From: Candidatus Daviesbacteria bacterium
Lineage (GTDB): Bacteria > Patescibacteriota > Microgenomatia > Daviesbacterales > UBA10151
Reading direction: 5' to 3'
Length of the DNA: 52,691 nucleotides
NCBI GenBank assembly: GCA_016183305.1
Contig: JACPEW010000003.1
Coordinates: forward strand, 1 to 52,691
Position numbers and translations under genes: made by a program
The notes under the pieces: generated by a model
Seen by the model: only the letters and a program-made list of their open reading frames with translations
Told to the model about the DNA's origin: nothing
Database searches by the model: none
Shown: positions 1-52,691 of the stretch, in pieces
Numbering within the stretch: position 1 is the stretch's first letter
Layout of the letters: every line of letters starts with the position of its first letter

Positions 1-250
1 TATCTGGATATGGTAGTAACATTCCGAGCGGTTATGGTGCCAAAACCAAATATCTCCATCAAGGTTAGCCACATCCCTACCACTCTAACACACTGGCGGT
101 AACTCTGTGGCAGAGACCACAGAGAGTCTTTCATCCTTGAATCAAACTTATTTTTATGTATTGCAAAATAGAGATTAGTTATGTCATGCTTAACCCAGTA
201 TTGACTTTTAAATACCAATTATTAATATAGGAGGTGATAAAACTAAACCG

Positions 251-505
251 ATGAATGTTGTAACTTTTGATAAATCCGCGCGTAAATTCATTCTAGAATC
301 CTTTAACAAAACTATTGATGGGGAAGGATATATAGTGGAAGGATCAAATATCAAGCAAAGGGTGCTATCCTCTGATGGTGATGTAATAAGAGAAAATGAA
401 TTTGCTGGAGTTAAAAAAGGTTCTGAAGTATTTATAAAATCAGACTTGCTCTCAATTATTGAATTGTCTGACCAGCTTCAGGATTCAGATGAAAATCCTC
501 GATAA
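251..505 (+). CDS. hypothetical protein (84 aa)
   Basis: Open frame with GGAGGTGA at 230-237 upstream; globular composition; no recognisable motif. Confidence 0.65.
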   Translation: MNVVTFDKSARKFILESFNKTIDGEGYIVEGSNIKQRVLSSDGDVIRENEFAGVKKGSEVFIKSDLLSIIELSDQLQDSDENPR

Positions 506-1118
506 GCTCTCCAGTATTATCAATATCGATCTCACTGGCCTTAAAAGTTTTAGGATTCATATATTTAATAATAATTCATCCAAAACAAACATTATCAAAA
601 ACAGTAAGGTAAGTGTTATCCAAATAAATATTGGAGAATTAAATAGAACTTTCTTAAAGGAGCTGGGGCAAGTACTAAACAGGGTGGTAAACAAAGATAA
701 TGGTTTAGTTCTAGGAGATGACTCGCAAAAATTATTGCAAAATTTTCAGGTTGTTGATTCAAAATCCCGGACCCAGAAGGAAATTGAATACTTTATCTGA
801 TATTATAGCCAGGTTTGGCGAGAGAGGAAAGAATATATGCAATCTTTACACTGCCGGATATTTTGATTCTCAAATAAAACCTCTTTACGAAGAAGTTGGG
901 ACTTCGGATTTATTGCAGTTTAATCAAATCTATGAACAGATCGTTACAGAGTCCCCTTACGCAGTCTTTATCCATGCAGAAATGTCTGTTAAAAACGTAG
1001 GAGAAACAGTTAAGCAAAAAATGGAAATTAGCAAAAAATATGGCATTAAATACCTTAATATTCATGGTATTGGAAAAGATAATGTAGATAAAATAACTAT
1101 TCTAATAAAAGAATTCAT
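489..1118 (+). pseudogene. hypothetical protein, frameshifted near 795 and 3'-truncated near 1118
   Basis: MKILDK frame from 489 stops at 800 (EIEYFI*). A second frame continues DIIARFGERGKNICNLYTAGYF...LNIHGIGKDNV and runs straight into antisense upp sequence at about 1118. Confidence 0.55.
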
Positions 1119-1583
1119 GATCCTGATTTCTTTTGTTTTTTCTAACTTGAGCTTTCTTAAAACATATAAAATTGATCCTCCGGTGACAATCATTGGATCC
1201 AAAATTAACACTATTTGATTTTCGGCTACCGGCACTTTCCAATAATACTCCTTAGCTATTGCTGTTTTCTCATCACGCACTAATCCTGCAAATCCTACCT
1301 TGGCATTTGGTAAGAGTTCCAAGGCAGGAGTAAGCATAGCAACCCCTGCCCGGAGAACTGGAATAAGAATAAATTCATCAGCTATTCTTTTAACCTGGAT
1401 TTTCTCAAATTCAGTGAAAGCTTCCATCTCCTTTAACTTCAGTCCGTCTAAAGCTCCGCTTATCAGTATTTTAATTAAACGGTCAGCAAAATAGCGGAAA
1501 GCCTTAATATCACTTTTTTTATCCCTTAGATATCCTAAAGCATCAGCAACATAATAATTATTAGACACAATCACCTTTTTCAT
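1062..1583 (-). pseudogene. upp: uracil phosphoribosyltransferase, C-terminally truncated
   Basis: LRDK..FR, IPVLRAGVAM, GLVRDEKT and PRPP motif LILDPMIVTGGS are present. Similarity stops after KTKEIRI (about 1119); the C-terminal YIVPGLGDAGDR-type uracil loop is absent. Confidence 0.85.
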
Positions 1584-2026
1584 CTGATTATTTGCCTTGT
1601 TTTCCTCATTCTTTTAGTTAGTTTTTGATTAATCTCATCAGCAATTTTCCCGCTGTGTATTAGCACATCATTGATAGGAATGTTCAACTCTGTTATAAAT
1701 TTTCCTTTGACCATTTTATTTAAAGGATAAAGTAAATGAACCCTCATTTTAGGAATAAGTTCTTCATGACCTCCTAAGATTATAAAGCTGATATTTTTTC
1801 CTTTAATAAAAACTTGAGTCTCCTTAGCAATATATTGCAGGTGATAATGCAAATGTTGCTCAATATGCCTAAAAATCTTGTCATCCCTGCCGTAATCAAT
1901 TTTTTTAGCCTTAACGTTTTGAGGCACCTCTCCATCAAAAATAGTTTTTTGTTCTAACAGTTTTCCCTCACTAACTATCAGCAGTATGGCTTTTTCCCTA
2001 TCTGCCAGCAAAACCAAATATCTCAA
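1580..2026 (-). CDS. baeRF1-family / host-attachment (eRF1 domain-2-like) protein
   Basis: YLVLLADREKAILL start, RHIEQHLHYHLQYIA helix and IILGGHEELIPK match the family pattern from memory; located next to an HPF-like gene. Confidence 0.55.
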   Translation of the reverse strand: MRYLVLLADREKAILLIVSEGKLLEQKTIFDGEVPQNVKAKKIDYGRDDKIFRHIEQHLHYHLQYIAKETQVFIKGKNISFIILGGHEELIPKMRVHLLYPLNKMVKGKFITELNIPINDVLIHSGKIADEINQKLTKRMRKTRQIIR

Positions 2027-2442
2027 ACTAAATCTCCTCTTATTGAGTTTCTATCTGAATATTCACTGTCTGAGGGAAAATGCAGGTCTTTGTATTTTCC
2101 CAATTCTATAAACAAGCGGTGGAAACCTGTATCAAGACATTCCTCAATAGTTACCCCTTTGAAATGAGTATAAAACCTGTTTTTATTAAGACTGATGGTC
2201 AAAGATCCTTCAAAATTAGCTAAGGCAGTTTTATCATCAGCATAAGTTTTATGAGTGTGCCGGTGAACCCTTGGAGGATGATATCTGTCAATATTGCTTA
2301 CAATAATTAACCTAAGCACCAATAAATCAGGCTCAACATCAGGCAGCATTCTCTCTATTTTGGCTGCCTGCTTATTAATATATTGCCTTGATTTATCAGA
2401 AATTTGGCAGTTTTTGGGTTCATGCAGAACTGAACGTATCAA
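2023..2442 (-). CDS. HPF/RaiA-like ribosome hibernation factor
   Basis: KNCQISDKSRQYINKQAAKIERML N-terminus and terminal helix IEECLDTGFHRLFIELGKYK resemble the S30AE/HPF fold. Confidence 0.6.
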   Translation of the reverse strand: MIRSVLHEPKNCQISDKSRQYINKQAAKIERMLPDVEPDLLVLRLIIVSNIDRYHPPRVHRHTHKTYADDKTALANFEGSLTISLNKNRFYTHFKGVTIEECLDTGFHRLFIELGKYKDLHFPSDSEYSDRNSIRGDLV

Positions 2443-2508
2443 GGTTTTACCAAAACCTTACACAGTTCATATCCTGTTTTATTGAAATTGATGCATAGTG
2501 GCATTTAG

Positions 2509-3207
2509 GTGATGAAAAATCTTGACACACCAAAGGACAACCGGGATAAAAAATACAATGTTTATATTCTGGCAGACAGTGTTTTTTTAGAAGGAGTGCT
2601 CCGCGTTCCCCATAACCCCAGGGGAGTAGTGTTGTTTGCTCATGGCAGCGGCAGTGGCAGGCATAGTCCCAGAAACAATTATGTGGCAGGTATATTGAGA
2701 AGAGCCAGGATTGCCACACTGCTATTTGACCTGCTAACTAAAGAGGAAGATTTAGTTTATGCAAACAGGTTCAATATCGGGTTGTTGACTCAAAGGTTAA
2801 TCCAAGCTACAAAATGGATTCAAAAAAATCCTGATGTTCAAGGCTTAAAAATTGGTTATTTTGGAGCCTCAACCGGGACTGCAGCTGCCTTAAAAGCTGC
2901 AAGCAGGATAGGCAGTGATGTCAGGGCAGTTATCTCAAGGGGAGGCAGGCCAGATTTAGCAATGGATGAGATAAAAAATGTGAAATCCCCTACCCTGCTT
3001 ATTGTTGGTGAAGAAGATCCTCAAGTTTTAGGACTTAATCAGCAGGCTTATCAGGCTTTAAATACTACAAAAAAACTGGAGGTTATCCCGGCAGCTACTC
3101 ATCTTTTTGAAGAACCAGGCACCTTAGAAAAAGTCTCAGAACTGGCCTCAGATTGGTTTAAAAAATACCTAGCTCATAATTTTAAAGAGGCCTTCAGGAA
3201 TATATGA
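2509..3207 (+). CDS. dienelactone hydrolase-family alpha/beta hydrolase
   Basis: VLFAHGSGSGRHSPRN, GYFGASTGTAAAL nucleophile elbow, VISRGGRPDLA, PTLLIVG, ATHLFEEPG. Confidence 0.9.
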   Translation: MMKNLDTPKDNRDKKYNVYILADSVFLEGVLRVPHNPRGVVLFAHGSGSGRHSPRNNYVAGILRRARIATLLFDLLTKEEDLVYANRFNIGLLTQRLIQATKWIQKNPDVQGLKIGYFGASTGTAAALKAASRIGSDVRAVISRGGRPDLAMDEIKNVKSPTLLIVGEEDPQVLGLNQQAYQALNTTKKLEVIPAATHLFEEPGTLEKVSELASDWFKKYLAHNFKEAFRNI

Positions 3208-3220
3208 TATTATTATAACT

Positions 3221-3469
3221 ATGCCAAAACCTAGGATTAAAAGAATTGAACCGGAAGACCAAAAACACCAAAAAGCCTTAGATGAGGACATCAAAACAGG
3301 CGAGCAGTCTATCAGTGGGTCTTCCCCAGACCCTGAGTCTGATGATAATACTTTAGATGCAGCCCACGGGGCTGGATTATATGAGGACCAGGATGAGGAA
3401 CACCCAGGAGAGCTGGGAATTGACCAGGAGATCCACAAAAATGAACTAGAACACCAGGAAAAAGATTAA
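3221..3469 (+). CDS. small acidic protein (DUF6335-like, tentative)
   Basis: 82 aa, very D/E-rich; GEQSISGSSPDPESDD..LDAAHGAGL segment. Confidence 0.55.
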   Translation: MPKPRIKRIEPEDQKHQKALDEDIKTGEQSISGSSPDPESDDNTLDAAHGAGLYEDQDEEHPGELGIDQEIHKNELEHQEKD

Positions 3470-5310
3470 AGCCCGATTTTTCTGATCCTGATGTTTTTTG
3501 GGGTTACTTCTACCAATTCTGTATCATCAATATATTCAATAGCATTCTCTAAGCTCATAATTTTTGGAGTGTTAAAATGCTCTGATGTACCTTCACCTGA
3601 AGACCTGTGATTGGTTTGCTGTTTTTCTTTACAGACATTTATAGCAATATCATCTCCCCTGGAGTTCATACCAATAACCTGCCCTCTATAAACTTCTGCT
3701 CCTGGCCCTATGAATAAAGCTCCCCTGTCCTGGGCTCCTGTTAAAGCATAGAGTTTAGTAATTCCCCCTTCATGTACTACCAAAGACCCATTAGACCTCT
3801 CAAACTTTCCTTGAGCGGATTCCCTGTATTCTAAAAATGAGCTGTTGAGTATTCCCAAACCCTTAGTATCAGTCATAAACTGGCTTCTGTAGCCAAAAAA
3901 TTCCTTGGTGGCAATGCAAAATAAAAGATAAACAATCCCGTTCTCTGTATTCATGTCCAGCAGTTCCCCATGCCTTAGGCCCATTTTCTGCATCACAGTT
4001 CCTGATAAACTTCCCGGTACTTCAATTGCTACTTTTTCAAAAGGAGTCATTAACTTTCCACCAACTACTTTTTCTATAACCTGTGGTTTGCCAACCTGGA
4101 ACTCATACCCTTCTCTTCTTAGCCTTTCAATTAAAATAGCAAGATGCAGCTCTCCCCTGCCGCTAACATCCAAAGTACCTGAGGGTCCATCTTCTACCTT
4201 TAAAGCCACATCAGCCTCAGCTGCTTTAAATAACCTTTCCCTAATTTGCCTGGCTGTTTTAAATTCGCCTTCCCTGCCTGCAAAAGGCGAAGTATTAACC
4301 CCAAAATTCATCTTAACTGTTGATCCTTCTATATCCAAAACTGGTAAGGCCACTGGATTTATAGGATCAGCTATGGTTTCTCCAATGGTAATATCTGGAA
4401 TGCCTGAAAGAGCAATAATATCTCCAGCATGAGCTTCTTTGATATCTATCCTGTCCAAGCCCTCAAAGCCCATTAAAGAGGTGAGCCTAAACTTTTTAAT
4501 CATACCTTCCCTATTGATATGAGCCACTTCCTGGCCTGCTTTTAAAATCCCACTATAAACCCTGCCTGTGGCTATCCTGCCTTTAAAATTATCATAGATG
4601 GTGTTGGTAATTAAAACCTGCAAAGGGTTTTCCACATCATTTAAGGGAGCAGGAATATGTTCTAAAACAGCATCAAAAATAGGGGCAATATCATCCATCT
4701 TGGATAAATCAGGCTCAAGTCCTGCCTTACCTAGTTTTCCGGAAGCATAAACAATAGGGAAAAAGGCAGTTTCCTCATCAGCCCCTAACTCAACAAATAG
4801 ATCGAATGTTTTACTTATCGTTCTATCAATCAGAGAATCAAAGGTTTTACCTTTGTCGCCAGACAAAGGCAAGCTTTGCTTATTAATTACATAATCTATC
4901 CTGGCATCAGGTTTATCTATTTTATTTATAACTACAATAACTTTGTGTCCCATTTCCAAAGCTTTTTTTAAAACAAACCTGGTTTGAGGCATAGGCCCTT
5001 CCTTAGCATCAACCAAAAGCAAACAACCATCAGCCATTTTTAAAACCCTTTCCACTTCCCCTCCAAAATCAGCATGGCCAGGAGTATCAATAATATTGAT
5101 TTTGGTGTCTTTCCAGTTGATAGAGGCATTTTTGGAAAAAATAGTAATTCCTCTTTCTTTTTCTAAGTCATTGGAATCCATGATTAAATCAGCAGCCTCA
5201 TTAAACTGCTTACTAAGGTGGGTTTGAGATTGCCTCAATAAGGCATCTACTAAAGTGGTTTTGCCATGGTCAACATGGGCAATTATTGCTACATTACGTA
5301 TGTTAGTCAT
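3466..5310 (-). CDS. typA: translational GTPase TypA/BipA
   Basis: IRNVAIIAHVDHGKTTLVD, ERGITI, DTPGHADFGGEVER, NKID, GRGELHLAILIE, EYIDDTELVEVTP. Confidence 0.97.
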   Translation of the reverse strand: MTNIRNVAIIAHVDHGKTTLVDALLRQSQTHLSKQFNEAADLIMDSNDLEKERGITIFSKNASINWKDTKINIIDTPGHADFGGEVERVLKMADGCLLLVDAKEGPMPQTRFVLKKALEMGHKVIVVINKIDKPDARIDYVINKQSLPLSGDKGKTFDSLIDRTISKTFDLFVELGADEETAFFPIVYASGKLGKAGLEPDLSKMDDIAPIFDAVLEHIPAPLNDVENPLQVLITNTIYDNFKGRIATGRVYSGILKAGQEVAHINREGMIKKFRLTSLMGFEGLDRIDIKEAHAGDIIALSGIPDITIGETIADPINPVALPVLDIEGSTVKMNFGVNTSPFAGREGEFKTARQIRERLFKAAEADVALKVEDGPSGTLDVSGRGELHLAILIERLRREGYEFQVGKPQVIEKVVGGKLMTPFEKVAIEVPGSLSGTVMQKMGLRHGELLDMNTENGIVYLLFCIATKEFFGYRSQFMTDTKGLGILNSSFLEYRESAQGKFERSNGSLVVHEGGITKLYALTGAQDRGALFIGPGAEVYRGQVIGMNSRGDDIAINVCKEKQQTNHRSSGEGTSEHFNTPKIMSLENAIEYIDDTELVEVTPKNIRIRKIGL

Positions 5311-5323
5311 AATTTATATTCCA

Positions 5324-5348
5324 ACAAAAAAACCGCTCTAAGCGGTTT
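5324..5348 (-). terminator. intrinsic terminator-like hairpin in the typA 5' region
   Basis: Minus strand reads AAACCGC-TTAGA-GCGGTTT followed by a T-run. Confidence 0.6.
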
Positions 5349-5404
5349 CTTAGCAGGTGAACGTATTTTACCACTTTAAGCTCACAATAACAACTTCTCC
5401 CTTC

Positions 5405-5451
5405 TGTCATTCCGGGCGGTTAACTCGCTTCGCGAAGCGAGCGGGGAATCT
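5405..5451. repeat. GTCAT-type REP-like palindromic element, copy 1
   Basis: TGTCATTCCGGGCGGTTAACTCGCTTCGCGAAGCGAGCGGGGAATCT; shares GTCATyCyGrGCGGTTArCyCGCTTCGC with 51166-51206. Confidence 0.75.
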
Positions 5452-6133
5452 TCCTAGTAAATACACTGGCAAACAAAATTATAAAAAGATCTAAAATAGT
5501 TGGAACCATTAAATAGAGACCAGCTTGTTTGAAAAATTTAATCAAAAACTGCAGATTTAGCTGGGAAAGATAAACCCAAAAGTTTTGCAACAAAGCTTTA
5601 TCGAGAAAATAAACAGCCGTCAAAATAGCAAAAAATAAGATTAAAATTGTGGCTGCAAAAATAATGGTACCTTCCAAATCTTTTTTTGAGGAAAACATGG
5701 TATTACCTATTTCAAAAATCAAGTATAAAGCCAAGGTTGTCTGCCACCAGGGGATAGTACCCTCCCCTATTGGGACTAATAGAAAAATAGAAAATATCAA
5801 AATTAAGCCAAATAACACTGGCGCCACACCAACTATACTTCTTCTTAAAGGATCAGTTTTACCAATCTGCACACTACCCAATTTTACATTTTCCCCCTCA
5901 ATTCCTGGAATTACATTCATCTCTCCAACAGGTATCAGCATTACCCCAGCAAATAACAAATGAGCCAGTTCATGAATAATAGTTCCAGGTAAAAACAAAA
6001 TAGCCAGAACCCTTACTACTGTGTTACGATTATTAGTAAACCTATATACCACCTGAGCCAAACTATTAACCAGTTTTTTAGACAAAACAAAAAGTAAAAC
6101 AAGCTCAAAAATAAATAACATAAAATACAGCAT
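5420..6133 (-). CDS. membrane protein with HExxH motif (M50-like zinc metalloprotease)
   Basis: LFLPGTIIHELAHLL, LGSVQI and GVAPVLFG motifs; several hydrophobic segments. Confidence 0.7.
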   Translation of the reverse strand: MLYFMLFIFELVLLFVLSKKLVNSLAQVVYRFTNNRNTVVRVLAILFLPGTIIHELAHLLFAGVMLIPVGEMNVIPGIEGENVKLGSVQIGKTDPLRRSIVGVAPVLFGLILIFSIFLLVPIGEGTIPWWQTTLALYLIFEIGNTMFSSKKDLEGTIIFAATILILFFAILTAVYFLDKALLQNFWVYLSQLNLQFLIKFFKQAGLYLMVPTILDLFIILFASVFTRKIPRSLREAS

Positions 6134-6159
6134 TAGGATTTAGTATATCAGTTCTCATC

Positions 6160-6222
6160 TGTCATTCCGAGTGAAACGGGGATCCCCGATGGAGAATACC
6201 ACTGGGACCGTTCAGGATGACA
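6160..6222. repeat. GTCAT-type REP-like element, copy 2
   Basis: TGTCATTCCGAG at 6160 and TTCAGGATGACA at 6211-6222 form imperfect terminal inverted repeats. Confidence 0.6.
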
Positions 6223-6273
6223 ACTGGGTGAAACTAGAGATTTTACAGGTAACTTGTTAGAATATACAACGAT

Positions 6274-6345
6274 GGGCCGCTAGCTCAATGGTAGAGCACT
6301 TCCCTCTTAAGGAATAGGTTCTCGGTCCGAATCCGAGGCGGCTCA
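6274..6345 (+). tRNA. tRNA-Lys (CTT)
   Basis: Acceptor GGGCCGC/GCGGCTC, D-arm GCTC/GAGC, anticodon loop CT-CTT-AA, T-arm CTCGG/CCGAG with loop TCCGAAT; CCA not encoded. Confidence 0.93.
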
Positions 6346-6508
6346 CAGACAAGTTTTTAGACTCAGTGTAGTCTTCGTTTAGCTTGAATAGACAAGCTAA
6401 TTTGGATGTTCCAGACTTTAAATCATCATAAGCCGGTAGTTTTTTAAAAATCAACCCAAACATAGCAGCGTTTTGATGGGGATCAGGGCTTCCTAGCAGT
6501 AAATCTTT
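6346..6508 (-). pseudogene. C-terminal remnant of a probable site-specific (large serine) recombinase
   Basis: KDLLLGSPDPHQNAAMFGLIFKKLPAYDDLKSGTSKLACLFKLNEDY resembles, from memory, the C-termini of CPR tRNA-adjacent recombinases; it reads toward the tRNA and has an upstream in-frame stop. Confidence 0.45.
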
Positions 6509-6560
6509 TCAGAAAGAAATCTCCTCTAAACAGCCAAAAAGTAATTATCAATATAGTTTT

Positions 6561-6698
6561 ATTTCTCCACAGGGTGCGGTCTTTGCTGCGACGGTTGCCG
6601 TAGCTGTTGTTGTTGTTGCCTGCCCTCATGCCTTGGGTCTGGCTATTCCCACAGTTACTACTATTACTTCTACTCTTGGGGCCAAAAATGGAATTTTA
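6561..6698 (+). pseudogene. fragment of heavy-metal P1B-type ATPase (CPH motif, CopB-like)
   Basis: Own translation: ISPQGAVFAATVAVAVVVVACPHALGLAIPTVTTITSTLGAKNGIL (CPH codons at 6621-6629); no DKTGT or other domains nearby. Confidence 0.88.
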
Positions 6699-6873
6699 AC
6701 AGTCTTCCGCGGGCTGAAAGCCCGCGGTTTTCTTTGAAAGTTTACAAGAAACTACAGAAAACCCTATCCAGACCTACCACCTGCCCCGCGGAAGACTGTA
6801 ATCACAAAAGCATTCATCCCCGCTTAACGCACCCAATTTGTTTTACAAATTGCAAGAAAGCGGGGTTTTCTGC
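6699..6873. mobile_element. non-autonomous IS200/IS605-like element (ends only, no ORF)
   Basis: Starts right after TTTTA and interrupts the ATPase fragment. Hairpin CCGCGGGC-TGAAA-GCCCGCGG (6707-6727), 15-bp inverted repeat 6699-6713/6785-6799, and right-end-like CATTCATCCCCGC...GCGGGGTTTTCTGCT (6811-6873). Confidence 0.6.
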
Positions 6874-6904
6874 TAGTGATTATAAAACAGAAATTAACAA
6901 AAGT

Positions 6905-7147
6905 TTAATAATTTGCTTCTGCATATTGGTGAGGATTTTTATCAAACCCGGCTTTACAATTTTCAGAGCAGAAACCATATTCCTTGCCCTTATAAGTGCT
7001 TTTAAATTCAAGTCTTTGAGGATTCAAGCTTTGCTTATATTTTGTCTTTTCCAAATTAACCTTTGTTCCACAAACCGGGTCTTTAACTTCGTTTATTTCT
7101 TCATCAACCTTTTTGGCAATATTCTGTACAATCTTGGGTAGCTTCAT
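6905..7147 (-). CDS. YHS-domain protein
   Basis: KDPVCG...YKGKEYGFCSENCK..FDKNPHQY; start placed at ATG 7147 behind GGAGGTGA (7153-7160). Confidence 0.88.
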   Translation of the reverse strand: MKLPKIVQNIAKKVDEEINEVKDPVCGTKVNLEKTKYKQSLNPQRLEFKSTYKGKEYGFCSENCKAGFDKNPHQYAEANY

Positions 7148-7167
7148 CAAAATCACCTCCTCCCAGG

Positions 7168-7833
7168 TTATAGTTTGTCGACCTCTCCTGCCAGTTCCTG
7201 ATTTCTTACAGCCATCTGGACATCATCTCTGGCAAATTTAATTATTCCCTCCTTATTAATTAAAACATAACTGTGTCCCGGAAACTGGCCTTTATGCATT
7301 GATGATGGAAGAGTTAAAACTCCGTATTGTTGGGAAACCTGTCTGTTGCTGTCAAAAAGTACTGTTGACCCTGCAAGCTCCGGCATCTTATCTATTGCCT
7401 GTTTCCAGTTGTTTTTGGGATCAACCGTAATGTTTAACACTACCGCTTTATTTTGCAGCTCGGTATCCTTACCGAAAGCAGCAATCTGATTCCAACAGGC
7501 CGGATAACACATTAGCCCCTCATTAAAAAAAAGTATGACATTTTTACCTTTTAGTCCGCTTAAAGTAATCTTTTTTCCATTATAACTTTCCAGAGTAAAA
7601 TCAGGTGCCGGTTTGCCAATTAGTCCGTTAAAAACAGCCGCATCAACAGAGACTCCTCCTCCATGATGATCTGCCATGGAGTTAACCTGTGCTGCTCCGG
7701 TTGCTTGTTGACCGGCAGAAACTTCATCTCCCTTGCTGTTTATGTTTATCTGTACATTAAAGTTGCTGACAAGCAATATCAAGGCTAGTACTACTCCGGT
7801 ACCTAAAATTGCAATCCATCCAGTTTTGTTCAT
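7168..7833 (-). CDS. membrane-anchored AhpC/TSA-like thioredoxin-fold protein with CxxxC (CYPAC)
   Basis: APDFTLESY..LSGLKGKNVILFF-NEGLMCYPACW; N-terminal TM; MADHHGG; start at ATG 7833 behind GGAGGTGA. Confidence 0.85.
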   Translation of the reverse strand: MNKTGWIAILGTGVVLALILLVSNFNVQININSKGDEVSAGQQATGAAQVNSMADHHGGGVSVDAAVFNGLIGKPAPDFTLESYNGKKITLSGLKGKNVILFFNEGLMCYPACWNQIAAFGKDTELQNKAVVLNITVDPKNNWKQAIDKMPELAGSTVLFDSNRQVSQQYGVLTLPSSMHKGQFPGHSYVLINKEGIIKFARDDVQMAVRNQELAGEVDKL

Positions 7834-7838
7834 TAAAA

Positions 7839-8705
7839 TCACCTCCTTTTCTTTAAATAGATAAGTTGTTTAACGGCAAAATAAACAATAGATAAAGCAA
7901 TACCAACAAAAATAACTGCCCAACCTATTTCAGGGATAATTTGGGTAAACTGGCTGATAGATTTAATAAATTTTGTAAGATAAATGTTGAGGGTAACCTG
8001 GTATGAATTATGGGAAGTGAGCTGACTGGTTCTTGCAAGATAAATAATAACAACTCCCAGTATTAGGAACATTAATCCCGAGAAGAGGTTAGCGAACGTA
8101 AGGCTAATTTTTTGGCCAAGCAAATTGTAAGAAATGCTTTTCCTGAAAGCAAAAAACTTCTTGGTAAAATCAACCTTGTCCAGGAAAAAGGCAATAAGAA
8201 AAAGAGGGAGAACCATTCCCAGTACATAAGCCAGAGTATAAACTCCTCCTAAGAAAACTGATCCGGGTAGTGCTGATAAAGTTAAAACTCCAGCCAGTAC
8301 CGGAGCACAGCAAGTTGTGGCAATGGCAGAAAATATACCTAAGACATAAACTGATATAAAATCTTGTCTTTTCAACTCGGGATGGATACTGAAAGGCAGA
8401 GAGAATTGTTGTCCCAAGAGCAAAGTCATGCCTAAGAATAATAAAAAGACTCCTCCAACAATAAAGATAGTGTCATGATACTGGCTAAAAATTTGAGTAA
8501 GGAATGAAACCCCAAGACCGATAGGGAGGAAGATAGATAAAATACCAAGGAAATAGATAAAAGTCATCAGAAATACCGTGGCTTTTTGCTTAAAGATGGA
8601 AGCAAAGTAGGTTGGCAAAAGCACAGTGATACAACAGGGTGCAAAAAGCGCTGCAATTCCTGCAAAAAATGAAGCTATAAATGATGCGCTAATTAAAAGG
8701 TCCAT
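7839..8705 (-). CDS. CcdA/DsbD-like transmembrane electron transporter
   Basis: SFFAGIAALFAPCCITVLLP, TTCCAPVLAGVL, YVLGMVLPL; about 7 TM segments. Confidence 0.88.
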   Translation of the reverse strand: MDLLISASFIASFFAGIAALFAPCCITVLLPTYFASIFKQKATVFLMTFIYFLGILSIFLPIGLGVSFLTQIFSQYHDTIFIVGGVFLLFLGMTLLLGQQFSLPFSIHPELKRQDFISVYVLGIFSAIATTCCAPVLAGVLTLSALPGSVFLGGVYTLAYVLGMVLPLFLIAFFLDKVDFTKKFFAFRKSISYNLLGQKISLTFANLFSGLMFLILGVVIIYLARTSQLTSHNSYQVTLNIYLTKFIKSISQFTQIIPEIGWAVIFVGIALSIVYFAVKQLIYLKKRR

Positions 8706-8708
8706 AAA

Positions 8709-9305
8709 TTAAAGTTTGTCTATTTCTGCAATTAACTCCTGATTTCTGACTGCCATTTGAACATCGTCTTTGGTGTACCGGACAAGTCCTTCTTTATCCA
8801 GAACTACATATGTATGCCCCGGAAGCTGTCCTTTATGCATTGATGAAGGGAGGGAAAGCATGTTGTAGGCTATGGAAACTTTTTTGTCTGTATCAAGAAG
8901 AACAGTGGCTCCCGCAAGTTCAGGCATTTTCTCAATAGCCCCTTTCCAATCATTTTTGGGATCATTAACAATTGTTAGCACTACAGCGTTCTTATCAGTA
9001 AACTCTTGGCCTTTCCCAAAAGCAGCAATTTGATCCCAGCAGGCAGGGTAACACATTAAACCCTCACTAAAAAAGAGGACAACATTTTTACCTTTAAGAC
9101 TGCTTAAAGTCATTTTATCCCCGTTATAGCTCTCCAAAGTAAAATCAGGCGCAGGTTTACCAATTAGATCATTAAGTGGTGTATTTGTAGCTTGACTCGT
9201 GGAAGAACCCTCATTACTGCTACCACTTAACAGAAAAACCGCCCCAACAAGCATGGCAACTGTAGCCAGAGCACCTATTGTAATAATGAGCTTATCTTTA
9301 CCCAT
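8709..9305 (-). CDS. second membrane-anchored CYPAC thioredoxin-fold protein (paralog of 7168-7833)
   Basis: IGKPAPDFTLESY, EGLMCYPACWDQ, SSMHKGQLPGH, DDVQMAVRNQEL nearly identical to the paralog. Confidence 0.85.
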   Translation of the reverse strand: MGKDKLIITIGALATVAMLVGAVFLLSGSSNEGSSTSQATNTPLNDLIGKPAPDFTLESYNGDKMTLSSLKGKNVVLFFSEGLMCYPACWDQIAAFGKGQEFTDKNAVVLTIVNDPKNDWKGAIEKMPELAGATVLLDTDKKVSIAYNMLSLPSSMHKGQLPGHTYVVLDKEGLVRYTKDDVQMAVRNQELIAEIDKL

Positions 9306-9436
9306 AAAAATTTTTAGTGATAGGACTTACCACTTTGTTTGGTATTATCCTTCAGAAACTTTAAAAACTGTCACGGCTATGAACACTACGCCGGAGAGAC
9401 CTAAACAAATCATCAGCAATTTACCGCCCGTCAGTT

Positions 9437-9910
9437 TTAGAGATCCCATTTAAATCTCCTTTCAGGAATGCCTCCGGCATTTTTAATATTTAACTCCAGC
9501 GATTTAGGCTTTGGTGAAATTGGATTAAACTTCAAAATACCCTGGCGGTGATGGCCTCCGGGAGGAGCACCTTCCCAGGATATGGGTTTATATGACTTTC
9601 CCTGACCATCTACAAGCTCAGATATAGCAACCAGGTCTTCATTGAGTTCTTCCGAATGAGTGTTTAATGTGATATCAAAATCCCAGACAGATAAACCCTT
9701 TTCTAAACCTTTTGGGGTAACAGCAACAGAAACAGGACCCCCGTTACTTTCTTTTGTTTCCAAATCACTTTTATTTTGGCTAGGGCTACCTTGAATCGCA
9801 ACGGGTGTATTTATATTCTTGGGACCTATATTGACAGAGAAACTATCCTTGAGCTTAACACCCAGGATTAAAAATAATATAGCAATAACGGCAACTGTAA
9901 TTTTTTTCAT
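9437..9910 (-). CDS. exported hypothetical protein with GGHH motif
   Basis: N-terminal hydrophobic segment; LNTHSEEL, WEGAPPGGHHRQGILKF. Confidence 0.75.
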   Translation of the reverse strand: MKKITVAVIAILFLILGVKLKDSFSVNIGPKNINTPVAIQGSPSQNKSDLETKESNGGPVSVAVTPKGLEKGLSVWDFDITLNTHSEELNEDLVAISELVDGQGKSYKPISWEGAPPGGHHRQGILKFNPISPKPKSLELNIKNAGGIPERRFKWDL

Positions 9911-10389
9911 TGCTTCACCGAAACTTTCAATACTTTATTGCGAAGCAAAAACTTTAGTTTATTTCCTATGTAAAATATTCCTAAAAGATTAAAAAATAAG
10001 CCGGTCCAAAAAAATTGAACCTGGTATTGACCAATAAAAGTAATAATTCCAGTTACCCCAAGGATAGGCAAGATGTTGGTGAGATAATGAGCGCAGCAGG
10101 AGATCATTGCACCTGTTGAGGTTGCACCGGTTGTAGCCAGAACTTGCCCAGTAGCTTGCTCTTTAATAACACCCTTAAGATAGCTATAGAGACTAAATTG
10201 TATTCCAAAGCCTAAAGCAAGACTCATGACGTAATACCAAAACTGGGTGAATTGTTCCCAGGTAAACTTCCACCCGGAAACAAGGGTTAGGGTGAGAAAA
10301 TATACAGATAAAAGAGTAAGGAAAGCCAAGCTTCCTTTTAACACTGATCTCTTCAAAATTCTTAGGTTTATGCTTAAATTACCCATCAT
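9907..10389 (-). CDS. multi-pass membrane protein with SCCAH motif
   Basis: Four hydrophobic segments; GAMISCCAHYL; likely start at ATG 10389. Confidence 0.75.
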   Translation of the reverse strand: MMGNLSINLRILKRSVLKGSLAFLTLLSVYFLTLTLVSGWKFTWEQFTQFWYYVMSLALGFGIQFSLYSYLKGVIKEQATGQVLATTGATSTGAMISCCAHYLTNILPILGVTGIITFIGQYQVQFFWTGLFFNLLGIFYIGNKLKFLLRNKVLKVSVKQ

Positions 10390-10404
10390 ATTAAGTCTAG
10401 CATA

Positions 10405-10431
10405 ATTGATACTACACATTGTAGTATCAAT
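10405..10431. promoter_or_regulatory. perfect palindrome, candidate BlaI-type operator
   Basis: ATTGATACTACA-CAT-TGTAGTATCAAT; contains TACTAC-N5-GTAGTA, 16 bp upstream of the 10389 start. Confidence 0.65.
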
Positions 10432-10442
10432 TTAGAAAACCA

Positions 10443-10853
10443 CTACCCCTGTCCTTTCCTAAAGATAAGCATAATTTCTTGAAGTTGCCGGTCAGTGTTC
10501 TTTCCGTTTACTACTTTCTTAACACATTCTTTAAGATGGACTGACAGAATTTCTTCATCAGCCAGCTTAAGATACCTTTGAACCACCCTAGACCGCTGGA
10601 TAATATCAAGACAATACTTTCCTCCTTCCGTCACCGTTAACACCTGTTGCAGGTGACGTAAGGCAATTGTTAATAACTTTAGGGCTTTTTTCTTGCAGCA
10701 ACTTTCATAGTAGCGGTAGAGCCAGAAGGCAATTCCATCAAGCAGTAGAAGAGGAATTAAAAATATTTTATTTGTACCTTCCTGTCTTAAGATTAAAAGA
10801 TAACCGGAAGAAATCAAAAGAAAAAACAAACCACCGCAACAAAGTAAATACAT
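10443..10853 (-). CDS. CsoR/RcnR-family metal-sensing repressor with hydrophobic N-terminal extension
   Basis: KYCLDIIQRSRVVQRYL...SVHLKECV gives the C-x-H-x3-C ligand set; N-terminal about 50 aa hydrophobic with two CC pairs. Confidence 0.75.
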   Translation of the reverse strand: MYLLCCGGLFFLLISSGYLLILRQEGTNKIFLIPLLLLDGIAFWLYRYYESCCKKKALKLLTIALRHLQQVLTVTEGGKYCLDIIQRSRVVQRYLKLADEEILSVHLKECVKKVVNGKNTDRQLQEIMLIFRKGQG

Positions 10854-10907
10854 TAGTACAAAAGGTATAACTGCACGGGAGGATTAATAACCCAAGTTTC
10901 TGAAGGA

Positions 10908-11153
10908 TCAACAATTTTTAACCTTTCTACTAGGACAGTTTTTTTCTCCTAATTCAATTTTTTTACTGAACTCAGCCGCAACCACCCTCAGAGGTTTACC
11001 TGTAGCTTTCTCAATTTGGGTAATTTCCTGGCTAGTATTTTTAATTCCTAAGTTTAGGTAAACATTAAAACCAATAAACAGTGTTACTAACACTACTAAA
11101 AATAAAGGTGTTTTTTTAAAAAAAGGAAGACATGGCAAGGGCATAGACCGCAA
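10908..11153 (-). other. possible gene fragment with one TM segment
   Basis: LFLVVLVTLFIGFNVYLNLG segment in another frame right after the ccdA2 stop; no good start. Confidence 0.25.
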
Positions 11154-11643
11154 AATTAATTACTCCTCCAAACATTCCCTTCTGGGCCAATGATTGAAAA
11201 ATCACCAACAAAAAAATTGGTAAAGTACACCCTATCGCCCCAAAAGCGTAAACTATGCCAAAGAGATAAAACCTTCTTCCGCCATTTGTCTTAGTTTGGA
11301 TAACAACAGGCGGTCTGGTAGCGAATTCATAGCCAAATAGCGTTGATGATCCCATAAATAAAAGTAGCCTTCCAGTGGCAAGCTCTATCCAGGGAAAAAT
11401 AGGAGCAATAAGGCGCCCAAAAAGGGCCAAAATGATGCCGGAGACAACGTAAACACTAATAAGGCCTAAACCGGCGAAGCTGCCGGCTTTAAGGCCAAAA
11501 AGAATTTGTTGTATTTTATTGTTATCTCCCGTTTCCTGTTTAACATAATAGCCGGCATACGCCGGAATTAATGCAATACTGCATGGAGCAAAGAATGCCT
11601 GCAGGCCTGCCAGGAACGGGAAGGACACCAAAACTAGATCCAT
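11116..11643 (-). pseudogene. second CcdA-like protein, truncated
   Basis: FLAGLQAFFAPCSIALIPAY, AIGCTLPIFL, FAVYALAMS, then stop inside a T7A7 tract (11111-11124); the usual final TM segments are missing. Confidence 0.7.
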
Positions 11644-11854
11644 ACCGCCATCCTTTCCTTAAAAGTAATACCAGTGAAACAAATAAGACCAAGTATAGCA
11701 GTCCGTCTAAGACCGATCCACCGAATGTTATTATTGCTGGCAGAAGTGTGTGCAAAGCATCAAGTAGTAGACGAAAACCCCAAACCATCAAGATAGCAGC
11801 TAAATAGTATTTAGGGTTCTCATACCAAATATATTTTTTAACTCTCTTCCCCAT
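11540..11854 (-). CDS. small membrane protein (3' end overlaps ccdA2)
   Basis: Two hydrophobic segments in the first 65 aa; C-terminal 35 aa overlap the ccdA2 start and are doubtful. Confidence 0.5.
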   Translation of the reverse strand: MGKRVKKYIWYENPKYYLAAILMVWGFRLLLDALHTLLPAIITFGGSVLDGLLYLVLFVSLVLLLRKGWRYGSSFGVLPVPGRPAGILCSMQYCINSGVCRLLC

Positions 11855-11857
11855 ATT

Positions 11858-12442
11858 TTACAAAGGTGCTTTTTCAGGACCGCGGTTTTCATTTGTTTCC
11901 ATGAAAGTTTTGATTTGACTTTCGTCAATTGTTTGGAGTTTAAGTAATCTGCCCCATGAAGTTAAAGCAATTGGCACATCAAGGCTGTCCCTTGGAACCA
12001 TAATTTTTTTACTAACTGAAACAGATCCAAAAATTTGTTTTAACCTGTCAATATCTTGCTCAGATAAAACATTTATCTTTGCTGATTCCGTTCCTTCTGT
12101 TAGTTGATTATCTGTGCCACCGGATGGTTTGTACCAAAGTATAACGGCTCCGTGTTCCATGCTGTGTATCAGATTCCCGTCCTGGACAGGTTTATCATAG
12201 ATACCGGCAGGCTGGGAATTAGCATAATGGGGACCTGATGTTGGCGGATTTGTACTATACTCTTCTTTTGTACCTTCCGGTACATGGTTTGCACCCTGAC
12301 TGGCAATAGCCTCTCCTATTAAGGGTTGGCTTAATTTTGCCTGATCCTTGGCGCCTTGAATACTCAGAAACCAGATACCACCGCCAAGAAGAATAACGGC
12401 GGCTATTATAACTCCTATAATAACTTTAGTTTCTGTCGTCAT
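11858..12442 (-). CDS. DUF3105 domain protein
   Basis: HVPEG..YSTNPPTSGPHY, LIHSMEHGAVILWY, IALTSWGRLL; N-terminal TM. Confidence 0.88.
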   Translation of the reverse strand: MTTETKVIIGVIIAAVILLGGGIWFLSIQGAKDQAKLSQPLIGEAIASQGANHVPEGTKEEYSTNPPTSGPHYANSQPAGIYDKPVQDGNLIHSMEHGAVILWYKPSGGTDNQLTEGTESAKINVLSEQDIDRLKQIFGSVSVSKKIMVPRDSLDVPIALTSWGRLLKLQTIDESQIKTFMETNENRGPEKAPL

Positions 12443-12449
12443 ACATTTC

Positions 12450-12797
12450 TCACTTTTTGGTAATAGTAATATTAATATTAAAAAGTTTGCTCAAAAAGTT
12501 GTCAGAATTCATCCTCCACATTAAGAATTGATTAAATATGAATGCTCCAATAATTACGATTAGAAGGATCACGCTTAACTTTTTCATTAAAGCTTGCGGG
12601 CCGGTATCTTTAGGAAGTGTCTGAAATTGTATTTGCGTAGTAGGTACTTGTTCCGGAATTTTAAGCTTAGATATCTCTTCTTCCGATATTAAAATACCTT
12701 GCAGAGAATGACGGAAAAGGAAGTAAATTATGCCTCCAATGATCAGGATGCCACCTAAAAACAGAAAAAAATCAGTGTAATCGGTTAAATTAATCAT
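12450..12797 (-). CDS. hypothetical membrane protein (2 TM)
   Basis: Co-directional ORF filling the gap; two hydrophobic segments. Confidence 0.65.
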   Translation of the reverse strand: MINLTDYTDFFLFLGGILIIGGIIYFLFRHSLQGILISEEEISKLKIPEQVPTTQIQFQTLPKDTGPQALMKKLSVILLIVIIGAFIFNQFLMWRMNSDNFLSKLFNINITITKK

Positions 12798-12799
12798 TT

Positions 12800-14077
12800 T
12801 TAAAGCCCGTGTCTTCCATCAGAACCTGCACCACCATGTGACTCATGTGGGAGGGCGCTGTCGTTCCCGGTCGCTAACAGATAATCTTCCAGCATGCCTT
12901 TGGGATACCACAGGGCATACCAGAGGTGCGATTCACCAACAAGTTGTTCATCCGAATATCTACCGCCGTAATTTGCAATCATAAAGCGGTAATAGCCTCT
13001 AACCGCCTTTGCATGAGCACATCCGCAGTTTTTATTCATCGTGACATTATTTGGTCCGCCACAACAATAGCTACAAGTCATCATAGTAGAGATCAGCTTT
13101 TGATATCTTGCTTCCTGTTCCGTTGATAATTTAATGGAGATTTCAAACGCTCCCCATTTCTTTTGGGCATTGATGGGATCATCAAAAGCAACATCATCAG
13201 GAGCATAAAAAGGTTTACCGGTTGCAATCATTACCACCTTGGCATCAGCAAGCGCGTTTCCGGAATTTGGGTTAGCAGGAACTTGCGTGATTGTAGGCCA
13301 CTCAAACAACGAGGTGGTTTTCCCATCAGGATTTATTTTGGGAGCAATGATGGTATAGGTAGATTTGGTTTGTATACCTAGTAGCTTTGCTACAAATCCT
13401 TTATTTGAAGTCATCCCCATTGCAGCGGCAATCTGAGACATCAAAAGTTGGTTCACAAGGAAAAGTCCTGCCAAAGAAAAAACAAGAATATTTTGTAGCG
13501 GTAAAATGAAAAACCTTTTTTGTGCTTCTTGTTTTACATCAAGGCTTTTAAAATTGTGTGATATATCGTTACATTCTTTGCAATGAATAGCTGCTTTAAC
13601 TTTGCTAATACCATAGAGCAAGGATCCTGTTAAAAGGCCTAAACTCAAAAATTTAAGTTCTAAACCCTGTAAGGGGAATACCGATAACCCACCTGCCACG
13701 CCAATTACTGATAACAAAAATGCTCCACAAACAGGACAACCCATACTAAATGCAGCTGTTATTAAGCCCCCAAAATTGGCACCAATGTTCCTGGTTTGAC
13801 TTAACCTGGAGTGACGATAAAGCCAAAAAGCGGTGGCCACACTAATACCAGATAAAGCAATTATCAAAACAGTTGTAACTATAAAAGCTATGCCATATAA
13901 CGTACTGTATGTACCAAAATCACCATTCTTTATGTTATCTAAGAAACTTTGAATGGTTGTAGTTTTATAAAACAACCAATAAGAAAGATAGGAAAATGCT
14001 AAAGTTGTGTAGAAGGCTGCATACCTGTAAAAAGATTCCCTAAAAATGATTTTTAGTGGTGTCAATATTGTATTCAT
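12800..14077 (-). CDS. membrane protein with CPVC and CKEC motifs and a C-terminal Cys-rich (CSYCC...CGCAH) domain
   Basis: FSMGCPVCGAFL, HCKEC, MMTCSYCCGG...NCGCAHAKAVRG; five N-terminal TM segments. Confidence 0.8.
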   Translation of the reverse strand: MNTILTPLKIIFRESFYRYAAFYTTLAFSYLSYWLFYKTTTIQSFLDNIKNGDFGTYSTLYGIAFIVTTVLIIALSGISVATAFWLYRHSRLSQTRNIGANFGGLITAAFSMGCPVCGAFLLSVIGVAGGLSVFPLQGLELKFLSLGLLTGSLLYGISKVKAAIHCKECNDISHNFKSLDVKQEAQKRFFILPLQNILVFSLAGLFLVNQLLMSQIAAAMGMTSNKGFVAKLLGIQTKSTYTIIAPKINPDGKTTSLFEWPTITQVPANPNSGNALADAKVVMIATGKPFYAPDDVAFDDPINAQKKWGAFEISIKLSTEQEARYQKLISTMMTCSYCCGGPNNVTMNKNCGCAHAKAVRGYYRFMIANYGGRYSDEQLVGESHLWYALWYPKGMLEDYLLATGNDSALPHESHGGAGSDGRHGL

Positions 14078-14079
14078 GA

Positions 14080-15288
14080 TTATTGTTGCGCTCCGCTTGG
14101 CGTAGCTGACTGAACCTTACCTACTATCTGATCAGTTGTTAAATCCTTATAAACGGCACCTCTTAGTTGCTGCATTTCCCTAAACACATACCAGCCGTCT
14201 GTTTCCACTGTCCCCACATTTTTCCAAACATTTTTTAAGTCCGTGTACTGATCTGATCCGGGTGACGCAAGAATAGTAGGAACCTTGGTAATCTTATACT
14301 TGCTAATCAAACCCTGCCCTTCACCTGAAGATACATCAACAGTCCGTTCAGACCTGATACCTACACCATATCCTTGTTTGAGAATAGGTTTTTGAACTGT
14401 ATCTGCTTTATAACATTCACTACAACTAGAGTCGGTTAAATAGATTAAATCAACTAAACCTAAGATTTGATTCTTCTCTAAGTCTCTATACGGCAGGAAC
14501 AGATTACGCGCCACATAAGTTTTGTCCTGTTCAACTGTACCAATGTTTGCCCAACTGGATTTAATATTGTCATAGAAATCTATATCAGATGAAAGCATAA
14601 AAGTTGGCAGCTTGGTAATTTTGTACTGATTGATAATTCTTTGTCCTTCAAAGGAGTTCCAGGTGATTTCTTTTTGATCCACAATTTTTATTCCGGATTT
14701 TTTAAAGCTTTCTATCGTTAACTTGGGACCGGTGCACTCCGTACAAGATGGATCAGTTAAGATAGTTGCAATTACCTTACCCACTTCTTGTTTACTGTCA
14801 GTATCAATAAAAACAGGAGTAACTTTGGTAAAGACAAAATTATTATTTTTAATCTCACCATTATTCTTAATAAAGTCCTCCAGGTTACTCTTAGTTACTT
14901 CTCCTGAAACAATGTAGGATGGAACTTTTTTAATAGCAAACTCTTTGATGGAGGCGCTGGCTTCCGGCGAATCAAAATTTAATGTTCTTTCCTCTTCTAC
15001 CTTGACATTCTGCTTTTTAAAGCCGTTGACAGCAGCATCAATGTTAAAACAGTCCTGACAGCCAGGGACAGAAATCTTAACAATCTTGACATTAGCTGGC
15101 CGGGCTGCTTCTTTTGCAGCAGCAATATTTTTATTGACGGCAACAAGGGTTTTAGTAGAAACAAGCGCTCCTATAACTGTGGTGGCAAGTGTGACAATCA
15201 AAATTATCTTTGGCCATGTAATATTTAGCTCCTTTTTCTTGCTATTTAACCCCGGGCCGATACTAGATACGGCATCTTTCCTGTTCAT
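14080..15288 (-). CDS. membrane-anchored protein with three thioredoxin-like CxxC repeats
   Basis: CQDC, CTEC, CSEC, each followed by S.EG..LI.KY.I.K[LV]P; N-terminal TM. Confidence 0.82.
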   Translation of the reverse strand: MNRKDAVSSIGPGLNSKKKELNITWPKIILIVTLATTVIGALVSTKTLVAVNKNIAAAKEAARPANVKIVKISVPGCQDCFNIDAAVNGFKKQNVKVEEERTLNFDSPEASASIKEFAIKKVPSYIVSGEVTKSNLEDFIKNNGEIKNNNFVFTKVTPVFIDTDSKQEVGKVIATILTDPSCTECTGPKLTIESFKKSGIKIVDQKEITWNSFEGQRIINQYKITKLPTFMLSSDIDFYDNIKSSWANIGTVEQDKTYVARNLFLPYRDLEKNQILGLVDLIYLTDSSCSECYKADTVQKPILKQGYGVGIRSERTVDVSSGEGQGLISKYKITKVPTILASPGSDQYTDLKNVWKNVGTVETDGWYVFREMQQLRGAVYKDLTTDQIVGKVQSATPSGAQQ

Positions 15289-15342
15289 AATTTCGTCAGA
15301 AATTTCAAGCTTGCTTATAATATTTAGACAGTTTGTGCATCA

Positions 15343-15618
15343 CTAGCATCCTCCAACCATTGATTGTGGCACGTCCGCATTGCTTCCTGTGCCAACTCCA
15401 CCGCTTGTAGTAGCAGGAGCAACTTTTACTGGAGTAGCGCTGGCTTTAGAACTGATACGTACTAATTGAAACGTTTGGAAAAGAGTAATTACAGCTATGA
15501 GCCCAAGCACCACAATTTGTAAGTTAGGTTTGGGAACACGCAATACTACGGTATTATTGTTTTCTTGACTCGGAGAATGACGTGTTGTATTTGTTTCTAC
15601 CCGTTGATTTTCTGTCAT
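15343..15618 (-). CDS. small single-TM protein ending in MVGGC
   Basis: AGGAGGTG RBS upstream; one TM; terminal SMVGGC. Confidence 0.75.
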   Translation of the reverse strand: MTENQRVETNTTRHSPSQENNNTVVLRVPKPNLQIVVLGLIAVITLFQTFQLVRISSKASATPVKVAPATTSGGVGTGSNADVPQSMVGGC

Positions 15619-15640
15619 AAAGCACCTCCTTCCGTAATAG

Positions 15641-15680
15641 ACTACGACTTATTGTAGTAGAATAATTTTAGCTTTGTCAA
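15641..15680 (-). promoter_or_regulatory. sigma70-like promoter overlapped by a candidate BlaI operator
   Basis: TTGACA (15680-15675)-N18-TACAAT (15656-15651); TACGAC-TTATT-GTAGTA at 15643-15659 covers the -10. Confidence 0.65.
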
Positions 15681-15695
15681 TGAGGAAGGGATCAA

Positions 15696-16793
15696 CTAGT
15701 GGCTAAAAAGAGGCGCTTGGTATTCAGAAACCTGTGCAGTAAATAGGGTTTGATTCCCCGGAAACTTAGAGTCCAATAAAGACTTATCTACATCATTTGA
15801 ATGGTTATCGCATTTCCTTTCTGGTAAGAATAGATGTGCCGGGATATAGTTCGAAGACTTTCCGGTATCAGTATGACATTGCTGCGGACAGGATTGTTCT
15901 GCAGAACAGAGAAAATAAGCGGAGTTATCCATTGAATCCGCATGAAAAGCATTAACTGGTGTTTGGAGCAAAAACCAACTTACGAGAACAAATAAAAAAG
16001 TTGTAAGTAAGCTAACAATTGATAGTCTAAACTTACATTTTGTTCCTGGATTTATCAGGCGGTGAATTCTTATTTCAAAATAATCAGGGCCGGAAACGTT
16101 GGAGGCTGTTGCCAAATCTAAATCTGGTGCGGCTAAAATTTTTTTGAGTGCGCTGCGGAGAAAAGTTGATTTTTGTTGATGGCTTATTGTCCATTGATCT
16201 GCTAAAAGTTCATTAACAGCCTCTATATTTTTGCGGAGATCCGCAAAAAGAGGCAAGAAGAAAAACATCGAAGAAAAAGTTTTGCCGGTAAGTACTTTAA
16301 TTGGATCCCGGTTGATTAGGTGGGATTGTTCATGAAGTAAAACTGCTTCTAATTCTTTCATTGTCAGAGATTTTATAAGACCTGTGCTTATCACAATGAA
16401 AGGAGAAAAAATACCACAGCAAAAAGAGAACAAATTTTTATCTCTGACTAAGATTACCTTATTTATAAGACTTAAGCTTTCTAAAGTTTTTGTTAGATCC
16501 GGGGGTATCGAAGTTTTATTTACCAGCAACCTTCCTAATAAAATGTGAGTTTTAACAAGTTGTACCAAAAACGAGAGAAGACCTATCCCCAGAACAGCTC
16601 CAATAATAAGAATAAGCGACTGGGGAAGCGAACGTGGAATTTCAAACATAATATTAGAAATAAATTTTTGGCAAAGAAAGAGTGTTTTGGAAGTAAATAA
16701 CGGTGAGGCTTTGTATAAAAGAGCGCTTATAACTAAACTGACAGTTAATGCAGAAAAAACCAGAGCATAAAAACTAATATTAATTCTCCTCAT
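15696..16793 (-). CDS. BlaR1/MecR1-like M56 membrane metallopeptidase
   Basis: IVISTGLIKSL..ELEAVLLHEQSHLINRDP, ELLADQWT, RIHRL; no penicillin-binding sensor domain; Cys-rich C-tail. Confidence 0.9.
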   Translation of the reverse strand: MRRINISFYALVFSALTVSLVISALLYKASPLFTSKTLFLCQKFISNIMFEIPRSLPQSLILIIGAVLGIGLLSFLVQLVKTHILLGRLLVNKTSIPPDLTKTLESLSLINKVILVRDKNLFSFCCGIFSPFIVISTGLIKSLTMKELEAVLLHEQSHLINRDPIKVLTGKTFSSMFFFLPLFADLRKNIEAVNELLADQWTISHQQKSTFLRSALKKILAAPDLDLATASNVSGPDYFEIRIHRLINPGTKCKFRLSIVSLLTTFLFVLVSWFLLQTPVNAFHADSMDNSAYFLCSAEQSCPQQCHTDTGKSSNYIPAHLFLPERKCDNHSNDVDKSLLDSKFPGNQTLFTAQVSEYQAPLFSH

Positions 16794-16819
16794 AATCAGA
16801 CAATACGGTAATTTCTTTC

Positions 16820-17206
16820 TTAATCTTCACCTAAAATTTTTAATAGCTCTTGTCGTTTCTTTGGGCTGATTTTTTGAATTTCTTTTATAAAATGAGCCAG
16901 TACCTCTTCTCCTAAAGTAGAAACTGCTGATGAAAAAATGCCATGAACAGCTCTTGCTACAAATTGTTCTTTAGAGACTTTAGGTTTATATAGATAACTT
17001 GGCCCACTCATGTGTCTTACCAGGACACCCTTATTTACAAGCCTTGCCATAATAGTCATGACAGTTGTATAGGCAACCTGGCGTCTTTTGTTTAAAACTT
17101 CAGTCACACTTTTAACCGAAACTGCACCCTTTTGACCCCAGATAATTTCCATTACCTCGGATTCCAGATCACCCAAAACTTTACCGGTAACCCGTTTCTT
17201 GTTCAT
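16820..17206 (-). CDS. BlaI/MecI/CopY-family transcriptional repressor
   Basis: LGDLESEVMEIIW, VAYTTVMTIMARLVNKGVL, YLYKP. Confidence 0.93.
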   Translation of the reverse strand: MNKKRVTGKVLGDLESEVMEIIWGQKGAVSVKSVTEVLNKRRQVAYTTVMTIMARLVNKGVLVRHMSGPSYLYKPKVSKEQFVARAVHGIFSSAVSTLGEEVLAHFIKEIQKISPKKRQELLKILGED

Positions 17207-17213
17207 CTTCCCG

Positions 17214-17237
17214 ATTATACTACAATAGTTAGTAGTA
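17214..17237 (-). promoter_or_regulatory. blaI-like promoter -10 with adjacent candidate operator
   Basis: TATAAT at 17219-17214; palindrome TACTAC-AATAGTTA-GTAGTA at 17218-17237. Confidence 0.6.
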
Positions 17238-17250
17238 GATAAATAAGCGA

Positions 17251-17650
17251 ATGAAGAAAAAACTACTTTTCATCTGTTTAGGCTTAATTTCTATAGCAGT
17301 AATACTTTATTGGTTAAAGGTCCCACATCTTCTTATTGGCCGGTATCTTGCCCCTTCAGATAATTTATCCCGGGCTGATGCAATAGTAGTTGTTAGTGGG
17401 GATAGTGACCGGATGAGACAAGCGATAGATTTATATAAGCAAGGTTACGCTCCAAAACTAATCCTCCCGGGTGCTGCAGGAGATGGGATAACCTCGAAAT
17501 CATCAAAGGAGAGTATATGAAACTTTTAAAAATGTGTTTAAGGAATCAGGGGTTAAATTACAAAATAGCCCCTCAATTTATTCTGGTTGGAAGCCTGATA
17601 ACTGGTGGGATAGAGAAAGAGAGCTACATCTTACCCAGGAGAAACCATAA
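17251..17650 (+). pseudogene. YdcF/DUF218-family protein with internal out-of-frame deletion
   Basis: ADAIVVVSGDSDRMRQAIDLYKQGYAPKLILPGA in the first frame; HQRRVYETFKNVF...WKPDNWW resumes in a shifted frame from 17501. Confidence 0.75.
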
Positions 17651-18327
17651 AAGTTTTGTGGTCCGGTATCTGCTAACCCCTGGTGCAGACTGATTGGAAT
17701 TGTAATGTATTTTAAATAATTGATTGGTGATACATCTTCAAGATTAGAACTTGAAGGTCCTGGAGTACCCCTTCCACCATAGAAAGCAGCATTATCAGAA
17801 GACCTTCCGCTGGTTGGTACCCAAAGAACCGGAACTTTTACTCTCCAATTTTATTTTGATCAGCTTTAGGTAAACTTTTTAGTGAGGCAATCAAATTTAA
17901 TATATCTATAGCATAATTGGGGTTGTGTCCCCGTGATCCTAGGCCGTCATTTTCCGGTTTCCCAAAACCCCGGTAGTCCGAGGCCAAAGTAAGATAACCG
18001 TTACCTGAAATATAAGTGGACTGGTTAAAATAGCCGTGGTTTAAAAAAATTACCGGAAGGGTAGGAAAAGAGATAGCTGGTGTATGAATTATTACTTGAT
18101 ATGGTTCCTCCTATTTTAATTCCTCCTCCTTTAATTTTTCTTTTACGCAAATTTTCAATGAATGATTCAACACCGTTCTCAGCAGTACTCCTTATGTTTT
18201 GATTTACCTCCGGATTATTTTGTGCCGAAGGTAGCTTTTTGAAAATATTGATTTGCCACAATCCTAGCCCTACTAGAACTAGTATTGTAAAAATTAGTAA
18301 AACTTTAATAGGCCATGTCTGCATCAT
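17650..18327 (-). pseudogene. S9/prolyl-oligopeptidase-like alpha/beta hydrolase, multiply deleted
   Basis: Pieces in three frames: FIENLRK...YLFSYPSG; LNHGYF...GYLTLASDYRGFG...YAIDILNLIASL...KIG; VSPINYLKYITIPISLHQGLAD. The GxSxG nucleophile is missing. Confidence 0.7.
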
Positions 18328-18358
18328 AAGTTATCATCCCAGTGTAATTCCCAAGAGA

Positions 18359-18796
18359 TTATCTTGGAGATCCGCCTGAGTTACCACCTGGATGGCTTCC
18401 TCTAAATCCTTGAGGATTGAGTTGGATGTTTTGAGCAGTGACTGACCCATCAGAGTTATTACTGCCCAATACCATCACTTGTTTTCCAACAGCCAAGGAT
18501 TCCTTTGCAGCTGAGGTTGCCTCTGTAATAGCTGTGTTGTCTGACAATAGAACAATTTTACTTGATCCATCCGAAAGTTTTACAGTAATAATTTTATCAT
18601 CAGAGCCTATGATTTCTCCATTAACTGGCCTGAATCCTTGAGTCCCCTGCGCAAAATTACCCATTCTTGCACCTTGAAAATTAGCAAAACGGCCTGTTGG
18701 GCTTTTTGACTGCTGGTATTTCATGCCTGCAAAAAATCCTCCTGCACCAACTACCAAAGCAACTGCAACAATGATTGCTATTATATTATTCTTCAT
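18359..18796 (-). CDS. exported DUF5666-like protein of the ABC exporter operon
   Basis: GGFFAGMKYQ, GEIIGSDDKIITVKLSDGSSKIV; start at ATG 18796 behind GGGGGTGA. Confidence 0.7.
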   Translation of the reverse strand: MKNNIIAIIVAVALVVGAGGFFAGMKYQQSKSPTGRFANFQGARMGNFAQGTQGFRPVNGEIIGSDDKIITVKLSDGSSKIVLLSDNTAITEATSAAKESLAVGKQVMVLGSNNSDGSVTAQNIQLNPQGFRGSHPGGNSGGSPR

Positions 18797-18816
18797 CAAA
18801 TTCACCCCCTCTCAAA

Positions 18817-20040
18817 TTATTCATATCTTAATGCTTCAATTGGTGCTAAGTTGGAGGCTCTTTGTGCAGGATACCAGCCAAAAAGTATTCCAATTCCGCT
18901 TGATACTCCAATTGCTAAAATAATTGACGAAGGAGATATTACAAAAGGCGAGCTGGTCAAGCCGGAAATAATATATGAAGCTATTACTCCAAAACCTATA
19001 CCTATGATTCCGCCTACAAAAGTTAAAATGACTGACTCAATCAAGAATTGAGTTATGATTAATCTCTTCTTAGCCCCCAGTGCTTTTCTAAGACCTATTT
19101 CTCTGGTTCTCTCTGTAACTGTAACAAGCATTATATTCATAATTCCTATTCCTCCTACCAAAAGTGAAATGGCTGCTATGCCGGATAGAAGGGATGTAAA
19201 GGTGCTGGTAGTGGCAGAAGCGGTGTTTAAAATATCCTGTTGTGAAAATATAGAAAAATCAGCCTGGGAAGGATCGTTTAACTTATGTCTTGCCAAAAGT
19301 AAATAACCCACTTGCGTTTGGGCATCAACCATCACCTCAGGACTTTTTGCTTCAAGGGCAATTGATGAAAGGTAATCTGCTCCAAAGAGCTGCTTTTGAG
19401 CTGTAGATAAAGGAACGAAAATAGTATCATCCTGATTAAAAAAGCCTGATCCTCCTTTTGAGGCAGTTATACCAATAATGGCGAGAGATTGACCATTTAT
19501 TCGAACGGTTTGTCCTATTGGGTTTACACCCTCACCGAAGAGATTAGTAACGACATTTGGTCCTAAAACAGCTACCTTGGCCATACTATTTACTTGTTGC
19601 TCATTAATAAAATTTCCTGAGTCAAGAGAGATTTTCCTGACAATCTCATAGGTTGGAGTTATACCTATTATCTGGGTATTAGTATTTGCTTTGCCTGTTG
19701 TTACCTGGGTTCTTCTGGAAAACTCCGGTGATACGTTTTGGATGGTAGTTACCTGGGAAGATGTCTTAATTGCCTTTGCATCCTCTAAAGTTAAATTTGT
19801 TCCTTCGCCAGCTGCCCCACGGACTCCACGAGTTGAAACTGCTCCTGGTTGGATAGTTAGGAGGTTTGCACCCAATGATTGAATTTGTGACTGGATAGCC
19901 TGAGAAGTAGATTGTCCCAAAGATATCAGAGCAATAACGCTGCCAATTCCTATAACAATACCTAATGTTGCTAGTCCTGTTCTTAATTTATTAACAGTTA
20001 ATGTGCCAATTGCTTCAGTTATTATTTCTGTGTATTCCAT
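18817..20040 (-). CDS. MacB/FtsX-family ABC transporter permease
   Basis: LATLGIVIGIGSV, LLVGGIGIMNIMLVTVTERTREIGLRKALGA, FGWYPAQRAS.L.PIEALRYE. Confidence 0.95.
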   Translation of the reverse strand: MEYTEIITEAIGTLTVNKLRTGLATLGIVIGIGSVIALISLGQSTSQAIQSQIQSLGANLLTIQPGAVSTRGVRGAAGEGTNLTLEDAKAIKTSSQVTTIQNVSPEFSRRTQVTTGKANTNTQIIGITPTYEIVRKISLDSGNFINEQQVNSMAKVAVLGPNVVTNLFGEGVNPIGQTVRINGQSLAIIGITASKGGSGFFNQDDTIFVPLSTAQKQLFGADYLSSIALEAKSPEVMVDAQTQVGYLLLARHKLNDPSQADFSIFSQQDILNTASATTSTFTSLLSGIAAISLLVGGIGIMNIMLVTVTERTREIGLRKALGAKKRLIITQFLIESVILTFVGGIIGIGFGVIASYIISGLTSSPFVISPSSIILAIGVSSGIGILFGWYPAQRASNLAPIEALRYE

Positions 20041-20753
20041 TATTTCCCGGCCTTTCTTTGCTGATGATCGTTACCATCCTTGACAATATGACCATCTTTA
20101 ATATGAATTATTCTTTTGGCATGTTCGGCAATATCTGCTTCATGGGTGATCATCACAATAGTATGCCCTTCCCCGTTTAAATCCTGGAAAATTTCCATAA
20201 TTTCTGATGCCTGGATACTTGCAATATTTCCAGTTGGTTCATCAGCTAAAATTAGGCTTGGACTTAATACCAAAGCCCGGGCAATAGCAACTCTTTGCTG
20301 TTGTCCTCCTGAGAGTTGCGGAGAAGTATGTTCCAACCGGTCACCCAAACCTACCATCTGTAAATATTTTTTAGCTCTCTCTATTCTTTCTTCTTTAGAA
20401 ATACCTGCATAAACCATTGGTAAACAGACATTCTTTAAGGCGGTGGTTCTGGGCAATAAATTAAAGGCCTGAAAAACAAAGCCAATTTTCCTGTTTCTAA
20501 TATCAGCTAAATCATCATCAGATAATTTGCTAACACTTTCTCCATCCAGAATGTACTCACCCTTGGTAGGAGTATCTAAAGCTCCCAGCATATGCATTAA
20601 AGTGGATTTACCGGAACCGGATGGACCCATGATTGCCACAAACTCACCCCTTTTAATTTCAATGGAAACATCATCCAAAGCAACTGTTTCTACAGTGCCG
20701 GTTTTGTAGATTTTGAATAAATGTAATGTTTGAATAATTGGTTTACCATTCAT
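20040..20753 (-). CDS. ABC transporter ATP-binding protein (MacB/LolD-like)
   Basis: GPSGSGKST, FVFQAFNLL, LSGGQQQRVAIARAL, LADEPTGN, ITHE. Confidence 0.96.
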   Translation of the reverse strand: MNGKPIIQTLHLFKIYKTGTVETVALDDVSIEIKRGEFVAIMGPSGSGKSTLMHMLGALDTPTKGEYILDGESVSKLSDDDLADIRNRKIGFVFQAFNLLPRTTALKNVCLPMVYAGISKEERIERAKKYLQMVGLGDRLEHTSPQLSGGQQQRVAIARALVLSPSLILADEPTGNIASIQASEIMEIFQDLNGEGHTIVMITHEADIAEHAKRIIHIKDGHIVKDGNDHQQRKAGK

Positions 20754-20767
20754 TTTAACTTGGCTTG

Positions 20768-22084
20768 TTAATGCTGCATTATGCCTCCGCCACCTCTGAT
20801 GACAGCTCCGCCTCCAGAACCTCTGCTTCCGCCAAAACTTCCAAATGGAGAAGTGGCGCCTGATGTCCCTGGTCTTGTAGTTCCAGAATTTGTACTGCCT
20901 GTTACAACTGCATCTCCTTCATTTATTCCTGAAGCAATTTCTGTCTGGGTGTCATTTGAATCTCCAACTTCAACCGGAATCAAATTTAACTGTCCATCTT
21001 TCAGCACTCTCACGATTGATTGTCCATTGGAAGTTTGGACAGCTGCTGAAGGCACTAAAACAGCAGAGTCTTTTATATTTGTAATAATTGTGGCATTAAC
21101 TGCCATATTAGGATAAATATTATTCAATGCAGTATCGAAAGTGATAGTTGTGGGGTAGGTAGTAACTCCGGAGCTTACGGAGCCACTGGTGTTAATGGTT
21201 GAAACCTTACCGGCAAATGTCTTGCCGGGGAAGGCATCTAAGGTAAGGGTTACTTTTTGTCCAGGAGATACTTCTGTCACATCTATTTCTGTTAAGTTAA
21301 CCACCCCTTGAAGTGAACTATTCTCTGTAACAATAGTCCCGACACTGGAAGAACTCATGGAGCTTTCAGATTCGCCCTGGGATCCTGTAATTGACAAACC
21401 TGGTGTTAAAGTTAAACCAGATACTCTTCCTGCCATGGGAGATGTAATGGTTGATGAGAGTTGAATATAAGAAAGCCAGGATGAGTTTAGTGCAGCTTGG
21501 GCCTGAGTAATAGTATTGCCCTGATTTTTATAATCAGCTTCTGCCTGCAACCATAAAGCATTCTCCTGGATATAAGTGGGATCATCTGTTGCCAAGTCTC
21601 TTGCCACAGCATCATTCATAAAGGTTTGATTGGCTTTAAATGCTGCTGCCTGCAGTGAATTAATTTTAGCCTGGGCACTATCAAGTGAGTTTTTAGCAGA
21701 CAGGTATGCAGACCAGGCTGCAGCTTGTTTTTGCTGTGAACCTATATCAAGGGTAATATCAGCAATCTTTTGCCCCTGAGTAACAATATCTCCATCCTTA
21801 ATATAAACTTGGTTGACTATACCAGTTGCTTGGGTGGTAATGCTGGCACTACTTCCCGGAAGAACAATCCCGGAAGCAGAGATAGAAGTAATTAATGTAC
21901 CCTTTTCTGCCTGAGCGGTCTGGTATTGGATTTGTTGGGCTCCTGTACTAATAATTTTATGTCCGCTGAACCACCCTGCTGCCAATAAAATGATTAGGAA
22001 TAAAAGCTTCTTTTTTAATGAAGCTTTCGAAAAGAGTTCCTTTGACTTAGAAATCTTACCAGAAACACTTGTAATTATACCCAT
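20768..22084 (-). CDS. efflux RND/ABC periplasmic adaptor (MacA-like)
   Basis: Lipoyl-like V..GD.V..GQ, ITSPMAGRV, EIDVTEVSPGQKV, LVPSAAV; Gly-rich tail. Confidence 0.92.
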   Translation of the reverse strand: MGIITSVSGKISKSKELFSKASLKKKLLFLIILLAAGWFSGHKIISTGAQQIQYQTAQAEKGTLITSISASGIVLPGSSASITTQATGIVNQVYIKDGDIVTQGQKIADITLDIGSQQKQAAAWSAYLSAKNSLDSAQAKINSLQAAAFKANQTFMNDAVARDLATDDPTYIQENALWLQAEADYKNQGNTITQAQAALNSSWLSYIQLSSTITSPMAGRVSGLTLTPGLSITGSQGESESSMSSSSVGTIVTENSSLQGVVNLTEIDVTEVSPGQKVTLTLDAFPGKTFAGKVSTINTSGSVSSGVTTYPTTITFDTALNNIYPNMAVNATIITNIKDSAVLVPSAAVQTSNGQSIVRVLKDGQLNLIPVEVGDSNDTQTEIASGINEGDAVVTGSTNSGTTRPGTSGATSPFGSFGGSRGSGGGAVIRGGGGIMQH

Positions 22085-22105
22085 ATTAATAATTTACTAA
22101 ACAAA

Positions 22106-22119
22106 GCTGAGAAATAGCT
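22106..22119 (-). promoter_or_regulatory. candidate response-regulator binding site upstream of the exporter operon
   Basis: GCTGAGAAATAGCT is identical to 23879-23892. Confidence 0.6.
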
Positions 22120-22125
22120 TAAAAA

Positions 22126-23175
22126 TTAAATTATTTCTTTTGAGTGTTTCAAAGGGAGGTGAATAGAAAACGTAGTTCCAATACCTTCTCCGCTTTTCAC
22201 TGCAATTGAGCCGTTATGCTTATCAACTATCTGTTTTGCGATAGATAATCCCAAACCATAACCTTGGACATCTGTTTTAGTCCGTGACTTATCAGCTCTG
22301 TAAAATCTATCAAACAGATGGGGTAAATCCTCCTTAGCAATACCAATTCCTTCATCTTTAATATAAATTAAAACGGAATGGTCTGTTAGCTTAGAACTTA
22401 ATGTGACTGTTGTATTTTTAGGGCTGTACTTAATGGCGTTATCCAGAAAAATAACAAAAGCTTCAGTTAAAATCTGCTTATTAGCTTGTAATTTAAAATC
22501 TTTAACATTATTTTGAATATTAATTTTTTTGTGTTTGGCTAAATTAGCAACTTTTTTGCTAGCCTCATCCACAATCTCCTTCAGTGAAATCTCATCAAAA
22601 ATAATATTCCCATTAGTTTTTTGATATTGAGTTAGCTTAATTAAATTATCTGATAGGGATTGTAAATTATTTACGTCTTCCAAATTGGATTTTAATATCT
22701 TTTTAGTATTTTTATTTAATTTCTTATCCCGTAAATTAACTTCTATTTCTGTTTTTAAAGAGGTTATAGGAGTTCTTAACTCATGCGAAGCATCAGTAAT
22801 AAACCTGTTTTGCTCATCAACCATGTCTTTAATCGGTTTTAGTGTTCTGCCTGCTAAAAAGAAACCCACTAAACCTGAGATACCAAAAATACCCGCATTA
22901 ATAAGGAATAAAATTGTTTTTAATCTGTTTTTAGTTTCAGCTATTAGCTCAGGGTCTATCTGAAAAGAATGGGGTATTCGTTGGCGGAACTGTAGAGGAA
23001 TATTATTAAAATCCGGTAAAGACAATTGGCGTTCCTGTCTAAGTCCGTGTAGTCGTTCCATCCTGCCTAGCTCGCTTGTTAATACCCGATATATTGCCAT
23101 GCTAAAAGAGATACTCACAAGCATAATAATTAAAAGGTACCAGGCCGTTAATTTTAAGCGTGTCCGGGTAAACAT
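22126..23175 (-). CDS. sensor histidine kinase (HisKA + HATPase)
   Basis: FITDASHELRTPI, LDNAIKYS, DEGIGI, FDRFYRAD, GYGLGLSIA. Confidence 0.96.
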   Translation of the reverse strand: MFTRTRLKLTAWYLLIIMLVSISFSMAIYRVLTSELGRMERLHGLRQERQLSLPDFNNIPLQFRQRIPHSFQIDPELIAETKNRLKTILFLINAGIFGISGLVGFFLAGRTLKPIKDMVDEQNRFITDASHELRTPITSLKTEIEVNLRDKKLNKNTKKILKSNLEDVNNLQSLSDNLIKLTQYQKTNGNIIFDEISLKEIVDEASKKVANLAKHKKINIQNNVKDFKLQANKQILTEAFVIFLDNAIKYSPKNTTVTLSSKLTDHSVLIYIKDEGIGIAKEDLPHLFDRFYRADKSRTKTDVQGYGLGLSIAKQIVDKHNGSIAVKSGEGIGTTFSIHLPLKHSKEII

Positions 23176-23856
23176 TTAGTCTGCCTTTCCAATTTTGTAT
23201 CCAAAACCTCGTACTGTATGAATTAGAGCCTTCTTTTTGGGAAAAGATTTGCCGATTTTATTTCTTAAGTATCCAACATATACCTCGACAGTATTTGGAA
23301 GTACACCGGCATCATAATTCCAAATATGGTTTATAATTTGCTCTTTTTTAATAACTTGATTAGGGTGCCTTAAAAGGTATTCTAGAAGGGCATATTCTTT
23401 AGCAGTGAGTTGAATGAGTTTGCCATCGCGTTTCACTTGATAGGAGGTGGTATCAATCTCTAAATCCTCCAAAGTTAATTTTGTCCCAACACTATTTTTA
23501 GGTCTTCTAATCAATGCTCTAATTCTGGCAATAAGTTCTTCAAAGGCAAAGGGCTTAGTTAAATAATCATCAGCCCCTGCATCAAGCCCTGTTACTTTGT
23601 CGCTAATTTGACCCTTTGCTGTGAGTATGATTATAGCTGTGTGAATTTGCTTTTCTCTTAACTTTGAGCAAATTTCTATTCCGCCCATTTTGGGAAGTAA
23701 CAAGTCTAAAATAATTAGGCCATAATCTTCGGAAATAGCTAAATCATACCCCTGTTGGCCATCATATGCCACATCAACAGCATATGACTCCTGCTCCAGA
23801 CCCTTCTTGATGGAATTTGCTATTTTATGCTCATCTTCAACAACCAGAATCCTCAT
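23176..23856 (-). CDS. OmpR-family response regulator
   Basis: MRILVVEDE, LIILDLLLP, GADDYLTKPFAFEEL, LTAKEYALL, IHTVRGFGY. Confidence 0.97.
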   Translation of the reverse strand: MRILVVEDEHKIANSIKKGLEQESYAVDVAYDGQQGYDLAISEDYGLIILDLLLPKMGGIEICSKLREKQIHTAIIILTAKGQISDKVTGLDAGADDYLTKPFAFEELIARIRALIRRPKNSVGTKLTLEDLEIDTTSYQVKRDGKLIQLTAKEYALLEYLLRHPNQVIKKEQIINHIWNYDAGVLPNTVEVYVGYLRNKIGKSFPKKKALIHTVRGFGYKIGKAD

Positions 23857-23878
23857 GATTCAATATTATACCTAATTT

Positions 23879-23892
23879 GCTGAGAAATAGCT
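23879..23892 (-). promoter_or_regulatory. candidate autoregulatory site upstream of the response regulator
   Basis: GCTGAGAAATAGCT; TATAAT -10 at 23870-23865, 8 bp away. Confidence 0.6.
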
Positions 23893-23907
23893 GAAAGAGG
23901 GTCTACC

Positions 23908-24005
23908 GGAGTTTTTCAAACGGGAAGAAAAAAGGCCATTCACTTACCCGTCTATTGAAGAACGAAAAACAAGTCCTAATTATTTAAGCTGGATTATTGG
24001 TGTTG
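23908..24005 (+). repeat. 98-bp direct repeat, left copy
   Basis: Matches 30605-30702 with a single mismatch (ATTGAAG vs ATTGAGG). Confidence 0.92.
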
Positions 24006-24251
24006 ATGGAACTTTTTCTCAAGATAACGAACTGAATAGGTTGAGAGAGAAGAAAGCATTTCATATGTAGATCCCCAGAGAATATATTGCCGAAACAGCG
24101 AAAAGATTACTGCTTCTCTGTCTCTGCCATGATGATAGTTACGGGTTTTTTGACAGGAAGAACATCGGTAGCGTTTCTTACCAGAGACTGTCTTGCCCCA
24201 TGCAATGAGAACATTACTACAGGTTTTACAGAAAAGCCGTCTTTTTGCCAC
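24006..24251 (-). mobile_element. truncated transposase N-terminus (InsA-like zinc ribbon; IS1/IS256-type)
   Basis: CKTC...WGKTVSGKKRYRCSSC plus HTH-like helix; the frame ends on entering the 98-bp repeat; no DDE domain. Confidence 0.65.
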
Positions 24252-24393
24252 GAATATGGTTCAATTCTATATTAGCAAGAAAAGACAAGGAAATCGAAGA
24301 ATTATACCAACATTAAATGCTATTTAGCCAAGTCTGCAAAGCCCGTAAAGCCAGCAGAAAACGTTTTACTGCCAAAAGTTGGGGAATAAGTAA

Positions 24394-27300
24394 CTATTTT
24401 GCTTGGAGAGCTTCTGCAATCCCTGAATAACCAACTTTTTTAGCAAGGCGATCTATATAAAAGAAGTCTTTAACCAAAAGAGTAGTTTTTAGAGGAAACT
24501 TCAAACCCTCTTTTCTTAAAATAACTGCTAAACGCATTAGCCTATCTGTAGGATCTGATACTTGAGAGAGAGTTCCCGATTGCTCTATTACTCTTTGTCT
24601 AATTTCTTTACTTATTGCTGCACCTTGAGATTGGATATAATCAAGACATAATGTAGTTGCGTGAGGCGTGTTATTTAACGCTCCGACTAAATTCCTTAAA
24701 AAAAGTTTGTCTCTAAAACCAAATTCTTGATAATAGTTTCTATCAAGAAATACTACCTCATTACGAGGAGTAACTCTTATATTACCAGGGTGAATATCAG
24801 AGTGAACAAGACCATCTTTTACTTGTTCAATAAAGTTTTTAGCGACTAAAGAGGTTACTTGTCTTAAATCATGTCCTTGTTCCCTTAGTTTATCTAACTC
24901 GGTTAAATTTATACCATCAATAAATTCTTCTAAAGCAAAATATTTATTTTCAGGTTGATGAGAAGTTGGTACCTTAATTTTATATCTTCCACCAGTTGAG
25001 TAACCATTATGTTTTCTCTTAAACTCTCTATCCATTTCTAAAAATTCAGTAAAATCAATGTCTCCTCTTATCCATTCCTTTATATCATCAAGCATAGCGC
25101 CTGTGGGAGCGAAAGCCGAATCTCTTTCTGCTAGTGCAGTAAAAACTTCCGTTAATAGTTTATAAGTGGTATCGGTATGATGTCCTGCATTCGGATTTAA
25201 AATTTTAACTGCTAAATCTTGTCCGTCAGAAATAGTAGTTCTAAAAACGCTCATAAGAGATCCTCCACCTAATCGTTCGTTTAGACCAGCCAACCTTTCC
25301 CTTGCTTCTGGCCATTCTCTAAGTAAAGTCTGATGTGCTGTAATTTTAGATTGTCCACCCATTTTATCGTAAACTTGATTAAATGCTTGCTCTAAGTTCG
25401 GTGGCAATTCAACATATTGTCCTACTAATTGCAGGAATCGGACTCCAGGAGCACCTAGCTTTTGAGCCATTTCAAGCATAAATTCATTAACTGTCATTCT
25501 TTGTCGAGCAGGTAAAACTTCGGAGCCTCTTAATAAACCATCTACTGTGTCCTCATATTCGCGGCGCATTGCATCACTAACTTTAAATTCCTGTTGCTTC
25601 TCGCTGTTACCAGTAATAAATTGGAAAAGTTCATTGACATCATTTTCATCCACCTTTCTAACAGCTTTTGGCCTAATAAAATCTGATAGGTGTGTTGTTT
25701 GACTACTTTGTTTATTTTTATTTCCAACAAGCTCGCCGTTTTCATCTAGGTCGTAATAATCTGGACCCATTTCTTTCTCCCAGTATTCACCTAAATCCTC
25801 ATCTTTATCAAATTCCTCATGCGTTTCTAGCTCTTCGTATCCAAGTGGTGGTTCCTCAGTTCTTATAATGTCCAACCATGGAACCTGATTTGACGGAGGT
25901 ATTAACATTCTTTCCTGAATTATTGGAGAAATAGCAAAATACAAAAGGTCATAACTTGCTTTTCGAGCCACTTCCTGCATCACATCTCTTATAACTTTTA
26001 GGTATTTTTCTTCTGAGGCGTCACTGGCAACAACATAATTATCAAGGAAAAAATTAACAAACTCTAACCTTTGAGTTAAATCTTTATCGGTAAAGATTCC
26101 TTTGTCTCCTGTCAGCAAATCTCTTATTAAAACATATTTTGATTGAGCATCAAGTCGGTATAACCTATGCATTAAATCGTTAAGATGCACATTATCATAA
26201 CCCATACAAGCAACCCATTTTTTATATAAATACCTTTTTAAGTATCCATCATCTTCACCATTGCCTACACAAGCTAAGAGAAGTTCATATTTATTATCTA
26301 AGAAAAATTTTTGCACTAAATCCTCAGTCATAACAAGTTTACCGATACCCTCTAATGAAGAATCTTGAGTTAGCAAAGACAATAATCTTTGGCTTGCCAT
26401 TTCAATTTCCTCATGTGTTCTGGCATTTTGCTCAACAAAATCTGATACAGCTTTAAGTGAAAGCAGGCGTCGTCCATTTAACTCTTTTTCTAAAAATGCG
26501 AATCCTTCCTCGAACGACAACATTTTACTTAGTTCTCCCCAAATAACATTTTGTAGCCTTACAGCCAAACTATGATCTTCTAAATAGGTACTTAGGTAGT
26601 ACAGATCCTTAAGGTCTTGAATATTCCCAAAGTCAAACGTGTATGTTCTAAAAACCTCGCTAAGTAATGCTCTTTTTCTATCTGCAGATTCTGTGGTTAT
26701 ATTACTGTCTTCTAATCTATCAACGCCATAGTGATAGAATGGAAATTCGTTCGTTAGGGTTTCGAGCATTTTGCTAAAGTCAGCGCGTGAACCTGAACTT
26801 AGAGCTTTGTTTAATAAAACATATTTACCATGTTTGAAAAAATCCACCCAGTCTTCGTTCTTTTGTGGCCCAAATAAAGTATCTGTTGGAGAATCCACAC
26901 CAGTTTCTTTTACTAATGCGCTTTCATTTGATGCTAGATTATAAAAGTTTCGAAACCACTCAAGGTTAAATCCTTCATCTTTTAAATATTCACCAAATCT
27001 TTCATGAGGATTTAGCAAATTATTTGATGCATAATCATGAGCAAGCAGTAGCACAACTTTAAAATCAAATAGTCCCTTCTCTAATGGACTTGAAAAGTTA
27101 TTCAGTTGTGGAGTTTCTGAAACTATTTGCTCAACAAGTGAATTCCATTCATTATCACACAAAAGATGGTCGCCCCAAAGCTGCTCATCTGCTTGTATTG
27201 CTTTTCTAAAATTAGCAAGGAGTACTAATAGTTCATGAGGAGATTGAATCTGTTTTTCCTGAAGTATTTGCCTTAATTCTGGTAAATATTTATCCGTATC

Positions 27301-29034
27301 CATTTTTACATCGCTTCTTTCTCGTCCACCAAAAGCGCTTCTTAAATAAAAAGTATCTCTTTCACCATCAGATTTTTCCTTAGCGTCACGATATTCTGCA
27401 GAAAATCTTTTGAATAAATTAAATAATTTATCACCAGTTTCATGTTCGACTGCCTTTGTTTTCTCCTCGGCTTTTTTCTGCAACTCAATTTGTGCTGGTT
27501 TAACTTCCTGCATTCTTTGCAAAAGAATAGCTTTATCTGTTTTATCCAGATTGGCGTCTGCAACATCAATAATTCTCTGATAAACATCATCTGGGTTAGC
27601 TTTTACCGCGCCACGGTCTAAATAGAGCTGTCCGACTTTTGTAGCAAGAGACTCTGTAAATTGTAAAAATTCATTAACACGAAACTCATCCCCTTCAAAT
27701 ATAAATTTATCCATAGCAGCTTGAGCTATACCATCTACAAAACTGGCAGGAGATGCATTAAATCGTAATCCAAGTCCTTCAAATGTTTCTGGATTTAGAA
27801 CTTTGAGTAATTCATTCAAGTCTTCATCTTCGTATATTTGCTCATCTAAAGAAAATTTATCTTTTGTCCAAGGTGAAGCAATACCTTTTTGGGGATCAGT
27901 AACTTTGACCGAAGGATTAAAAACTAACTCCTGTTCTGTTGTGGCGTCTACACCTAAAGTCAAATTTAAAACAGAATGAAACAAAAAGTTTACTTGTTGA
28001 CTTGAGAGGGGTTGTCCTTCAAGTGTAGATTGTTTTGCTAATTCTTCCCAAATTTTTCTACTTAAAACTGGAGTAATACTTTTTTGAAAAGCAGCATAAT
28101 GATAATAACGATCTTTTCCTTCCGCTCTTGATCGATTGTGATGATACATAGGTATTACTGTTTGTAGAGCAACAAGAGCTTGATTTAAATCCATTTTATT
28201 GATCGTTTCAACAGATTTGAAATAAGAAACTTCGTTTACATATTTCATTAACTGGTCAAACGGAGAACTAACACCATTACTTGATTGTTCTTGAGCGATA
28301 GCATCTTTTACTTCTTGTGGTATTTGATGCAATGGTTCCTCAATGGATTTCAAATCTTTTAAATAAGTCATTACTCTTAAGTTAAGCGCTCTGTCTGTGG
28401 ACTTACCATGTACTAGACCACCTGATAATTTAGGGTTTTGTCTGAATTTTTCCATTAGTTCGATTCCTCCCATTGGGTTAATGCTTAATTTATCAACTTC
28501 AGTAAATGCCTTTATATCTCCTTCCCATTCATGAACTCTTTGTTGTCCAGGACCACCAAATACGAGGTCACTAAGTGTTCTCTCTTGATCTTCTGCGCGT
28601 TGAAACACTTTTTCGGAATGGGCTTCTACATGATGTATTCTCTCGTGCATGAGAACGAACAAAATTTCTTCATTTGTACCAGCAAGTTTAATCAACTGAT
28701 CGCTTAAATAAACGGAGCCACTGGGGAATATAAAAGCATTTGGTTCTCCTTTATAAACAGTTATTCGAGGTCTTTCTTGATCTGGAGCGCCACCGATTCT
28801 TTGGAGTGAGTGCTGGGCATAAACGGATACCGGATGATCTGTAGGATAGATCCCTAATCTGGCTCTAATTTTCCACTCGGCATATTCTCCAGCATTGTGG
28901 AATTGTTCTTGACTAAATTGTTCACCATTTGTTTTTTCTCCATTAGCGACTTGGAGTTCAGCAACAACTTCCATAGAATATACTTGGTCTAAACTAGAAG
29001 CCCCTAGTCTACTTCTTTCAGCCTCTATACTCAT
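24394..29034 (-). CDS. 1546-aa fusion of N-terminal M48-like metallopeptidase and C-terminal ABC1/UbiB-like atypical kinase
   Basis: PNAFIFPSGSVYLS, LMHERIHH, HEWEGD near the N-terminus; LGGGSLMSVF, AVKILNP, DIDFTE, HSDIHPGNI, VFLD near the C-terminus. Confidence 0.85.
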   Translation of the reverse strand: MSIEAERSRLGASSLDQVYSMEVVAELQVANGEKTNGEQFSQEQFHNAGEYAEWKIRARLGIYPTDHPVSVYAQHSLQRIGGAPDQERPRITVYKGEPNAFIFPSGSVYLSDQLIKLAGTNEEILFVLMHERIHHVEAHSEKVFQRAEDQERTLSDLVFGGPGQQRVHEWEGDIKAFTEVDKLSINPMGGIELMEKFRQNPKLSGGLVHGKSTDRALNLRVMTYLKDLKSIEEPLHQIPQEVKDAIAQEQSSNGVSSPFDQLMKYVNEVSYFKSVETINKMDLNQALVALQTVIPMYHHNRSRAEGKDRYYHYAAFQKSITPVLSRKIWEELAKQSTLEGQPLSSQQVNFLFHSVLNLTLGVDATTEQELVFNPSVKVTDPQKGIASPWTKDKFSLDEQIYEDEDLNELLKVLNPETFEGLGLRFNASPASFVDGIAQAAMDKFIFEGDEFRVNEFLQFTESLATKVGQLYLDRGAVKANPDDVYQRIIDVADANLDKTDKAILLQRMQEVKPAQIELQKKAEEKTKAVEHETGDKLFNLFKRFSAEYRDAKEKSDGERDTFYLRSAFGGRERSDVKMDTDKYLPELRQILQEKQIQSPHELLVLLANFRKAIQADEQLWGDHLLCDNEWNSLVEQIVSETPQLNNFSSPLEKGLFDFKVVLLLAHDYASNNLLNPHERFGEYLKDEGFNLEWFRNFYNLASNESALVKETGVDSPTDTLFGPQKNEDWVDFFKHGKYVLLNKALSSGSRADFSKMLETLTNEFPFYHYGVDRLEDSNITTESADRKRALLSEVFRTYTFDFGNIQDLKDLYYLSTYLEDHSLAVRLQNVIWGELSKMLSFEEGFAFLEKELNGRRLLSLKAVSDFVEQNARTHEEIEMASQRLLSLLTQDSSLEGIGKLVMTEDLVQKFFLDNKYELLLACVGNGEDDGYLKRYLYKKWVACMGYDNVHLNDLMHRLYRLDAQSKYVLIRDLLTGDKGIFTDKDLTQRLEFVNFFLDNYVVASDASEEKYLKVIRDVMQEVARKASYDLLYFAISPIIQERMLIPPSNQVPWLDIIRTEEPPLGYEELETHEEFDKDEDLGEYWEKEMGPDYYDLDENGELVGNKNKQSSQTTHLSDFIRPKAVRKVDENDVNELFQFITGNSEKQQEFKVSDAMRREYEDTVDGLLRGSEVLPARQRMTVNEFMLEMAQKLGAPGVRFLQLVGQYVELPPNLEQAFNQVYDKMGGQSKITAHQTLLREWPEARERLAGLNERLGGGSLMSVFRTTISDGQDLAVKILNPNAGHHTDTTYKLLTEVFTALAERDSAFAPTGAMLDDIKEWIRGDIDFTEFLEMDREFKRKHNGYSTGGRYKIKVPTSHQPENKYFALEEFIDGINLTELDKLREQGHDLRQVTSLVAKNFIEQVKDGLVHSDIHPGNIRVTPRNEVVFLDRNYYQEFGFRDKLFLRNLVGALNNTPHATTLCLDYIQSQGAAISKEIRQRVIEQSGTLSQVSDPTDRLMRLAVILRKEGLKFPLKTTLLVKDFFYIDRLAKKVGYSGIAEALQAK

Positions 29035-29128
29035 GATAGCACAAATTTTACTAAATTTGACGGTAGTTAACAGAAAGTTTATCGAAGTTAACCACCGATT
29101 GCAGATACAATCAGAAAGTATCTACTCT

Positions 29129-30576
29129 ATGCAATTTCAAGATGTTAAACCGACAACTTTTTCAGACCCGTCTAGCCACTGGCGCAACGAAACAAACGCC
29201 TTTGACGCTAGTTTAACTTCTTTTGCAGATAACCAGCCAAAACCTAAAATTCCAAACTATGTCCAATTCTCCGGACAAACTATAAACCTTAGAGCAAATG
29301 AAGCAATCTTCGGGGTGCGCCTATCTCTTAAACTTGGGACATCTGGTTTTGTGAATGATACTTGGGAAGTAAAACTTATAAACGGAGCAACCACAAGACG
29401 ACTTTGGACTGGTATTGTCTCCATTACTGACCCTACAACTTTTGAATGGGAAGTCTTGGCCAATATTCTAACAACAGATGGTCTATGGATAAAAACAGAT
29501 TTTGAAAATATGGCCATCCGTATTGGCCCTGTTTCTGCGGTTGCTTCTCAAGACAGCGTAACAATTAAAATTTATGATATTTCTTACAGAGTTTTTACTT
29601 ACAGCACTCAAACACAAAGTTTACTGACTGTTTATTCCACTGCCTCTTTAGACGGCGATATTACCGATAATCCACCTGTTAATGGGCTTGGCGATACAGT
29701 AGATAGTATCTCTCCAAATTTCTGGGTTGGTGATCGCTCAACAAATGGCTCATGGCGGGGTTTTGTATCCTTTCCTATTACCGAACTTCCGGCAAATGCC
29801 GTAATTGATGATGTGCAAATGGACTTTTCGTTAGACTTATCTTATGGGGACGGCTTGTCTGGACAAGATCAAGTTCCTCATGGATTAGGTAGCTGTAAAA
29901 TGGATTAGGTAGCTGTAAAGTATATCATGTTGACTTTGGAGCGTCTCTTGACGCCTCTGATTATCAAACAACACCTCTTACATCAAATATAGGAATTCTG
30001 GTATTGCAAGAGGAATTCTTACAAGGATATTATGATTTTGCCGAGCCAAATACTTGGCAATGGCGGGGAATTGATGCTTTAGGCTTGTATATTCAAAATG
30101 ATTATAATGCTGGCAGGCCACGTTCTCAATTTAGGATTAAGTGGGATAACGCAACAGATAATGACAGCAAACACGACTACTTAGCGATTTTATCGAATGA
30201 CTTTGCAACAGACTCTCCCAGATATTCTCCAAGGCTTAGAATCGTTTATCATATTGAAACCCCGCCTCCCTCTTGGAATAAACCATACGGATTTTATGAT
30301 TACATGGCCTTGAAAGTGCGCGGGCGCTTAGGATATATTGCTACCTTTCAGGAGCAATGGTGGGGGCGTCAAGTATCACCGCCTTTTTATCCTTATAATC
30401 CGCAAACTTATTATCAACAAAGCTGGCGATCCGTCTTTACCCAAAGGGTAGATAACTGGCTGGGATTTAATGAAACTGTCAAAGGTCAATATAAGGAAAA
30501 GGCTAAAAACTTAATAATGACCGGCTTTAATTTTTACCTTTCAGAATACTTAAACGCCAATTACCCGCCTTGGTAA
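29129..30576 (+). pseudogene. beta-rich protein with DNRLRE-like domain, frameshifted by a 20-bp tandem duplication
   Basis: WVGDRSTNGSWRGFVSFPITELPANAVID. Removing one 20-bp copy joins ORFs 29033-29908 and 30004-30576 into one frame (about 475 aa from ATG 29129). Confidence 0.75.
29880..29919 (+). repeat. perfect 20-bp tandem duplication
   Basis: ATGGATTAGGTAGCTGTAAA twice (29880-29899, 29900-29919). Confidence 0.95.
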
Positions 30577-30593
30577 AAAACTGATAAAATAAA

Positions 30594-30746
30594 ATGCAGA
30601 TGAGGGAGTTTTTCAAACGGGAAGAAAAAAGGCCATTCACTTACCCGTCTATTGAGGAACGAAAAACAAGTCCTAATTATTTAAGCTGGATTATTGGTGT
30701 TGTTTTATTGATTGCTGTCGTAATTACCACCTTCCTTATTTTCTAA
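30594..30746 (+). CDS. 50-aa single-pass membrane protein (below the ORF-track cutoff)
   Basis: MQMREFFKREEKRPFTYPSIEERKTSPNYLSWIIGVVLLIAVVITTFLIF*; contains the right 98-bp repeat. Confidence 0.55.
   Translation: MQMREFFKREEKRPFTYPSIEERKTSPNYLSWIIGVVLLIAVVITTFLIF
30605..30702 (+). repeat. 98-bp direct repeat, right copy
   Basis: See 23908-24005. Confidence 0.92.
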
Positions 30747-30766
30747 AAAGATGCAAAGAGAAAATG

Positions 30767-33700
30767 TTAGCGACACCTAATAAAGAGGTAATAGCCTGTG
30801 CCTGAAATTATCAGAATTACCACTGCCATCCATGGCCAGTTTCTTTGAGCGAAAGATCCTACTTCTTGTGAGTTTTCTGTTGGTATAGTCTCTACCCCTT
30901 TTACAGTTCCCTCTTGTCCCTTCTCTTCCTTGTCTTGTTGTTGATCAGGTTGATCAGTCGACTCTCCCAATACTCCTTCTTCAAAACCTGTGGCAGGGGC
31001 TGTAATAAATACGCCTGCTGGTGTGGCAGAAACTTCGTTTGAAAAGTCTCCAGGCGTACAACCATTTCCGGCTCTTACTTTAAAGTAATAGGTCTTTCCC
31101 CCGGACAAACCCTGAACAGTATAAGAAGTAGTACCCTTTCCACCTATATTAGGGTTGCCATATTGCACTATTCCGGAAGATGTACCATAAGCCACCAAGT
31201 AATAAGTAACAGGATCTTTCGCTTCTGACCAGGTTAGGGTAACACTGTTAACCCCGCTAGCAACAACAGATAATAGTGTAGGTGCGTTGCCAGGCTTTTG
31301 ATCGCTGCATGAAGCGCTACTACTGCCGCCTCCATCAGAGCTTGAGGAATTGCTGGTAGAGGATGCAATTGTGGTTTGGGTATAAGTCGCAAATTTAGTA
31401 AAATGCTTGGTCCAAATAACCAAATCAGAACCAGCATCAATTTTACACTCACCATCAGTTACCAAGGCATCACCTGCTGTCTGATTGTCTGCGGAACACG
31501 TGCTGCTAATTTCAGTAAATGCTATTCCTGTTCTGATATAGCCTGCCCTTTTGCCTGCTTGCCCCGGAAGCAAAATCCTCACAGCTTTATCAAAAGATAA
31601 TTTTGCGCCAGTAAATCCTATTTCAATAGCCGTACTTACAGTTTTGGTTTCTCCCGAAGTCTCCGGCAAAGTTACAACTGTAACAGTTGGGGCTGCAATT
31701 ACTCCATTCCAAGTGGTATCCGCGCTAGTAACGATAGTAGAAGCTGGAATAACTATGTTTGCTTTCTCAGAATCAATGGTAATCTTCGGAAGTGTTCCTG
31801 TTCCCTCTGAAATGAATGAACCTACATCAATTATCGGATCGGTTGTCTCACTGCCAATAGTTATATTTACTGCTTGAGTTGGGTTAGTAATTACAACTTG
31901 GGGAGTTTTATTATCAACAGTGACAGCACCTTCAGAATCTGGAGCTTTTTGGTTAGATGCTAAAGCAGAATCAACTAGCAATAAATCCGTTAAATTGCCA
32001 GCAATATCTGAAACATTAACCACAACGTCATTGGCAAAAGTTGGTATTTCAGTGGTAGTTATTGTTAAAGTTCCCCCCGACCATGAATAAGTTAAAGCTT
32101 TATCCGCTCCTGCAGTCAGAGCATTTTCAACTACTGCCTTGGAATTATTTGATAAGACTTCAGAGAAAACTAAATTAATATTACCAGGGCTTAATAAAAC
32201 AACATCCGCAGAACCGTTACCAAGTTTTGTAACTGTGGGAGCAGTTGTATCGACCACTAATTGATCTGTAGAGGTTGAGCTTTGATTGCCTGTATTATCT
32301 TGGGCTCCGACTATAAAATTCCAAACACCCTGGAGCAAACTGGTAGATGCAGAGAGAATGTTGCCAGCTGTTGTTCCGGAATCTACTATTTGACTGTTAG
32401 CATTATTAACAACTGACCAGAAATAGGATGCTACCCCTGATAAAGTATCTGTTGCAGCTGTCCAATTCCAAGTTTGAATGGTTGAGTTGGTTGGGTTTGG
32501 AGAGGTAGATGGAGTACCAGGAATAGTTGGTGCAGTTGAATCAATCGTAAAGTTAGCATTGGACAAATCTGTTCCTGTAACGTCGTCTGGGTCAGTTACA
32601 ACAGCTTTTATTTTAACAGTTGAGGAATTTAATGAATCAACTGAATCCCATGTATAATCTCCGGTGTTAGTTAATCCTGTATCAATTTTAGTAAAATCAA
32701 TCTCATTAGTTGTGTAATACAAGTCAATAACTAGGTCTTCAGAATCATTATCAGTATCTGATGCATTCCATGTAATATCATGACTGCTGTCTCCAGCCCA
32801 TATTTCTCCGCCGTTTGGTGAAGCTACAGTAATTGTTGGCGCATCATTAACAGCATTAACTGTGATATTTATTGTTGCTGTATTACTGTTTACCGATCCA
32901 TCATTAACTCTGAAGGTAAAGGAATCTGAACCATTGTAATTAGCTGCTGGCGTATAAGTTACTGAGTTTCCAGAAACAGCACTCAAACTTCCATGACTTG
33001 GACCAGCAACTATAGAATAAGTTAAAGTGTTTGCAGGTAAATCAGCATCCGTAGCAGAGAGTGTTATTACTTTAGCTGTATCCTCATCTGTAGTTTGTGT
33101 GGAACCTGAAGCAACAGGCGCAATATTTACCTCATTAACAGTAACTACAATTTCCTCTGAAACATTAGTTCCTGTAGAGCTTGAAACAGATATTGTAAAT
33201 GTATAAGTATTTGGACCTTGAGCTTCTGTAGGAGTCCAACTGAATGTTCCTGTTGAAGAATTAATAGTGGCACCAGTTGGGGCTCCAATTAGTGAAAATG
33301 TAAGGGTCCCACCTTCTTCATCATCTGCCTCTGCTGTAAAGGTCAATTCACTTCCTTCATTAACCGATTTATTTCCAATAGGATTTAAACTTAATGGAGC
33401 ATTATTTACAGTGACAGTTTTACTTGTATCTGTAATCGAGTTGCCTGCTGGATCAGTTATTATAATTCTAATTGTATAAATACCCTCGGATACAAAAGCA
33501 TCAGAATTATTTTTACCATCCCAAGTTTTAGGAGTAGGGTTTGTAACGCTAGCAGAAGAGTATAAATCTCTTATCTTGGTACCTGTGGAATTTAGTATAT
33601 CTACATCGGCTTCAACAGCTTCCGAGAATAATAAGTCTAAAGTAGTAGTATCTTTTATACCAACACTAGCTTCCGGTGAAATCCTAATATTATCTAAAAT

Positions 33701-36700
33701 ATAGGTTTCAATAACCGGATTTACTGAATCAAAAATAATAGTGTCAGAGATAATGCCACTTATATTACCTGCTCCATCAATTAATTTAACTTGTATAGTT
33801 CTTGTTCCTTGAGTGTTTGGTAAGGTGTAAGAATAGGAACTTGAATAGGTTGCATTTGTACCAAAGACAGAATCTCCGTCAGCAGTTTGAATTTGGGTAA
33901 CATCGGATGAAACTCCACTAAAGTTGAGTGTAACACCAGTTAAATTGGTATAAGCAACAGCATTATTAATTGTAAATGCTCCTGTAGGAGCAACAATGTC
34001 TTGAATTGCTGTTGGCTGGGATGTTGCAGAACTTACATTTCCAGCAGCATCTGTAGCTGTAACTGAAGGAGTGATTGAGCCATCAACTAATGCCCCGGGT
34101 GCAGCAGCAGTACCATCAATAGTAATAGAGAAGTTAGTACCTCCTCCAGTAAGCTGTTGTGTCCCACTTTTGCTATTAGTTCCGTCGCTCAATGTGACTG
34201 AAACAAGGGAATTTGCTTCTGCAGTACCAGTAACAACTATTGCAGCTTTTTCTGAATTATTAATTTTATTATCCGTTGAGATATTATTAACGGTTGGCGC
34301 AGAAGGAGCGGCTGTATCTTGAGTAACATTTGATGTTGTAGGATTACTGGTATTTCCGGCAGCATCTGTAGCTGTAACTGATGTATTAATGGTTCCATCA
34401 ATTAAGTCCGTTCCTGCTGTTCCATCAATTGTGATTGAAAAGTTACCGCTTCCATTAGCTGAACCGGTATTAGTTTTAGTTGTATTAGCACTATCAGTTA
34501 AAGTAACTGTAACTGAACTATTTGCTTCTGCTATTCCAGCAACTATAATTGCTGCTTTCTCAACATTATTGATTTTGTTATCCGTTGCAACATTGGAAAT
34601 AACAGGAGCACCTGGGTTTGTTTTATCAAAAGTTATTGATGTATTATCCCCGGTTGTACTAATTTCAGATCCAGGGTTACCCGCTAAGTCATTAAAGTTA
34701 ATAGTAAATAGCACTGTTCCACTAGCATCTCCATTAGCCATCTGATAATCCGCCCTCCAGTTATTATCACCTGTGTTTGATACTGAAGCTGTATTTCCAG
34801 CAATGGCTACTATGGGAATTTGAATAGCTTCATTTGATGTGAAACTTACTGTAACCATATTTCCAACTTTTGCTAAGGCATTACTATTTGAATTGTTAGA
34901 ACTTATAGAAACAGCGCTTAATGTTGGAGTTGTAACATCTTTAGTCGCAGTGTCAGAACCTGCGCTACCAGAGTTTCCGGCTGCATCTGTCAAAGTTATA
35001 GAGGCAGTCAAAGTTCCTTCATTTAATCCTGAAACATCAATACCGCTAACATTTATTGATCCATTACCCGCAACGCTACCAGTTCCTGTAATAGCTGCAT
35101 TAACACCATCTGTAATAGAATAAGTGAAATCATTGTTTGCTTCCCCTGTTCCTGTAAGAGTTACTGCTGTTTTATTTGAATTATTGATTGGGCTTGTCAG
35201 ATTTACTGAAGTTGGAGCATCTGGAGCAGTCGTTTCAATAGTAACACTTAAAACGTCAGAGGCAACAGAAGTGTTTCCAGTAGCATCTGTGGCTTTAGCC
35301 GTTAAACTGTGGGTACCAGCTGCTAAGGTAATATCAAATGACCAATTACCACCAGTAGCTGTTGTAGTACCTTTTGAAGTTACTCCGTCAAAAAGTTCAA
35401 CAGTACTGTTGGCTTCAGCAGTACCAGAGAAAGTAAGACCTGCTGTCTGATTGGTAATATTATCCGAATTAGATATACCTGTATCATCAGAAGCAGCTAA
35501 ATCTGGCGTTGATGGAGTATTAGGAGCAGTAGCATCGTAAGCAAATGAAACTCCGGAAATATTGGCAGTATTTCCTGCGCTATCAGTAATGACAACCTGC
35601 AAATTATATGTTGTATTTGTTGTAAGTGTTACACTTGTCCAGTCAGCCTGATAAGGTGCTACTGTGTCTGTGTTAAGATCAATAAAGGTACTGTCTGAAC
35701 TTGCTTTGTATTGAAACTTCACTGAAGAAACAGCCGTATTAGCATCACTGGCTGAAGCTGTAAAAGCAGGTATAACATTATGAGAAGAATTATTCACTGG
35801 TGCAGTGATTGAACCAGTAGAAACTGTAGTATCAACAGTAACAGAACCTGTAGTAGTGGCTGACTGATTACCAGCATTATCTTTAGCATTAACTATTAAA
35901 TTCCACACTCCTTGCAATAAGTTAGTTACTAAAGACGTATTAGTAGTGGTGCCAGTATCGAAGAGTGTATTAGTAGCAGCATTAATAATAGACCAAAGGT
36001 AGGTTATAGTTCCGGCAATATTATCTGTTGATGTTGTCCAATTCCAAGTTTGAGTAGTCTGATTTGTAGGCGAAGAAGGGGATGGTATGGGTGTTCCTGG
36101 AACAGCAGGATTAGTGTTATCTATAACCGCAGAAACAGTCACTACATCACTTTCAATTCCTGAGCTATTCTTAGCTTGTACATGTATATAATAAGTTCCG
36201 TTTCCAGAACCTTGCGTTGCTGTAACTGTGCTAAAGTAATCTCCTGACGGGGTCCAGGAGGATGACTGGTTAATTGCAAACCTAAAAGTGGCAGTAGAAT
36301 CTGTAGAACTCCAGTTCCAGGTTTTTGATTTTGTAGAACTGGTATCATCGGACAGACCAGATATCACTGGTCCATTAGTAGCAAGAAGGGCATTGTATGC
36401 ATTAATTCGTTTTCCCGAAACTGTCTTGCCACTCAAGGAAGCCTTCGCATCACCCGTGTTTAAGATAATACTTTTTACTTGGGAATAAGTTCTGGAAGAA
36501 TTCTGGCTCCAAATTAAAGCTGCTAAACCAGCGGCATGGGGAGCAGCCATGGAAGTGCCATCCTTGAATTCATATAATTCACTTGAGCCAAGAGTATGTT
36601 TGGTAATAAGAATATCGTCTACATTACAACCTTCACCAATGGTACCTGTACTCGTATCCGCATCAGTTACCCAATGTAATCTAAATTTAAAATTGCTTGT

Positions 36701-38506
36701 AAAGTAGTTCGTAGGAATAGTTGGCGTCAAATAGAAAACAGCTTTTCCATTAGTATTGTTACTTTCAATTAAGTCATCATCCAGGAAAGCTTCATCCCAT
36801 TTCATTATTTCTGTAAAATCAGTTCCATTGCTGCTTACTTCTAAAGCCATGTAGTCATGCCAACCGTCAGTAATGTATTCCGTATCACAAACTGCAAAGA
36901 AACCCATATCTACCCCAGAAGCTCCGGATAAGTTATAAGTTGCAGAAGTTACAGTTGAATCCGCATTACTGGTATAAGGTAAAGTTAAATCTCCATATAA
37001 AACTTTACCCCAAATCTGATCTCCAAAATCATAGGTTCCCCAATTTCCTGTTTTTGCCCAACCACTAGGAATGGCTGGAGGTACTACTGATGTAAACGGT
37101 TCGTTTAATACTTCGGCGCTTAAAATATCTGCCATAGTGCTGTAAATATTTACTCCGGGAGCTGCTACATCAACAGAGGTTGCACCATAGTTAGAGAAGT
37201 CTGCCAAGGTATCATTTTGATCAGTAGCAGTCACGGAAATAATGTTATCGAGATCATAATCGGACGGATAGGAATGGGTTCCTGCATCGTTATTTACAGA
37301 TTCATTTCCGGCAGCAGTAATAAATATTCCTCCTGCAGTTTTAAAACGGTTAATAGCGTCATACTCTAATTGAGAAAATGAACCCGTATAACTAGCATTA
37401 ATTATTTTTGCCCCATTTTGTATTGCAAAATCAATAGCCTTAACTCCGGAGGCAACATCAAAACCAAATTTTAAAGCCATTATTTTTACGGATGGAGCAA
37501 CACCAATAATACCTTTATTATTATTTTTTACTGCTGCAATAGTCCCAGCCAGATGGGTACCATGGGAACTATTGGAAGGAAGAGGTGTTTTATCATTTTC
37601 TTCAAAATCATATCCATGATTACAGTCATTAAGCGCACCCCCATTTTCATCCTTACAGCTCGCACCATCCCACATATTAGCTTGTAAATCAGGATGATTA
37701 TAGTCAACTCCGCTATCTATGACGGCTACAACAACACCACTATTCCCTTCAGATATGCCCCATGCCTCTGGAGAATCCATATCTGCATCACTCGTTCCGC
37801 CAACTCCATTTACAGCTTGACCAATATTGTCCAGTCCCCATAATCTATCTTTAAAAGTATCGTTAGTAGAAATAGTAGCGGGAGTGCGGATATAATTCGG
37901 CTCTGCATACTGTACGCTTGAATCATCCTCTAACCTATTAATTGCACTTTCAACAGATTCTCCTTTTGTTTCCAGAACTACCACATTGCTTTTTTCTATC
38001 GTTTCTTCAAGGTCTAGTTTTTTAGCTTCGGCAAATTGTTTTGCTTTTGTAATGCTATTTGCTTCTTTTAAATTTATTTTATTTTCTTTAAATTTAACCA
38101 ATACTTGTCCTTCAACATAATTTTTATTGCTACCTTTTTTAATTTTCTTCTCAGAAGGGACTGGTCTAATGGTTGATTTCCCGGATAAAGAAGCACTAGC
38201 GGAAGTTTCAGTTTCATTACTTATGTCTAAAATTGGAGTAGGTGAAGGGTCTGGTGTAGCAGTTGCTTCTGGTGAGGGTTCAGGATTGGGCGATGGTTCA
38301 ACCGGGGCGCTTGGTGGTGTTGATTCTTCAGTTGGAGAAGGTATTGGCGACGTTGAAGGTTCTGGTAAAGATTCTTCTGTCGTCGAACCTGCTATGGCGC
38401 TTTCTGTTGCTTCTTGTGCAAAAACTGGAGGAATAAAAAAAGCAATCTGGTAAAAAACCAGAAGAGAAATTAGAAAAACGGATAAAAACTTTTTAAATAC
38501 TTTCAT
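30767..38506 (-). CDS. giant surface S8 serine protease-adhesin (2579 aa)
   Basis: Signal peptide, P/E linker, triad VIDSG / SHGTHLAG / GTSMAAPH, many D.TAP Ig-like repeats, cadherin/tandem-95-like repeats, FN3 (YYFKVRAGNGC), C-terminal TM. Confidence 0.92.
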   Translation of the reverse strand: MKVFKKFLSVFLISLLVFYQIAFFIPPVFAQEATESAIAGSTTEESLPEPSTSPIPSPTEESTPPSAPVEPSPNPEPSPEATATPDPSPTPILDISNETETSASASLSGKSTIRPVPSEKKIKKGSNKNYVEGQVLVKFKENKINLKEANSITKAKQFAEAKKLDLEETIEKSNVVVLETKGESVESAINRLEDDSSVQYAEPNYIRTPATISTNDTFKDRLWGLDNIGQAVNGVGGTSDADMDSPEAWGISEGNSGVVVAVIDSGVDYNHPDLQANMWDGASCKDENGGALNDCNHGYDFEENDKTPLPSNSSHGTHLAGTIAAVKNNNKGIIGVAPSVKIMALKFGFDVASGVKAIDFAIQNGAKIINASYTGSFSQLEYDAINRFKTAGGIFITAAGNESVNNDAGTHSYPSDYDLDNIISVTATDQNDTLADFSNYGATSVDVAAPGVNIYSTMADILSAEVLNEPFTSVVPPAIPSGWAKTGNWGTYDFGDQIWGKVLYGDLTLPYTSNADSTVTSATYNLSGASGVDMGFFAVCDTEYITDGWHDYMALEVSSNGTDFTEIMKWDEAFLDDDLIESNNTNGKAVFYLTPTIPTNYFTSNFKFRLHWVTDADTSTGTIGEGCNVDDILITKHTLGSSELYEFKDGTSMAAPHAAGLAALIWSQNSSRTYSQVKSIILNTGDAKASLSGKTVSGKRINAYNALLATNGPVISGLSDDTSSTKSKTWNWSSTDSTATFRFAINQSSSWTPSGDYFSTVTATQGSGNGTYYIHVQAKNSSGIESDVVTVSAVIDNTNPAVPGTPIPSPSSPTNQTTQTWNWTTSTDNIAGTITYLWSIINAATNTLFDTGTTTNTSLVTNLLQGVWNLIVNAKDNAGNQSATTTGSVTVDTTVSTGSITAPVNNSSHNVIPAFTASASDANTAVSSVKFQYKASSDSTFIDLNTDTVAPYQADWTSVTLTTNTTYNLQVVITDSAGNTANISGVSFAYDATAPNTPSTPDLAASDDTGISNSDNITNQTAGLTFSGTAEANSTVELFDGVTSKGTTTATGGNWSFDITLAAGTHSLTAKATDATGNTSVASDVLSVTIETTAPDAPTSVNLTSPINNSNKTAVTLTGTGEANNDFTYSITDGVNAAITGTGSVAGNGSINVSGIDVSGLNEGTLTASITLTDAAGNSGSAGSDTATKDVTTPTLSAVSISSNNSNSNALAKVGNMVTVSFTSNEAIQIPIVAIAGNTASVSNTGDNNWRADYQMANGDASGTVLFTINFNDLAGNPGSEISTTGDNTSITFDKTNPGAPVISNVATDNKINNVEKAAIIVAGIAEANSSVTVTLTDSANTTKTNTGSANGSGNFSITIDGTAGTDLIDGTINTSVTATDAAGNTSNPTTSNVTQDTAAPSAPTVNNISTDNKINNSEKAAIVVTGTAEANSLVSVTLSDGTNSKSGTQQLTGGGTNFSITIDGTAAAPGALVDGSITPSVTATDAAGNVSSATSQPTAIQDIVAPTGAFTINNAVAYTNLTGVTLNFSGVSSDVTQIQTADGDSVFGTNATYSSSYSYTLPNTQGTRTIQVKLIDGAGNISGIISDTIIFDSVNPVIETYILDNIRISPEASVGIKDTTTLDLLFSEAVEADVDILNSTGTKIRDLYSSASVTNPTPKTWDGKNNSDAFVSEGIYTIRIIITDPAGNSITDTSKTVTVNNAPLSLNPIGNKSVNEGSELTFTAEADDEEGGTLTFSLIGAPTGATINSSTGTFSWTPTEAQGPNTYTFTISVSSSTGTNVSEEIVVTVNEVNIAPVASGSTQTTDEDTAKVITLSATDADLPANTLTYSIVAGPSHGSLSAVSGNSVTYTPAANYNGSDSFTFRVNDGSVNSNTATINITVNAVNDAPTITVASPNGGEIWAGDSSHDITWNASDTDNDSEDLVIDLYYTTNEIDFTKIDTGLTNTGDYTWDSVDSLNSSTVKIKAVVTDPDDVTGTDLSNANFTIDSTAPTIPGTPSTSPNPTNSTIQTWNWTAATDTLSGVASYFWSVVNNANSQIVDSGTTAGNILSASTSLLQGVWNFIVGAQDNTGNQSSTSTDQLVVDTTAPTVTKLGNGSADVVLLSPGNINLVFSEVLSNNSKAVVENALTAGADKALTYSWSGGTLTITTTEIPTFANDVVVNVSDIAGNLTDLLLVDSALASNQKAPDSEGAVTVDNKTPQVVITNPTQAVNITIGSETTDPIIDVGSFISEGTGTLPKITIDSEKANIVIPASTIVTSADTTWNGVIAAPTVTVVTLPETSGETKTVSTAIEIGFTGAKLSFDKAVRILLPGQAGKRAGYIRTGIAFTEISSTCSADNQTAGDALVTDGECKIDAGSDLVIWTKHFTKFATYTQTTIASSTSNSSSSDGGGSSSASCSDQKPGNAPTLLSVVASGVNSVTLTWSEAKDPVTYYLVAYGTSSGIVQYGNPNIGGKGTTSYTVQGLSGGKTYYFKVRAGNGCTPGDFSNEVSATPAGVFITAPATGFEEGVLGESTDQPDQQQDKEEKGQEGTVKGVETIPTENSQEVGSFAQRNWPWMAVVILIISGTGYYLFIRCR

Positions 38507-38551
38507 GTAATCCTATAGTCGACCTGATTCTATCCTAATTTTGCTACTTCG

Positions 38552-38881
38552 TCAATATACAACCTCCGGCTCCTTAACTTCACAATTTTCCTTAACCCAC
38601 TCAATATCCACATCTTCTACTTCTTTTCTCTCTCCATCAATAATAAAATATTCTTTTCTTTGTCGATTGCATTCTGCAGGGGAATCTTTATACACACAAG
38701 GCTGCTTGTTCTTATACCATTTACCGGGACAGACCCGCAGCTTAGTAATTTCTATGGATGTAGGTGTCTTAGGAGGAGGGTTGGCAAATCGTTGAGACAA
38801 GTTACCAGCAACAGCTATAGTAGTTAAAAATAATCCTATAAAAAGAATAATGGCCAAAATGGAAGGTTTGCCTAATCTCAT
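38552..38881 (-). CDS. small exported hypothetical protein with four Cys
   Basis: N-terminal TM; VCPGKWYKNKQPC...EC...WVKENC. Confidence 0.7.
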   Translation of the reverse strand: MRLGKPSILAIILFIGLFLTTIAVAGNLSQRFANPPPKTPTSIEITKLRVCPGKWYKNKQPCVYKDSPAECNRQRKEYFIIDGERKEVEDVDIEWVKENCEVKEPEVVY

Positions 38882-39029
38882 TATGTGTTAAGTATAGTTA
38901 TTGGGATATATAAAATCAACTGATCTATTTCCATTCTAAATAGGATAGTTGCTTTTTTCATTTTCTAAAAAGATTAAGACCTAATTATTTTGGGTTTGGT
39001 ATAGTAGCTTTGCCCTGATTGTAACAGAT

Positions 39030-40199
39030 TCATCTGATGGACTGGTAGCCTCCAGGAAGGCCTTTTTTGGAAAAAACTATCTGCCAGAGTTGAAGGTATC
39101 TGGCTCTGAAAGCACCTGCACAGGATAATAAATAGAACTTCCACATCCTGTAAAACTGCTCACCATATTTGTCCCTAAGACCTGGCCAATTTTTATCAAA
39201 GTTTGAAAACCAGGCCATTAAAGTTTTATCATAATCAGTCCCGAAATTATGCAGGTCCTCTAAAACAAATGTGTCTTGGAATGCCCTGTTAATCTGTTCA
39301 AGTGAAGGAAGTGCTGAGTTGGGGAAAATATATTTGCCTAAAAAGGAAGCTGAAGTACCTGATTTTCCATCTAAACCAATAGTATGCAGTAAAAATAACC
39401 CGCCTGGTTTTAAATTCTTATCTACTACTTTCATAAAAGTTAAATAATTTTCTGCTCTAACGTGTTCAAACATCCCCAAAGACACAATCCTGTCAAATTG
39501 CCCGTTAACATCCCTATAATCCTGCAGTCTGTTTTCTACTGGCAAGCCTTTTGCTCTTTCATCTGCTAACTTAACCTGTTCTTTTGAGATTGTAACGTTA
39601 ACCACATAAGCTCCATATTTTTGGGCAGCAAAAATAGCAAAACTCCCCCATCCTCCTCCTATATCTAAAACTTTCATCCCTTTTTGAAGCCCTATTTTCC
39701 TGCAAACCAAGTCAAGCTTGGCCTCCTGAGCCTCATCCAAGTTTTGAGCTTCTTTCCAATAACCACAGGTATAAACCATCCTTTTATCAAGCATTGCTTT
39801 AAAAAGATCATTCCCTAAATCATAATGTCTTTTTGCAATTATATATGGGTCTTTTTTTCTCCCAAGAGAGAGAACCTTTTCTTTTATGCTTTGCAGCCAA
39901 GGCTTATTACTTTTAAAATTATTATGCAAATTGGCTTTGATAATTTTTGCTGCTGCCTCGTCTATCTTTTCACTCTCCCATTCCCCTGCCATATATGACT
40001 GCCCAAAAGCAAGAGTTGGTTCCTGATGGAGAAATCTCCTATAGAAATTCTCATTTTTAACCTGTATATCCCAGGAGTGTTTCCCACCCACCTCAATATC
40101 TGCAGTTTTCAGGAACTGCCTTACCATAAGCAATATTATGAACTTAAAAAGGTAAAAATTTGCTAAAAAAGAGAAAGAAAAAAGTAAGACTATTGACAA
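39030..40199 (-). CDS. cfa: cyclopropane-fatty-acyl-phospholipid synthase
   Basis: HYDLGNDLF, MVYTCGYW, AQEAKLDLVCRK, VLDIGGGWG, DRIVSLGMFEHV, YIFPNSALP, FYRMWKFYLLSCAGAF; true start may be the internal MVRQFL. Confidence 0.93.
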   Translation of the reverse strand: MSIVLLFSFSFLANFYLFKFIILLMVRQFLKTADIEVGGKHSWDIQVKNENFYRRFLHQEPTLAFGQSYMAGEWESEKIDEAAAKIIKANLHNNFKSNKPWLQSIKEKVLSLGRKKDPYIIAKRHYDLGNDLFKAMLDKRMVYTCGYWKEAQNLDEAQEAKLDLVCRKIGLQKGMKVLDIGGGWGSFAIFAAQKYGAYVVNVTISKEQVKLADERAKGLPVENRLQDYRDVNGQFDRIVSLGMFEHVRAENYLTFMKVVDKNLKPGGLFLLHTIGLDGKSGTSASFLGKYIFPNSALPSLEQINRAFQDTFVLEDLHNFGTDYDKTLMAWFSNFDKNWPGLRDKYGEQFYRMWKFYLLSCAGAFRARYLQLWQIVFSKKGLPGGYQSIR

Positions 40200-40222
40200 A
40201 GGTTTAAGAAGAGGACTACACT
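40193..40222 (+). promoter_or_regulatory. candidate sigma70 promoter for corA
   Basis: TTGACA-N18-TACACT. Confidence 0.4.
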
Positions 40223-40239
40223 GGGCATACCGGGCGTAG

Positions 40240-41364
40240 GTGGACTACGCTTTCTTTAAAAGAGAAGCTATGACTAAAACATTAGGCGATACTTTAAAAG
40301 AAATTCAGATTGCCTTAGGCAATCCGCATAAAAAGCTCGCCGGGGTACTAAAATATTACCTCGGCTTTTTAAATGTCAAAGAAAATGGGATTAAAGAAGA
40401 AAATAATTCTCACAATGGTGAGAAAATACAAACCATCAAGCATGGAAAAATAACCTGGGTGGATGTCAGGAACCCCAGCAGAAAAGAAATTTCAGAACTT
40501 GCCCAAAAATATCCATTCCACCCTTTGCATCTTGAGGATTGTGTATCCAAAGGCCAATTTCCCAAAATTGAACAAAATGATGAGGATAAATACATCTTTT
40601 TGCTTCTCCGCCTTCCCCGCTATAACACCCATGACAGGACTATCAATATCAGCCAGATTTGTTTTTTCCTAGGTGAAAATTACTTAGTAACAATACATGA
40701 AAGTATTAATGATTCAATTGCCGCAATATTCAGTGAAGCAAAATCCGGTATTGAGGAGCGCAAAGCCTATACCGGCAGTTCTGCTGCCCACCTGTTATAT
40801 ACAATTATTAAAAAATTAACTGATGATTTATCTCCCCTTTTGCAATCAATCCTCATAGAAGTGGACGAGACAGAAGATATTGTTTTTGATGATAAAGTTT
40901 CAGGTATTTATAAAATTGGCCAACTAAGACGCAAAATCTTATCTTCAAGAAGAGCAATCGGACCGCTTAGAACACTGCTTAAAGATATGACATCCAGGAT
41001 CAATAAGTTTGCTTCCGTGAACTTATCTGTCTATTTTGATGGTATTACCCATCAAATAGATAAAGCCTGGGAAACTTTAGAGGAAGCCCGCGATACAGTA
41101 GATATTTATAAAGATGCAGATTATACAATCAGCAGCGAAAGGACCAACAGGATTTTAGCAATCCTAACTATCATCTTTACCTTCACCATTCCTGCTACAG
41201 TTATTGGAACATTTTATGGAATGAATATTTTGCTTCCTGGAGGTATAGAGGCAGGCTCCTGGATCTTTTTGGGCCGTTATACTACCTTTATGGTAATTAT
41301 GATTTCAGCAGCTATTCCGGCTTTGCTAATGCATGCATATTTCCGTAAAAGAGGCTGGTTTTAA
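40240..41364 (+). CDS. corA: CorA-family Mg2+/divalent cation transporter
   Basis: TWVDV..P, FHPLHLED, LTIIFTFTIPATVIGTFYGMN signature. Confidence 0.92.
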   Translation: MDYAFFKREAMTKTLGDTLKEIQIALGNPHKKLAGVLKYYLGFLNVKENGIKEENNSHNGEKIQTIKHGKITWVDVRNPSRKEISELAQKYPFHPLHLEDCVSKGQFPKIEQNDEDKYIFLLLRLPRYNTHDRTINISQICFFLGENYLVTIHESINDSIAAIFSEAKSGIEERKAYTGSSAAHLLYTIIKKLTDDLSPLLQSILIEVDETEDIVFDDKVSGIYKIGQLRRKILSSRRAIGPLRTLLKDMTSRINKFASVNLSVYFDGITHQIDKAWETLEEARDTVDIYKDADYTISSERTNRILAILTIIFTFTIPATVIGTFYGMNILLPGGIEAGSWIFLGRYTTFMVIMISAAIPALLMHAYFRKRGWF

Positions 41365-41509
41365 CCCAGGTTTGAGGTAATTTTTGAGGTATTGACATGA
41401 GGAATTTTTGGGAGGACAATAAGACAAGCTTGTTGCTTCGCAATAGGTATTGTAATCTCTAATAACCCCCTTGTTGGTTTAGAGATTTTTTGTTAGGAAA
41501 GAGGTAAAA

Positions 41510-41890
41510 ATGACTGTAAAAAAATTAGGTTCATCTGAAAAACTCTTTTTATCTGCACTGGTTAACATCATGCTTTTTGGAGGAGTTTTTGCTTTAAAAA
41601 TGCTTGGCCTGGCTACTGATTCAATATTACTTATCTTGGCAACAGTTGTTTCCCTGGAAGTAATTTACTTTACTGTCTTTATCCAGTTATCTGTAAATAA
41701 AAATACTTTAAGCCTAGAAACAGTTACCAAACATATTGCAGAAATCCGCGAGAATGAGGAAAAAGCCCATACTGCTCTTATTTATACCGGGCATCAAATA
41801 AAACTCATCCAACATGAATTGGACACCCTGCGCAAAAGCAGGGTTTTTAAAAGCAATGGAAATGGCTCCAGGCCAAGAGTACAAGCATAA
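41510..41890 (+). CDS. hypothetical membrane protein with C-terminal coiled coil
   Basis: Two TM segments; VSLEVIYFTVFIQLSVN; candidate promoter TTGACA-N17-GACAAT at 41392-41420. Confidence 0.7.
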   Translation: MTVKKLGSSEKLFLSALVNIMLFGGVFALKMLGLATDSILLILATVVSLEVIYFTVFIQLSVNKNTLSLETVTKHIAEIRENEEKAHTALIYTGHQIKLIQHELDTLRKSRVFKSNGNGSRPRVQA

Positions 41891-41893
41891 CCT

Positions 41894-43279
41894 CTAGTTA
41901 TACTGTTTTAAAACCTCATCCAAAAGTGATTCAACTTTTTTCAGGTAAACAATTTTATATTTAGGAAAGTATAGAAAAACCGCTGGAGCATCTTCCAGTA
42001 AGCTTTTTTGGAAGTCAAAATATTTTGTTCTTCTTTCTTGTCCTGGAATTAATTTTCTGCCATCTTCCAGGTCCTTATCTACTCTTTTTGAATCATATTT
42101 CGTTAAATTAGTTTTTGTCTGGGTTGCATGCCATAAAAAGTATTGGTCCGGATCCTGAGGAATACTTTGTGTAATCAGAAGCGCTTGGAAATTTTGCGGG
42201 ATACCTGATTCTACCCTAAGCTTGCTGTCAAATCCTAGCTCCTTCCAAGCTTTAACCACTGCCTTTCCAACCTCACTTAAATTAGGTGTGCTGGTTAAGA
42301 TTAATTCTGAGGTAAGCTTATCCTCTGATACTGATGATTTTGCTCTTTCCAAAGCTTCTTTAGCTTCTTTTGAATTTGATAGGTATTTTTTTGCCTCTTT
42401 ATTGTAAGTCCAAAACTTTGGGGGGTAAGGGTTATTAGCAACTTCTTCACCAGGAATTTCTGGAGTCTGATAAGACAAAGCTTGACGCAAAGACCTACTG
42501 CTAAGCAGTTTGTCTGTAGTCCGGAATAAAATAGTCACAATTTTTGAATAATCAGTTTCTGTTTTAACTTTTACTTTGGGATTTGAGGAAAAAGGGTCTA
42601 AGCTGCCCGGGCCTATCAAAACCTGCACTTCACCTAAATTAAATCCAGTTACAGCCACTTTTTCATTGGGATAAAAACGCATTTGTATTACTGGCAGCTT
42701 AGGGGTATTTGGTTGTAAAACCATTTTAGTAATAAAAACCATGCTCTTTTCAACCTTGGCTACTTTATAAGGACCTGTGCCTAATAATATTGTGCCTTTT
42801 TTAAAAATTGGTTTGATCAGGAGTGAAGGTAAAGGAGAATAGGATTCTTTTAAATTAAATTGCACTGTTTGGTCATTAGGGTAAGAAACAGTAGTATTAG
42901 GGATAACCAAGTTTATATCAGAAACTTTAATACTGGAATTATCTGCCCATTTTAGATTATCTTTTAATTTAAATTTAAACTGGGTAGCATCATTATTTGT
43001 TTCCCAACCTTTAGTTAAAAGAGGCTTGATTTGTCCGCTTTCTGTGGCTTCTACTAAACCCTGTGACAGTAATTTTGTTATCTCAACTGGTAAATCATGC
43101 TCCTGGTATGTTCCTACCAGGCCTATTTTAATGGTCTTTGTATCTGAGAGGAGATGGAATTGATTTTGCAGAAAAATAAAAAATAAAAGCCCGGCAAAAC
43201 TTGCTATAATCCAAACTTTTTTCCTTTTAAAATACTCCCAGGTAATCAGCAGGAGCAGTCTAATATTTTTTGGATTCAT
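41894..43279 (-). CDS. family-5 (peptide/nickel) ABC substrate-binding protein
   Basis: FKLKDNLKWAD, GTGPYKV, LRQALSY, DPDQYFLWH, DAPAVFLY. Confidence 0.88.
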   Translation of the reverse strand: MNPKNIRLLLLITWEYFKRKKVWIIASFAGLLFFIFLQNQFHLLSDTKTIKIGLVGTYQEHDLPVEITKLLSQGLVEATESGQIKPLLTKGWETNNDATQFKFKLKDNLKWADNSSIKVSDINLVIPNTTVSYPNDQTVQFNLKESYSPLPSLLIKPIFKKGTILLGTGPYKVAKVEKSMVFITKMVLQPNTPKLPVIQMRFYPNEKVAVTGFNLGEVQVLIGPGSLDPFSSNPKVKVKTETDYSKIVTILFRTTDKLLSSRSLRQALSYQTPEIPGEEVANNPYPPKFWTYNKEAKKYLSNSKEAKEALERAKSSVSEDKLTSELILTSTPNLSEVGKAVVKAWKELGFDSKLRVESGIPQNFQALLITQSIPQDPDQYFLWHATQTKTNLTKYDSKRVDKDLEDGRKLIPGQERRTKYFDFQKSLLEDAPAVFLYFPKYKIVYLKKVESLLDEVLKQYN

Positions 43280-43288
43280 AGCAAGTCT

Positions 43289-43504
43289 TTATACTAACAA
43301 GCCAACTAAGGAGAAGAGAATAAAGGCAACAGACAGCCCAATTGTCACATAGAAAAGCAGTTTTTCAGCCCCCCTCTTGGTTCTATAAAAAGACATATCC
43401 CCTCCAAAACTAGAGCCTAACCCGGAACCTTTTTGCTGGATAATTATTATCAAAATTAAAAGGATTCCTAAAATAATTTGGATAATATAAACTGCTGATT
43501 TCAT
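43289..43504 (-). CDS. secG: preprotein translocase subunit SecG
   Basis: IIIIQQKGSGLGSSFGG..FYRTKRGAEKLL. Confidence 0.92.
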   Translation of the reverse strand: MKSAVYIIQIILGILLILIIIIQQKGSGLGSSFGGDMSFYRTKRGAEKLLFYVTIGLSVAFILFSLVGLLV

Positions 43505-43510
43505 CTAAGT

Positions 43511-44872
43511 TTATTTAAAGAAAGGAAAAATTGATCTAATCCAGGATAAAATCTGGTTAAGCTGTTTTTCTAAAGCTGATTGCCTTTGTTGAGACTGCTG
43601 AAGTTTGCCTTCCAACTCTTCAATCCTTTGCTGTAAAGCAGCGCCAGCAGAAGAATCTGTTATTACCATTACTTGTTGGGAAGGTTCAAAAGCAGGAAGC
43701 GCTAAAGCTTTCTGAGATGATTTATCAGAAGGATTTACCGTTGTCTGCTGGGCACTGGTTGATTGATCAATTACTTTTTCGGACTTAGTAGCTAATATAG
43801 GCAGGTAAAGTTCAGGAGAATCAGCACAATTAGTTGTTTGGTTCTTGCAGCCCTGAACCTTAACATAATACTCTTCATCAGACCTAATAGATATTTTGGC
43901 AGAAGGACCCCATTCTTCTGTTAATTGTTTCTCCCAACCTGATCCGCCTGTTTTTTTGACAAAAACATTATATCTGGCATTTCCATCAGCTCCATTAGGC
44001 CAACCAAATTTAATGGTAACTTGACGGCCAAAAGGCGCAACAAACTGCTGGCTTAATAGCCAGAGAAAAGGCTTATCTGTAGAAGTAGTGGTATTTCCTC
44101 CCCTAGGTCTTAGAATAATGGTAGTTTCCCGTGCATTGGTCCATTGGTTATTAATATAAGCCCTAATCATCACTTTAACTTCGCCATTGTGGAATTTAGC
44201 GTGGAAAGGATTGTTTTCCCATAAAGCAAACTCTCCACCGGAACTTAAAGTTTTGCTATCCCTCCAGTTTTCATAAACCATTACTCCATCTTGGAACAAA
44301 CCAAATAAGTAACCTGTAGCCCCTTTAACAGGCTTGACTTTAAACATATAAGCCCCTTCCAAATCAAGCTCTTGTTTGTCAGCAGGATAAACCATTTGAG
44401 GAGGGTCTAAAGGGGTAACAGGAGCACTGGTGGGATTTGTACTACTGTATCTAAGATCAACTGTAGAATTGGCAGTTATTCTTGAACCATCGGCATCTTT
44501 AAGTTCTATAGCATAGATAGTTCTAGTACCACCTACCTTAGAGATCACTTTGGCATATAATCTACCCTCCTGATCAGTTGTGTCGCTGCTTTGAGCCACA
44601 TAATCCCCATCTTGAGGATTCATAAACCCTAATTTCAGATAACAACTCTTACAATAGGTTGGGTATTGACCATCAGCATAAACCCGTACATTAACTACAT
44701 ACTGTTCTCCAGGGTTTAAAGAACCTTTAGGTTCTACTTGAAATTCAATAGGCCCGCCACCAGCTGATACTGAATAAGCAGTCAAAAATAAGGCAACTGC
44801 GCTGAGAAAGAAAGCAACAAGTTTAGCTTTGAGCATTTTATACACTATATCATTCTTAAGCTTTAAAGACAA
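43511..44872 (-). CDS. exported hypothetical protein (Ig-like beta domains, C-terminal coiled coil)
   Basis: Signal peptide; TTDQEGRLYAKV; LQQRIEELEGKLQQ...LNQILSWIRSIFPFF. Confidence 0.75.
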   Translation of the reverse strand: MSLKLKNDIVYKMLKAKLVAFFLSAVALFLTAYSVSAGGGPIEFQVEPKGSLNPGEQYVVNVRVYADGQYPTYCKSCYLKLGFMNPQDGDYVAQSSDTTDQEGRLYAKVISKVGGTRTIYAIELKDADGSRITANSTVDLRYSSTNPTSAPVTPLDPPQMVYPADKQELDLEGAYMFKVKPVKGATGYLFGLFQDGVMVYENWRDSKTLSSGGEFALWENNPFHAKFHNGEVKVMIRAYINNQWTNARETTIILRPRGGNTTTSTDKPFLWLLSQQFVAPFGRQVTIKFGWPNGADGNARYNVFVKKTGGSGWEKQLTEEWGPSAKISIRSDEEYYVKVQGCKNQTTNCADSPELYLPILATKSEKVIDQSTSAQQTTVNPSDKSSQKALALPAFEPSQQVMVITDSSAGAALQQRIEELEGKLQQSQQRQSALEKQLNQILSWIRSIFPFFK

Positions 44873-44881
44873 ATAAGAAAC

Positions 44882-45283
44882 CTAATGGCTAAACCATTGG
44901 AGAAAGTGGGTTATTAAACCAATTAAAAAAGAAGCTGCTATAGCTACTAAAAAAGGGGAAAGTTCTAAAGGGGGAATCATCAAACCATTATAAAAATAAC
45001 CTGCAAAAGTATAGGGGACCAGTTGAAACTCTGGCACTATAGTAGTCAAAGCATATAAAGCTATCACATTAGTAATCCAGGCAAAGAGTCCTAAAGTTAG
45101 CATGTTCAGAGGTAAAAATAAGATTTTTAATAGAGGAACCAGCAACCAATTAATTAACATAAAAGCTACAGCCCCAATAAACAAACTCTTAAATCCACCA
45201 GTATAGGTTAAACCAGAAATAATTTTAGTGGTAGCAAGCAAAGAAACTAAATTAATTAGAAAATATCTGAGCAGTTTTTTCAT
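44882..45283 (-). CDS. YvlD/phage-holin-4-2-family membrane protein
   Basis: INWLLVPLLKILFLPLNMLTLGLF..ITN signature; four TM segments. Confidence 0.85.
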   Translation of the reverse strand: MKKLLRYFLINLVSLLATTKIISGLTYTGGFKSLFIGAVAFMLINWLLVPLLKILFLPLNMLTLGLFAWITNVIALYALTTIVPEFQLVPYTFAGYFYNGLMIPPLELSPFLVAIAASFLIGLITHFLQWFSH

Positions 45284-45289
45284 GGAATA

Positions 45290-45337
45290 GTAACAAGTAC
45301 ATAAGTAACAAGTTATTTTTAACTAGTTACTTGTTAC
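45290..45337. repeat. heptamer array (GTAACAA/TTGTTAC) in inverted arrangement
   Basis: GTAACAAGTTA-TTTT-TAACTAGTTAC hairpin plus flanking heptamers; includes the uvrC stop codon. Confidence 0.7.
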
Positions 45338-46682
45338 CTTTATTGTACTGGTTACCAGATAATAATATTCTACCACGTAGTTTCCTATGGTAGCTGATAG
45401 CAAACCTGTGGGCTTCATCCCGCAGTTTCCTAAGTAGTTTTAAGGATAAGCTGTTTTTAGGCAGCTTAACAATTTCCCCTTCAGGCGGATAAAGCCACTC
45501 CATTCTCTTAGCCAAGCCAAAAATTGGTAATTGTACATTGTTCATTGTACATTGTTCATCCGCTCCTCCGACCTGTCCTCTGCCTCCATCTATAATAATT
45601 AAATCAGGCAAAGGCCACTCAGGATGGTTTAATCTCCTTCTCATCATTTCTTTATGCATCCCTACATCATTAGGTTTCCCTTCCAGGTGAATCTTAAATT
45701 TTCTGTACTGGGATTTATCAATTTCACCATTGGTTAAAACTACCATTGAACCCGTTGCCTCTTTGCCTTGGATATTGGAAATATCATAGCCTTCTATCCT
45801 TTCAGGAAGTTTTTTCAAACCTAGATCCTTTTGTAGCTTTTCTAAGGCTAGTTTATTTTCCTCCTCTAAAAAATTAGGATTTTCCAAATATAATCTGGTT
45901 CTATTAGGTTGAGTTAAATAACTAACCCCTTGTATAATTTTTTTAAATGCAGAGGCTTTTTCAAACATCTGCTTTTTCGAGGCTTTCGTCATTTGGGCAG
46001 TTAAATCCCCAAGCAACTGAATAACTTTTCCATCCATAAATTTAGAAAACCTATTTATAATTAGCAAATAATCTTTTTGTGAAATTACCCCAGCGCAGGG
46101 TCCAGGACAAAGCTTTAGGTGGTAGTAAAAGCAAGAGCGTCTACCGGCTACTGACTTCTGACTACTGCTTTTTGCGGTAGACTGTAGACTGTAGACGGTC
46201 CGCATTGAATTACTACACCAAGGAAACACTCTTCTTAAAGATCTTAAAGTATCTTTAACTATTCTGCCCGAAGGAAATGGGCCCCAGGATTTTTTAACTG
46301 TACTTAAATCTTTTTTTCTGGCTGTAATAACCTTGGGATAATCTTCTTTAGTAATAGCTATATATAAATAATCCTTATCATCAGTCAGCCTGATATTAAA
46401 AGGTGGCAAGTACTTCTTAATTAGATTTGCTTCTAAAATCAAGGCTTCAAGTTCTGATTCAACTACAATAGTCTCCACTTTGGCAATTTGACTAGCAAAT
46501 ATAGGAGCTCCTGCTGATTTGGAGAAGTATGAGGCCACACGGTGATATAAATCTATAGCCTTGCCCACATATAAAACATTTCCTGAGAAATCTTTATGGA
46601 TATAAACACCAGGTTTGTGTGGTATCTTTGATTTATCTATTTTATTAATTTTTTGGTTTCCTAATTCTTTTATGGTAAACAT
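45327..46682 (-). CDS. uvrC: excinuclease ABC subunit C (short form without HhH tail)
   Basis: PGVYI..YVGKAIDL..RVASYF (GIY-YIG), LEANLIKKY.PPFN, IEGYDISNIQG, PDLIIIDGGRGQ, LRDEAHRFAI. Confidence 0.95.
   Translation of the reverse strand: MFTIKELGNQKINKIDKSKIPHKPGVYIHKDFSGNVLYVGKAIDLYHRVASYFSKSAGAPIFASQIAKVETIVVESELEALILEANLIKKYLPPFNIRLTDDKDYLYIAITKEDYPKVITARKKDLSTVKKSWGPFPSGRIVKDTLRSLRRVFPWCSNSMRTVYSLQSTAKSSSQKSVAGRRSCFYYHLKLCPGPCAGVISQKDYLLIINRFSKFMDGKVIQLLGDLTAQMTKASKKQMFEKASAFKKIIQGVSYLTQPNRTRLYLENPNFLEEENKLALEKLQKDLGLKKLPERIEGYDISNIQGKEATGSMVVLTNGEIDKSQYRKFKIHLEGKPNDVGMHKEMMRRRLNHPEWPLPDLIIIDGGRGQVGGADEQCTMNNVQLPIFGLAKRMEWLYPPEGEIVKLPKNSLSLKLLRKLRDEAHRFAISYHRKLRGRILLSGNQYNKGNK
45529..45559. 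repeat. heptamer tandem repeat (CATTGTW) x4 inside uvrC
   Basis: AATTGTA CATTGTT CATTGTA CATTGTT CAT, encoding EQCTMNNVQL. Confidence 0.85.
46147..46200. repeat. two opposed heptamer triplets inside uvrC
   Basis: GCTACTG ACTTCTG ACTACTG and GCGGTAG ACTGTAG ACTGTAG, encoding TVYSLQSTAKSSSQKSVA. Confidence 0.75.
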
Positions 46683-48531
46683 GAGCTCCTAAGACAGTAG
46701 AGTAAATTAAAACCATTAAAACTATTCCTACCCCTGTTAAAAATGGGGCTGATTGGAAAGAAACAAAAGGCTTAATAACAATATCTTTAGTAAACTTTTG
46801 GTCCCCTATTAATAGGGTTAACTGATCCTCATATAAATCAAGCATTGAAGCAGTTCTAATATTAAAATCAAATTTTGCTGTGCCATATGCCGGAATAACA
46901 CCTGAAAACCTGCCCTCACCACTCAAGATATTTAATTTACTAGCTAGTAAATTTAAAGAGGAAGAGGGATAAAATGAGTTGCCTGTATTAGTAACTTGAA
47001 CCCTAATTATCCCTGGAAATCCTGAAAAAACAGGACCTGCTGTATCAATTTGAACATCAACTTGTGGGTGGCCTAGAAAATCCTGATTAGACAAATTTAC
47101 CTTAATATCAGATGAGTTTTGATTTGTATATTTGTAAGATCCAGCAGGGATTGGTTCTAAAGAAGAAAAACCATGAACAGCAAAAACAAAGTGGTTTAAA
47201 TCTAGCTTATTAAAATAGTCCACTCCTCCAGTAGTATTACTCCAGGTAGGATCAATCATTACCCAACCTTTTTTCTCATCAAAATACTCAGGCCAAGAAT
47301 GAAGCAAATCTTTGCTTAAAGAAAGTGGCTTAAGTTTTGGATTACTGGTATAAGCATAACCATTAAGCTCCCTGCTGGGAATGCCGGCAGCCCTGGCTAA
47401 AGCTATAAATAAATCTGTAAATTCCATACAAACTGCTGACTGGGGATTATTTAAAACAGTCACAGCCCCTAACCTTTCAATATCTTCTTTAAGCCTGGAG
47501 GGATCATACTTTAGGCTTTCTACCACATATTGATAAATTAATTGGGCTTTAGCATAAGTATCTGTAGGATTCTTTTCTTCAAAAATCTCTTTTAACTTAA
47601 GAATTATTTGAGGATTATCTTTTTCCCAGTATTTATTTGAGGAAGTATATTTTTTTCTTAAATCCCCGTTTAGAGTAGGATTTTTTACTTTAGAATAAGC
47701 ATAAAGCTTGGCTGACCCAATAACTTTAACATCTAGTTTTTGGTTCCTCTGCAATTTATACCAGGCTAAATAATTCCCATCATCATCCAAAGTTACATTC
47801 AAAGGTTTAGGTTCTATTCTTTGATAAATTACATCCTGATAAGCAGTATCTGGTGGTAAAGCAATATTAGTTAAAGCTGGGATCAAATTATTATTTTCCA
47901 GATGATAAGAAAGGTCAAAATCAAACAGCTGGTTTGCTCCAAAAGTAACAGAAACACCAGTGGATTTTAATTGGTCTTTATCAAAGGTTAAAAAAGTTTT
48001 ACCTCCAAAAGTGGATTGGCTTCTAGGGGTTGGGCTAATTAAAGAAGGTTCTCCAAAGCTTTGAGGCACAGTTAAGATTAAGTTATACGATTCCAAGGTT
48101 GAGGCGGAAGAAACCTTAGGTACTCTTACTTCCCAAACTTTACCAAGGTTTTGGGCAAAATCTTTGGATTTAAAAGAAAGGGTCCAAGGCAAGGATTTAC
48201 CAATACCGGCTACCTGCTGGTTAAATTTAATATTAAGGGAGGTTAAAGTATCATTCTGCTGGCTAGCAACAATTAGAGGGCCACTGGGATCCTGAGCTTT
48301 AATATCATAAATTTGGGTTGCATCTATATTTAGTTTAAATTGGTTAGCATAATATTCTGAGGTTAAATTTCTTAAATTAATTTTCTCAGTAACAGAGGTT
48401 ATCCCATCCTCACCCACATCATATAAAACATCATAAGAGGTAGCAAACTCAGAAGCAGCATAAGCCTTAGGAGCAAAAACTACTAAGGAAAATAGGAAAA
48501 CAACAAAAGATAAAAACTTTTTCACTACCAA
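46645..48531 (-). CDS. transglutaminase-like domain protein, membrane anchored
   Basis: AVCMEFTDLFIALARAAGIPSR, LHSWPE, WVMIDPTW triad; signal peptide and C-terminal TM. Confidence 0.9.
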   Translation of the reverse strand: MVVKKFLSFVVFLFSLVVFAPKAYAASEFATSYDVLYDVGEDGITSVTEKINLRNLTSEYYANQFKLNIDATQIYDIKAQDPSGPLIVASQQNDTLTSLNIKFNQQVAGIGKSLPWTLSFKSKDFAQNLGKVWEVRVPKVSSASTLESYNLILTVPQSFGEPSLISPTPRSQSTFGGKTFLTFDKDQLKSTGVSVTFGANQLFDFDLSYHLENNNLIPALTNIALPPDTAYQDVIYQRIEPKPLNVTLDDDGNYLAWYKLQRNQKLDVKVIGSAKLYAYSKVKNPTLNGDLRKKYTSSNKYWEKDNPQIILKLKEIFEEKNPTDTYAKAQLIYQYVVESLKYDPSRLKEDIERLGAVTVLNNPQSAVCMEFTDLFIALARAAGIPSRELNGYAYTSNPKLKPLSLSKDLLHSWPEYFDEKKGWVMIDPTWSNTTGGVDYFNKLDLNHFVFAVHGFSSLEPIPAGSYKYTNQNSSDIKVNLSNQDFLGHPQVDVQIDTAGPVFSGFPGIIRVQVTNTGNSFYPSSSLNLLASKLNILSGEGRFSGVIPAYGTAKFDFNIRTASMLDLYEDQLTLLIGDQKFTKDIVIKPFVSFQSAPFLTGVGIVLMVLIYSTVLGAHVYHKRIRKPKN

Positions 48532-48757
48532 TATTGTAGCAAACTTAAGGTCTTGAATCTAATTTTAAAGATTATCTTCTTCGTAGAGAGCCTGCAGGAA
48601 GATATAAAGCCCGTACAAATCTGGGAACACGCCAGGTATGCGTTAGCGGTCTTAATAATGAAAATCCGCCTCTACATTCTATATTACATCTTGGCATAAT
48701 ACATTATAATATAGGACTTTTAGTTAAATTTGTCAAACAGGTAATTAATTAGCTTGA

Positions 48758-48780
48758 CACCTTAAAGGTGGTAAGCTAAA
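48758..48780 (+). repeat. REP-like hairpin upstream of RAYT
   Basis: CACC-TTAAA-GGTG followed by GTAAGCTAAA. Confidence 0.7.
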
Positions 48781-48788
48781 GTTAAGAC

Positions 48789-49430
48789 ATGCCTGGAAGG
48801 ATAATTCCATTGGTAAGCGGGGAATATTACCATGTCTTCAACAGGGGAACAGAGAAAAAGGATATCTATATTCAACCACGTGATTATAATAGGTTCCAGA
48901 AAACCTTTTATTACTATAAGCATTGTGGTCCAAAGCTAAAATTTTCTAAATTTAATAAATCAAATTTGTTTAAACCACTTTTAAATGAAAAGTTAATTGA
49001 GATTATCTGTTATTGCCTCATGCCTAATCATTTCCATTTTCTTATCAAGCAATTAAAGGATAAAGGTATTTCCACCTTTTTAAGCCAACTTTCTAATAGC
49101 TACACAAAATATTTTAATACTAAATATGATCGTATTGGACCGCTCCTGCAAGGAACCTTTAAAGCTGTTAAAATTGAAACAGATGAACAACTTGTCCATG
49201 TATCCCGCTACATTCATTTAAATCCAGTAGTTTCCGGATTAGTTAATAAACCAGAGGCTTATAAATGGTCTTCCTGTTTGGAATACCTAACTCAGAGCCC
49301 ATCCTTTTGTGAAACTGAGACAGTAATGAACCTTTTTAAATCTGCTCAGGAGTACCAGAAATTTATTGGAGATCAAATTGACTATGCCACCCAGCTTGAA
49401 TTAATAAAACACCACCTTTTAGATGAATAA
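48789..49430 (+). mobile_element. REP-associated tyrosine (Y1/HUH) transposase, RAYT
   Basis: YYHVFNRG, ICYCLMPNHFHFL (HUH), YTKYFN, GPLLQGTFKA, RYIHLNPV, YKWSS. Confidence 0.92.
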
Positions 49431-49441
49431 GTTTACGATCC

Positions 49442-49464
49442 CACCTTAAAGGTGTAAAGCTAAA
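49442..49464 (+). repeat. REP-like hairpin downstream of RAYT
   Basis: CACCTTAAAGGTG-TAAAGCTAAA, a direct repeat of 48758-48780; degenerate third unit at 49465-49485. Confidence 0.7.
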
Positions 49465-49527
49465 CATCCACAGGTTGTAGCTAAATCTGCTATTGACAAT
49501 CAGGAAGGGGCTTGAAATAATAAATCT

Positions 49528-50178
49528 GTGAGTATACAACCACCACCATATCCTCATCCTGAATTACCCCCTCCTTTCCCCTTACCTATAATCTCTGAAG
49601 ATACCAAAAGACGTCTACTGGAAGAGACAGGCTTGGATACCGATCCGAGAACGAGAAGGATCATACAAGGAATTTCTGGTGAACCTACAAATGTACTAAT
49701 CACAATTAACAGCCTAACTGATAATGTGTTTTTAGACTTAATAGATATTAACAGAGGATTAGTCGAAGCTATCAGTGAAGAGTTAACTAGGTTAGGTCCT
49801 CCAACTGAAGCTTCTGAACGAACAAAAGGCATGGCATTAGTTTTAAGGGCGTTCCATATTCAATCTGGATTTGATTTACTTCCAAGACTTGGAAATTTAA
49901 AAGAAAATGAGGATAAGAATATGGTCAGGGGAGTAATAAGAGCATCCTTACCAAGTAAAACACAAAACTTATCATTATTAGAGGGATTATTAACTATGCC
50001 AAGAATACCTGAACAACAAATAGTGTTAAATGAACTAATAAAGAAGGCTGGAGAAGTAATTGGTTTTAAAAAAGCAGTTTCAGAAGGAGCCAGTGTGATG
50101 TACCAAATTTTAGGCAGGATGTGGCCAAGGTTATATCCACCTCAAACACTCCCGCCTCAATTACCCCCGGATCTATAA
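49528..50178 (+). CDS. hypothetical protein with Pro-rich termini
   Basis: 216-aa open frame; TTGACA-N17-AATAAT at 49493-49521 upstream. Confidence 0.65.
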   Translation: MSIQPPPYPHPELPPPFPLPIISEDTKRRLLEETGLDTDPRTRRIIQGISGEPTNVLITINSLTDNVFLDLIDINRGLVEAISEELTRLGPPTEASERTKGMALVLRAFHIQSGFDLLPRLGNLKENEDKNMVRGVIRASLPSKTQNLSLLEGLLTMPRIPEQQIVLNELIKKAGEVIGFKKAVSEGASVMYQILGRMWPRLYPPQTLPPQLPPDL

Positions 50179-51165
50179 TATCCTTGCCAAATATTGGCCT
50201 GTGTAGGAAGATTTGGTTTTAGACAAGGCTTGGGGACTGCCTTCCGCAATTATTTTGCCTCCTTTGTCCCCGCCTTCTGGGCCCAGATCTATTATCCAGT
50301 CTGTATTTTTTATAATATCTAAATTATGTTCTATAATCACTACAGTATTTCCAAAATTAACCAGCTTTCTTAAGATTGTTAATAATCTTCCTATATCAGC
50401 AAAATGAAGGCCTGTGGTTGGCTCATCTAGGATATATAAAGTATGGCCTGTTGGCCTTTTGGATAATTCAGATGAAAGTTTAATCCTTTGGGCTTCTCCT
50501 CCTGATAAAGTTGGAGCGCTCTGTCCCAACCTGATATAACCTAAACCAACATCATTCAAAACCTGAAGCTTGTTTTTGATTTGAGGGATATTTTCAAAAA
50601 ACTTCAGAGCTTCTTCTACTGTCATGTTTAAGACTTCAGCAATATTTTTATCCTTAAAGTGAATTTCTAAAGCTTCCCTGTTATATCTTGCCCCATTACA
50701 AGCCTCGCAAGTCACATACACATCTGGCAAAAACTGCATCTCAATCTTTAAAGTTCCCTCACCTTCACAGACCTCACACCTGCCTCCTTTAACATTAAAA
50801 GAAAACCTGCCAGGCCTATAACCTCTGATTTTAGCTTCAGGAGCCTGAGCAAATAATTCCCTGATATGCCCAAATGCTCCAGTATAGGTGGCTGGGTTTG
50901 AACGTGGAGTCCTGCCAATTGGTGATTGATCTACTAAAACTACTTTATCTATATTTTCAGTTCCTTCTAAGTCTTTATGTGCTCCTGCTTTTTCCCTTGA
51001 ACGGTAAATCTTTTGAGCCAAAGCCCGGTATAAAATATCATGGATTAAGGTTGATTTACCTGAACCTGATACTCCGGTAATGGCAATAAACTTGCCTAAG
51101 GGAAAACATACATTAATATTTTTTAAGTTATGTTCTGTTGCTCCTATTACCTTTAATACCTTTTT

Positions 51166-51206
51166 GTCATCCTGAGCGGTTAGCCCGCTTCGCTCCCCAG
51201 GATGAC
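51166..51206. repeat. GTCAT-type palindromic element, copy 3, in frame within uvrA
   Basis: GTCATCCTG-AGCGGTTAGCCCGCTTCGCTCCC-CAGGATGAC; perfect 9-bp terminal inverted repeat; encodes SHPGERSGLTAQDD. Confidence 0.85.
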
Positions 51207-52553
51207 TATTGGCAGTCACTTTTTTCTTGCCGGATAAATATTGGCCTGTTAAAGAAGCAGGATCTTTTTTGATCTGCTGGGGAGTACCCATAAAAACGAT
51301 TTTGCCTCCATGTTCCCCGGCCCCAGGCCCAATTTCTATTAATAAATCAGCTGCTTCCATAGTTTCCCCGTCATGTTCATTAACAATCACAGTATTTCCC
51401 AAACTTTTTAACTTCTTTAATGTTTCTATCAATCTGGCATTATCCCTTTGGTGAAGGCCAATTGATGGCTCATCTAAAACATATAACACTCCAGACAAAC
51501 CAGAGCCAATTTGTGAAGCAAGTCTAATTCTTTGAGACTCACCTCCTGCTAAAGTCATCGATGCCCTATCTAAAGTTAAGTAATCTAAACCAACATCAAC
51601 CAAAAACTGCAACCTGGCAGTTATCTCTTTTAAGATTGGGGTAGCAATTTGGATCTCACGGACTGATAGCTCAATTTTTTTAATCCATTCCAAGGCCTGG
51701 ATAATTGACTGGCTGGTAACCTCAGCAATATTTAAACTATTAATAGTAACTGATAAAGCTTCATCTTTAAGCCTGGCTCCCCTACATTTAGGGCAAGATT
51801 CTTTATACATATATTTCTCAATTTCAGCTTTTACAAAATCAGACTCAGATTCCTGATATCTTTCTTTAAGGTATGAAACTAAACCTTGAAAACTGGAATA
51901 AAAATGAGTCCATCTGCCTTGCCTGTTCCTTCCTTCTACCTTGAATTCTTCTTTACCTGCTCCACTGATTAAAACTTTCCTTGCCTCAGGTTTAAGTTGG
52001 CCTAGCCTGGTATTCACATCAAATCCATATTCTTTACCCACAGCTTCAATTAACCTGGTAAACCAGGTATCAGAGGTTGCTAGTTTTGACCAGGGGAGTA
52101 TGCCACCTTCAGCAATGGAAAGAATTGGATTTAAAATTGTAGTCTCATCTATTTCCAAAAGTGTCCCTAATCCAGAACAAACTGGACAAGCTCCATGAGG
52201 AGAGTTAAAAGATAAAAGTCTTGGTTCAATCTCTGGTAAAGAAATATTATCTACAGGGCAGGCAAATCTTTCAGAATAAAGGTGGTCTTTCATTTTTTTG
52301 GGATTTTGAGGAAATTCCAAAGAAGCATCTAAAACCCCTCTTGAATACTTTTCTTGTCCAAAACTAAACGGTCTACCACTAAATCAATCGTATGTTTATT
52401 TGTTTTTATTAAAACTAAATCCTCAGATAGATCTCTGATTTGCCCATCAACCCTGACTTTAGAAAACCCTTTTTTCCTAAAATCCTCAAAAAGGGCGCTA
52501 TACTCCCCCTTTCTATCTTTTACTACCGGAGCCAATATCATAATCCTCCTACC

Positions 52554-52588
52554 CCTGTTACTTGTTACTTGTGCCTTGTCACTTGTTA
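52554..52588. repeat. heptamer tandem repeat (CTTGTTA) x5 inside uvrA
   Basis: CCTGTTA CTTGTTA CTTGTGC CTTGTCA CTTGTTA, encoding VTSDKAQVTSNR. Confidence 0.85.
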
Positions 52589-52691
52589 CTCTTTCTACTA
52601 TCTGTTCCACACTCATCTTCTCTACTTCCCTGCCACAAACCGGGCAATGAGGATGACCTACTCTGGCAAATAGCAGCCTTAAATAATCATA

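Follow-up and report, generated by a model that had tools for sequence, protein, structure and literature searches.

What might a BlaI-family repressor and its membrane protease control in a stretch of DNA that contains no β-lactamase, and to which signal would such a switch respond? The question is raised by a window of 52,691 nucleotides (the whole stretch of DNA analysed here) from contig JACPEW010000003.1 of a Candidatus Daviesbacteria genome (GCA_016183305.1; 940 kb), in which blaI lies beside a gene for an M56 metalloprotease (Table 1). A repressor/protease pair of the staphylococcal type, bearing three conserved cysteines that face outward in place of a penicillin sensor, appears to control about a dozen cysteine-rich envelope genes of this tiny, uncultured bacterium. 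We hold with moderate confidence that the locus as a whole is a horizontally exchanged accessory cluster of CPR bacteria, governed by a non-β-lactam BlaI/M56 pair that senses thiophilic metals or thiol state through the tail of the protease.

Table 1. Features of the cluster and its borders, in window coordinates.
Feature	Position	Strand	Description
Second AhpC/TSA-Redoxin-fold protein	7168..7842	-	anchored, CYPAC; PF00578 E=3.6e-18; last gene of the cluster
CcdA/DsbD-type transmembrane thiol-disulfide transporter	7839..8705	-	PF02683 E=4.1e-10
AhpC/TSA-Redoxin-fold protein	8709..9305	-	anchored, CYPAC (CxxxC); PF00578 E=3.3e-18
p157	9437..9910	-	anchored β-rich protein, conserved GGHHR motif
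p170	9907..10389	-	membrane protein, invariant SCCAHY; first gene after O1
Operator O1	10407-10429	.	perfect palindrome TGATACTACA-CAT-TGTAGTATCA, upstream of p170
CsoR-like protein	10443..10853	-	PF02583 E=1.7e-8; RicR match E=2.6e-4
Thioredoxin-like remnant	10908..11153	-	81 aa of a 175-aa protein, Trx domain deleted
DsbD/CcdA-like membrane protein	11116..11643	-	weak PF02683, E=0.0033
DUF3105 protein	11858..12442	-	membrane-anchored, HSMEHG motif; PF11303 E=1.1e-28
p115	12450..12797	-	two-TM membrane protein
p425	12800..14077	-	polytopic membrane protein, GCPVCG in a TM helix
Triple-Trx protein	14080..15288	-	membrane-anchored, three thioredoxin-like CxxC domains (CQDC, CTEC, CSEC)
p91	15343..15618	-	single-pass membrane protein, invariant C-terminal ...SMVGGC
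Operator O2	15643-15659	.	TACGACTTATTGTAGTA, at the p91-operon promoter
p91-operon promoter	TTGACA 15680-15675; TACAAT 15656-15651	-	sigma-70-like, 18-nt spacer
M56 metalloprotease	15696..16793	-	365 aa; PF05569 E=2.5e-10, PF01435 E=6.4e-9
blaI	16820..17206	-	BlaI/MecI/CopY-family winged-helix repressor, 128 aa; PF03965 E=6.4e-30
Operator O3	17218-17237	.	TACTACAATAGTTAGTAGTA, between blaI and the divergent DUF218 pseudogene
DUF218 pseudogene	17251..17693	+	internal deletion and frameshift; divergent from blaI, shares O3

The nearest solved structure to the repressor is that of Mycobacterium tuberculosis BlaI (2G9W, E=5e-12), with a closely similar recognition helix (AYTTVMT here versus AYTTVMA in 2G9W). 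The protein contains no cysteine; its assignment to CopY/TcrY was rejected, the NCBIfam model TIGR02698 scoring under its cut-off (E=1e-18) and the CopY cysteine motif being absent. Within the dimerisation helix, H104-F105 aligns with the N101-F102 cleavage site of Staphylococcus aureus BlaI, the phenylalanine taking the place of the P1' residue.

Inspection of the intergenic DNA located three TAC/GTA sites exactly where the initial annotation had placed them, at 10410, 15643 and 17221. O1, first described as a perfect 12-bp palindrome, is indeed perfect, and its arms extend to 10 bp each around a core, TACTACACATTGTAGTA (10410-10426), that matches the operator TACTAC-N5-GTAGTA throughout; O3 reads TACTAC-N8-GTAGTA and so offers two overlapping N5 registers, one of them at 17221-17237. 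The looser pattern TACNAN-N5-GTAGTA gives five strand-matches at these three places, versus 0.03 expected from shuffles of the window. Across the whole 940-kb genome the exact operator occurs once (0.11 expected) and its one-mismatch form four times (3.8 expected), and three of these five matches fall inside the cluster. The operator is thus statistically real and local to the cluster.

Every one of the three operators overlaps a core promoter; the initial annotation had two of them overlapping or abutting -10 boxes. O2 covers the -10 element of the region's best sigma-70-like promoter (11 of 12 matches, minus strand), while O3 reaches 2 bp into the TATAAT of blaI (17219-17214, minus strand), which sits 7 nt ahead of the blaI ATG, and also contains a plus-strand TACAAT (17221-17226). 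These positions indicate repression only.

Eleven orthologous clusters, which come from Daviesbacteria, WWE3 and other Patescibacteria, carry this operator at corresponding positions. Conservation of the motif upstream of such clusters had been set beforehand as the point on which the proposal could fail; the comparison found it conserved, with 35 sites of at most one mismatch in the 11 loci (228 kb) versus about one expected. The orthologous operators always precede blaI (or the head gene of its operon), the p91-type module and the p170-type module, standing immediately ahead of blaI in 10 of the 11 loci; the O1 core is identical at the same position in five, and in one cluster into which other genes have been inserted (L070) the operator stays with its module. 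In an alignment of nine loci across the O2 region, the -35 element and the operator are invariant and the spacer between them varies; the ribosome-binding site follows. Synteny, which was to be followed toward DPANN, extends to those archaea: a homolog of the triple-Trx protein adjoins blaI-M56 in a Nanoarchaeota locus, and a DPANN locus has a p170 homolog close to blaI-M56.

Because the motif always accompanies blaI, and always at blaI's own promoter, we infer that BlaI binds it. This assignment draws further on the presence of the motif in clusters without CsoR, on distant blaI genes (L030, L035) that carry the same dyad or one of TACA/TGTA type, and on the recognition helix resembling that of M. 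tuberculosis. That a different regulator (the CsoR-like protein, for example, or a two-component regulator) binds the palindromes instead, or that they serve as structural or recombination sites, we regard as highly improbable. A CsoR-like gene does lie in the cluster, some relatives encode a response regulator, and two of the window's operators have their central spacer inverted with respect to the orthologs; but the motif is kept in four clusters (L014-L016, L066) that lack both CsoR and a two-component system, and no Rfam family matched the region. Moreover, the TAC...GTA dyad is the type used by the BlaI/MecI/CopY family, placement on -10 elements and at the blaI promoter fits the autoregulated operators of that family, and CsoR operators are typically GC-rich.

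The local regulon spans 7168-17237 and comprises about 12-13 target genes behind three promoters; of the limits first drawn for the cluster (10405-17237), the left one moves down to 7168. Its products are envelope Trx-fold, CcdA/DsbD, redoxin-like, DUF3105 and CsoR-like proteins together with several Cys/His-rich proteins of unrecognised fold, and most genes of recognisable family encode thiol-disulfide oxidoreductases (three Trx-like domains, two DsbD_TM, two Redoxin-fold). The triple-Trx protein, whose orthologs (64-91% identical) are present in all close clusters, gives weak Pfam matches to Thioredoxin_3, _2 and _8, and the CcdA/DsbD-type transporter is 83-85% identical to its WWE3 orthologs. 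The second Redoxin-fold protein carries a SMADHHGGG stretch and has Bcp-type peroxiredoxin-like proteins and ResA as its best solved relatives; identification of the CYPAC proteins as Sco was rejected, since SCO1-SenC (PF02630) matched only at E=0.2. The CsoR-like protein, a chimera of the two CsoR paralogs of an orthologous locus (L013), combines a copper(I)-type Y-C...H-x3-C signature with an unusual N-terminal membrane helix (LLCCGG). Among the remaining products, p91 matched nothing in Pfam or NCBIfam, p157 reached DUF5643 under the cut-off (E=0.0012), and no solved relative was found for the DUF3105 protein. The p425 protein bears an outer Cys/His-rich domain (CSYCCG...CGCAH...HxxHGG) and has 255 homologs, all unnamed; it had no sequence match in Pfam or the PDB, and its AF2 model (pLDDT 67) no Foldseek match in the PDB at E<=0.001. 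Full-length p425 and M56 occur together in exactly 4 of 41 related genomes, a phyletic pattern that favours their belonging to one system.

Several genes have decayed in this genome. The DsbD/CcdA-like protein has lost the last 52 residues of its 225-aa orthologs (tblastn with the L013 ortholog covers residues 1-173), the thioredoxin-like remnant retains tblastn matches to residues 14-82 of 175, its full-length orthologs giving faint Thioredoxin_4/_2 matches, and the DUF218 pseudogene matches residues 1-84 of a 197-aa ortholog in frame 1 and 137-184 in frame 2. The system may therefore be only partly functional here.

As first noted, the M56 protein lacks a penicillin-binding domain: searched against Pfam, it matched Peptidase_M56/M48 only, with no transpeptidase or penicillin-binding domain. 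The active site is intact (HEQSH at 154-158, plus E195), and HExxH and E195 are invariant among homologs. The family profile aligns to residues 105-337 of S. aureus BlaR1 (8EXS), from TM3 through the protease to TM4, so that the tail falls in the position of the BlaR1 sensor domain; by this homology the tail is predicted to lie outside the cell and the catalytic domain in the cytoplasm. The tail is Cys-rich, as had been claimed (C296-x5-C302-x3-C306-H307, plus C328), and a further cysteine, Cys41, lies in a loop. Because its 85-90 residues are predicted to be disordered (AF2 residues 283-365, pLDDT ~35), a binding site cannot be modelled. Across 55 homologs C296, C302 and C306 are invariant or almost so, as is Cys41, while the rest of the tail diverges freely, which argues for function, and a C-x5-6-C-x3-C tail recurs in about half of 145 further representatives (P0121-P0265), down to ~27% identity. 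The His after the third tail cysteine is not conserved across the family. Three cysteines with a neighbouring His or Met are typical of soft-metal sites; such extracellular cysteines could also simply form a structural disulfide.

It is conceivable, if quite unlikely, that BlaI represses through the operators while the tail senses nothing, the cue being cytoplasmic or derived from the cell wall, or expression constant, with the metal genes of related loci as passengers of the same mobile island. Tail disorder would suit this alternative, as would the phyletic pattern, which is that of an accessory element, and the flanking genes: a serine recombinase flanks one orthologous locus (L068), a serine recombinase and a primase another (L072). 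Sensor-less BlaR proteins are also common, and none of the conditions tried induced the CenIR pair (PMC13492132); a cue like that proposed for mycobacterial BlaR could act here. One locus (L071) has a class A β-lactamase-like gene divergent from blaI, but its operator sits at the blaI -10 element, ~285 bp from the β-lactamase start, and the window has no such gene. Retention of the tail cysteines and Cys41 amid a diverging tail likewise speaks against an inert tail.

Judged from gene content, the inducing signal is probably copper-like metals or thiol damage. Genes for copper, mercury or heavy metals lie within or beside the operon at no fewer than 8 of 12 orthologous loci, and some of these genes follow an operator of their own; this association suggests the link to copper or soft metals. 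The window's operon encodes the CsoR-like protein with its copper(I)-type signature, and the csoR gene of L071 starts ~117 nt downstream of an operator; in L066 and L072 the operon ends with a multicopper oxidase gene; CopA, cupredoxin and CopC adjoin the L070 cluster; MerA with CVNIGC and a C-terminal CC is encoded in L070 and L071, and P-type ATPases in L068 and L073. Against the metal reading stand the derivation of the copper link from neighbourhood, the unconserved tail histidine, the non-Sco character of the CYPAC proteins and the genome's canonical CsoR-cupredoxin-CopA-CopZ locus (contig C15), which has no operator. Nor has its MerA-like gene (C16), and the window's own cluster includes no copper transporter, pump or oxidase.

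A related alternative, which we consider rather unlikely, retains the switch and the regulon and takes envelope thiol oxidation or disulfide stress, not metal, as the signal: the CcdA/redoxin pathway would keep the M56 cysteines reduced, and a disulfide would activate the protease, forming a homeostatic redox loop. The prevalence of oxidoreductases among the recognisable regulon genes is consistent with this, as are distant BlaI/M56 pairs of other phyla (L018, L020, L023, L027) adjoined by DsbD and redoxin genes; BLAST with the window proteins found no metal gene at the distant loci except a CsoR-like ORF in L024, and none in the core clusters L014-L017, where the flanks are partly covered, as an ORF listing. 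The metal genes of the orthologous loci and the soft-metal character of the tail motif weigh against it. Copper toxicity in the envelope amounts to thiol damage, and the two signals may therefore be inseparable.

If the tail senses metal or thiol state, as we favour, BlaI dimers would at rest occupy TACTAC-N5-GTAGTA operators over the -10/start region of the three promoters. The first would drive blaI and the M56 gene, autoregulated and near-leaderless; the second p91, triple-Trx, p425, p115, DUF3105, DsbD-like and CsoR-like genes; and the third p170, p157, a redoxin-like gene, CcdA and the other redoxin-like gene. The disordered extracellular tail (C-x5-C-x3-C) and outer-loop Cys41 would form the sensor of a protease whose catalytic domain is cytoplasmic. 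These thiols would bind a thiophilic metal, for instance Cu(I) and perhaps Hg or Ag, or would become oxidised; activated M56 would then cut BlaI in its dimerisation helix, between H104 and F105, and derepress all modules. The induced thiol-reducing and Cys/His-rich envelope proteins would buffer or repair the damage, and may restore the resting state of the sensor.

The initial annotation saw in this locus an undescribed system. Its interpretation stands as to a BlaI with a sensor-less M56 protein, a conserved operator and three promoters of envelope thiol-redox genes; the claim of novelty falls, because BlaI/M56 pairs that do not sense β-lactams, among them copper-dependent PetR/PetP and CenIR, are published, as is mycobacterial BlaIR, and ~94% of M56 proteins lack a penicillin-binding domain; this is not an undescribed type of system. 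The M. tuberculosis pair (Rv1846c/Rv1845c) shares the near-identical recognition helix, a BlaR without sensor domain and a multi-locus regulon beyond β-lactamase. Its operator, reportedly described by Sala and colleagues in 2009, is said to read TAC[GT]AC-N5-GT[AC]GTA, a geometry the same as here. The mycobacterial regulon, in contrast, contains blaC and ATP synthase genes, responds to β-lactams and is not tied to thiol-redox or metal genes, and no Cys-motif tail is known in mycobacterial BlaR.

S. aureus BlaI/BlaR1 and MecI/MecR1 likewise pair adjacent, autoregulated genes for a Penicillinase_R repressor and an M56 protease with a Zn site (HExxH plus Glu), and place a palindromic operator on the promoter. 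The staphylococcal operator, however, is TACA-N2-TGTA, whereas the Daviesbacteria one has a TACTAC half-site and an N5 centre, and serves three promoters and ~13 target genes, none encoding β-lactamase or PBP2a; BlaR1 and MecR1, moreover, carry the transpeptidase-type penicillin sensor that is missing here.

In Synechocystis sp. PCC 6803, copper-dependent degradation of PetR (Slr0240) requires PetP (Slr0241) (bioRxiv 10.1101/2020.07.31.226407). There too a membrane protease of M48/M56 type, without β-lactam sensor and with HExxH in a protease domain between TM helices, comes after a regulator of the BlaI/CopY family, and the operator dyads share a 5-bp centre (GAC-N5-GTC versus TAC-N5-GTA inside TACTAC-N5-GTAGTA). 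Copper-driven degradation of the regulator is demonstrated for PetRP and only presumed for the Daviesbacteria pair; PetP, by its description, lacks a C-terminal periplasmic domain, in contrast to the tail with its invariant C-x5-C-x3-C described here, and PetR, which also activates, controls petE, petJ and a few others rather than envelope thiol-redox and Cys-rich proteins.

CenI/CenR of Clostridioides difficile is a BlaIR-family pair without β-lactam-binding domain, in which a short, largely unstructured tail is the presumed sensor and CenI controls ~12 envelope genes (PMC13492132). According to the same paper, the penicillin-binding domain is missing from ~94% of M56 proteins, and 96% lie near a BlaI. 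The CenR tail, however, is unrelated and lacks the Cys motif, the CenIR regulon concerns the cell wall (Cwp6, Ldt1, CDR_0474), and the pair is essential in its host, unlike the accessory, patchy Daviesbacteria cluster. Finally, CopY/TcrY of Firmicutes shares the winged-helix family, a link to copper genes and, in CopY, an operator of TACA...TGTA type; yet CopY senses Cu(I)/Zn(II) itself through a C-terminal CxCx4CxC, with no protease, whereas here a cysteine-free repressor is coupled to an M56 protein.

Near-identical homologs bear names that put the genome in Candidatus Daviesbacteria (Patescibacteria/CPR). The genome that contains the window (940 kb, 36% G+C, 28 contigs, of which the window is contig C1) carries the cluster at 7168-17237, with all genes on the minus strand, TypA/BipA and a tRNA gene to the left and an ABC/HlyD export system to the right. 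Every cluster product has an N-terminal anchor or several transmembrane (TM) helices, which marks these as envelope proteins. The recognisable functions are those of thiol-disulfide chemistry outside the cytoplasm: thioredoxin-like domains, CcdA/DsbD (gene 14 encodes a DsbD_TM domain with APCC and TTCCAP motifs), and Redoxin-fold proteins bearing CYPAC. The two CYPAC proteins match AhpC-TSA at E=3e-18, their nearest solved relatives being Bcp-type peroxiredoxin-like proteins and ResA; they do have a CxxxC motif and a downstream His, but a Sco1/SenC identity was rejected (PF02630, E=0.2, 12 bits against a cut-off of 22.8).

Genes of the cluster, its putative operators and the neighbouring tRNA
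No.	Feature	Coordinates	Strand	Profile match or position
1	blaI	16820-17206	-	PF03965, E=6e-30
2	M56 metalloprotease	15696-16793	-	PF05569 + PF01435
3	p91	15343-15618	-	after M56
4	protein with three thioredoxin-like CxxC domains (triple-Trx)		-	after p91
5	p425		-	after triple-Trx gene
6	p115		-	after p425
7	DUF3105 protein		-	after p115
8	DsbD-like, truncated	11116-11643	-	weak PF02683 match, E=0.0033
9	81-aa remnant of thioredoxin-like gene		-	after DsbD-like gene
10	CsoR family	10443-10853	-	PF02583, E=1.7e-8
11	p170		-	after CsoR-family gene
12	p157		-	after p170
13	AhpC/TSA-Redoxin-fold protein		-	after p157
14	CcdA/DsbD_TM protein	7839-8705	-	PF02683, E=4.1e-10
15	second Redoxin-fold protein		-	after CcdA/DsbD_TM gene
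	putative operator O1	10407-10429
	putative operator O2	15643-15659
	putative operator O3	17218-17237
	tRNA-Lys(CTT)	6274-6346

The other proteins, which we name by length, are rich in Cys, His and Met and belong to no family: p91 ends in an invariant SMVGGC, p425 carries GCPVCG inside a TM helix and CSYCCG...CGCAH outside, p170 contains SCCAHY and p157 GGHHR. Neither Pfam, nor a PDB sequence search, nor Foldseek (AF2 model of pLDDT 67 against the PDB, E<=0.001) gave a relative of p425, whose 255 homologs are all unnamed; a PDB search likewise gave no sequence relative of the DUF3105 protein, and we found no paper on DUF3105 and copper. A MerT/MerF/MerC identity for p170 and the p425 N-terminus was discarded, no Pfam match appearing even at E<=10.

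The three sites that the initial annotation had proposed as BlaI operators are real and lie where it placed them, and its pattern occurs at exactly these places in the window against 0.03 expected. In the genome as a whole, TACTAC-N5-GTAGTA is matched exactly once (0.11 expected) and with one mismatch four times (3.8 expected), three of the five being the cluster sites; because their frequency is that of chance, the operator-like sites at C3:17228, C25:22839 and C9:16932 were left out of the regulon. O1, a perfect dyad with 10-bp arms, lies just upstream of p170, and O2 covers the -10 of the region's best promoter-like site (TTGACA, 18 nt, TACAAT; 11 of 12 matches). O3 overlaps a TATAAT that ends 7 nt from the blaI ATG, so that the blaI transcript would be leaderless or nearly so.

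Examination of 11 orthologous clusters (M56 47-81% identical to the window's), drawn from Daviesbacteria (L013, L016, L072), WWE3 (L014, L015), and other Patescibacteria and metagenome contigs (L017, L066, L068, L070, L071, L073), was a check proposed with the initial annotation, and it shows the motif to be conserved in all of them, as is gene order. Their 228 kb hold 35 sites with at most one mismatch, against about one expected from the genome-wide rate. An operator stands immediately 5' of blaI in 10 loci; in the remaining one, L014, a perfect site heads the preceding gene of the blaI operon and the proximal site has decayed. The operator also precedes the p91-type gene wherever that operon is present (L073, without p91, Trx and p425, has the site instead before the gene after M56), and p170 wherever the p170 module exists, the 17-mer being identical in five loci. 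Aligned across nine loci, the M56/p91 spacer gives a textbook footprint: TTGACAA is invariant, a spacer of 17-18 nt varies freely, and then come an invariant CTACTACA(C/A)T..GTAGTA, GAAAGGAGGTG and the ATG. In L070 a mer-like insertion splits M56 from the p91 operon, and the operator stays with the operon. Elsewhere, extra modules (a 229-aa secreted protein, a membrane protein that is ICMT/PEMT-like, a glutaredoxin-like protein and a BNR protein) have operator copies of their own, and L071 has a further copy about 117 nt upstream of csoR; modules equipped in this way indicate that the regulon is modular and defined by its operator.

In six of these loci (L013, L016, L017, L066, L068, L070) the operator itself provides the blaI -10 (TACAAT), 18 nt after TTGACT, with the blaI ATG 7-13 nt downstream, so that blaI transcripts in these CPR bacteria are probably leaderless or nearly so. 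Compared with all orthologous loci, the central spacer is inverted in the window at both O1 (CAT vs ATG, in gene sense) and O3 (AATAGTTA vs TAACTATT), with the arms unchanged; at O3, as a result, the divergent DUF218 gene has TACAAT on its strand and blaI is left with TATAAT. Inversion within the palindrome may account for both.

The presumptive ligand of these sites is a clear BlaI, matching PF03965 over residues 11-125 (E=6.4e-30; 104 bits, cut-off 22.6) and having 2G9W, 1P6R, 1SD4 and 1OKR as solved relatives. Across loci the motif tracks blaI rather than the CsoR or two-component systems present in some of them. More distant blaI genes have the same dyad or another of TACA/TGTA type, such as ACTACA-ATC-TGTAGT in L030 (Microgenomates) and TTTACA-N5-TGTAAA in L035 (DPANN). 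The closest solved repressor is Mycobacterium tuberculosis BlaI (2G9W, E=5e-12), with a near-identical recognition helix (AYTTVMT in the window, AYTTVMA in M. tuberculosis). The M. tuberculosis operator is reportedly TAC[GT]AC-N5-GT[AC]GTA, the same geometry as the window's. Since O3 is a predicted palindromic TAC...GTA operator on blaI's own promoter, the gene is probably autoregulated, like those of the BlaI, MecI and CopY systems. The 128-aa repressor contains no cysteine and no CopY-type CxCx4CxC, so that metal sensing in the manner of CopY is not open to it; membership in the CopY/TcrY subtype (TIGR02698) was rejected at 67.8 bits against a cut-off of 121.95, the C-terminal Cys metal site being absent. 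A HMMER alignment sets LAH-F (H104-F105) opposite LN-F, where S. aureus has its cleavage site N101-F102; all orthologs keep the Phe, and in place of the Asn stands a His, which M. tuberculosis BlaI has too.

The membrane protein encoded next to the repressor is a predicted zinc protease (PF05569, E=2.5e-10) with invariant H154, E155, H158 and E195 in a domain between TM helices. As the initial annotation had noticed, it lacks a penicillin-binding domain and has a Cys-rich tail. The extracellular transpeptidase domain with which BlaR1/MecR1 sense beta-lactams is absent: there is no PF00905 match, and the protein ends 88 residues after its last TM helix. On the NCBIfam BlaR1 models it scores 27 bits against cut-offs of 400-1200. 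Its family profile aligns with residues 105-337 of S. aureus BlaR1 (8EXS), that is TM3, the protease domain and TM4, and because the alignment runs through TM4, the 88 residues past the last helix stand where BlaR1 has its extracellular sensor. Three clear TM helices (8-26, 59-77 and 257-275) emerge from hydropathy and from the AF2 model; with the positively charged N-terminus inside, the loop 27-58, which holds the nearly invariant Cys41, should be outside too. The tail is predicted to be disordered, as reported for CenR, and modelling (AF2 pLDDT about 35) yielded no structure for it. Within it, C296, C302 and C306 are invariant in 55 M56 homologs while the surrounding sequence drifts. A search of 1.8 billion representatives returned 5,016 relatives, and in about half of 145 further representatives (P0121-P0265), down to about 27% identity, a C-x5-6-C-x3-C motif follows soon after the last helix; the His after the third tail Cys of the window protein is not conserved family-wide.

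Of the initial interpretation, the regulon is upheld, but the label of an undescribed system is not, the principle having been published for PetR/PetP of Synechocystis sp. PCC 6803 (bioRxiv 10.1101/2020.07.31.226407) and CenIR (CenI/CenR) of Clostridioides difficile (PMC13492132). In the former, a sensor-less M48/M56 protease removes a BlaI-family regulator in a protease- and copper-dependent manner, and the PetR operator is GAC-N5-GTC (bioRxiv 10.1101/2020.07.31.226407). The window resembles this pair in having a sensor-less M56 gene directly after blaI, on the same strand and 26 nt away, and differs in its TACTAC-N5-GTAGTA operator and in its targets, which are envelope thiol-redox genes rather than a petE/petJ regulon, with neither plastocyanin nor cytochrome c6. 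The CenIR paper counts a penicillin-binding domain in about 6% of some 15,000 M56 proteins, 96% of which lie near a BlaI (PMC13492132). Mycobacterial BlaIR and a Pseudomonas pair also depart from the standard type. To our knowledge, PetP is the only sensor-less BlaR-type protease with a named signal, and its sensing site is undefined. Our search found no papers on BlaI/M56 in CPR bacteria. New here are a subfamily with a defined, invariant Cys motif at the predicted sensor position; an operator and a putative regulon that can be read from the DNA; and targets that are largely proteins of unknown family common to CPR and DPANN.

The identity of the signal is an inference, and its probable link to metals comes from gene neighbourhood. 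The window operon ends with a CsoR-family gene of Cu(I)-type Y-C...H-x3-C signature, whose product has a PF02583 domain with KYC...H-LKE-C, a predicted x-C-H-C ligand set. CsoR genes also occur in L013, L071 and L073; a multicopper oxidase is the last operon gene in L066 and L072; on the flanks of L070 lie CsoR-cupredoxin-CopA and a CopC/cupredoxin protein; a core MerA (GGTCVNIGCVPSK ... SCCV-COOH) forms an insertion in L070 and stands last in the second module of L071; and L068 and L073 have ArsR-type regulators with P-type ATPases, or DUF2933. Soft-metal genes thus accompany the cluster in at least 8 of 12 loci. On the other side, the window's own cluster contains no copper pump or oxidase, and the TACTAC-N5-GTAGTA operator is absent from the canonical CsoR, DsbD-like, cupredoxin, CopA, CopZ-like locus (C15:6275-13123) and the MerA-like gene (C16:16700-18094) of the same genome. 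Weighing the metal neighbours against these absences and the failed Sco profile test, we rank metal above thiol oxidation: belief that the signal is a thiophilic metal, copper first, is about evenly balanced, thiol oxidation is a rather improbable second, and some other signal takes what is left. Envelope damage by copper is in itself a form of thiol damage. Beta-lactams were rejected as the signal. One relative, whose M56 is 65% identical, has a class A beta-lactamase-like gene (PF13354; L071:8352-9284) divergent from blaI in the classical bla arrangement, but the only operator near it coincides with the blaI -10 and is separated from its start by about 285 bp, and the window has no beta-lactamase.

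Two features lie to the side of this question. The CsoR-family protein begins with a membrane helix bearing a CC pair (MYLLCCGGLFF...), an unusual feature in a family of cytosolic repressors. Several relatives have, behind an operator of its own, a membrane protein of the ICMT/PEMT family (L013:19456-20106). In eukaryotes this family methylates cysteines at the C-terminus, and CzcN of metal-resistance operons belongs to it; a link to the C-terminal SMVGGC of p91 would be purely speculative.

These elements can be joined in a reading that we hold tentatively and consider rather doubtful as a whole, in which Cys41 and the tail C-x5-C-x3-C would act as a minimal receptor, responding to soft metals or to the oxidation of thiols, and the output would be a cysteine relay that resets the sensor. 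The four outward-facing cysteines would gate the cytoplasmic protease directly. The relay, extracytoplasmic and previously undescribed, would consist of p91 with its MVGGC-COOH arm, triple-Trx, p425 (a fold-less CPxC/CxxCC...CxCxH membrane protein) and the DUF3105 protein; CcdA would feed it, and it would in turn also reset the sensor. As a whole the cassette passes between CPR lineages, with related versions in DPANN archaea. If true, the reading would give the non-beta-lactam BlaR-type proteins their first defined sensing element. In this CPR subfamily the candidate sensor, three or four cysteines, is short, invariant and open to mutation, the operator is readable and the regulon compact; what sensor-less BlaR proteins sense, and by what means, can therefore be tested in a heterologous host with no need to grow the organism. 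The regulon further supplies a regulatory context for widespread family- and fold-less CPR/DPANN envelope proteins (p425, p170, p91, DUF3105), which may be how minimal, respiration-poor cells shield surface thiols from copper-like metals.

Comparison of genomes indicates that the cluster is an accessory cassette exchanged horizontally. Its proteins are 65-85% identical between the window's Daviesbacteria genome and WWE3 genomes; for the housekeeping TypA/BipA the same comparison gives only about 40% identity along most of the protein, and 70% within the GTPase domain. Of 19 genomes of the genus, 4 have the cluster, and of 41 related genomes exactly four contain both an M56 ortholog and full-length p425, the others having neither; stop codons interrupt the M56 match in two relatives. 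A serine recombinase lies directly upstream of blaI in one relative (L068:8183-9502), and a serine recombinase, a MerR/excisionase-like HTH gene and a DnaG-type primase lie at most 9 kb upstream in another (L072:1164-7430), which indicates that the cluster can ride on integrative elements. In the window the tRNA-Lys gene is about 820 bp from the cluster end; no sensible att-type direct repeat of its region (>=13 nt) was found at the other end, and an Rfam scan of 5000-19000 returned nothing but the tRNA. Farther afield, the DPANN archaea L035, L043 and L044 have a short blaI-M56 pair adjoining p425, triple-Trx and p170 homologs, and in Chloroflexota and other phyla BlaI/M56 is paired with DsbD and redoxin genes.

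The copy in the window derives from the L013 layout by reduction. Its DsbD-like gene is missing the last 52 codons of 225-aa orthologs, and the 81-aa gene that follows is what remains of a thioredoxin-like protein of 175 aa; to the extent that tblastn can tell, both remnants (10908-11643) reflect deletions, not sequencing-type frameshifts. The window CsoR is a chimera, with an N-terminus like L013 CsoR118 and a C-terminus like L013 CsoR87, indicating that a deletion joined two paralogs and took out a two-component system along with an ICMT/PEMT-like gene. L013 and L014 have a gene for a 229-aa secreted protein ahead of blaI, which the window lacks, and just beyond the cluster (17251-18327) lie two pseudogenes, DUF218, with an internal deletion and a frameshift, and its p325 neighbour, whose 325 aa are split over three frames.

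Follow-up and report, generated by a model that had tools for sequence, protein, structure and literature searches.

A question raised by the stretch of Candidatus Daviesbacteria DNA analysed here (52,691 nucleotides, hereafter the window) is whether a single gene truly joins a metallopeptidase of the M48 family to a kinase-like domain of the UbiB/ABC1 fold, and, if so, what such a protein might be for. The first-pass annotation, made from the letters alone, had read the open reading frame as a giant M48/ABC1 fusion without a signal peptide or clear transmembrane segment, and both parts of that reading stand: Pfam recovers the two domains in a gene on the minus strand (Table 1), and the encoded protein contains neither a membrane segment nor a signal peptide, the highest 19-residue Kyte-Doolittle mean being 1.0.

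An intact fusion gene with a fixed layout

The M48 peptidase at the N-terminus is followed by ~820 aa of helical scaffold and then by a disordered, acidic linker that leads to the UbiB/ABC1-fold domain at the C-terminus. The gene start is conserved across homologues as MS..E, and comparison with the closest relative (86.6% nucleotide identity) gives a dN/dS of 0.13 over 1,508 codons. The same domains in the same order are found in 124 of the 156 proteins of our family set, which includes the window's own protein and close homologues together with 150 representatives of 50%-identity clusters; the median length of the family proteins is 1,497 aa, with a median of 537 aa separating the N-terminal domain from the conserved module described below. 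Homologues found by word search carried ABC1 in 10 of 10 cases and M48 in nine, the tenth having no N-terminus as called, and a Pfam scan of 32 diverse members returned M48 (30 of 32) and ABC1 as the sole domains. Rather than occurring only apart, the two domains are thus combined in over 100 proteins that have diverged from one another; the gene is a real and intact fusion, not an assembly chimera, with an architecture far beyond chance. The family is a large and undescribed one, and as judged from its sequence the window's protein would be a soluble, self-contained and cytoplasmically made protein with two predicted enzymatic activities.

Table 1. Coordinates, strand and supporting evidence for the gene, its predicted domains and motifs, and adjacent features of the window
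Feature	Position	Strand	Evidence or remark
Whole gene	24394..29034	(-)	1,546 aa + stop codon, ATG start; intact, purifying selection
Soluble BepA/3c37-like M48 zinc peptidase domain, ~residues 40-240	28315..28917	(-)	Pfam, PDB profile matches, family conservation
HExxH, H130-E131-R-I-H134 (HERIH), predicted zinc ligands and catalytic base	28633..28647	(-)	Conservation
E169 in motif EWEGD, predicted third zinc ligand	28528..28530	(-)	Alignment to 3c37, conservation
H209-G210, near-invariant His-Gly	28405..28410	(-)	97-98% conserved
All-helical scaffold, residues 241-1060	25855..28314	(-)	AF2
Conserved module M, residues 780-1060, directly ahead of kinase-like domain, family-defining	25855..26697	(-)	Common to 209 representatives
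Acidic, variable, low-confidence linker, residues 1061-1150	25585..25854	(-)	pLDDT <50; length varies in alignment
UbiB/ABC1-fold kinase-like domain, residues 1151-1546	24397..25584	(-)	Pfam, Foldseek
R1199-F-L-Q1202 (RxLQ), counterpart of UbiB KxGQ	25429..25440	(-)	Manual alignment to Sphingobium UbiB
GGGS nucleotide loop at position of UbiB Ala triad AAAS	25258..25269	(-)	hhalign; near-invariant in family
K1277, predicted ATP-binding lysine (VAIK equivalent)	25204..25206	(-)	94 K + 12 R of 113
Catalytic loop HSDIHPGN (D1413, N1418)	24781..24804	(-)	hhalign, family conservation
D1431-R1432-N1433 at DFG position, metal-binding Asp retained	24736..24744	(-)	D 112/113, R 108/113
Left copy of 98-nt direct repeat	23908..24005	(+)	Copies 97/98 identical; two in genome
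Right copy of 98-nt direct repeat, inside 50-aa membrane-peptide ORF (30594-30746)	30605..30702	(+)	
85-aa Zn-ribbon ORF, transposase N-terminus-like stub running into left repeat	23994..24251	(-)	phrog_1191, E 3.6e-5
Divergent neighbour in repeat-flanked segment, 291-aa + 190-aa ORFs	29033..30576	(+)	

The middle of the protein had been described as some 950 aa of helical, acidic sequence. Its helical nature is borne out by the AF2 model (mean pLDDT 77), and its acidity is moderate, with D+E at 16% against K+R at 12% in the scaffold and 25 acidic residues facing 9 basic ones in the linker. Foldseek comparison of the scaffold with the PDB and BFVD returned no specific fold relative, only generic alpha-solenoids at TM <0.2. 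Its last ~280 aa, which we designate module M, recur in every full-length member and also in shorter forms of ~800 aa that consist of module M and the C-terminal domain alone; some 540 residues of variable helical scaffold lie between the peptidase and this module.

The two predicted active sites

Pfam places Peptidase_M48 (PF01435) at residues 83-141 with 35.5 bits (cut-off 20.3), and the domain matches the PDB profiles of 3c37 (E 1.6e-13) and BepA (~1e-6). Several HExxH motifs had been noted within the first 250 aa; the motif is present, as a single copy at residues 130-134, and among 124 proteins its residues are conserved at 100% (first His), 99% (Glu) and 100% (second His). Residue E169 aligns with the motif EYENQAD of 3c37 and is likewise conserved at 100% in these 124 proteins, with D173 of the same motif at 99%, while H209 may serve as a fourth ligand or as a regulatory His. 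On sequence grounds the domain is assigned to the classical M48 clade, outside the peptidase clades of the polyvalent proteins discussed below.

At the other end of the protein, Pfam ABC1 (PF03109) matches residues 1255-1453 with 80 bits (cut-off 22.9), and the best 12 Foldseek matches are all UbiB-family structures, headed by COQ8A (4ped and 5i35; E 1e-11 and TM 0.58-0.60 for 4ped), MSMEG_1954 of M. smegmatis (7cyr) and Rv3197/MABP-1 of M. tuberculosis (5yjz). The catalytic K1277, the Asp and Asn of the HxDxxxxN loop (D1413, N1418) and the Asp that binds metal (D1431) are all conserved, and the residues of both predicted catalytic centres are in place. The first-pass annotation was also correct in reading DRN at the DFG position of this domain. 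The nucleotide loop is GGGS instead of the Ala-rich AAAS of the UbiB/ABC1 family, and a hand alignment, anchored by spacing to this loop, sets RFLQ against KxGQ, with Q in 113 of 113 members and R in 109, the Gly not being kept. DRN, the GGGS loop and RxLQ are hallmarks of the family, and DRN does not represent decay. Two of these positions have been studied in UbiB relatives: the A339G substitution in the Ala-rich loop raises ATP binding and autophosphorylation in COQ8A, and the Gln of KxGQ in COQ8 holds a candidate nucleophilic water and is tied to ATPase chemistry (PMC8956952, bioRxiv 10.1101/149823). In the hhalign alignment the alphaC Glu of UbiB falls on an invariant Phe (F1331), and catalysis may for this reason be unconventional; D1335, one helical turn beyond and present in 102 of 113 members, may substitute for the missing Glu.

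Identity with UbiB proper, the ubiquinone biosynthesis protein, was considered and rejected: the TIGR01982 equivalog model gives 71 bits where its cut-off is 487, the protein lacks the C-terminal membrane anchor, having no membrane segment at all, and no quinone-pathway genes are found among the neighbours. The protein carries the only ABC1 domain of its genome. On the earlier argument that CPR generally lack the quinone and lipid pathways served by stand-alone ABC1 kinases, a UbiA-family prenyltransferase match in the same genome is uninformative.

Distribution and surroundings of the gene

Family members occur in 3 of 401 genomes of the phylum (<1%), and P0001, used as a single-sequence query, found a full-length close homologue in only 1 of 60 relatives. 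In two genomes of the same genus the RR-HK-HlyD-ABC-MacB operon, which adjoins the gene in the window, is kept at the matching site and the gene upstream of the operon is absent. Full-length members are nonetheless found in metagenome-assembled genomes labelled Levyibacteriota, Omnitrophota, Micrarchaeota, 'Delta-', 'Gamma-' and other Proteobacteria, the Micrarchaeota member adjoining an archaeal Cbf5-type gene. The gene is accordingly a rare accessory one, scattered over phyla and over both prokaryotic domains, a scatter that may reflect horizontal transfer.

No conserved neighbour gene was found across 17 loci. In three related lineages a serine recombinase and an XRE regulator adjoin the gene, which is the largest of a ~12-kb element, and two of these lineages also have a TrwB/DUF87-type ATPase next to it, along with a Replic_Relax-like (relaxase-like) protein that was assigned by a Pfam match at locus L001 and through a BLAST match at L007. 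At most loci (the window, L005, L009-L012 and L024-L030) such element genes are not nearby, many relatives lie amid housekeeping genes (ppk1, truB, spermidine synthase, D-Ala-D-Ala carboxypeptidase), and collections of cultured phages and plasmids contained no full-length member. About 12 of 124 members have predicted Sec-type signal peptides, and most of the super-giant relatives, which reach 3,000-5,000 aa and carry an additional SF1 helicase, CheR-type and class I methyltransferases and an APH kinase, are among those 12.

Within the window, two 98-nt direct repeats, the only copies in the genome, bound a 6.7-kb segment that holds the gene. The segment also contains a divergent neighbour, one gene that a tandem duplication of 20 nt (29880-29919) has split into ORFs of 291 aa and 190 aa. 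Homology to the closest relative is confined to the gene, ending 53 nt inside its 5' end and 64 nt beyond its stop codon. The repeats contain no recombinase, nor does the closest relative have them; they may therefore reflect a local rearrangement instead of a moving unit. A 68-aa relic resembling the serine recombinase of the related elements lies by a tRNA-Lys in the window.

Candidate functions and known relatives

The explanation we prefer, and hold only tentatively, is that the two-enzyme protein may take part in conflicts that pit organisms or genetic elements against one another, where a host-dependent cell or a mobile element would use it as a trans-acting effector or 'polyvalent-type' weapon. 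The UbiB-like domain would bind ATP through its glycine-rich loop and RxLQ, in place of AAAS and KxGQ, and would then phosphorylate a target or itself, or else work as an ATP-driven switch; the scaffold would grip the target, and the M48 domain would cut it or sever the protein's own linker, by which the modules would be freed. Consistent with such a role are the conserved layout, the two near-invariant active sites and the low dN/dS, as well as the patchy spread across phyla, the mobile elements that hold the gene in the closest lineages and the repeat-flanked position seen here. Furthermore, helicases, methyltransferases and kinases need ATP or SAM, and an exported form of the super-giants would hence make sense only inside another cell. 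Against it stand the lack of a signal peptide in this copy, the absence of a conserved neighbour gene, the housekeeping surroundings of many relatives, the classical M48 clade of the peptidase, the Phe at the alphaC position, repeats that may mark only a local rearrangement, and the absence of full-length members from the phage and plasmid collections, and no secretion or delivery system was found linked to this copy. The earlier suggestion of a two-activity effector, defence or signalling protein is sustained in part: the rare and patchy spread, the mobile settings, the repeat-flanked position and the signal-peptide and fused relatives would fit it. A match to known defence systems was not obtained.

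The same conservation of both centres and of domain spacing might instead reflect an ATP-gated protease for protein or membrane quality control in the cell's own service, in which the UbiB-fold ATPase would sense or extract a hydrophobic ligand or client and then license a latent M48 domain through the scaffold, with a logic like that of an energy-dependent protease. BepA-type M48 enzymes do serve envelope protein quality control, many relatives keep housekeeping company, and the genome has no second ABC1 domain. The invariance of the Gln that in COQ8 is associated with ATPase chemistry (bioRxiv 10.1101/149823) would agree, and a parallel may be drawn with plants, where ABC1K kinases and the M48 peptidase PGM48 are functionally co-located on plastoglobules (PMC8956952). 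The plastoglobule pair consists of separate, lipid-droplet-bound plastid proteins, and its tie to this family is by analogy. We know of no fusion of that pair, and of no homology in it to the scaffold. A housekeeping role is also hard to reconcile with a gene found in so few genomes of the phylum, missing from congeners and set in mobile elements, or with signal-peptide forms and helicase/methyltransferase fusions, and the protein has no membrane anchor or lipid-binding feature; we regard this explanation as rather unlikely.

Large sensor-plus-effector proteins are common among defence systems, and a rare, patchy, partner-free gene found on mobile elements could in principle be a single-gene anti-phage or anti-plasmid abortive-infection system, its scaffold sensing an invader and its kinase-like and protease domains stopping the cell or inactivating invader proteins. 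The weak matches to PD-T4-6 models that would speak for this are of the kinase level, PADLOC-DB 2.0 giving generic kinase similarity only (E ~7e-4, 40 residues); no defence-island neighbours were seen at the loci examined, and Sec signal peptides in ~10% of members fit poorly with a cytoplasmic sensor, all of which renders this reading improbable. Least probable is a working part of small integrative elements, such as an establishment or anti-restriction factor, with the window copy a stranded remnant: the ~12-kb elements, the recombinase-like relic and the transposase stub and broken gene of the repeat-flanked segment would accord with it, but element genes are missing near most loci and purifying selection persists without them.

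Returning to the effector reading, a wider and doubtful extension of it would hold that the family constitutes a new ATP-dependent proteolytic machine, in which a UbiB-fold domain, and not an AAA+ ring, would use ATP to gate or aim an M48 protease over a ~800-residue helical scaffold; microbes that depend on a host (CPR, DPANN, Omnitrophota, intracellular proteobacteria), and the mobile elements they carry, would employ the machine as a trans-acting effector. Were this true, the fusion would be a 'Rosetta stone' for an ancient functional pairing of UbiB/ABC1 proteins with soluble M48 peptidases, and the enigmatic UbiB family would gain a tractable soluble model.

Among known proteins, the Geobacter M48 peptidase 3c37 and BepA/YfgC of E. 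coli (6ait, 6sar) share with the giant protein the HExxH motif, the downstream Glu ligand and a soluble form without membrane helices, and BepA likewise joins its peptidase to a helical domain, in that case TPR. BepA is, however, a periplasmic protein of ~490 aa with a signal peptide, whereas the peptidase here heads a cytoplasmic protein of 1,546 aa that also contains an ATP-using domain and whose scaffold is far larger and not of the TPR type. With the UbiB/ABC1/ADCK family the protein has in common the catalytic Lys, the metal Asp, the HxDxHPGN loop and a helical N-terminal extension, in which the Gln of the putative KxGQ counterpart is invariant; it departs from that family in having GGGS, RxLQ, DRN and Phe where AAAS, KxGQ, DFG and the alphaC Glu are expected, and in being fused to a protease, with no membrane anchor or quinone-pathway context. 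The polyvalent proteins surveyed by Iyer, Burroughs, Anand, de Souza and Aravind in 2017 list neither M48 nor ABC1, their kinases belonging to a truncated Ser/Thr/Tyr clade (PMC5512222), and most loci of the present family lie outside recognisable phages or conjugative elements. Polyvalent proteins are nevertheless, as here, giant, multi-enzyme and zincin-centred, and they are linked to mobile DNA; zincin peptidases are their commonest domain and are predicted to process them, and, like the super-giant relatives, they sometimes add kinases, helicases and methyltransferases (PMC5512222).

A peptidase-scaffold-UbiB protein family

The giant protein is the product of a single long ORF and exceeds the curated Pfam cut-offs for two domains, Peptidase_M48 (residues 83-141) and ABC1 (residues 1255-1453); the UbiB-type matches in NCBIfam were all sub-threshold (for TIGR01982, 71 bits where 487 are required). 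The first-pass annotation had described the locus as a giant fusion of an M48 metallopeptidase to an ABC1 kinase, and this was correct overall, save that the gene lies on the minus strand and that there is a single HExxH motif (HERIH, residues 130-134) where several had been reported. As the highest hydropathy mean over 19 residues is only 1.0, the protein has neither a membrane helix nor a signal peptide, as had been claimed. A membrane M48 enzyme of the HtpX/Ste24 type is rejected, since the protein lacks hydrophobic segments and is matched best by soluble M48 enzymes.

A word-based search returned 10 full-length relatives with 24-88% identity to the giant protein, all of them from independent assemblies (one a 158-kb Daviesbacteria contig); ABC1 was found in each, and M48 in nine, the tenth having no N-terminus as called. 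A chimeric assembly, with domains occurring only apart, had been named in the first-pass annotation as an outcome that would refute it; this is excluded by the recurrence of the same architecture in independent assemblies. An exhaustive profile search, using the middle region alone as query (no M48 or ABC1 columns, E <= 1e-3), matched 209 representatives of 50%-identity clusters. We then built profiles for the M48 peptidase part (N), a conserved module at residues 780-1060 (M) and the UbiB-like domain at residues 1151-1546 (C), and ran them on 156 proteins, namely 150 representatives among the matches listed, the window protein and its closest homologues. All three parts were present, in the same order, in 124 of the 156, with a median length of 1,497 aa and a median N-to-M spacing of 537 aa (range 382-650); in 32 diverse members Pfam detected only M48 (30) and ABC1 (28). 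Conservation of the three-part architecture across the family is firmly established. A further class of ~740-885 aa, with a Met start, carries M and C only (P0047, P0067, P0069, P0094, P0100, P0105 and P0128), and may represent peptidase-free forms, either split or stand-alone.

The AF2 model of the middle (mean pLDDT 77) is all-helical to about residue 1060, followed by a low-confidence acidic linker. Foldseek searches against the PDB and BFVD viral models returned generic alpha-solenoids alone (TM < 0.2) and no specific fold, and on the model the middle is best described as a scaffold without a recognisable relative. Both the M48 and ABC1 domains were known already; their fusion defines a genuine and large family. 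Its proteins are labelled in databases only as 'M48 family metalloprotease', 'AarF/UbiB family protein' or 'hypothetical', and our literature search found no paper on an M48-UbiB fusion.

Conservation of the two putative catalytic sites

In the PDB, the family profile matched 3c37, a soluble M48 peptidase of Geobacter (E 1.6e-13), and BepA (E about 1e-6), and it aligns E169 (EWEGD) with the Glu-ligand motif of 3c37. As far as sequence can tell, the conservation of the peptidase residues is that of an active enzyme.

Conservation of key residues in proteins with all three parts (M48) and in full-length members (UbiB-like)
Residue	Domain	Conservation	n
H130	M48	100%	124
E131	M48	99%	124
H134	M48	100%	124
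R166	M48	99%	124
E169	M48	100%	124
D173	M48	99%	124
H209-G210	M48	97-98%	124
K1277	UbiB-like	K in 94, R in 12	113
D1413	UbiB-like	D in 103	113
N1418	UbiB-like	N in 110	113
D1431	UbiB-like	D in 112	113
R1432	UbiB-like	R in 108	113

The kinase-like domain (AF2 mean pLDDT 76, pTM 0.75) has as its best Foldseek matches COQ8A (4ped, E 1e-11, TM 0.58-0.60), MSMEG_1954 and Rv3197, all of the UbiB family. It is nonetheless divergent, since the nearest solved structure by sequence, Rv3197, is matched at only E 3e-3. In a profile-sequence alignment with Sphingobium UbiB, GGGS occupies the AAAS position, F1331 that of the alphaC Glu, and DRN that of DLG. The first-pass reading of DRN at the DFG position was accurate, and given the near constancy of D1431 and R1432 the motif is a conserved hallmark that keeps the metal-binding Asp; a degenerate pseudokinase on account of DRN is accordingly discarded, the motif being conserved family-wide. 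By hand alignment, RFLQ (1199-1202) was matched to KLGQ of Sphingobium UbiB, both motifs lying at a similar distance from the nucleotide loop, and Q1202 is invariant among the 113 full-length members. The hallmarks of ABC1 proteins are an Ala triad and a KxGQ domain, whose Gln holds a water molecule regarded as a candidate nucleophile for the ATPase reaction, and in COQ8A the A339G substitution raises both ATP binding and autophosphorylation (PMC8956952; bioRxiv 10.1101/149823). The glycine-rich loop of the family resembles this change that turns on phosphotransfer in COQ8A mutants, and we infer that the clade would be catalytically active and is possibly biased towards phosphotransfer. By residue conservation, the family is predicted to have two catalytically competent centres.

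The protein contains the only ABC1 domain of its genome. A UbiA-family match is also present there and is uninformative as to quinones, and there are no quinone-pathway neighbours around the gene. With a candidate ATP-binding domain and a candidate peptidase in one chain, the protein might be viewed as an ATP-gated quality-control protease, a reading we consider unlikely; of 401 genomes drawn from across the phylum, only 3 have a family member by the family-specific middle profile.

Genomic setting and distribution

No conserved partner gene was found across 17 loci, and single-gene autonomy of the family is firmly established. Autonomy of this kind would accord with single-gene defence; apart from a weak resemblance confined to the kinase core, PADLOC gave no match of the giant protein to a known defence system, and we hold the defence reading to be distinctly doubtful. 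In three CPR lineages near that of the window, the family gene has an XRE regulator and a large serine recombinase as neighbours, and in two of these a DUF87/TrwB-type ATPase of ~975 aa and a Replic_Relax-like protein also adjoin (that of locus L007 has no Pfam match itself, and was assigned via its BLAST match to the protein of L001, a Daviesbacteria locus). This layout is that of a small integrative, possibly transferable element. At other loci of the family the neighbours are ordinary genes, and the association with mobile DNA is firmly established for part of the family. A role as an element-establishment factor would fit the former loci and not the latter, and is the most improbable of the readings considered. 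Cultured phage and plasmid collections contained stand-alone UbiB genes only, and no full-length member. At locus L011 (2100-7509), a co-directional MreB-family gene ends 10 nt before the start of the giant gene.

Features of the window around the giant gene and at tRNA-Lys
Feature	Position	Strand	Remarks
68-aa ORF	6257-6463	-	overlaps tRNA-Lys
tRNA-Lys	6274-6346
Zn-ribbon ORF, 85 aa	23994-24251	-	transposase N-terminus-like (phrog_1191, E 3.6e-5)
Giant gene, 1,546 aa	24394-29034	-	M48-scaffold-UbiB
Divergent gene, split in 291-aa and 190-aa ORFs	29033-30576	+	20-nt tandem duplication 29880-29919
ORF, 50 aa, one membrane helix	30594-30746	+	contains right 98-nt repeat copy
Secreted S8 subtilase, 2,579 aa	30767-38506	-	directly beside repeat-flanked segment

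In the window, a pair of 98-nt direct repeats (23908-24005 and 30605-30702; 97/98 identical), the sole two copies in the genome, encloses a 6.7-kb segment that contains the giant gene, the Zn-ribbon ORF and the divergent gene. The Zn-ribbon ORF looks like a truncated relic, as its end falls inside the left repeat, a copy without the start codon and tail of the 50-aa ORF. The two ORFs of the divergent gene are halves of one ~507-aa gene whose frame was shifted by the 20-nt tandem duplication (ATGGATTAGGTAGCTGTAAA, two copies); neither half had a match in Pfam, PHROG or PADLOC. The subtilase carries a fervidolysin-type prodomain, many Ig-like, cadherin-like and FN3 domains and a C-terminal membrane anchor. 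Elsewhere in the window, the 68-aa ORF matches 47 residues (47% identity, E 5e-10) of the large serine recombinase found with the giant gene in L001, the Daviesbacteria relative, and is possibly what is left of a recombinase at a tRNA integration site.

The adjacent RR-HK-HlyD-ABC-MacB operon is retained in two congeneric genomes, where the genes upstream of it are unrelated; as this upstream region is non-syntenic, our search yielded no clean empty site. The closest relative (L048, 86.6% nucleotide identity) has only the gene in common, homology running from 53 nt inside the 5' end to 64 nt beyond the stop codon, and the repeat-flanked segment is therefore unsupported as the mobile unit. Given this, and a dN/dS of 0.13 between the two, the gene itself is the unit conserved and moved, and is under selection here; purifying selection is firmly established. 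The L048 copy (522-5099) is an open frame of 1,525 codons that lacks ATG, GTG or TTG around the 5' end, the point at which homology to the window breaks off, and its start may be non-canonical or lost.

With the giant protein as single-sequence query, a full-length close homologue was found in only 1 of 60 relatives and in none of 18 same-genus genomes. In a pattern-scan survey (one genome per species, with MAG labels the depositors' own), full-length proteins with all three parts occurred in MAGs labelled Levyibacteriota, Deltaproteobacteria, Micrarchaeota archaeon, Pseudomonadota, Omnitrophota and Gammaproteobacteria. The Micrarchaeota member (L026, 4656-9077) adjoins a Cbf5-type TruB with PUA and a spermidine synthase; the locus is probably truly archaeal, since this TruB is of the archaeal type, and points to transfer between bacteria and archaea. 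The distribution is rare and scattered, and from this scatter horizontal transfer may be inferred.

A possible effector family

UbiB/ABC1/COQ8 proteins are ancient and disease-linked, their biochemistry is poorly understood, and roles as kinases, ATPases and lipid extractors are all under debate. Here the fold is divergent yet constrained, soluble, fused to a protease and without a membrane anchor, and as such the family offers a soluble system for asking what it can do. The fusion itself suggests a functional tie between UbiB-type and M48 enzymes.

Our preferred reading, held tentatively and with somewhat less than even confidence, is that the giant protein is a conflict or effector protein. 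Sec-type signal peptides occur in about 12 of the 124 members, among them most of the super-giants, proteins of 2,200-5,200 aa with the complete N-M-C cassette inside them; examples, each with a Sec-type signal peptide, are P0092 (4,541 aa), P0032 (4,329 aa) and P0028 (3,119 aa; Omnitrophota). One super-giant cluster carries the NCBI label Omnitrophota. Two super-giants have extra domains, in one case an SF1 helicase with TPR and in the other CheR-type and class I methyltransferases together with an APH phosphotransferase. For exported proteins so rich in enzymes that depend on ATP or SAM, action inside another cell is the only reading that makes sense. To our knowledge, the interaction proteins of small-genome, host-dependent microbes are almost unknown; the family is possibly an unrecognised class of effectors, and were the conflict or effector reading true, a large unannotated weapon family would be added to these organisms.

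The super-giants recall the polyvalent proteins of mobile elements, which carry a zincin peptidase more often than any other domain, its predicted role being to process the polyprotein; the survey of those proteins, however, lists neither M48 nor ABC1 domains (PMC5512222).

Follow-up and report, generated by a model that had tools for sequence, protein, structure and literature searches.

How seven-base repeats, whose unit is not a multiple of three, come to be carried and translated within a housekeeping gene is the question raised by the uvrC locus of an uncultured Candidatus Daviesbacteria (CPR) genome (assembly GCA_016183305.1, contig JACPEW010000003.1; the window analyzed comprises 52,691 nt, positions 1 to 52,691 of the forward strand, and the genome is referred to below as G000). 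An initial annotation based on the sequence alone had noted heptamer repeats at three places in the gene and proposed a self-propagating heptamer system in CPR bacteria, analogous to the STRR repeats of filamentous cyanobacteria, that generates loop diversity in proteins by an unknown mechanism. The observation holds, as all three segments are present, and it extends beyond uvrC to a lineage-wide and apparently undescribed repeat system. The proposed interpretation is largely supported, although the copying mechanism remains an inference.

Heptamer-periodic segments of uvrC

The uvrC gene (45327..46682, minus strand) encodes 451 residues with a GIY-YIG domain (Pfam, residues 24-93) and a UvrC RNase H-like endonuclease domain (UvrC_RNaseH_dom, 284-429), with PDB matches to 2NRT and 1YD6. 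The catalytic-motif residues (EGYDIS, DGG, EAHRF) are conserved, with D300, D365 and H425 in invariant columns, while a C-terminal HhH domain is lacking, as in the 19 related orthologues whose C-terminal ends were read. Tandem Repeats Finder (TRF) reports period-7 arrays at 45530-45559 (ATTGTAC/ATTGTTC, 4.3 copies, 100% matched as period 14), 46148-46167 (CTACTGA), 46177-46196 (GTAGACT, 100% matched) and 45289-45313 (AGTAACA), and translation of the minus-strand ORF gives DGGRGQVGGADEQCTMNNVQLPIFGLAKR, WCSNSMRTVYSLQSTAKSSSQKSVAGRRSCFYYH and, at the C-terminus, LRGRILLSGNQYNKGNK followed by the stop.

Site 1 (45530..45559, minus strand) is an (ACAATGT/ACAATGA)x4 array that in the sense strand reads ATGAACA ATGTACA ATGAACA ATGTACA AT, an ABAB pattern, and encodes DEQCTMNNVQ directly after the DGGRGQ motif. 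The initial annotation had placed this array in a linker, which requires correction, since the array is not an insertion and does not lengthen a linker but occupies, residue for residue, the helix that follows DGGxGQ in ordinary UvrC. The alignment to the helix NAAIEALKEIGKDC of T. maritima 2NRT is ungapped, outgroup UvrC has the same 54 nt, and in the AF2 model residues 368-380 are predicted as helical with a pLDDT of about 95.

Site 2 (46139..46196, minus strand) is a 58-nt hairpin of opposed heptamers, in the sense strand (GTCTACA)x2 GTCTACC, then GC-AAAAA-GC, then AGTAGTC AGAAGTC AGTAGCC GGTAGAC, which adds about 18 residues (TVYSLQSTAKSSSQKSVAG) between Cys156 and the CFYYH...CPGPC cluster. 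Its predicted RNA fold has -18.2 kcal/mol and z = -2.67 against dinucleotide shuffles, and residues 161-180 have a pLDDT below 50.

Site 3 (45287..45356, minus strand) is a hairpin of about 70 nt built of GTAACAA/TTGTTAC-type heptamers (z = -2.76) and lies between uvrC and the next gene, a 133-aa membrane protein of the Phage_holin_4_2 family (44882..45283, minus strand), whose start is separated from uvrC only by this element. The left arm encodes the tail SGNQYNKGNK, of which about the last 9 residues are supplied by the element, and the TAA stop (45327-45329), which lies inside GGTAACAAGTAAC, while the right arm ends 3-4 nt before the ATG of the downstream gene (45283). Residues 442-451 have a pLDDT below 50. 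In most of the 19 other orthologues read, the uvrC stop overlaps or closely abuts the next start (ATGA in 8), and only five (the loci L002, L006, L012, L015 and G000 itself) carry a longer insert. No intrinsic terminator was found at site 3, and the uvrC elements have no Rfam match.

Conservation of these segments in distant UvrC had been named in advance as an observation that would speak against the proposal. It was not found, as outgroups have a plain helix at site 1, a short loop at site 2 and an overlapping stop/start (ATGA) at site 3.

Excess of period 7 in the genome and in relatives

The second condition named beforehand, that period 7 be no more frequent than periods 5, 6 or 8, does not apply either, as period 7 is about 15-40 times more frequent than these. 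Genome-wide TRF at a score of at least 36 finds 103 period-7 arrays against 5 (period 6) and 7 (period 8), and at a score of at least 40 the counts are 79 against 2 and 2. Five order-3 Markov shuffles of the genome give a mean of 1.0 period-7 arrays, which places the excess at about 100-fold. The excess recurs in 562 kb of DNA around uvrC from 89 Daviesbacteria loci, several of which represent the same genome twice, with 43 period-7 arrays at a score of at least 40 against 0 and 2, and is absent from 66 kb of outgroup DNA. It also recurs in 80-kb samples of the related genomes G008, G020 and G104, but not G024. The commonest unit classes are AAAATTG, AAAATTC, AAAAGTC and AACCTAC, and long arrays share irregular units at 6 or more loci. 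Arrays of the AAAANTN type occur in about half of the class and a third of the phylum; for this pattern search the reversed pattern is not a valid control, because it is the same periodic pattern, and the result therefore rests on the negligible chance expectation of 20 fixed bases and on TRF of the sampled DNA.

Two thirds of the arrays (79 of 117) lie inside ORFs of at least 100 aa, although arrays are also over-represented in intergenic DNA (26% of arrays against 11.6% of random positions). Each set of three heptamers equals seven codons and hence encodes a 7-residue periodic peptide, and site 1 is a helix, so that selection at the protein level for heptad-like or coiled-coil peptides could be considered, as could chance, composition or an assembly artefact. 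These readings are refuted by the identity of units at synonymous positions, the intergenic excess, the shuffles and the presence of arrays at site 1 in at least 25 MAGs assembled independently by different studies.

Array lengths inside ORFs peak at 30-32 nt, with a second group of six arrays at 47-55 nt, about three units longer, and intergenic arrays likewise cluster near 30 nt (4-4.6 units). These lengths were taken from TRF at a lower threshold, as a purpose-written run finder was too strict, and since the score threshold truncates short arrays, the mode near 30 nt is partly an artefact of detection. A comparison of frame-preserving lengths between coding and intergenic arrays, proposed with the initial annotation, gave no significant difference in this one genome and so left the matter undecided, and in the loci of the relatives it was uninformative because ORF calling left almost no intergenic DNA. 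Simple slippage does not explain the clustering of intergenic arrays near 4-4.6 units.

Unit turnover at constant length

At least 25 of 73 distinct Daviesbacteria orthologues carry a clear array at site 1, with units ATGTACA, GAAATTA, AAATTCG/A, AAATTAC, AACTACG/A, GAATTAT, AACTTAT and others, so that the unit, and with it the peptide, differs in almost every species, which directly shows the generation of diversity that had been proposed; nothing shows that this diversity is adaptive. All of these arrays are 54 nt long except that of locus L017 (57 nt), and basal Daviesbacteria and all outgroups have a non-periodic helix of the same 54 nt. Seven orthologues are short (six of exactly 33 nt, that is 21 nt shorter, and one of 39 nt) and are nested in or next to array clades, the tree requiring at least 4-5 changes; for example, L013 is sister to L032 with an SH-aLRT of 95. 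G000 differs from the perfect (ATGTACA)x4 of L081 by the same T>A change 14 nt apart, with no change in length. Site 1 looks like in-situ homogenization rather than insertion.

A related array lies in uvrA (52556..52590, minus strand), where (ACAAGTA)x5, of the same unit family as site 3, encodes RVTSDKAQVTSN. The co-assembled variant contig C12 carries (AAAAGTC)n at the same site, the two variants being 100% identical for the first 94 nt of the overlap and about 95% identical beyond the array, and differing by 3 nt and by unit. Whether copy number varies by whole units between close relatives was thus left undecided, since at site 1 only 3-unit (21-nt) differences are seen between species and variation within populations was not examined in sequencing reads.

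The equal-length replacement at site 1 and the two uvrA variants, which carry arrays from two different genome-wide families at one site, would also fit a rival reading in which arrays and hairpins are not products of local slippage but are written or converted from a genomic pool of unit families onto existing DNA, roughly 30 nt at a time and without changing length, possibly by ectopic short-patch conversion or reiterative gap filling. Consistent with this, one site of a Mur-ligase-like gene has a GC palindrome in contig C9 and a (CCCTATA)x4.4 array in contig C21, with only 6 nt difference in length, the length clustering near 30 nt holds in intergenic DNA as well, identical irregular 27-mers occur at many loci in the genomes G449 and G425, and G010, whose uvrC array is ATGTACA, has the largest pool of that unit. 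However, no candidate enzyme was identified, as G000 contains no reverse transcriptase (PF00078) and its RAYT-like genes are flanked by other palindromes, the 33-nt collapsed forms fit ordinary 21-nt deletion, and equal length can be explained by selection on the helix. In its strongest form, this reading would mean that Patescibacteria possess an undescribed DNA transaction that overwrites patches of about 30 nt with 7-nt-periodic copies at unchanged length and copies heptamer-periodic hairpins between loci, resulting in a continual, templated rewriting of tolerant protein segments (helices, loops, signal peptides, termini) in otherwise minimal genomes. This would be a new mutational mechanism rather than ordinary slippage; it is not excluded but is considered unlikely.

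Dispersed hairpin families at sites 2 and 3

Sites 2 and 3 belong to dispersed families with diagnostic irregularities, which supports self-propagation for these two segments. The site 2 family has 4 copies in G000 (in uvrC and at 9263-9312 of contig C19, 27985 of contig C17 and 46062 of C17) and 9 copies in 8 of the 95 other genomes of the family, with no hits for the reversed-pattern control. Besides uvrC, the hosts are polA (twice), dnaX, fpg, trmD, rplD, a carB-like gene and a glycosyltransferase gene, and 9 of 10 coding copies are read in the same frame. In the uvrC and rplD copies, whose right arm is AGTAGTC-type, the unit that would read TAG in frame is AGAAG, while the other coding copies carry TAG-free GGAAG- or AGAAG-type arms. 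The site 3 family has further copies at C9 40400 and C17 26470, and its conserved 24-mer occurs in 8 of 96 genomes (G000 and 7 others) across 7 genera, again with no control hits.

The recurrence of repair and replication genes among the hosts (uvrC, uvrA, polA, dnaX, fpg), together with a unit length at which a change of one unit would switch uvrC off, might point to functional elements, such as contingency switches that frameshift repair genes, RNA or DNA structures that tune translation or mRNA stability, or binding sites for a protein that reads 7-nt units. Many intergenic AAAATTG-type arrays end 1-13 nt before a start codon, resembling the TAACTGA repeats of Beggiatoaceae (PMC4679880), the site 3 family is conserved in sequence across 7 genera, and a perfect ATTGTAC array is present at what appears to be the same intergenic locus in two species, G000 and G010, although this orthology rests only on identical following bases. 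In contrast, units differ freely between species at the same site, arrays occur in either orientation and in essential genes such as rplD, where a frameshift would be lethal, decayed and collapsed arrays are tolerated, and with only about 4 units the arrays are short for an efficient switch. No orthologue is out of frame at site 1, where all linker lengths are multiples of 3, which does not fit a phase-variable locus, while the few frames with stops elsewhere were not traced to the arrays and population reads were not examined for out-of-frame lengths. With neither a terminator nor an Rfam match at the uvrC elements, a functional role appears doubtful.

Origin of the repeats

The reading favored here, with moderate confidence, is that uvrC has been colonized at three tolerant places by a lineage-wide system of 7-nt-periodic repeat DNA carried as translated passengers. 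In this view, the site 1 array arose in the ancestor of one Daviesbacteria clade, is held at the ancestral length (54 nt between GQ and FGLAK) by selection on the protein, and is repeatedly re-homogenized in a 7- or 14-nt register by slippage in 21-nt steps and/or short same-length conversion within the array, whereas sites 2 and 3 are copies of two hairpin families whose arms are themselves heptamer arrays. One copy would have landed in frame in the disordered loop of the Cys-rich region and the other in the junction between uvrC and the next gene, where the reading frame runs into it, gains about 9 residues and finds a stop, with selection then keeping only versions that preserve the frame and contain no stop codon. 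The analysis itself demonstrates the excess of period 7, the orthologous persistence with unit turnover, the states differing by 21 nt, the dispersal of the hairpin families to non-orthologous genes, the stop-avoiding unit variants and the structural tolerance of the sites. It is inferred, in contrast, that the driving process is polymerase or repair slippage, or conversion, with a 7-nt register (the only published idea; Mrazek et al., 2007, as summarized in PMC4692102), that the hairpins spread by an unidentified copying step, and that the elements are neutral or slightly deleterious rather than useful. It must be taken into account that no enzyme or intermediate has been identified and that simple slippage cannot create a 4-unit array from a single unit in frame. 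Furthermore, the recurrence of the same unit families (AAAAGTC, AAAATTC, AAAATTG and others) across the class and the phylum, and the apparent maintenance of the ATTGTAC array in G000 and G010, could indicate function or a templated process rather than neutral slippage.

Heptanucleotide repeats have been noted in bacteria since 1990 and were shown to be over-represented in 2007, but their origin is unexplained and they were regarded as mainly intergenic. Here, in CPR genomes of about 1 Mb, usually described as streamlined, they are mostly inside housekeeping genes and translated, and no description of heptamer repeats in Patescibacteria was found in the literature searched. The orthologous site in a catalytic domain of UvrC provides a natural series for measuring how such arrays are born, homogenized and lost, and the repeats are a source of rapid, non-homologous change in protein sequence that will confuse alignments, phylogenies and annotation of CPR proteins, including signal peptides. 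The existence of array-rich and array-free lineages within one class also gives a concrete handle on the question of why the period is 7.

Relation to known repeat systems

Like the STRR heptamers of filamentous cyanobacteria and the related GGGGAYT (Nostoc) and GGGAATC (Xanthomonas) repeats (PMC4692102), the arrays consist of tandem 7-nt units in several families per genome, with a strong excess over neighboring periods, inverted array pairs, and variation in length and sequence between related species at a kept position. However, STRR arrays are mostly intergenic and often long (up to about 26 units), whereas here two thirds lie inside ORFs, arrays have about 4 or about 8 A/T-rich units, and at one orthologous coding site the unit turns over between species at constant length. 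The canonical units STRR1-3 (CCCCAGT, TTGGTCA, CAACAGT) are not among the top 60 unit classes of the genome, nor are the units of the G-rich type. Small dispersed repeats nested in heptamer arrays have been described in Nostoc (Elhai et al., 2008). The survey of long SSRs in prokaryotes (Mrazek, Guo and Shah, 2007, as summarized in PMC4692102 and PMC4679880) likewise found period 7 to stand out among 5-11-nt SSRs, with slippage favored by the length of DNA held by the polymerase as the proposed cause, and the excess over periods 5, 6, 8 and 9 is found here as well. [quoted passage not shown]

The TAACTGA direct repeats of marine Beggiatoaceae (PMC4679880) share the heptamer unit, with 2-6 copies, the frequent position directly upstream of start codons, a patchy phylogenetic distribution and a constraint by stop codons in some frames, but comprise a single favored and almost only intergenic unit, compared to dozens of mostly intragenic units here. 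Rickettsia palindromic elements (RPE) are in-frame palindromic insertions that are translated within housekeeping genes at surface loops or termini, and sites 2 and 3 resemble them as dispersed, hairpin-forming elements with copies at non-orthologous sites, including in-frame copies inside ORFs. They are, however, much shorter (about 58-85 nt against 100-150 nt), occur in a different phylum and have arms built of tandem heptamers that are re-homogenized arm by arm; sequence similarity to RPE was not tested and is not expected.

A link to RAYT genes, which had been suggested for testing, is not supported for the heptamer elements. REP/REPIN elements (PMC3116915) are extragenic and flank a cognate RAYT gene, and G000 contains four RAYT-like Y1 genes of about 225 aa, each flanked by its own short palindrome, among them a 213-aa IS200-like transposase gene in the window (48789..49427, plus strand). 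The flanking sequences are GC-rich palindromes such as CACCTTAAAGGTG, which lies on both sides of the latter gene, and CCACCCTCCAGGTGGG, and neither the heptamer arrays nor the heptamer hairpins flank the RAYT-like genes or resemble these palindromes. Across 12 genomes for which both counts were available, array and RAYT-like gene numbers correlate (Spearman rho = 0.62, p = 0.03), but this is not counted as support, since the sample is small, not corrected for phylogeny and limited to one unit class, and genome G019 has 5 RAYT-like genes and no such arrays. Similar GC palindromes do sit at uvrC site 2 of relatives.

The uvrC gene and its heptamer-periodic segments

The repeats lie in a minus-strand ORF at 45327..46682 that encodes 451 aa and is identified by Pfam as UvrC, with a GIY-YIG domain at residues 24-93 and the UvrC RNase H-like endonuclease domain at residues 284-429, and that aligns to the solved T. 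maritima fragments 2NRT and 1YD0-6. A C-terminal HhH domain is absent, as it is from the 19 related orthologues whose ends were read, which terminate 6-17 residues after YHRKL. The window is the whole of contig C1 of a 940-kb, 28-contig MAG with 36% G+C, referred to here as G000.

Tandem Repeats Finder (TRF) reports six period-7 arrays on this contig, four of which lie in or at the end of uvrC, namely ATTGTAC/ATTGTTC at 45530-45559 (site 1; 4.3 copies, 100% matched as period 14), CTACTGA at 46148-46167 and GTAGACT at 46177-46196 (site 2; the latter 100% matched), and AGTAACA at 45289-45313 (site 3). A fifth array, TGTTACT x5 at 52556-52590, lies in uvrA at the contig end. The initial annotation, which had described heptamer repeats written into uvrC at three places, is confirmed in its observation. 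The peptides it gave are exactly those of the ORF, and the TAA stop (45327-45329) sits inside GGTAACAAGTAAC. The opposed arrays at site 2 and the inverted array at site 3 fold as imperfect hairpins of -18.2 and -14.3 kcal/mol, with z = -2.67 and -2.76, respectively, while no terminator-like site and no Rfam family matched the region.

Period-7 arrays in the genome and in relatives

A comparison of period 7 with neighbouring periods had been named in advance as a point on which the interpretation could fail. In the whole genome, TRF finds 160, 103, 79 and 32 period-7 arrays at scores of >=30, >=36, >=40 and >=50, whereas period 6 gives 40, 5, 2 and 0 and period 8 gives 59, 7, 2 and 0; period 14 is also raised, at 40 arrays. 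Five order-3 Markov shuffles of the genome give on average 1.0 period-7 and 8.0 period-14 arrays at score >=36. The units are diverse, with AAAATTG (15 arrays), AAAATTC (10), AAAAGTC (9) and AACCTAC (6) the commonest besides dozens of others.

Of 117 merged arrays, 79 lie inside ORFs of at least 100 aa, 30 are intergenic and 8 straddle an ORF end, while random 31-nt positions fall 84%, 11.6% and 4.4% into these classes, so that the arrays are about 2-fold enriched between genes, yet most of them are translated. Lengths inside ORFs have a clear mode at 30-32 nt (4.3-4.6 units) and a second group of six arrays at 47-55 nt. Since intergenic arrays also cluster at 26-33 nt, the contrast between CDS and intergenic DNA in 3-unit against 4-unit arrays, proposed beforehand as a probe for frame-preserving lengths, is not significant and does not settle the matter in either direction.

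The excess is not private to this MAG. In 562 kb around uvrC from 89 Daviesbacteria loci (several of which are the same genomes fetched twice), 43 period-7 arrays were found at score >=40, against 0 for period 6 and 2 for period 8, whereas 66 kb from outgroups hold none. Samples of 80 kb from other genomes (numbered with the prefix G) give 7 arrays in G008, which is of the same genus, 9 in G020, 2 in G019, 20 in G104 and 0 in G024. A pattern for four AAAANTN units matches in 162 of 301 genomes of the class and in 51 of 151 of the phylum, with more than 100 hits in some genomes; although the reversed-pattern control is meaningless for this quasi-symmetric pattern, the chance expectation for 20 fixed bases is negligible.

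Unit turnover at site 1

The segment between DGGRGQ and FGLAKR is 54 nt long in G000, in all ten outgroup UvrC sequences and in the basal Daviesbacteria. Conservation of the repeat in distant UvrC had been listed as an outcome that would count against the interpretation, but in the outgroup and basal sequences the segment encodes an ordinary helix, for example AAYEELVKAGLNIP, with a lag-7 self-identity of 0.1-0.3. The G000 protein aligns to the T. maritima helix NAAIEALKEIGKDC without a gap, and an AlphaFold2 model built on 38 orthologues (mean pLDDT 80.6) places residues 368-380 in a helix at pLDDT about 95. The array has replaced a helix at equal length.

Of the 73 distinct Daviesbacteria orthologues (numbered with the prefix L), 25 have a clear array at this site, with a lag-7 identity of 0.55-0.8, and all are 54 nt long except that of L017 (57 nt). 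The units differ, being (ATGTACA)x4 in L081, (GAAATTA)x4 in L025, L034 and L035, AAATTCG/AAATTCA in L032, AAATTCG x4 in L031, AAATTAC in L022 and L045, AACTACG/AACTACA in L027, GAACTAC in L017, GAATTAT in L028 and AACTTAT in L026. On a maximum-likelihood tree of 83 distinct UvrC sequences, from which the variable columns were dropped by the 80% fill rule, 21 of the 25 arrays fall in one clade of 40 rows (SH-aLRT 98), which also contains decayed arrays with a lag-7 identity of 0.4-0.5. Seven short forms, six of exactly 33 nt (minus 21 nt, or three units) and one of 39 nt, are nested in or next to array clades, and the tree needs at least 4-5 changes to explain them; L013 is sister to L032 (support 95) and L018 is sister to L065 (92). 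Sister species about 0.2 substitutions per site apart have different units, and G000 differs from the perfect array of L081 by the same T>A change in two units 14 nt apart, with no change in length.

From these data it is concluded that the array persists at the site, that the protein constrains its length to 54 nt or tolerates 33 nt, and that units are re-homogenised faster than species diverge. The route is an inference, and may be collapse and re-expansion in 21-nt steps or same-length conversion within the array. In L030, L042, L046, L047 and L070 the array is itself interrupted by small GC-rich palindromes (for example CCTGCCTTTGGCAGG and GCGCGCTGGCGCGC) or by longer REP-like double hairpins, which suggests that arrays or this site attract palindrome insertion. 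Further insertion hotspots are present in the same gene, as L012, L014, L015 and L017 share an insert of 8-20 residues, SYGVNLTH(T/P)RGG..., in the GIY-YIG domain after SYF near residue 52, and L016 has a separate insert, PVQPAGSTGSVNRAKQVS, in the endonuclease domain; these were not analysed at the DNA level.

Site 2, a copy of a dispersed hairpin built from heptamers

Relatives have 9-24 codons between the two Cys codons, whereas G000 has 27. The extra DNA, at 46139-46196, reads in the sense strand as two GTCTACA units and one GTCTACC unit, followed by GC-AAAAA-GC and the units AGTAGTC, AGAAGTC, AGTAGCC and GGTAGAC. BLAST finds a 90%-identical 50-nt copy at 9263-9312 of contig C19 and partial copies in contig C17. 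When aligned, four G000 copies share a plan of three GNCTACC units, then CGC-A5-GCG, then three or four (A/G)G(T/A)AGNC units, and a pattern derived from them hits 4 places in G000 and 9 places in 8 of the 95 other genomes of the family, while the reversed control gives 0 hits.

The host genes are not orthologous and comprise uvrC, the N-terminus of ribosomal protein L4 (G000 and G376), a glycosyltransferase, a carB-like gene, polA (G011 and G013), dnaX (G009), fpg (G005) and trmD (G011, with a GC palindrome nested inside the element), besides three short-ORF or intergenic places. Nine of ten coding copies are read in the same frame, giving ST(V/D/A)(Y/N)(S/G/R)L(Q/P)(S/T)TAK.... In the uvrC and rplD copies, whose right arm is AGTAGTC-type, the one unit that would be read as TAG in frame is AGAAG instead, while the other coding copies carry TAG-free GGAAG- or AGAAG-type arms, which explains why the hairpin is imperfect. 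In the model, residues 161-180 have pLDDT below 50. At the same loop relatives carry other inserts, mostly short GC-rich palindromes such as GCTTCGCAAGGGGACGCCTTGCGAAGC in L012 and CCACCCCCGGGGTGG in L011.

Site 3, a copy of a second hairpin family

In 8 of the 19 other orthologues read, the uvrC stop overlaps the ATG of the next gene (ATGA), and in six more 1-7 nt separate them. In contrast, G000 has about 70 nt between ...RGRILL and that ATG, and four relatives (L002, L006, L012 and L015) also carry longer inserts at this junction. The segment matches contig C17 at 26470-26521 (86.5% over 52 nt) and contig C9 at 40400-40470. A 24-mer from the right arm, ACTTGTYACTNNTGTACTTGTNAC, occurs 3 times in G000 and in 7 other genomes, spanning 7 genera in all, with 0 hits for the reversed control. 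The full element is an ~80-nt hairpin with GTAACAA-type arms, some copies of which are at orthologous places in four genomes of four genera (G000, G328, G371 and G374), while others, including the uvrC copy, are unique to one genome. In G000 the uvrC frame runs into the left arm, which adds SGNQYNKGNK and the stop, and residues 442-451 have pLDDT below 50.

Strain variants and copying between loci

Most contig ends of G000 overlap another contig by exactly 141 nt, which is an assembly-graph k-mer overlap, but several ends pair with 85-96% identical variants (C4/C9, C10/C18, C3/C10 and C9/C21), and the MAG therefore mixes at least two related strains. The ends of C1 (52283-52691) and C12 (28523-29003) are variants of the same uvrA stretch that overlap over about 400 nt, of which the first 94 nt are identical, while beyond the array identity is about 95%. 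At one site, however, C1 has (ACAAGTA)n and C12 has (AAAAGTC)n, 3 nt shorter, and each of these arrays belongs to a different genome-wide unit family. The C1 variant also lacks 78 nt (26 aa, TFTSRLAQSIETALKFGEGSVIVAE) that C12 has in frame, so that the C1 copy may be a deletion allele, a second diverged strain or a paralogue. Contigs C9 and C21 overlap similarly (85-95% identity), and at one site of a Mur-ligase-like gene C9 has a GC palindrome where C21 has a (CCCTATA)x4.4 array 6 nt shorter.

Long arrays at six or more loci share the irregular unit pair ...AAAACTA CAAGTC..., and in G449 and G425 an identical irregular 27-mer recurs at many loci. ATTGTAC/ATTGTAA arrays occur in 13 of 19 genomes of the genus, and G010, whose uvrC array has this unit, has most. 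Together these results show copying between loci as well as in-situ change, while the copying step itself is unidentified. A perfect (ATTGTAC)x4 array followed by ATTGCTT is present in both G000 (C9 48941-48972) and G010 (C1 77812-77846) at what looks like the same intergenic locus, despite only about 70% protein identity genome-wide, although orthology of the flanks was not examined; G008 and G014 share another perfect copy, followed by ATTGAAG. Together these results show copying between loci as well as in-situ change, while the copying step itself is unidentified.

Candidate enzymes

G000 has one IS200-like gene and four RAYT-like Y1 transposase genes of about 225 aa, the latter at 48789-49427 (plus strand) of C1 and at C2 21006-21677, C9 31756-32430 and C9 76932-77603. 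Each of the four is bracketed by its own short GC-rich palindrome, for example CACCTTAAAGGTG on both sides of the C1 gene, and three of the four are preceded by AGCTTGACACC. These palindromes resemble those at site 2 of relatives, not the heptamer elements. A correlation of RAYT-like gene counts with array counts, which had been suggested beforehand as a check, gave rho 0.62 (n = 12), but must be taken with caution, since it is crude and not corrected for phylogeny, and it is not relied upon here. A search for reverse transcriptase found none in G000.

Relation to described heptamer repeats

Heptamer repeats are described for Calothrix and Nostoc (STRR, GGGGAYT), for Xanthomonas (GGGAATC) and for Beggiatoaceae (TAACTGA), and all of these are mainly intergenic (PMC4692102; PMC4679880). 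Among the 5-11-nt SSRs of prokaryotes period 7 stands out, and the proposed cause is slippage favoured by the length of DNA held by the polymerase (Mrazek, Guo and Shah 2007, as summarised in PMC4692102 and PMC4679880). In-frame palindromic insertions occur in Rickettsia as RPE. No paper on heptamer repeats in Patescibacteria was found in the literature searched. Relative to the published heptamer repeats, what is new is the CPR host, the predominance inside housekeeping ORFs, the equal-length replacement of a structural helix with species-specific units at one orthologous site, and the hairpin families with heptamer-periodic arms that insert in frame into repair and replication genes. The interpretation put forward in the initial annotation, of a self-propagating heptamer system analogous to STRRs that generates loop diversity in proteins, is largely supported by these findings. 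The mechanism, however, is not shown by them and is inferred to be slippage or conversion in a 7-nt register together with an unidentified copying step, filtered by selection, while a dedicated patch-writing process is a live alternative.

Arrays in signal peptides and upstream of start codons

Inverted array pairs also appear to build signal peptides, both in G000 (C4 33615-33701 and C26 42677-42783) and in relatives (L024, L026, L030, L042 and L047, near position 1100-1190). The charged N-region comes from (AAAATTC)n and the hydrophobic core from the inverted (ACTTTTN)n arm, ending in A-x-A-like cleavage motifs, and in the transglutaminase-like gene upstream of uvrC the hydrophobic core is a different heptamer array in each species. 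Furthermore, arrays of the AAAATTG/ATTGAAA type end 1-13 nt before start codons at C10 4572, C13 9807, C19 3170, C23 3697 and 5068, and C5 44320 of G000. These may be leader elements, comparable to the TAACTGA repeats upstream of starts in Beggiatoaceae, and two of them have the same upstream (ttgggatttg) and downstream (ATGAATAA) context.
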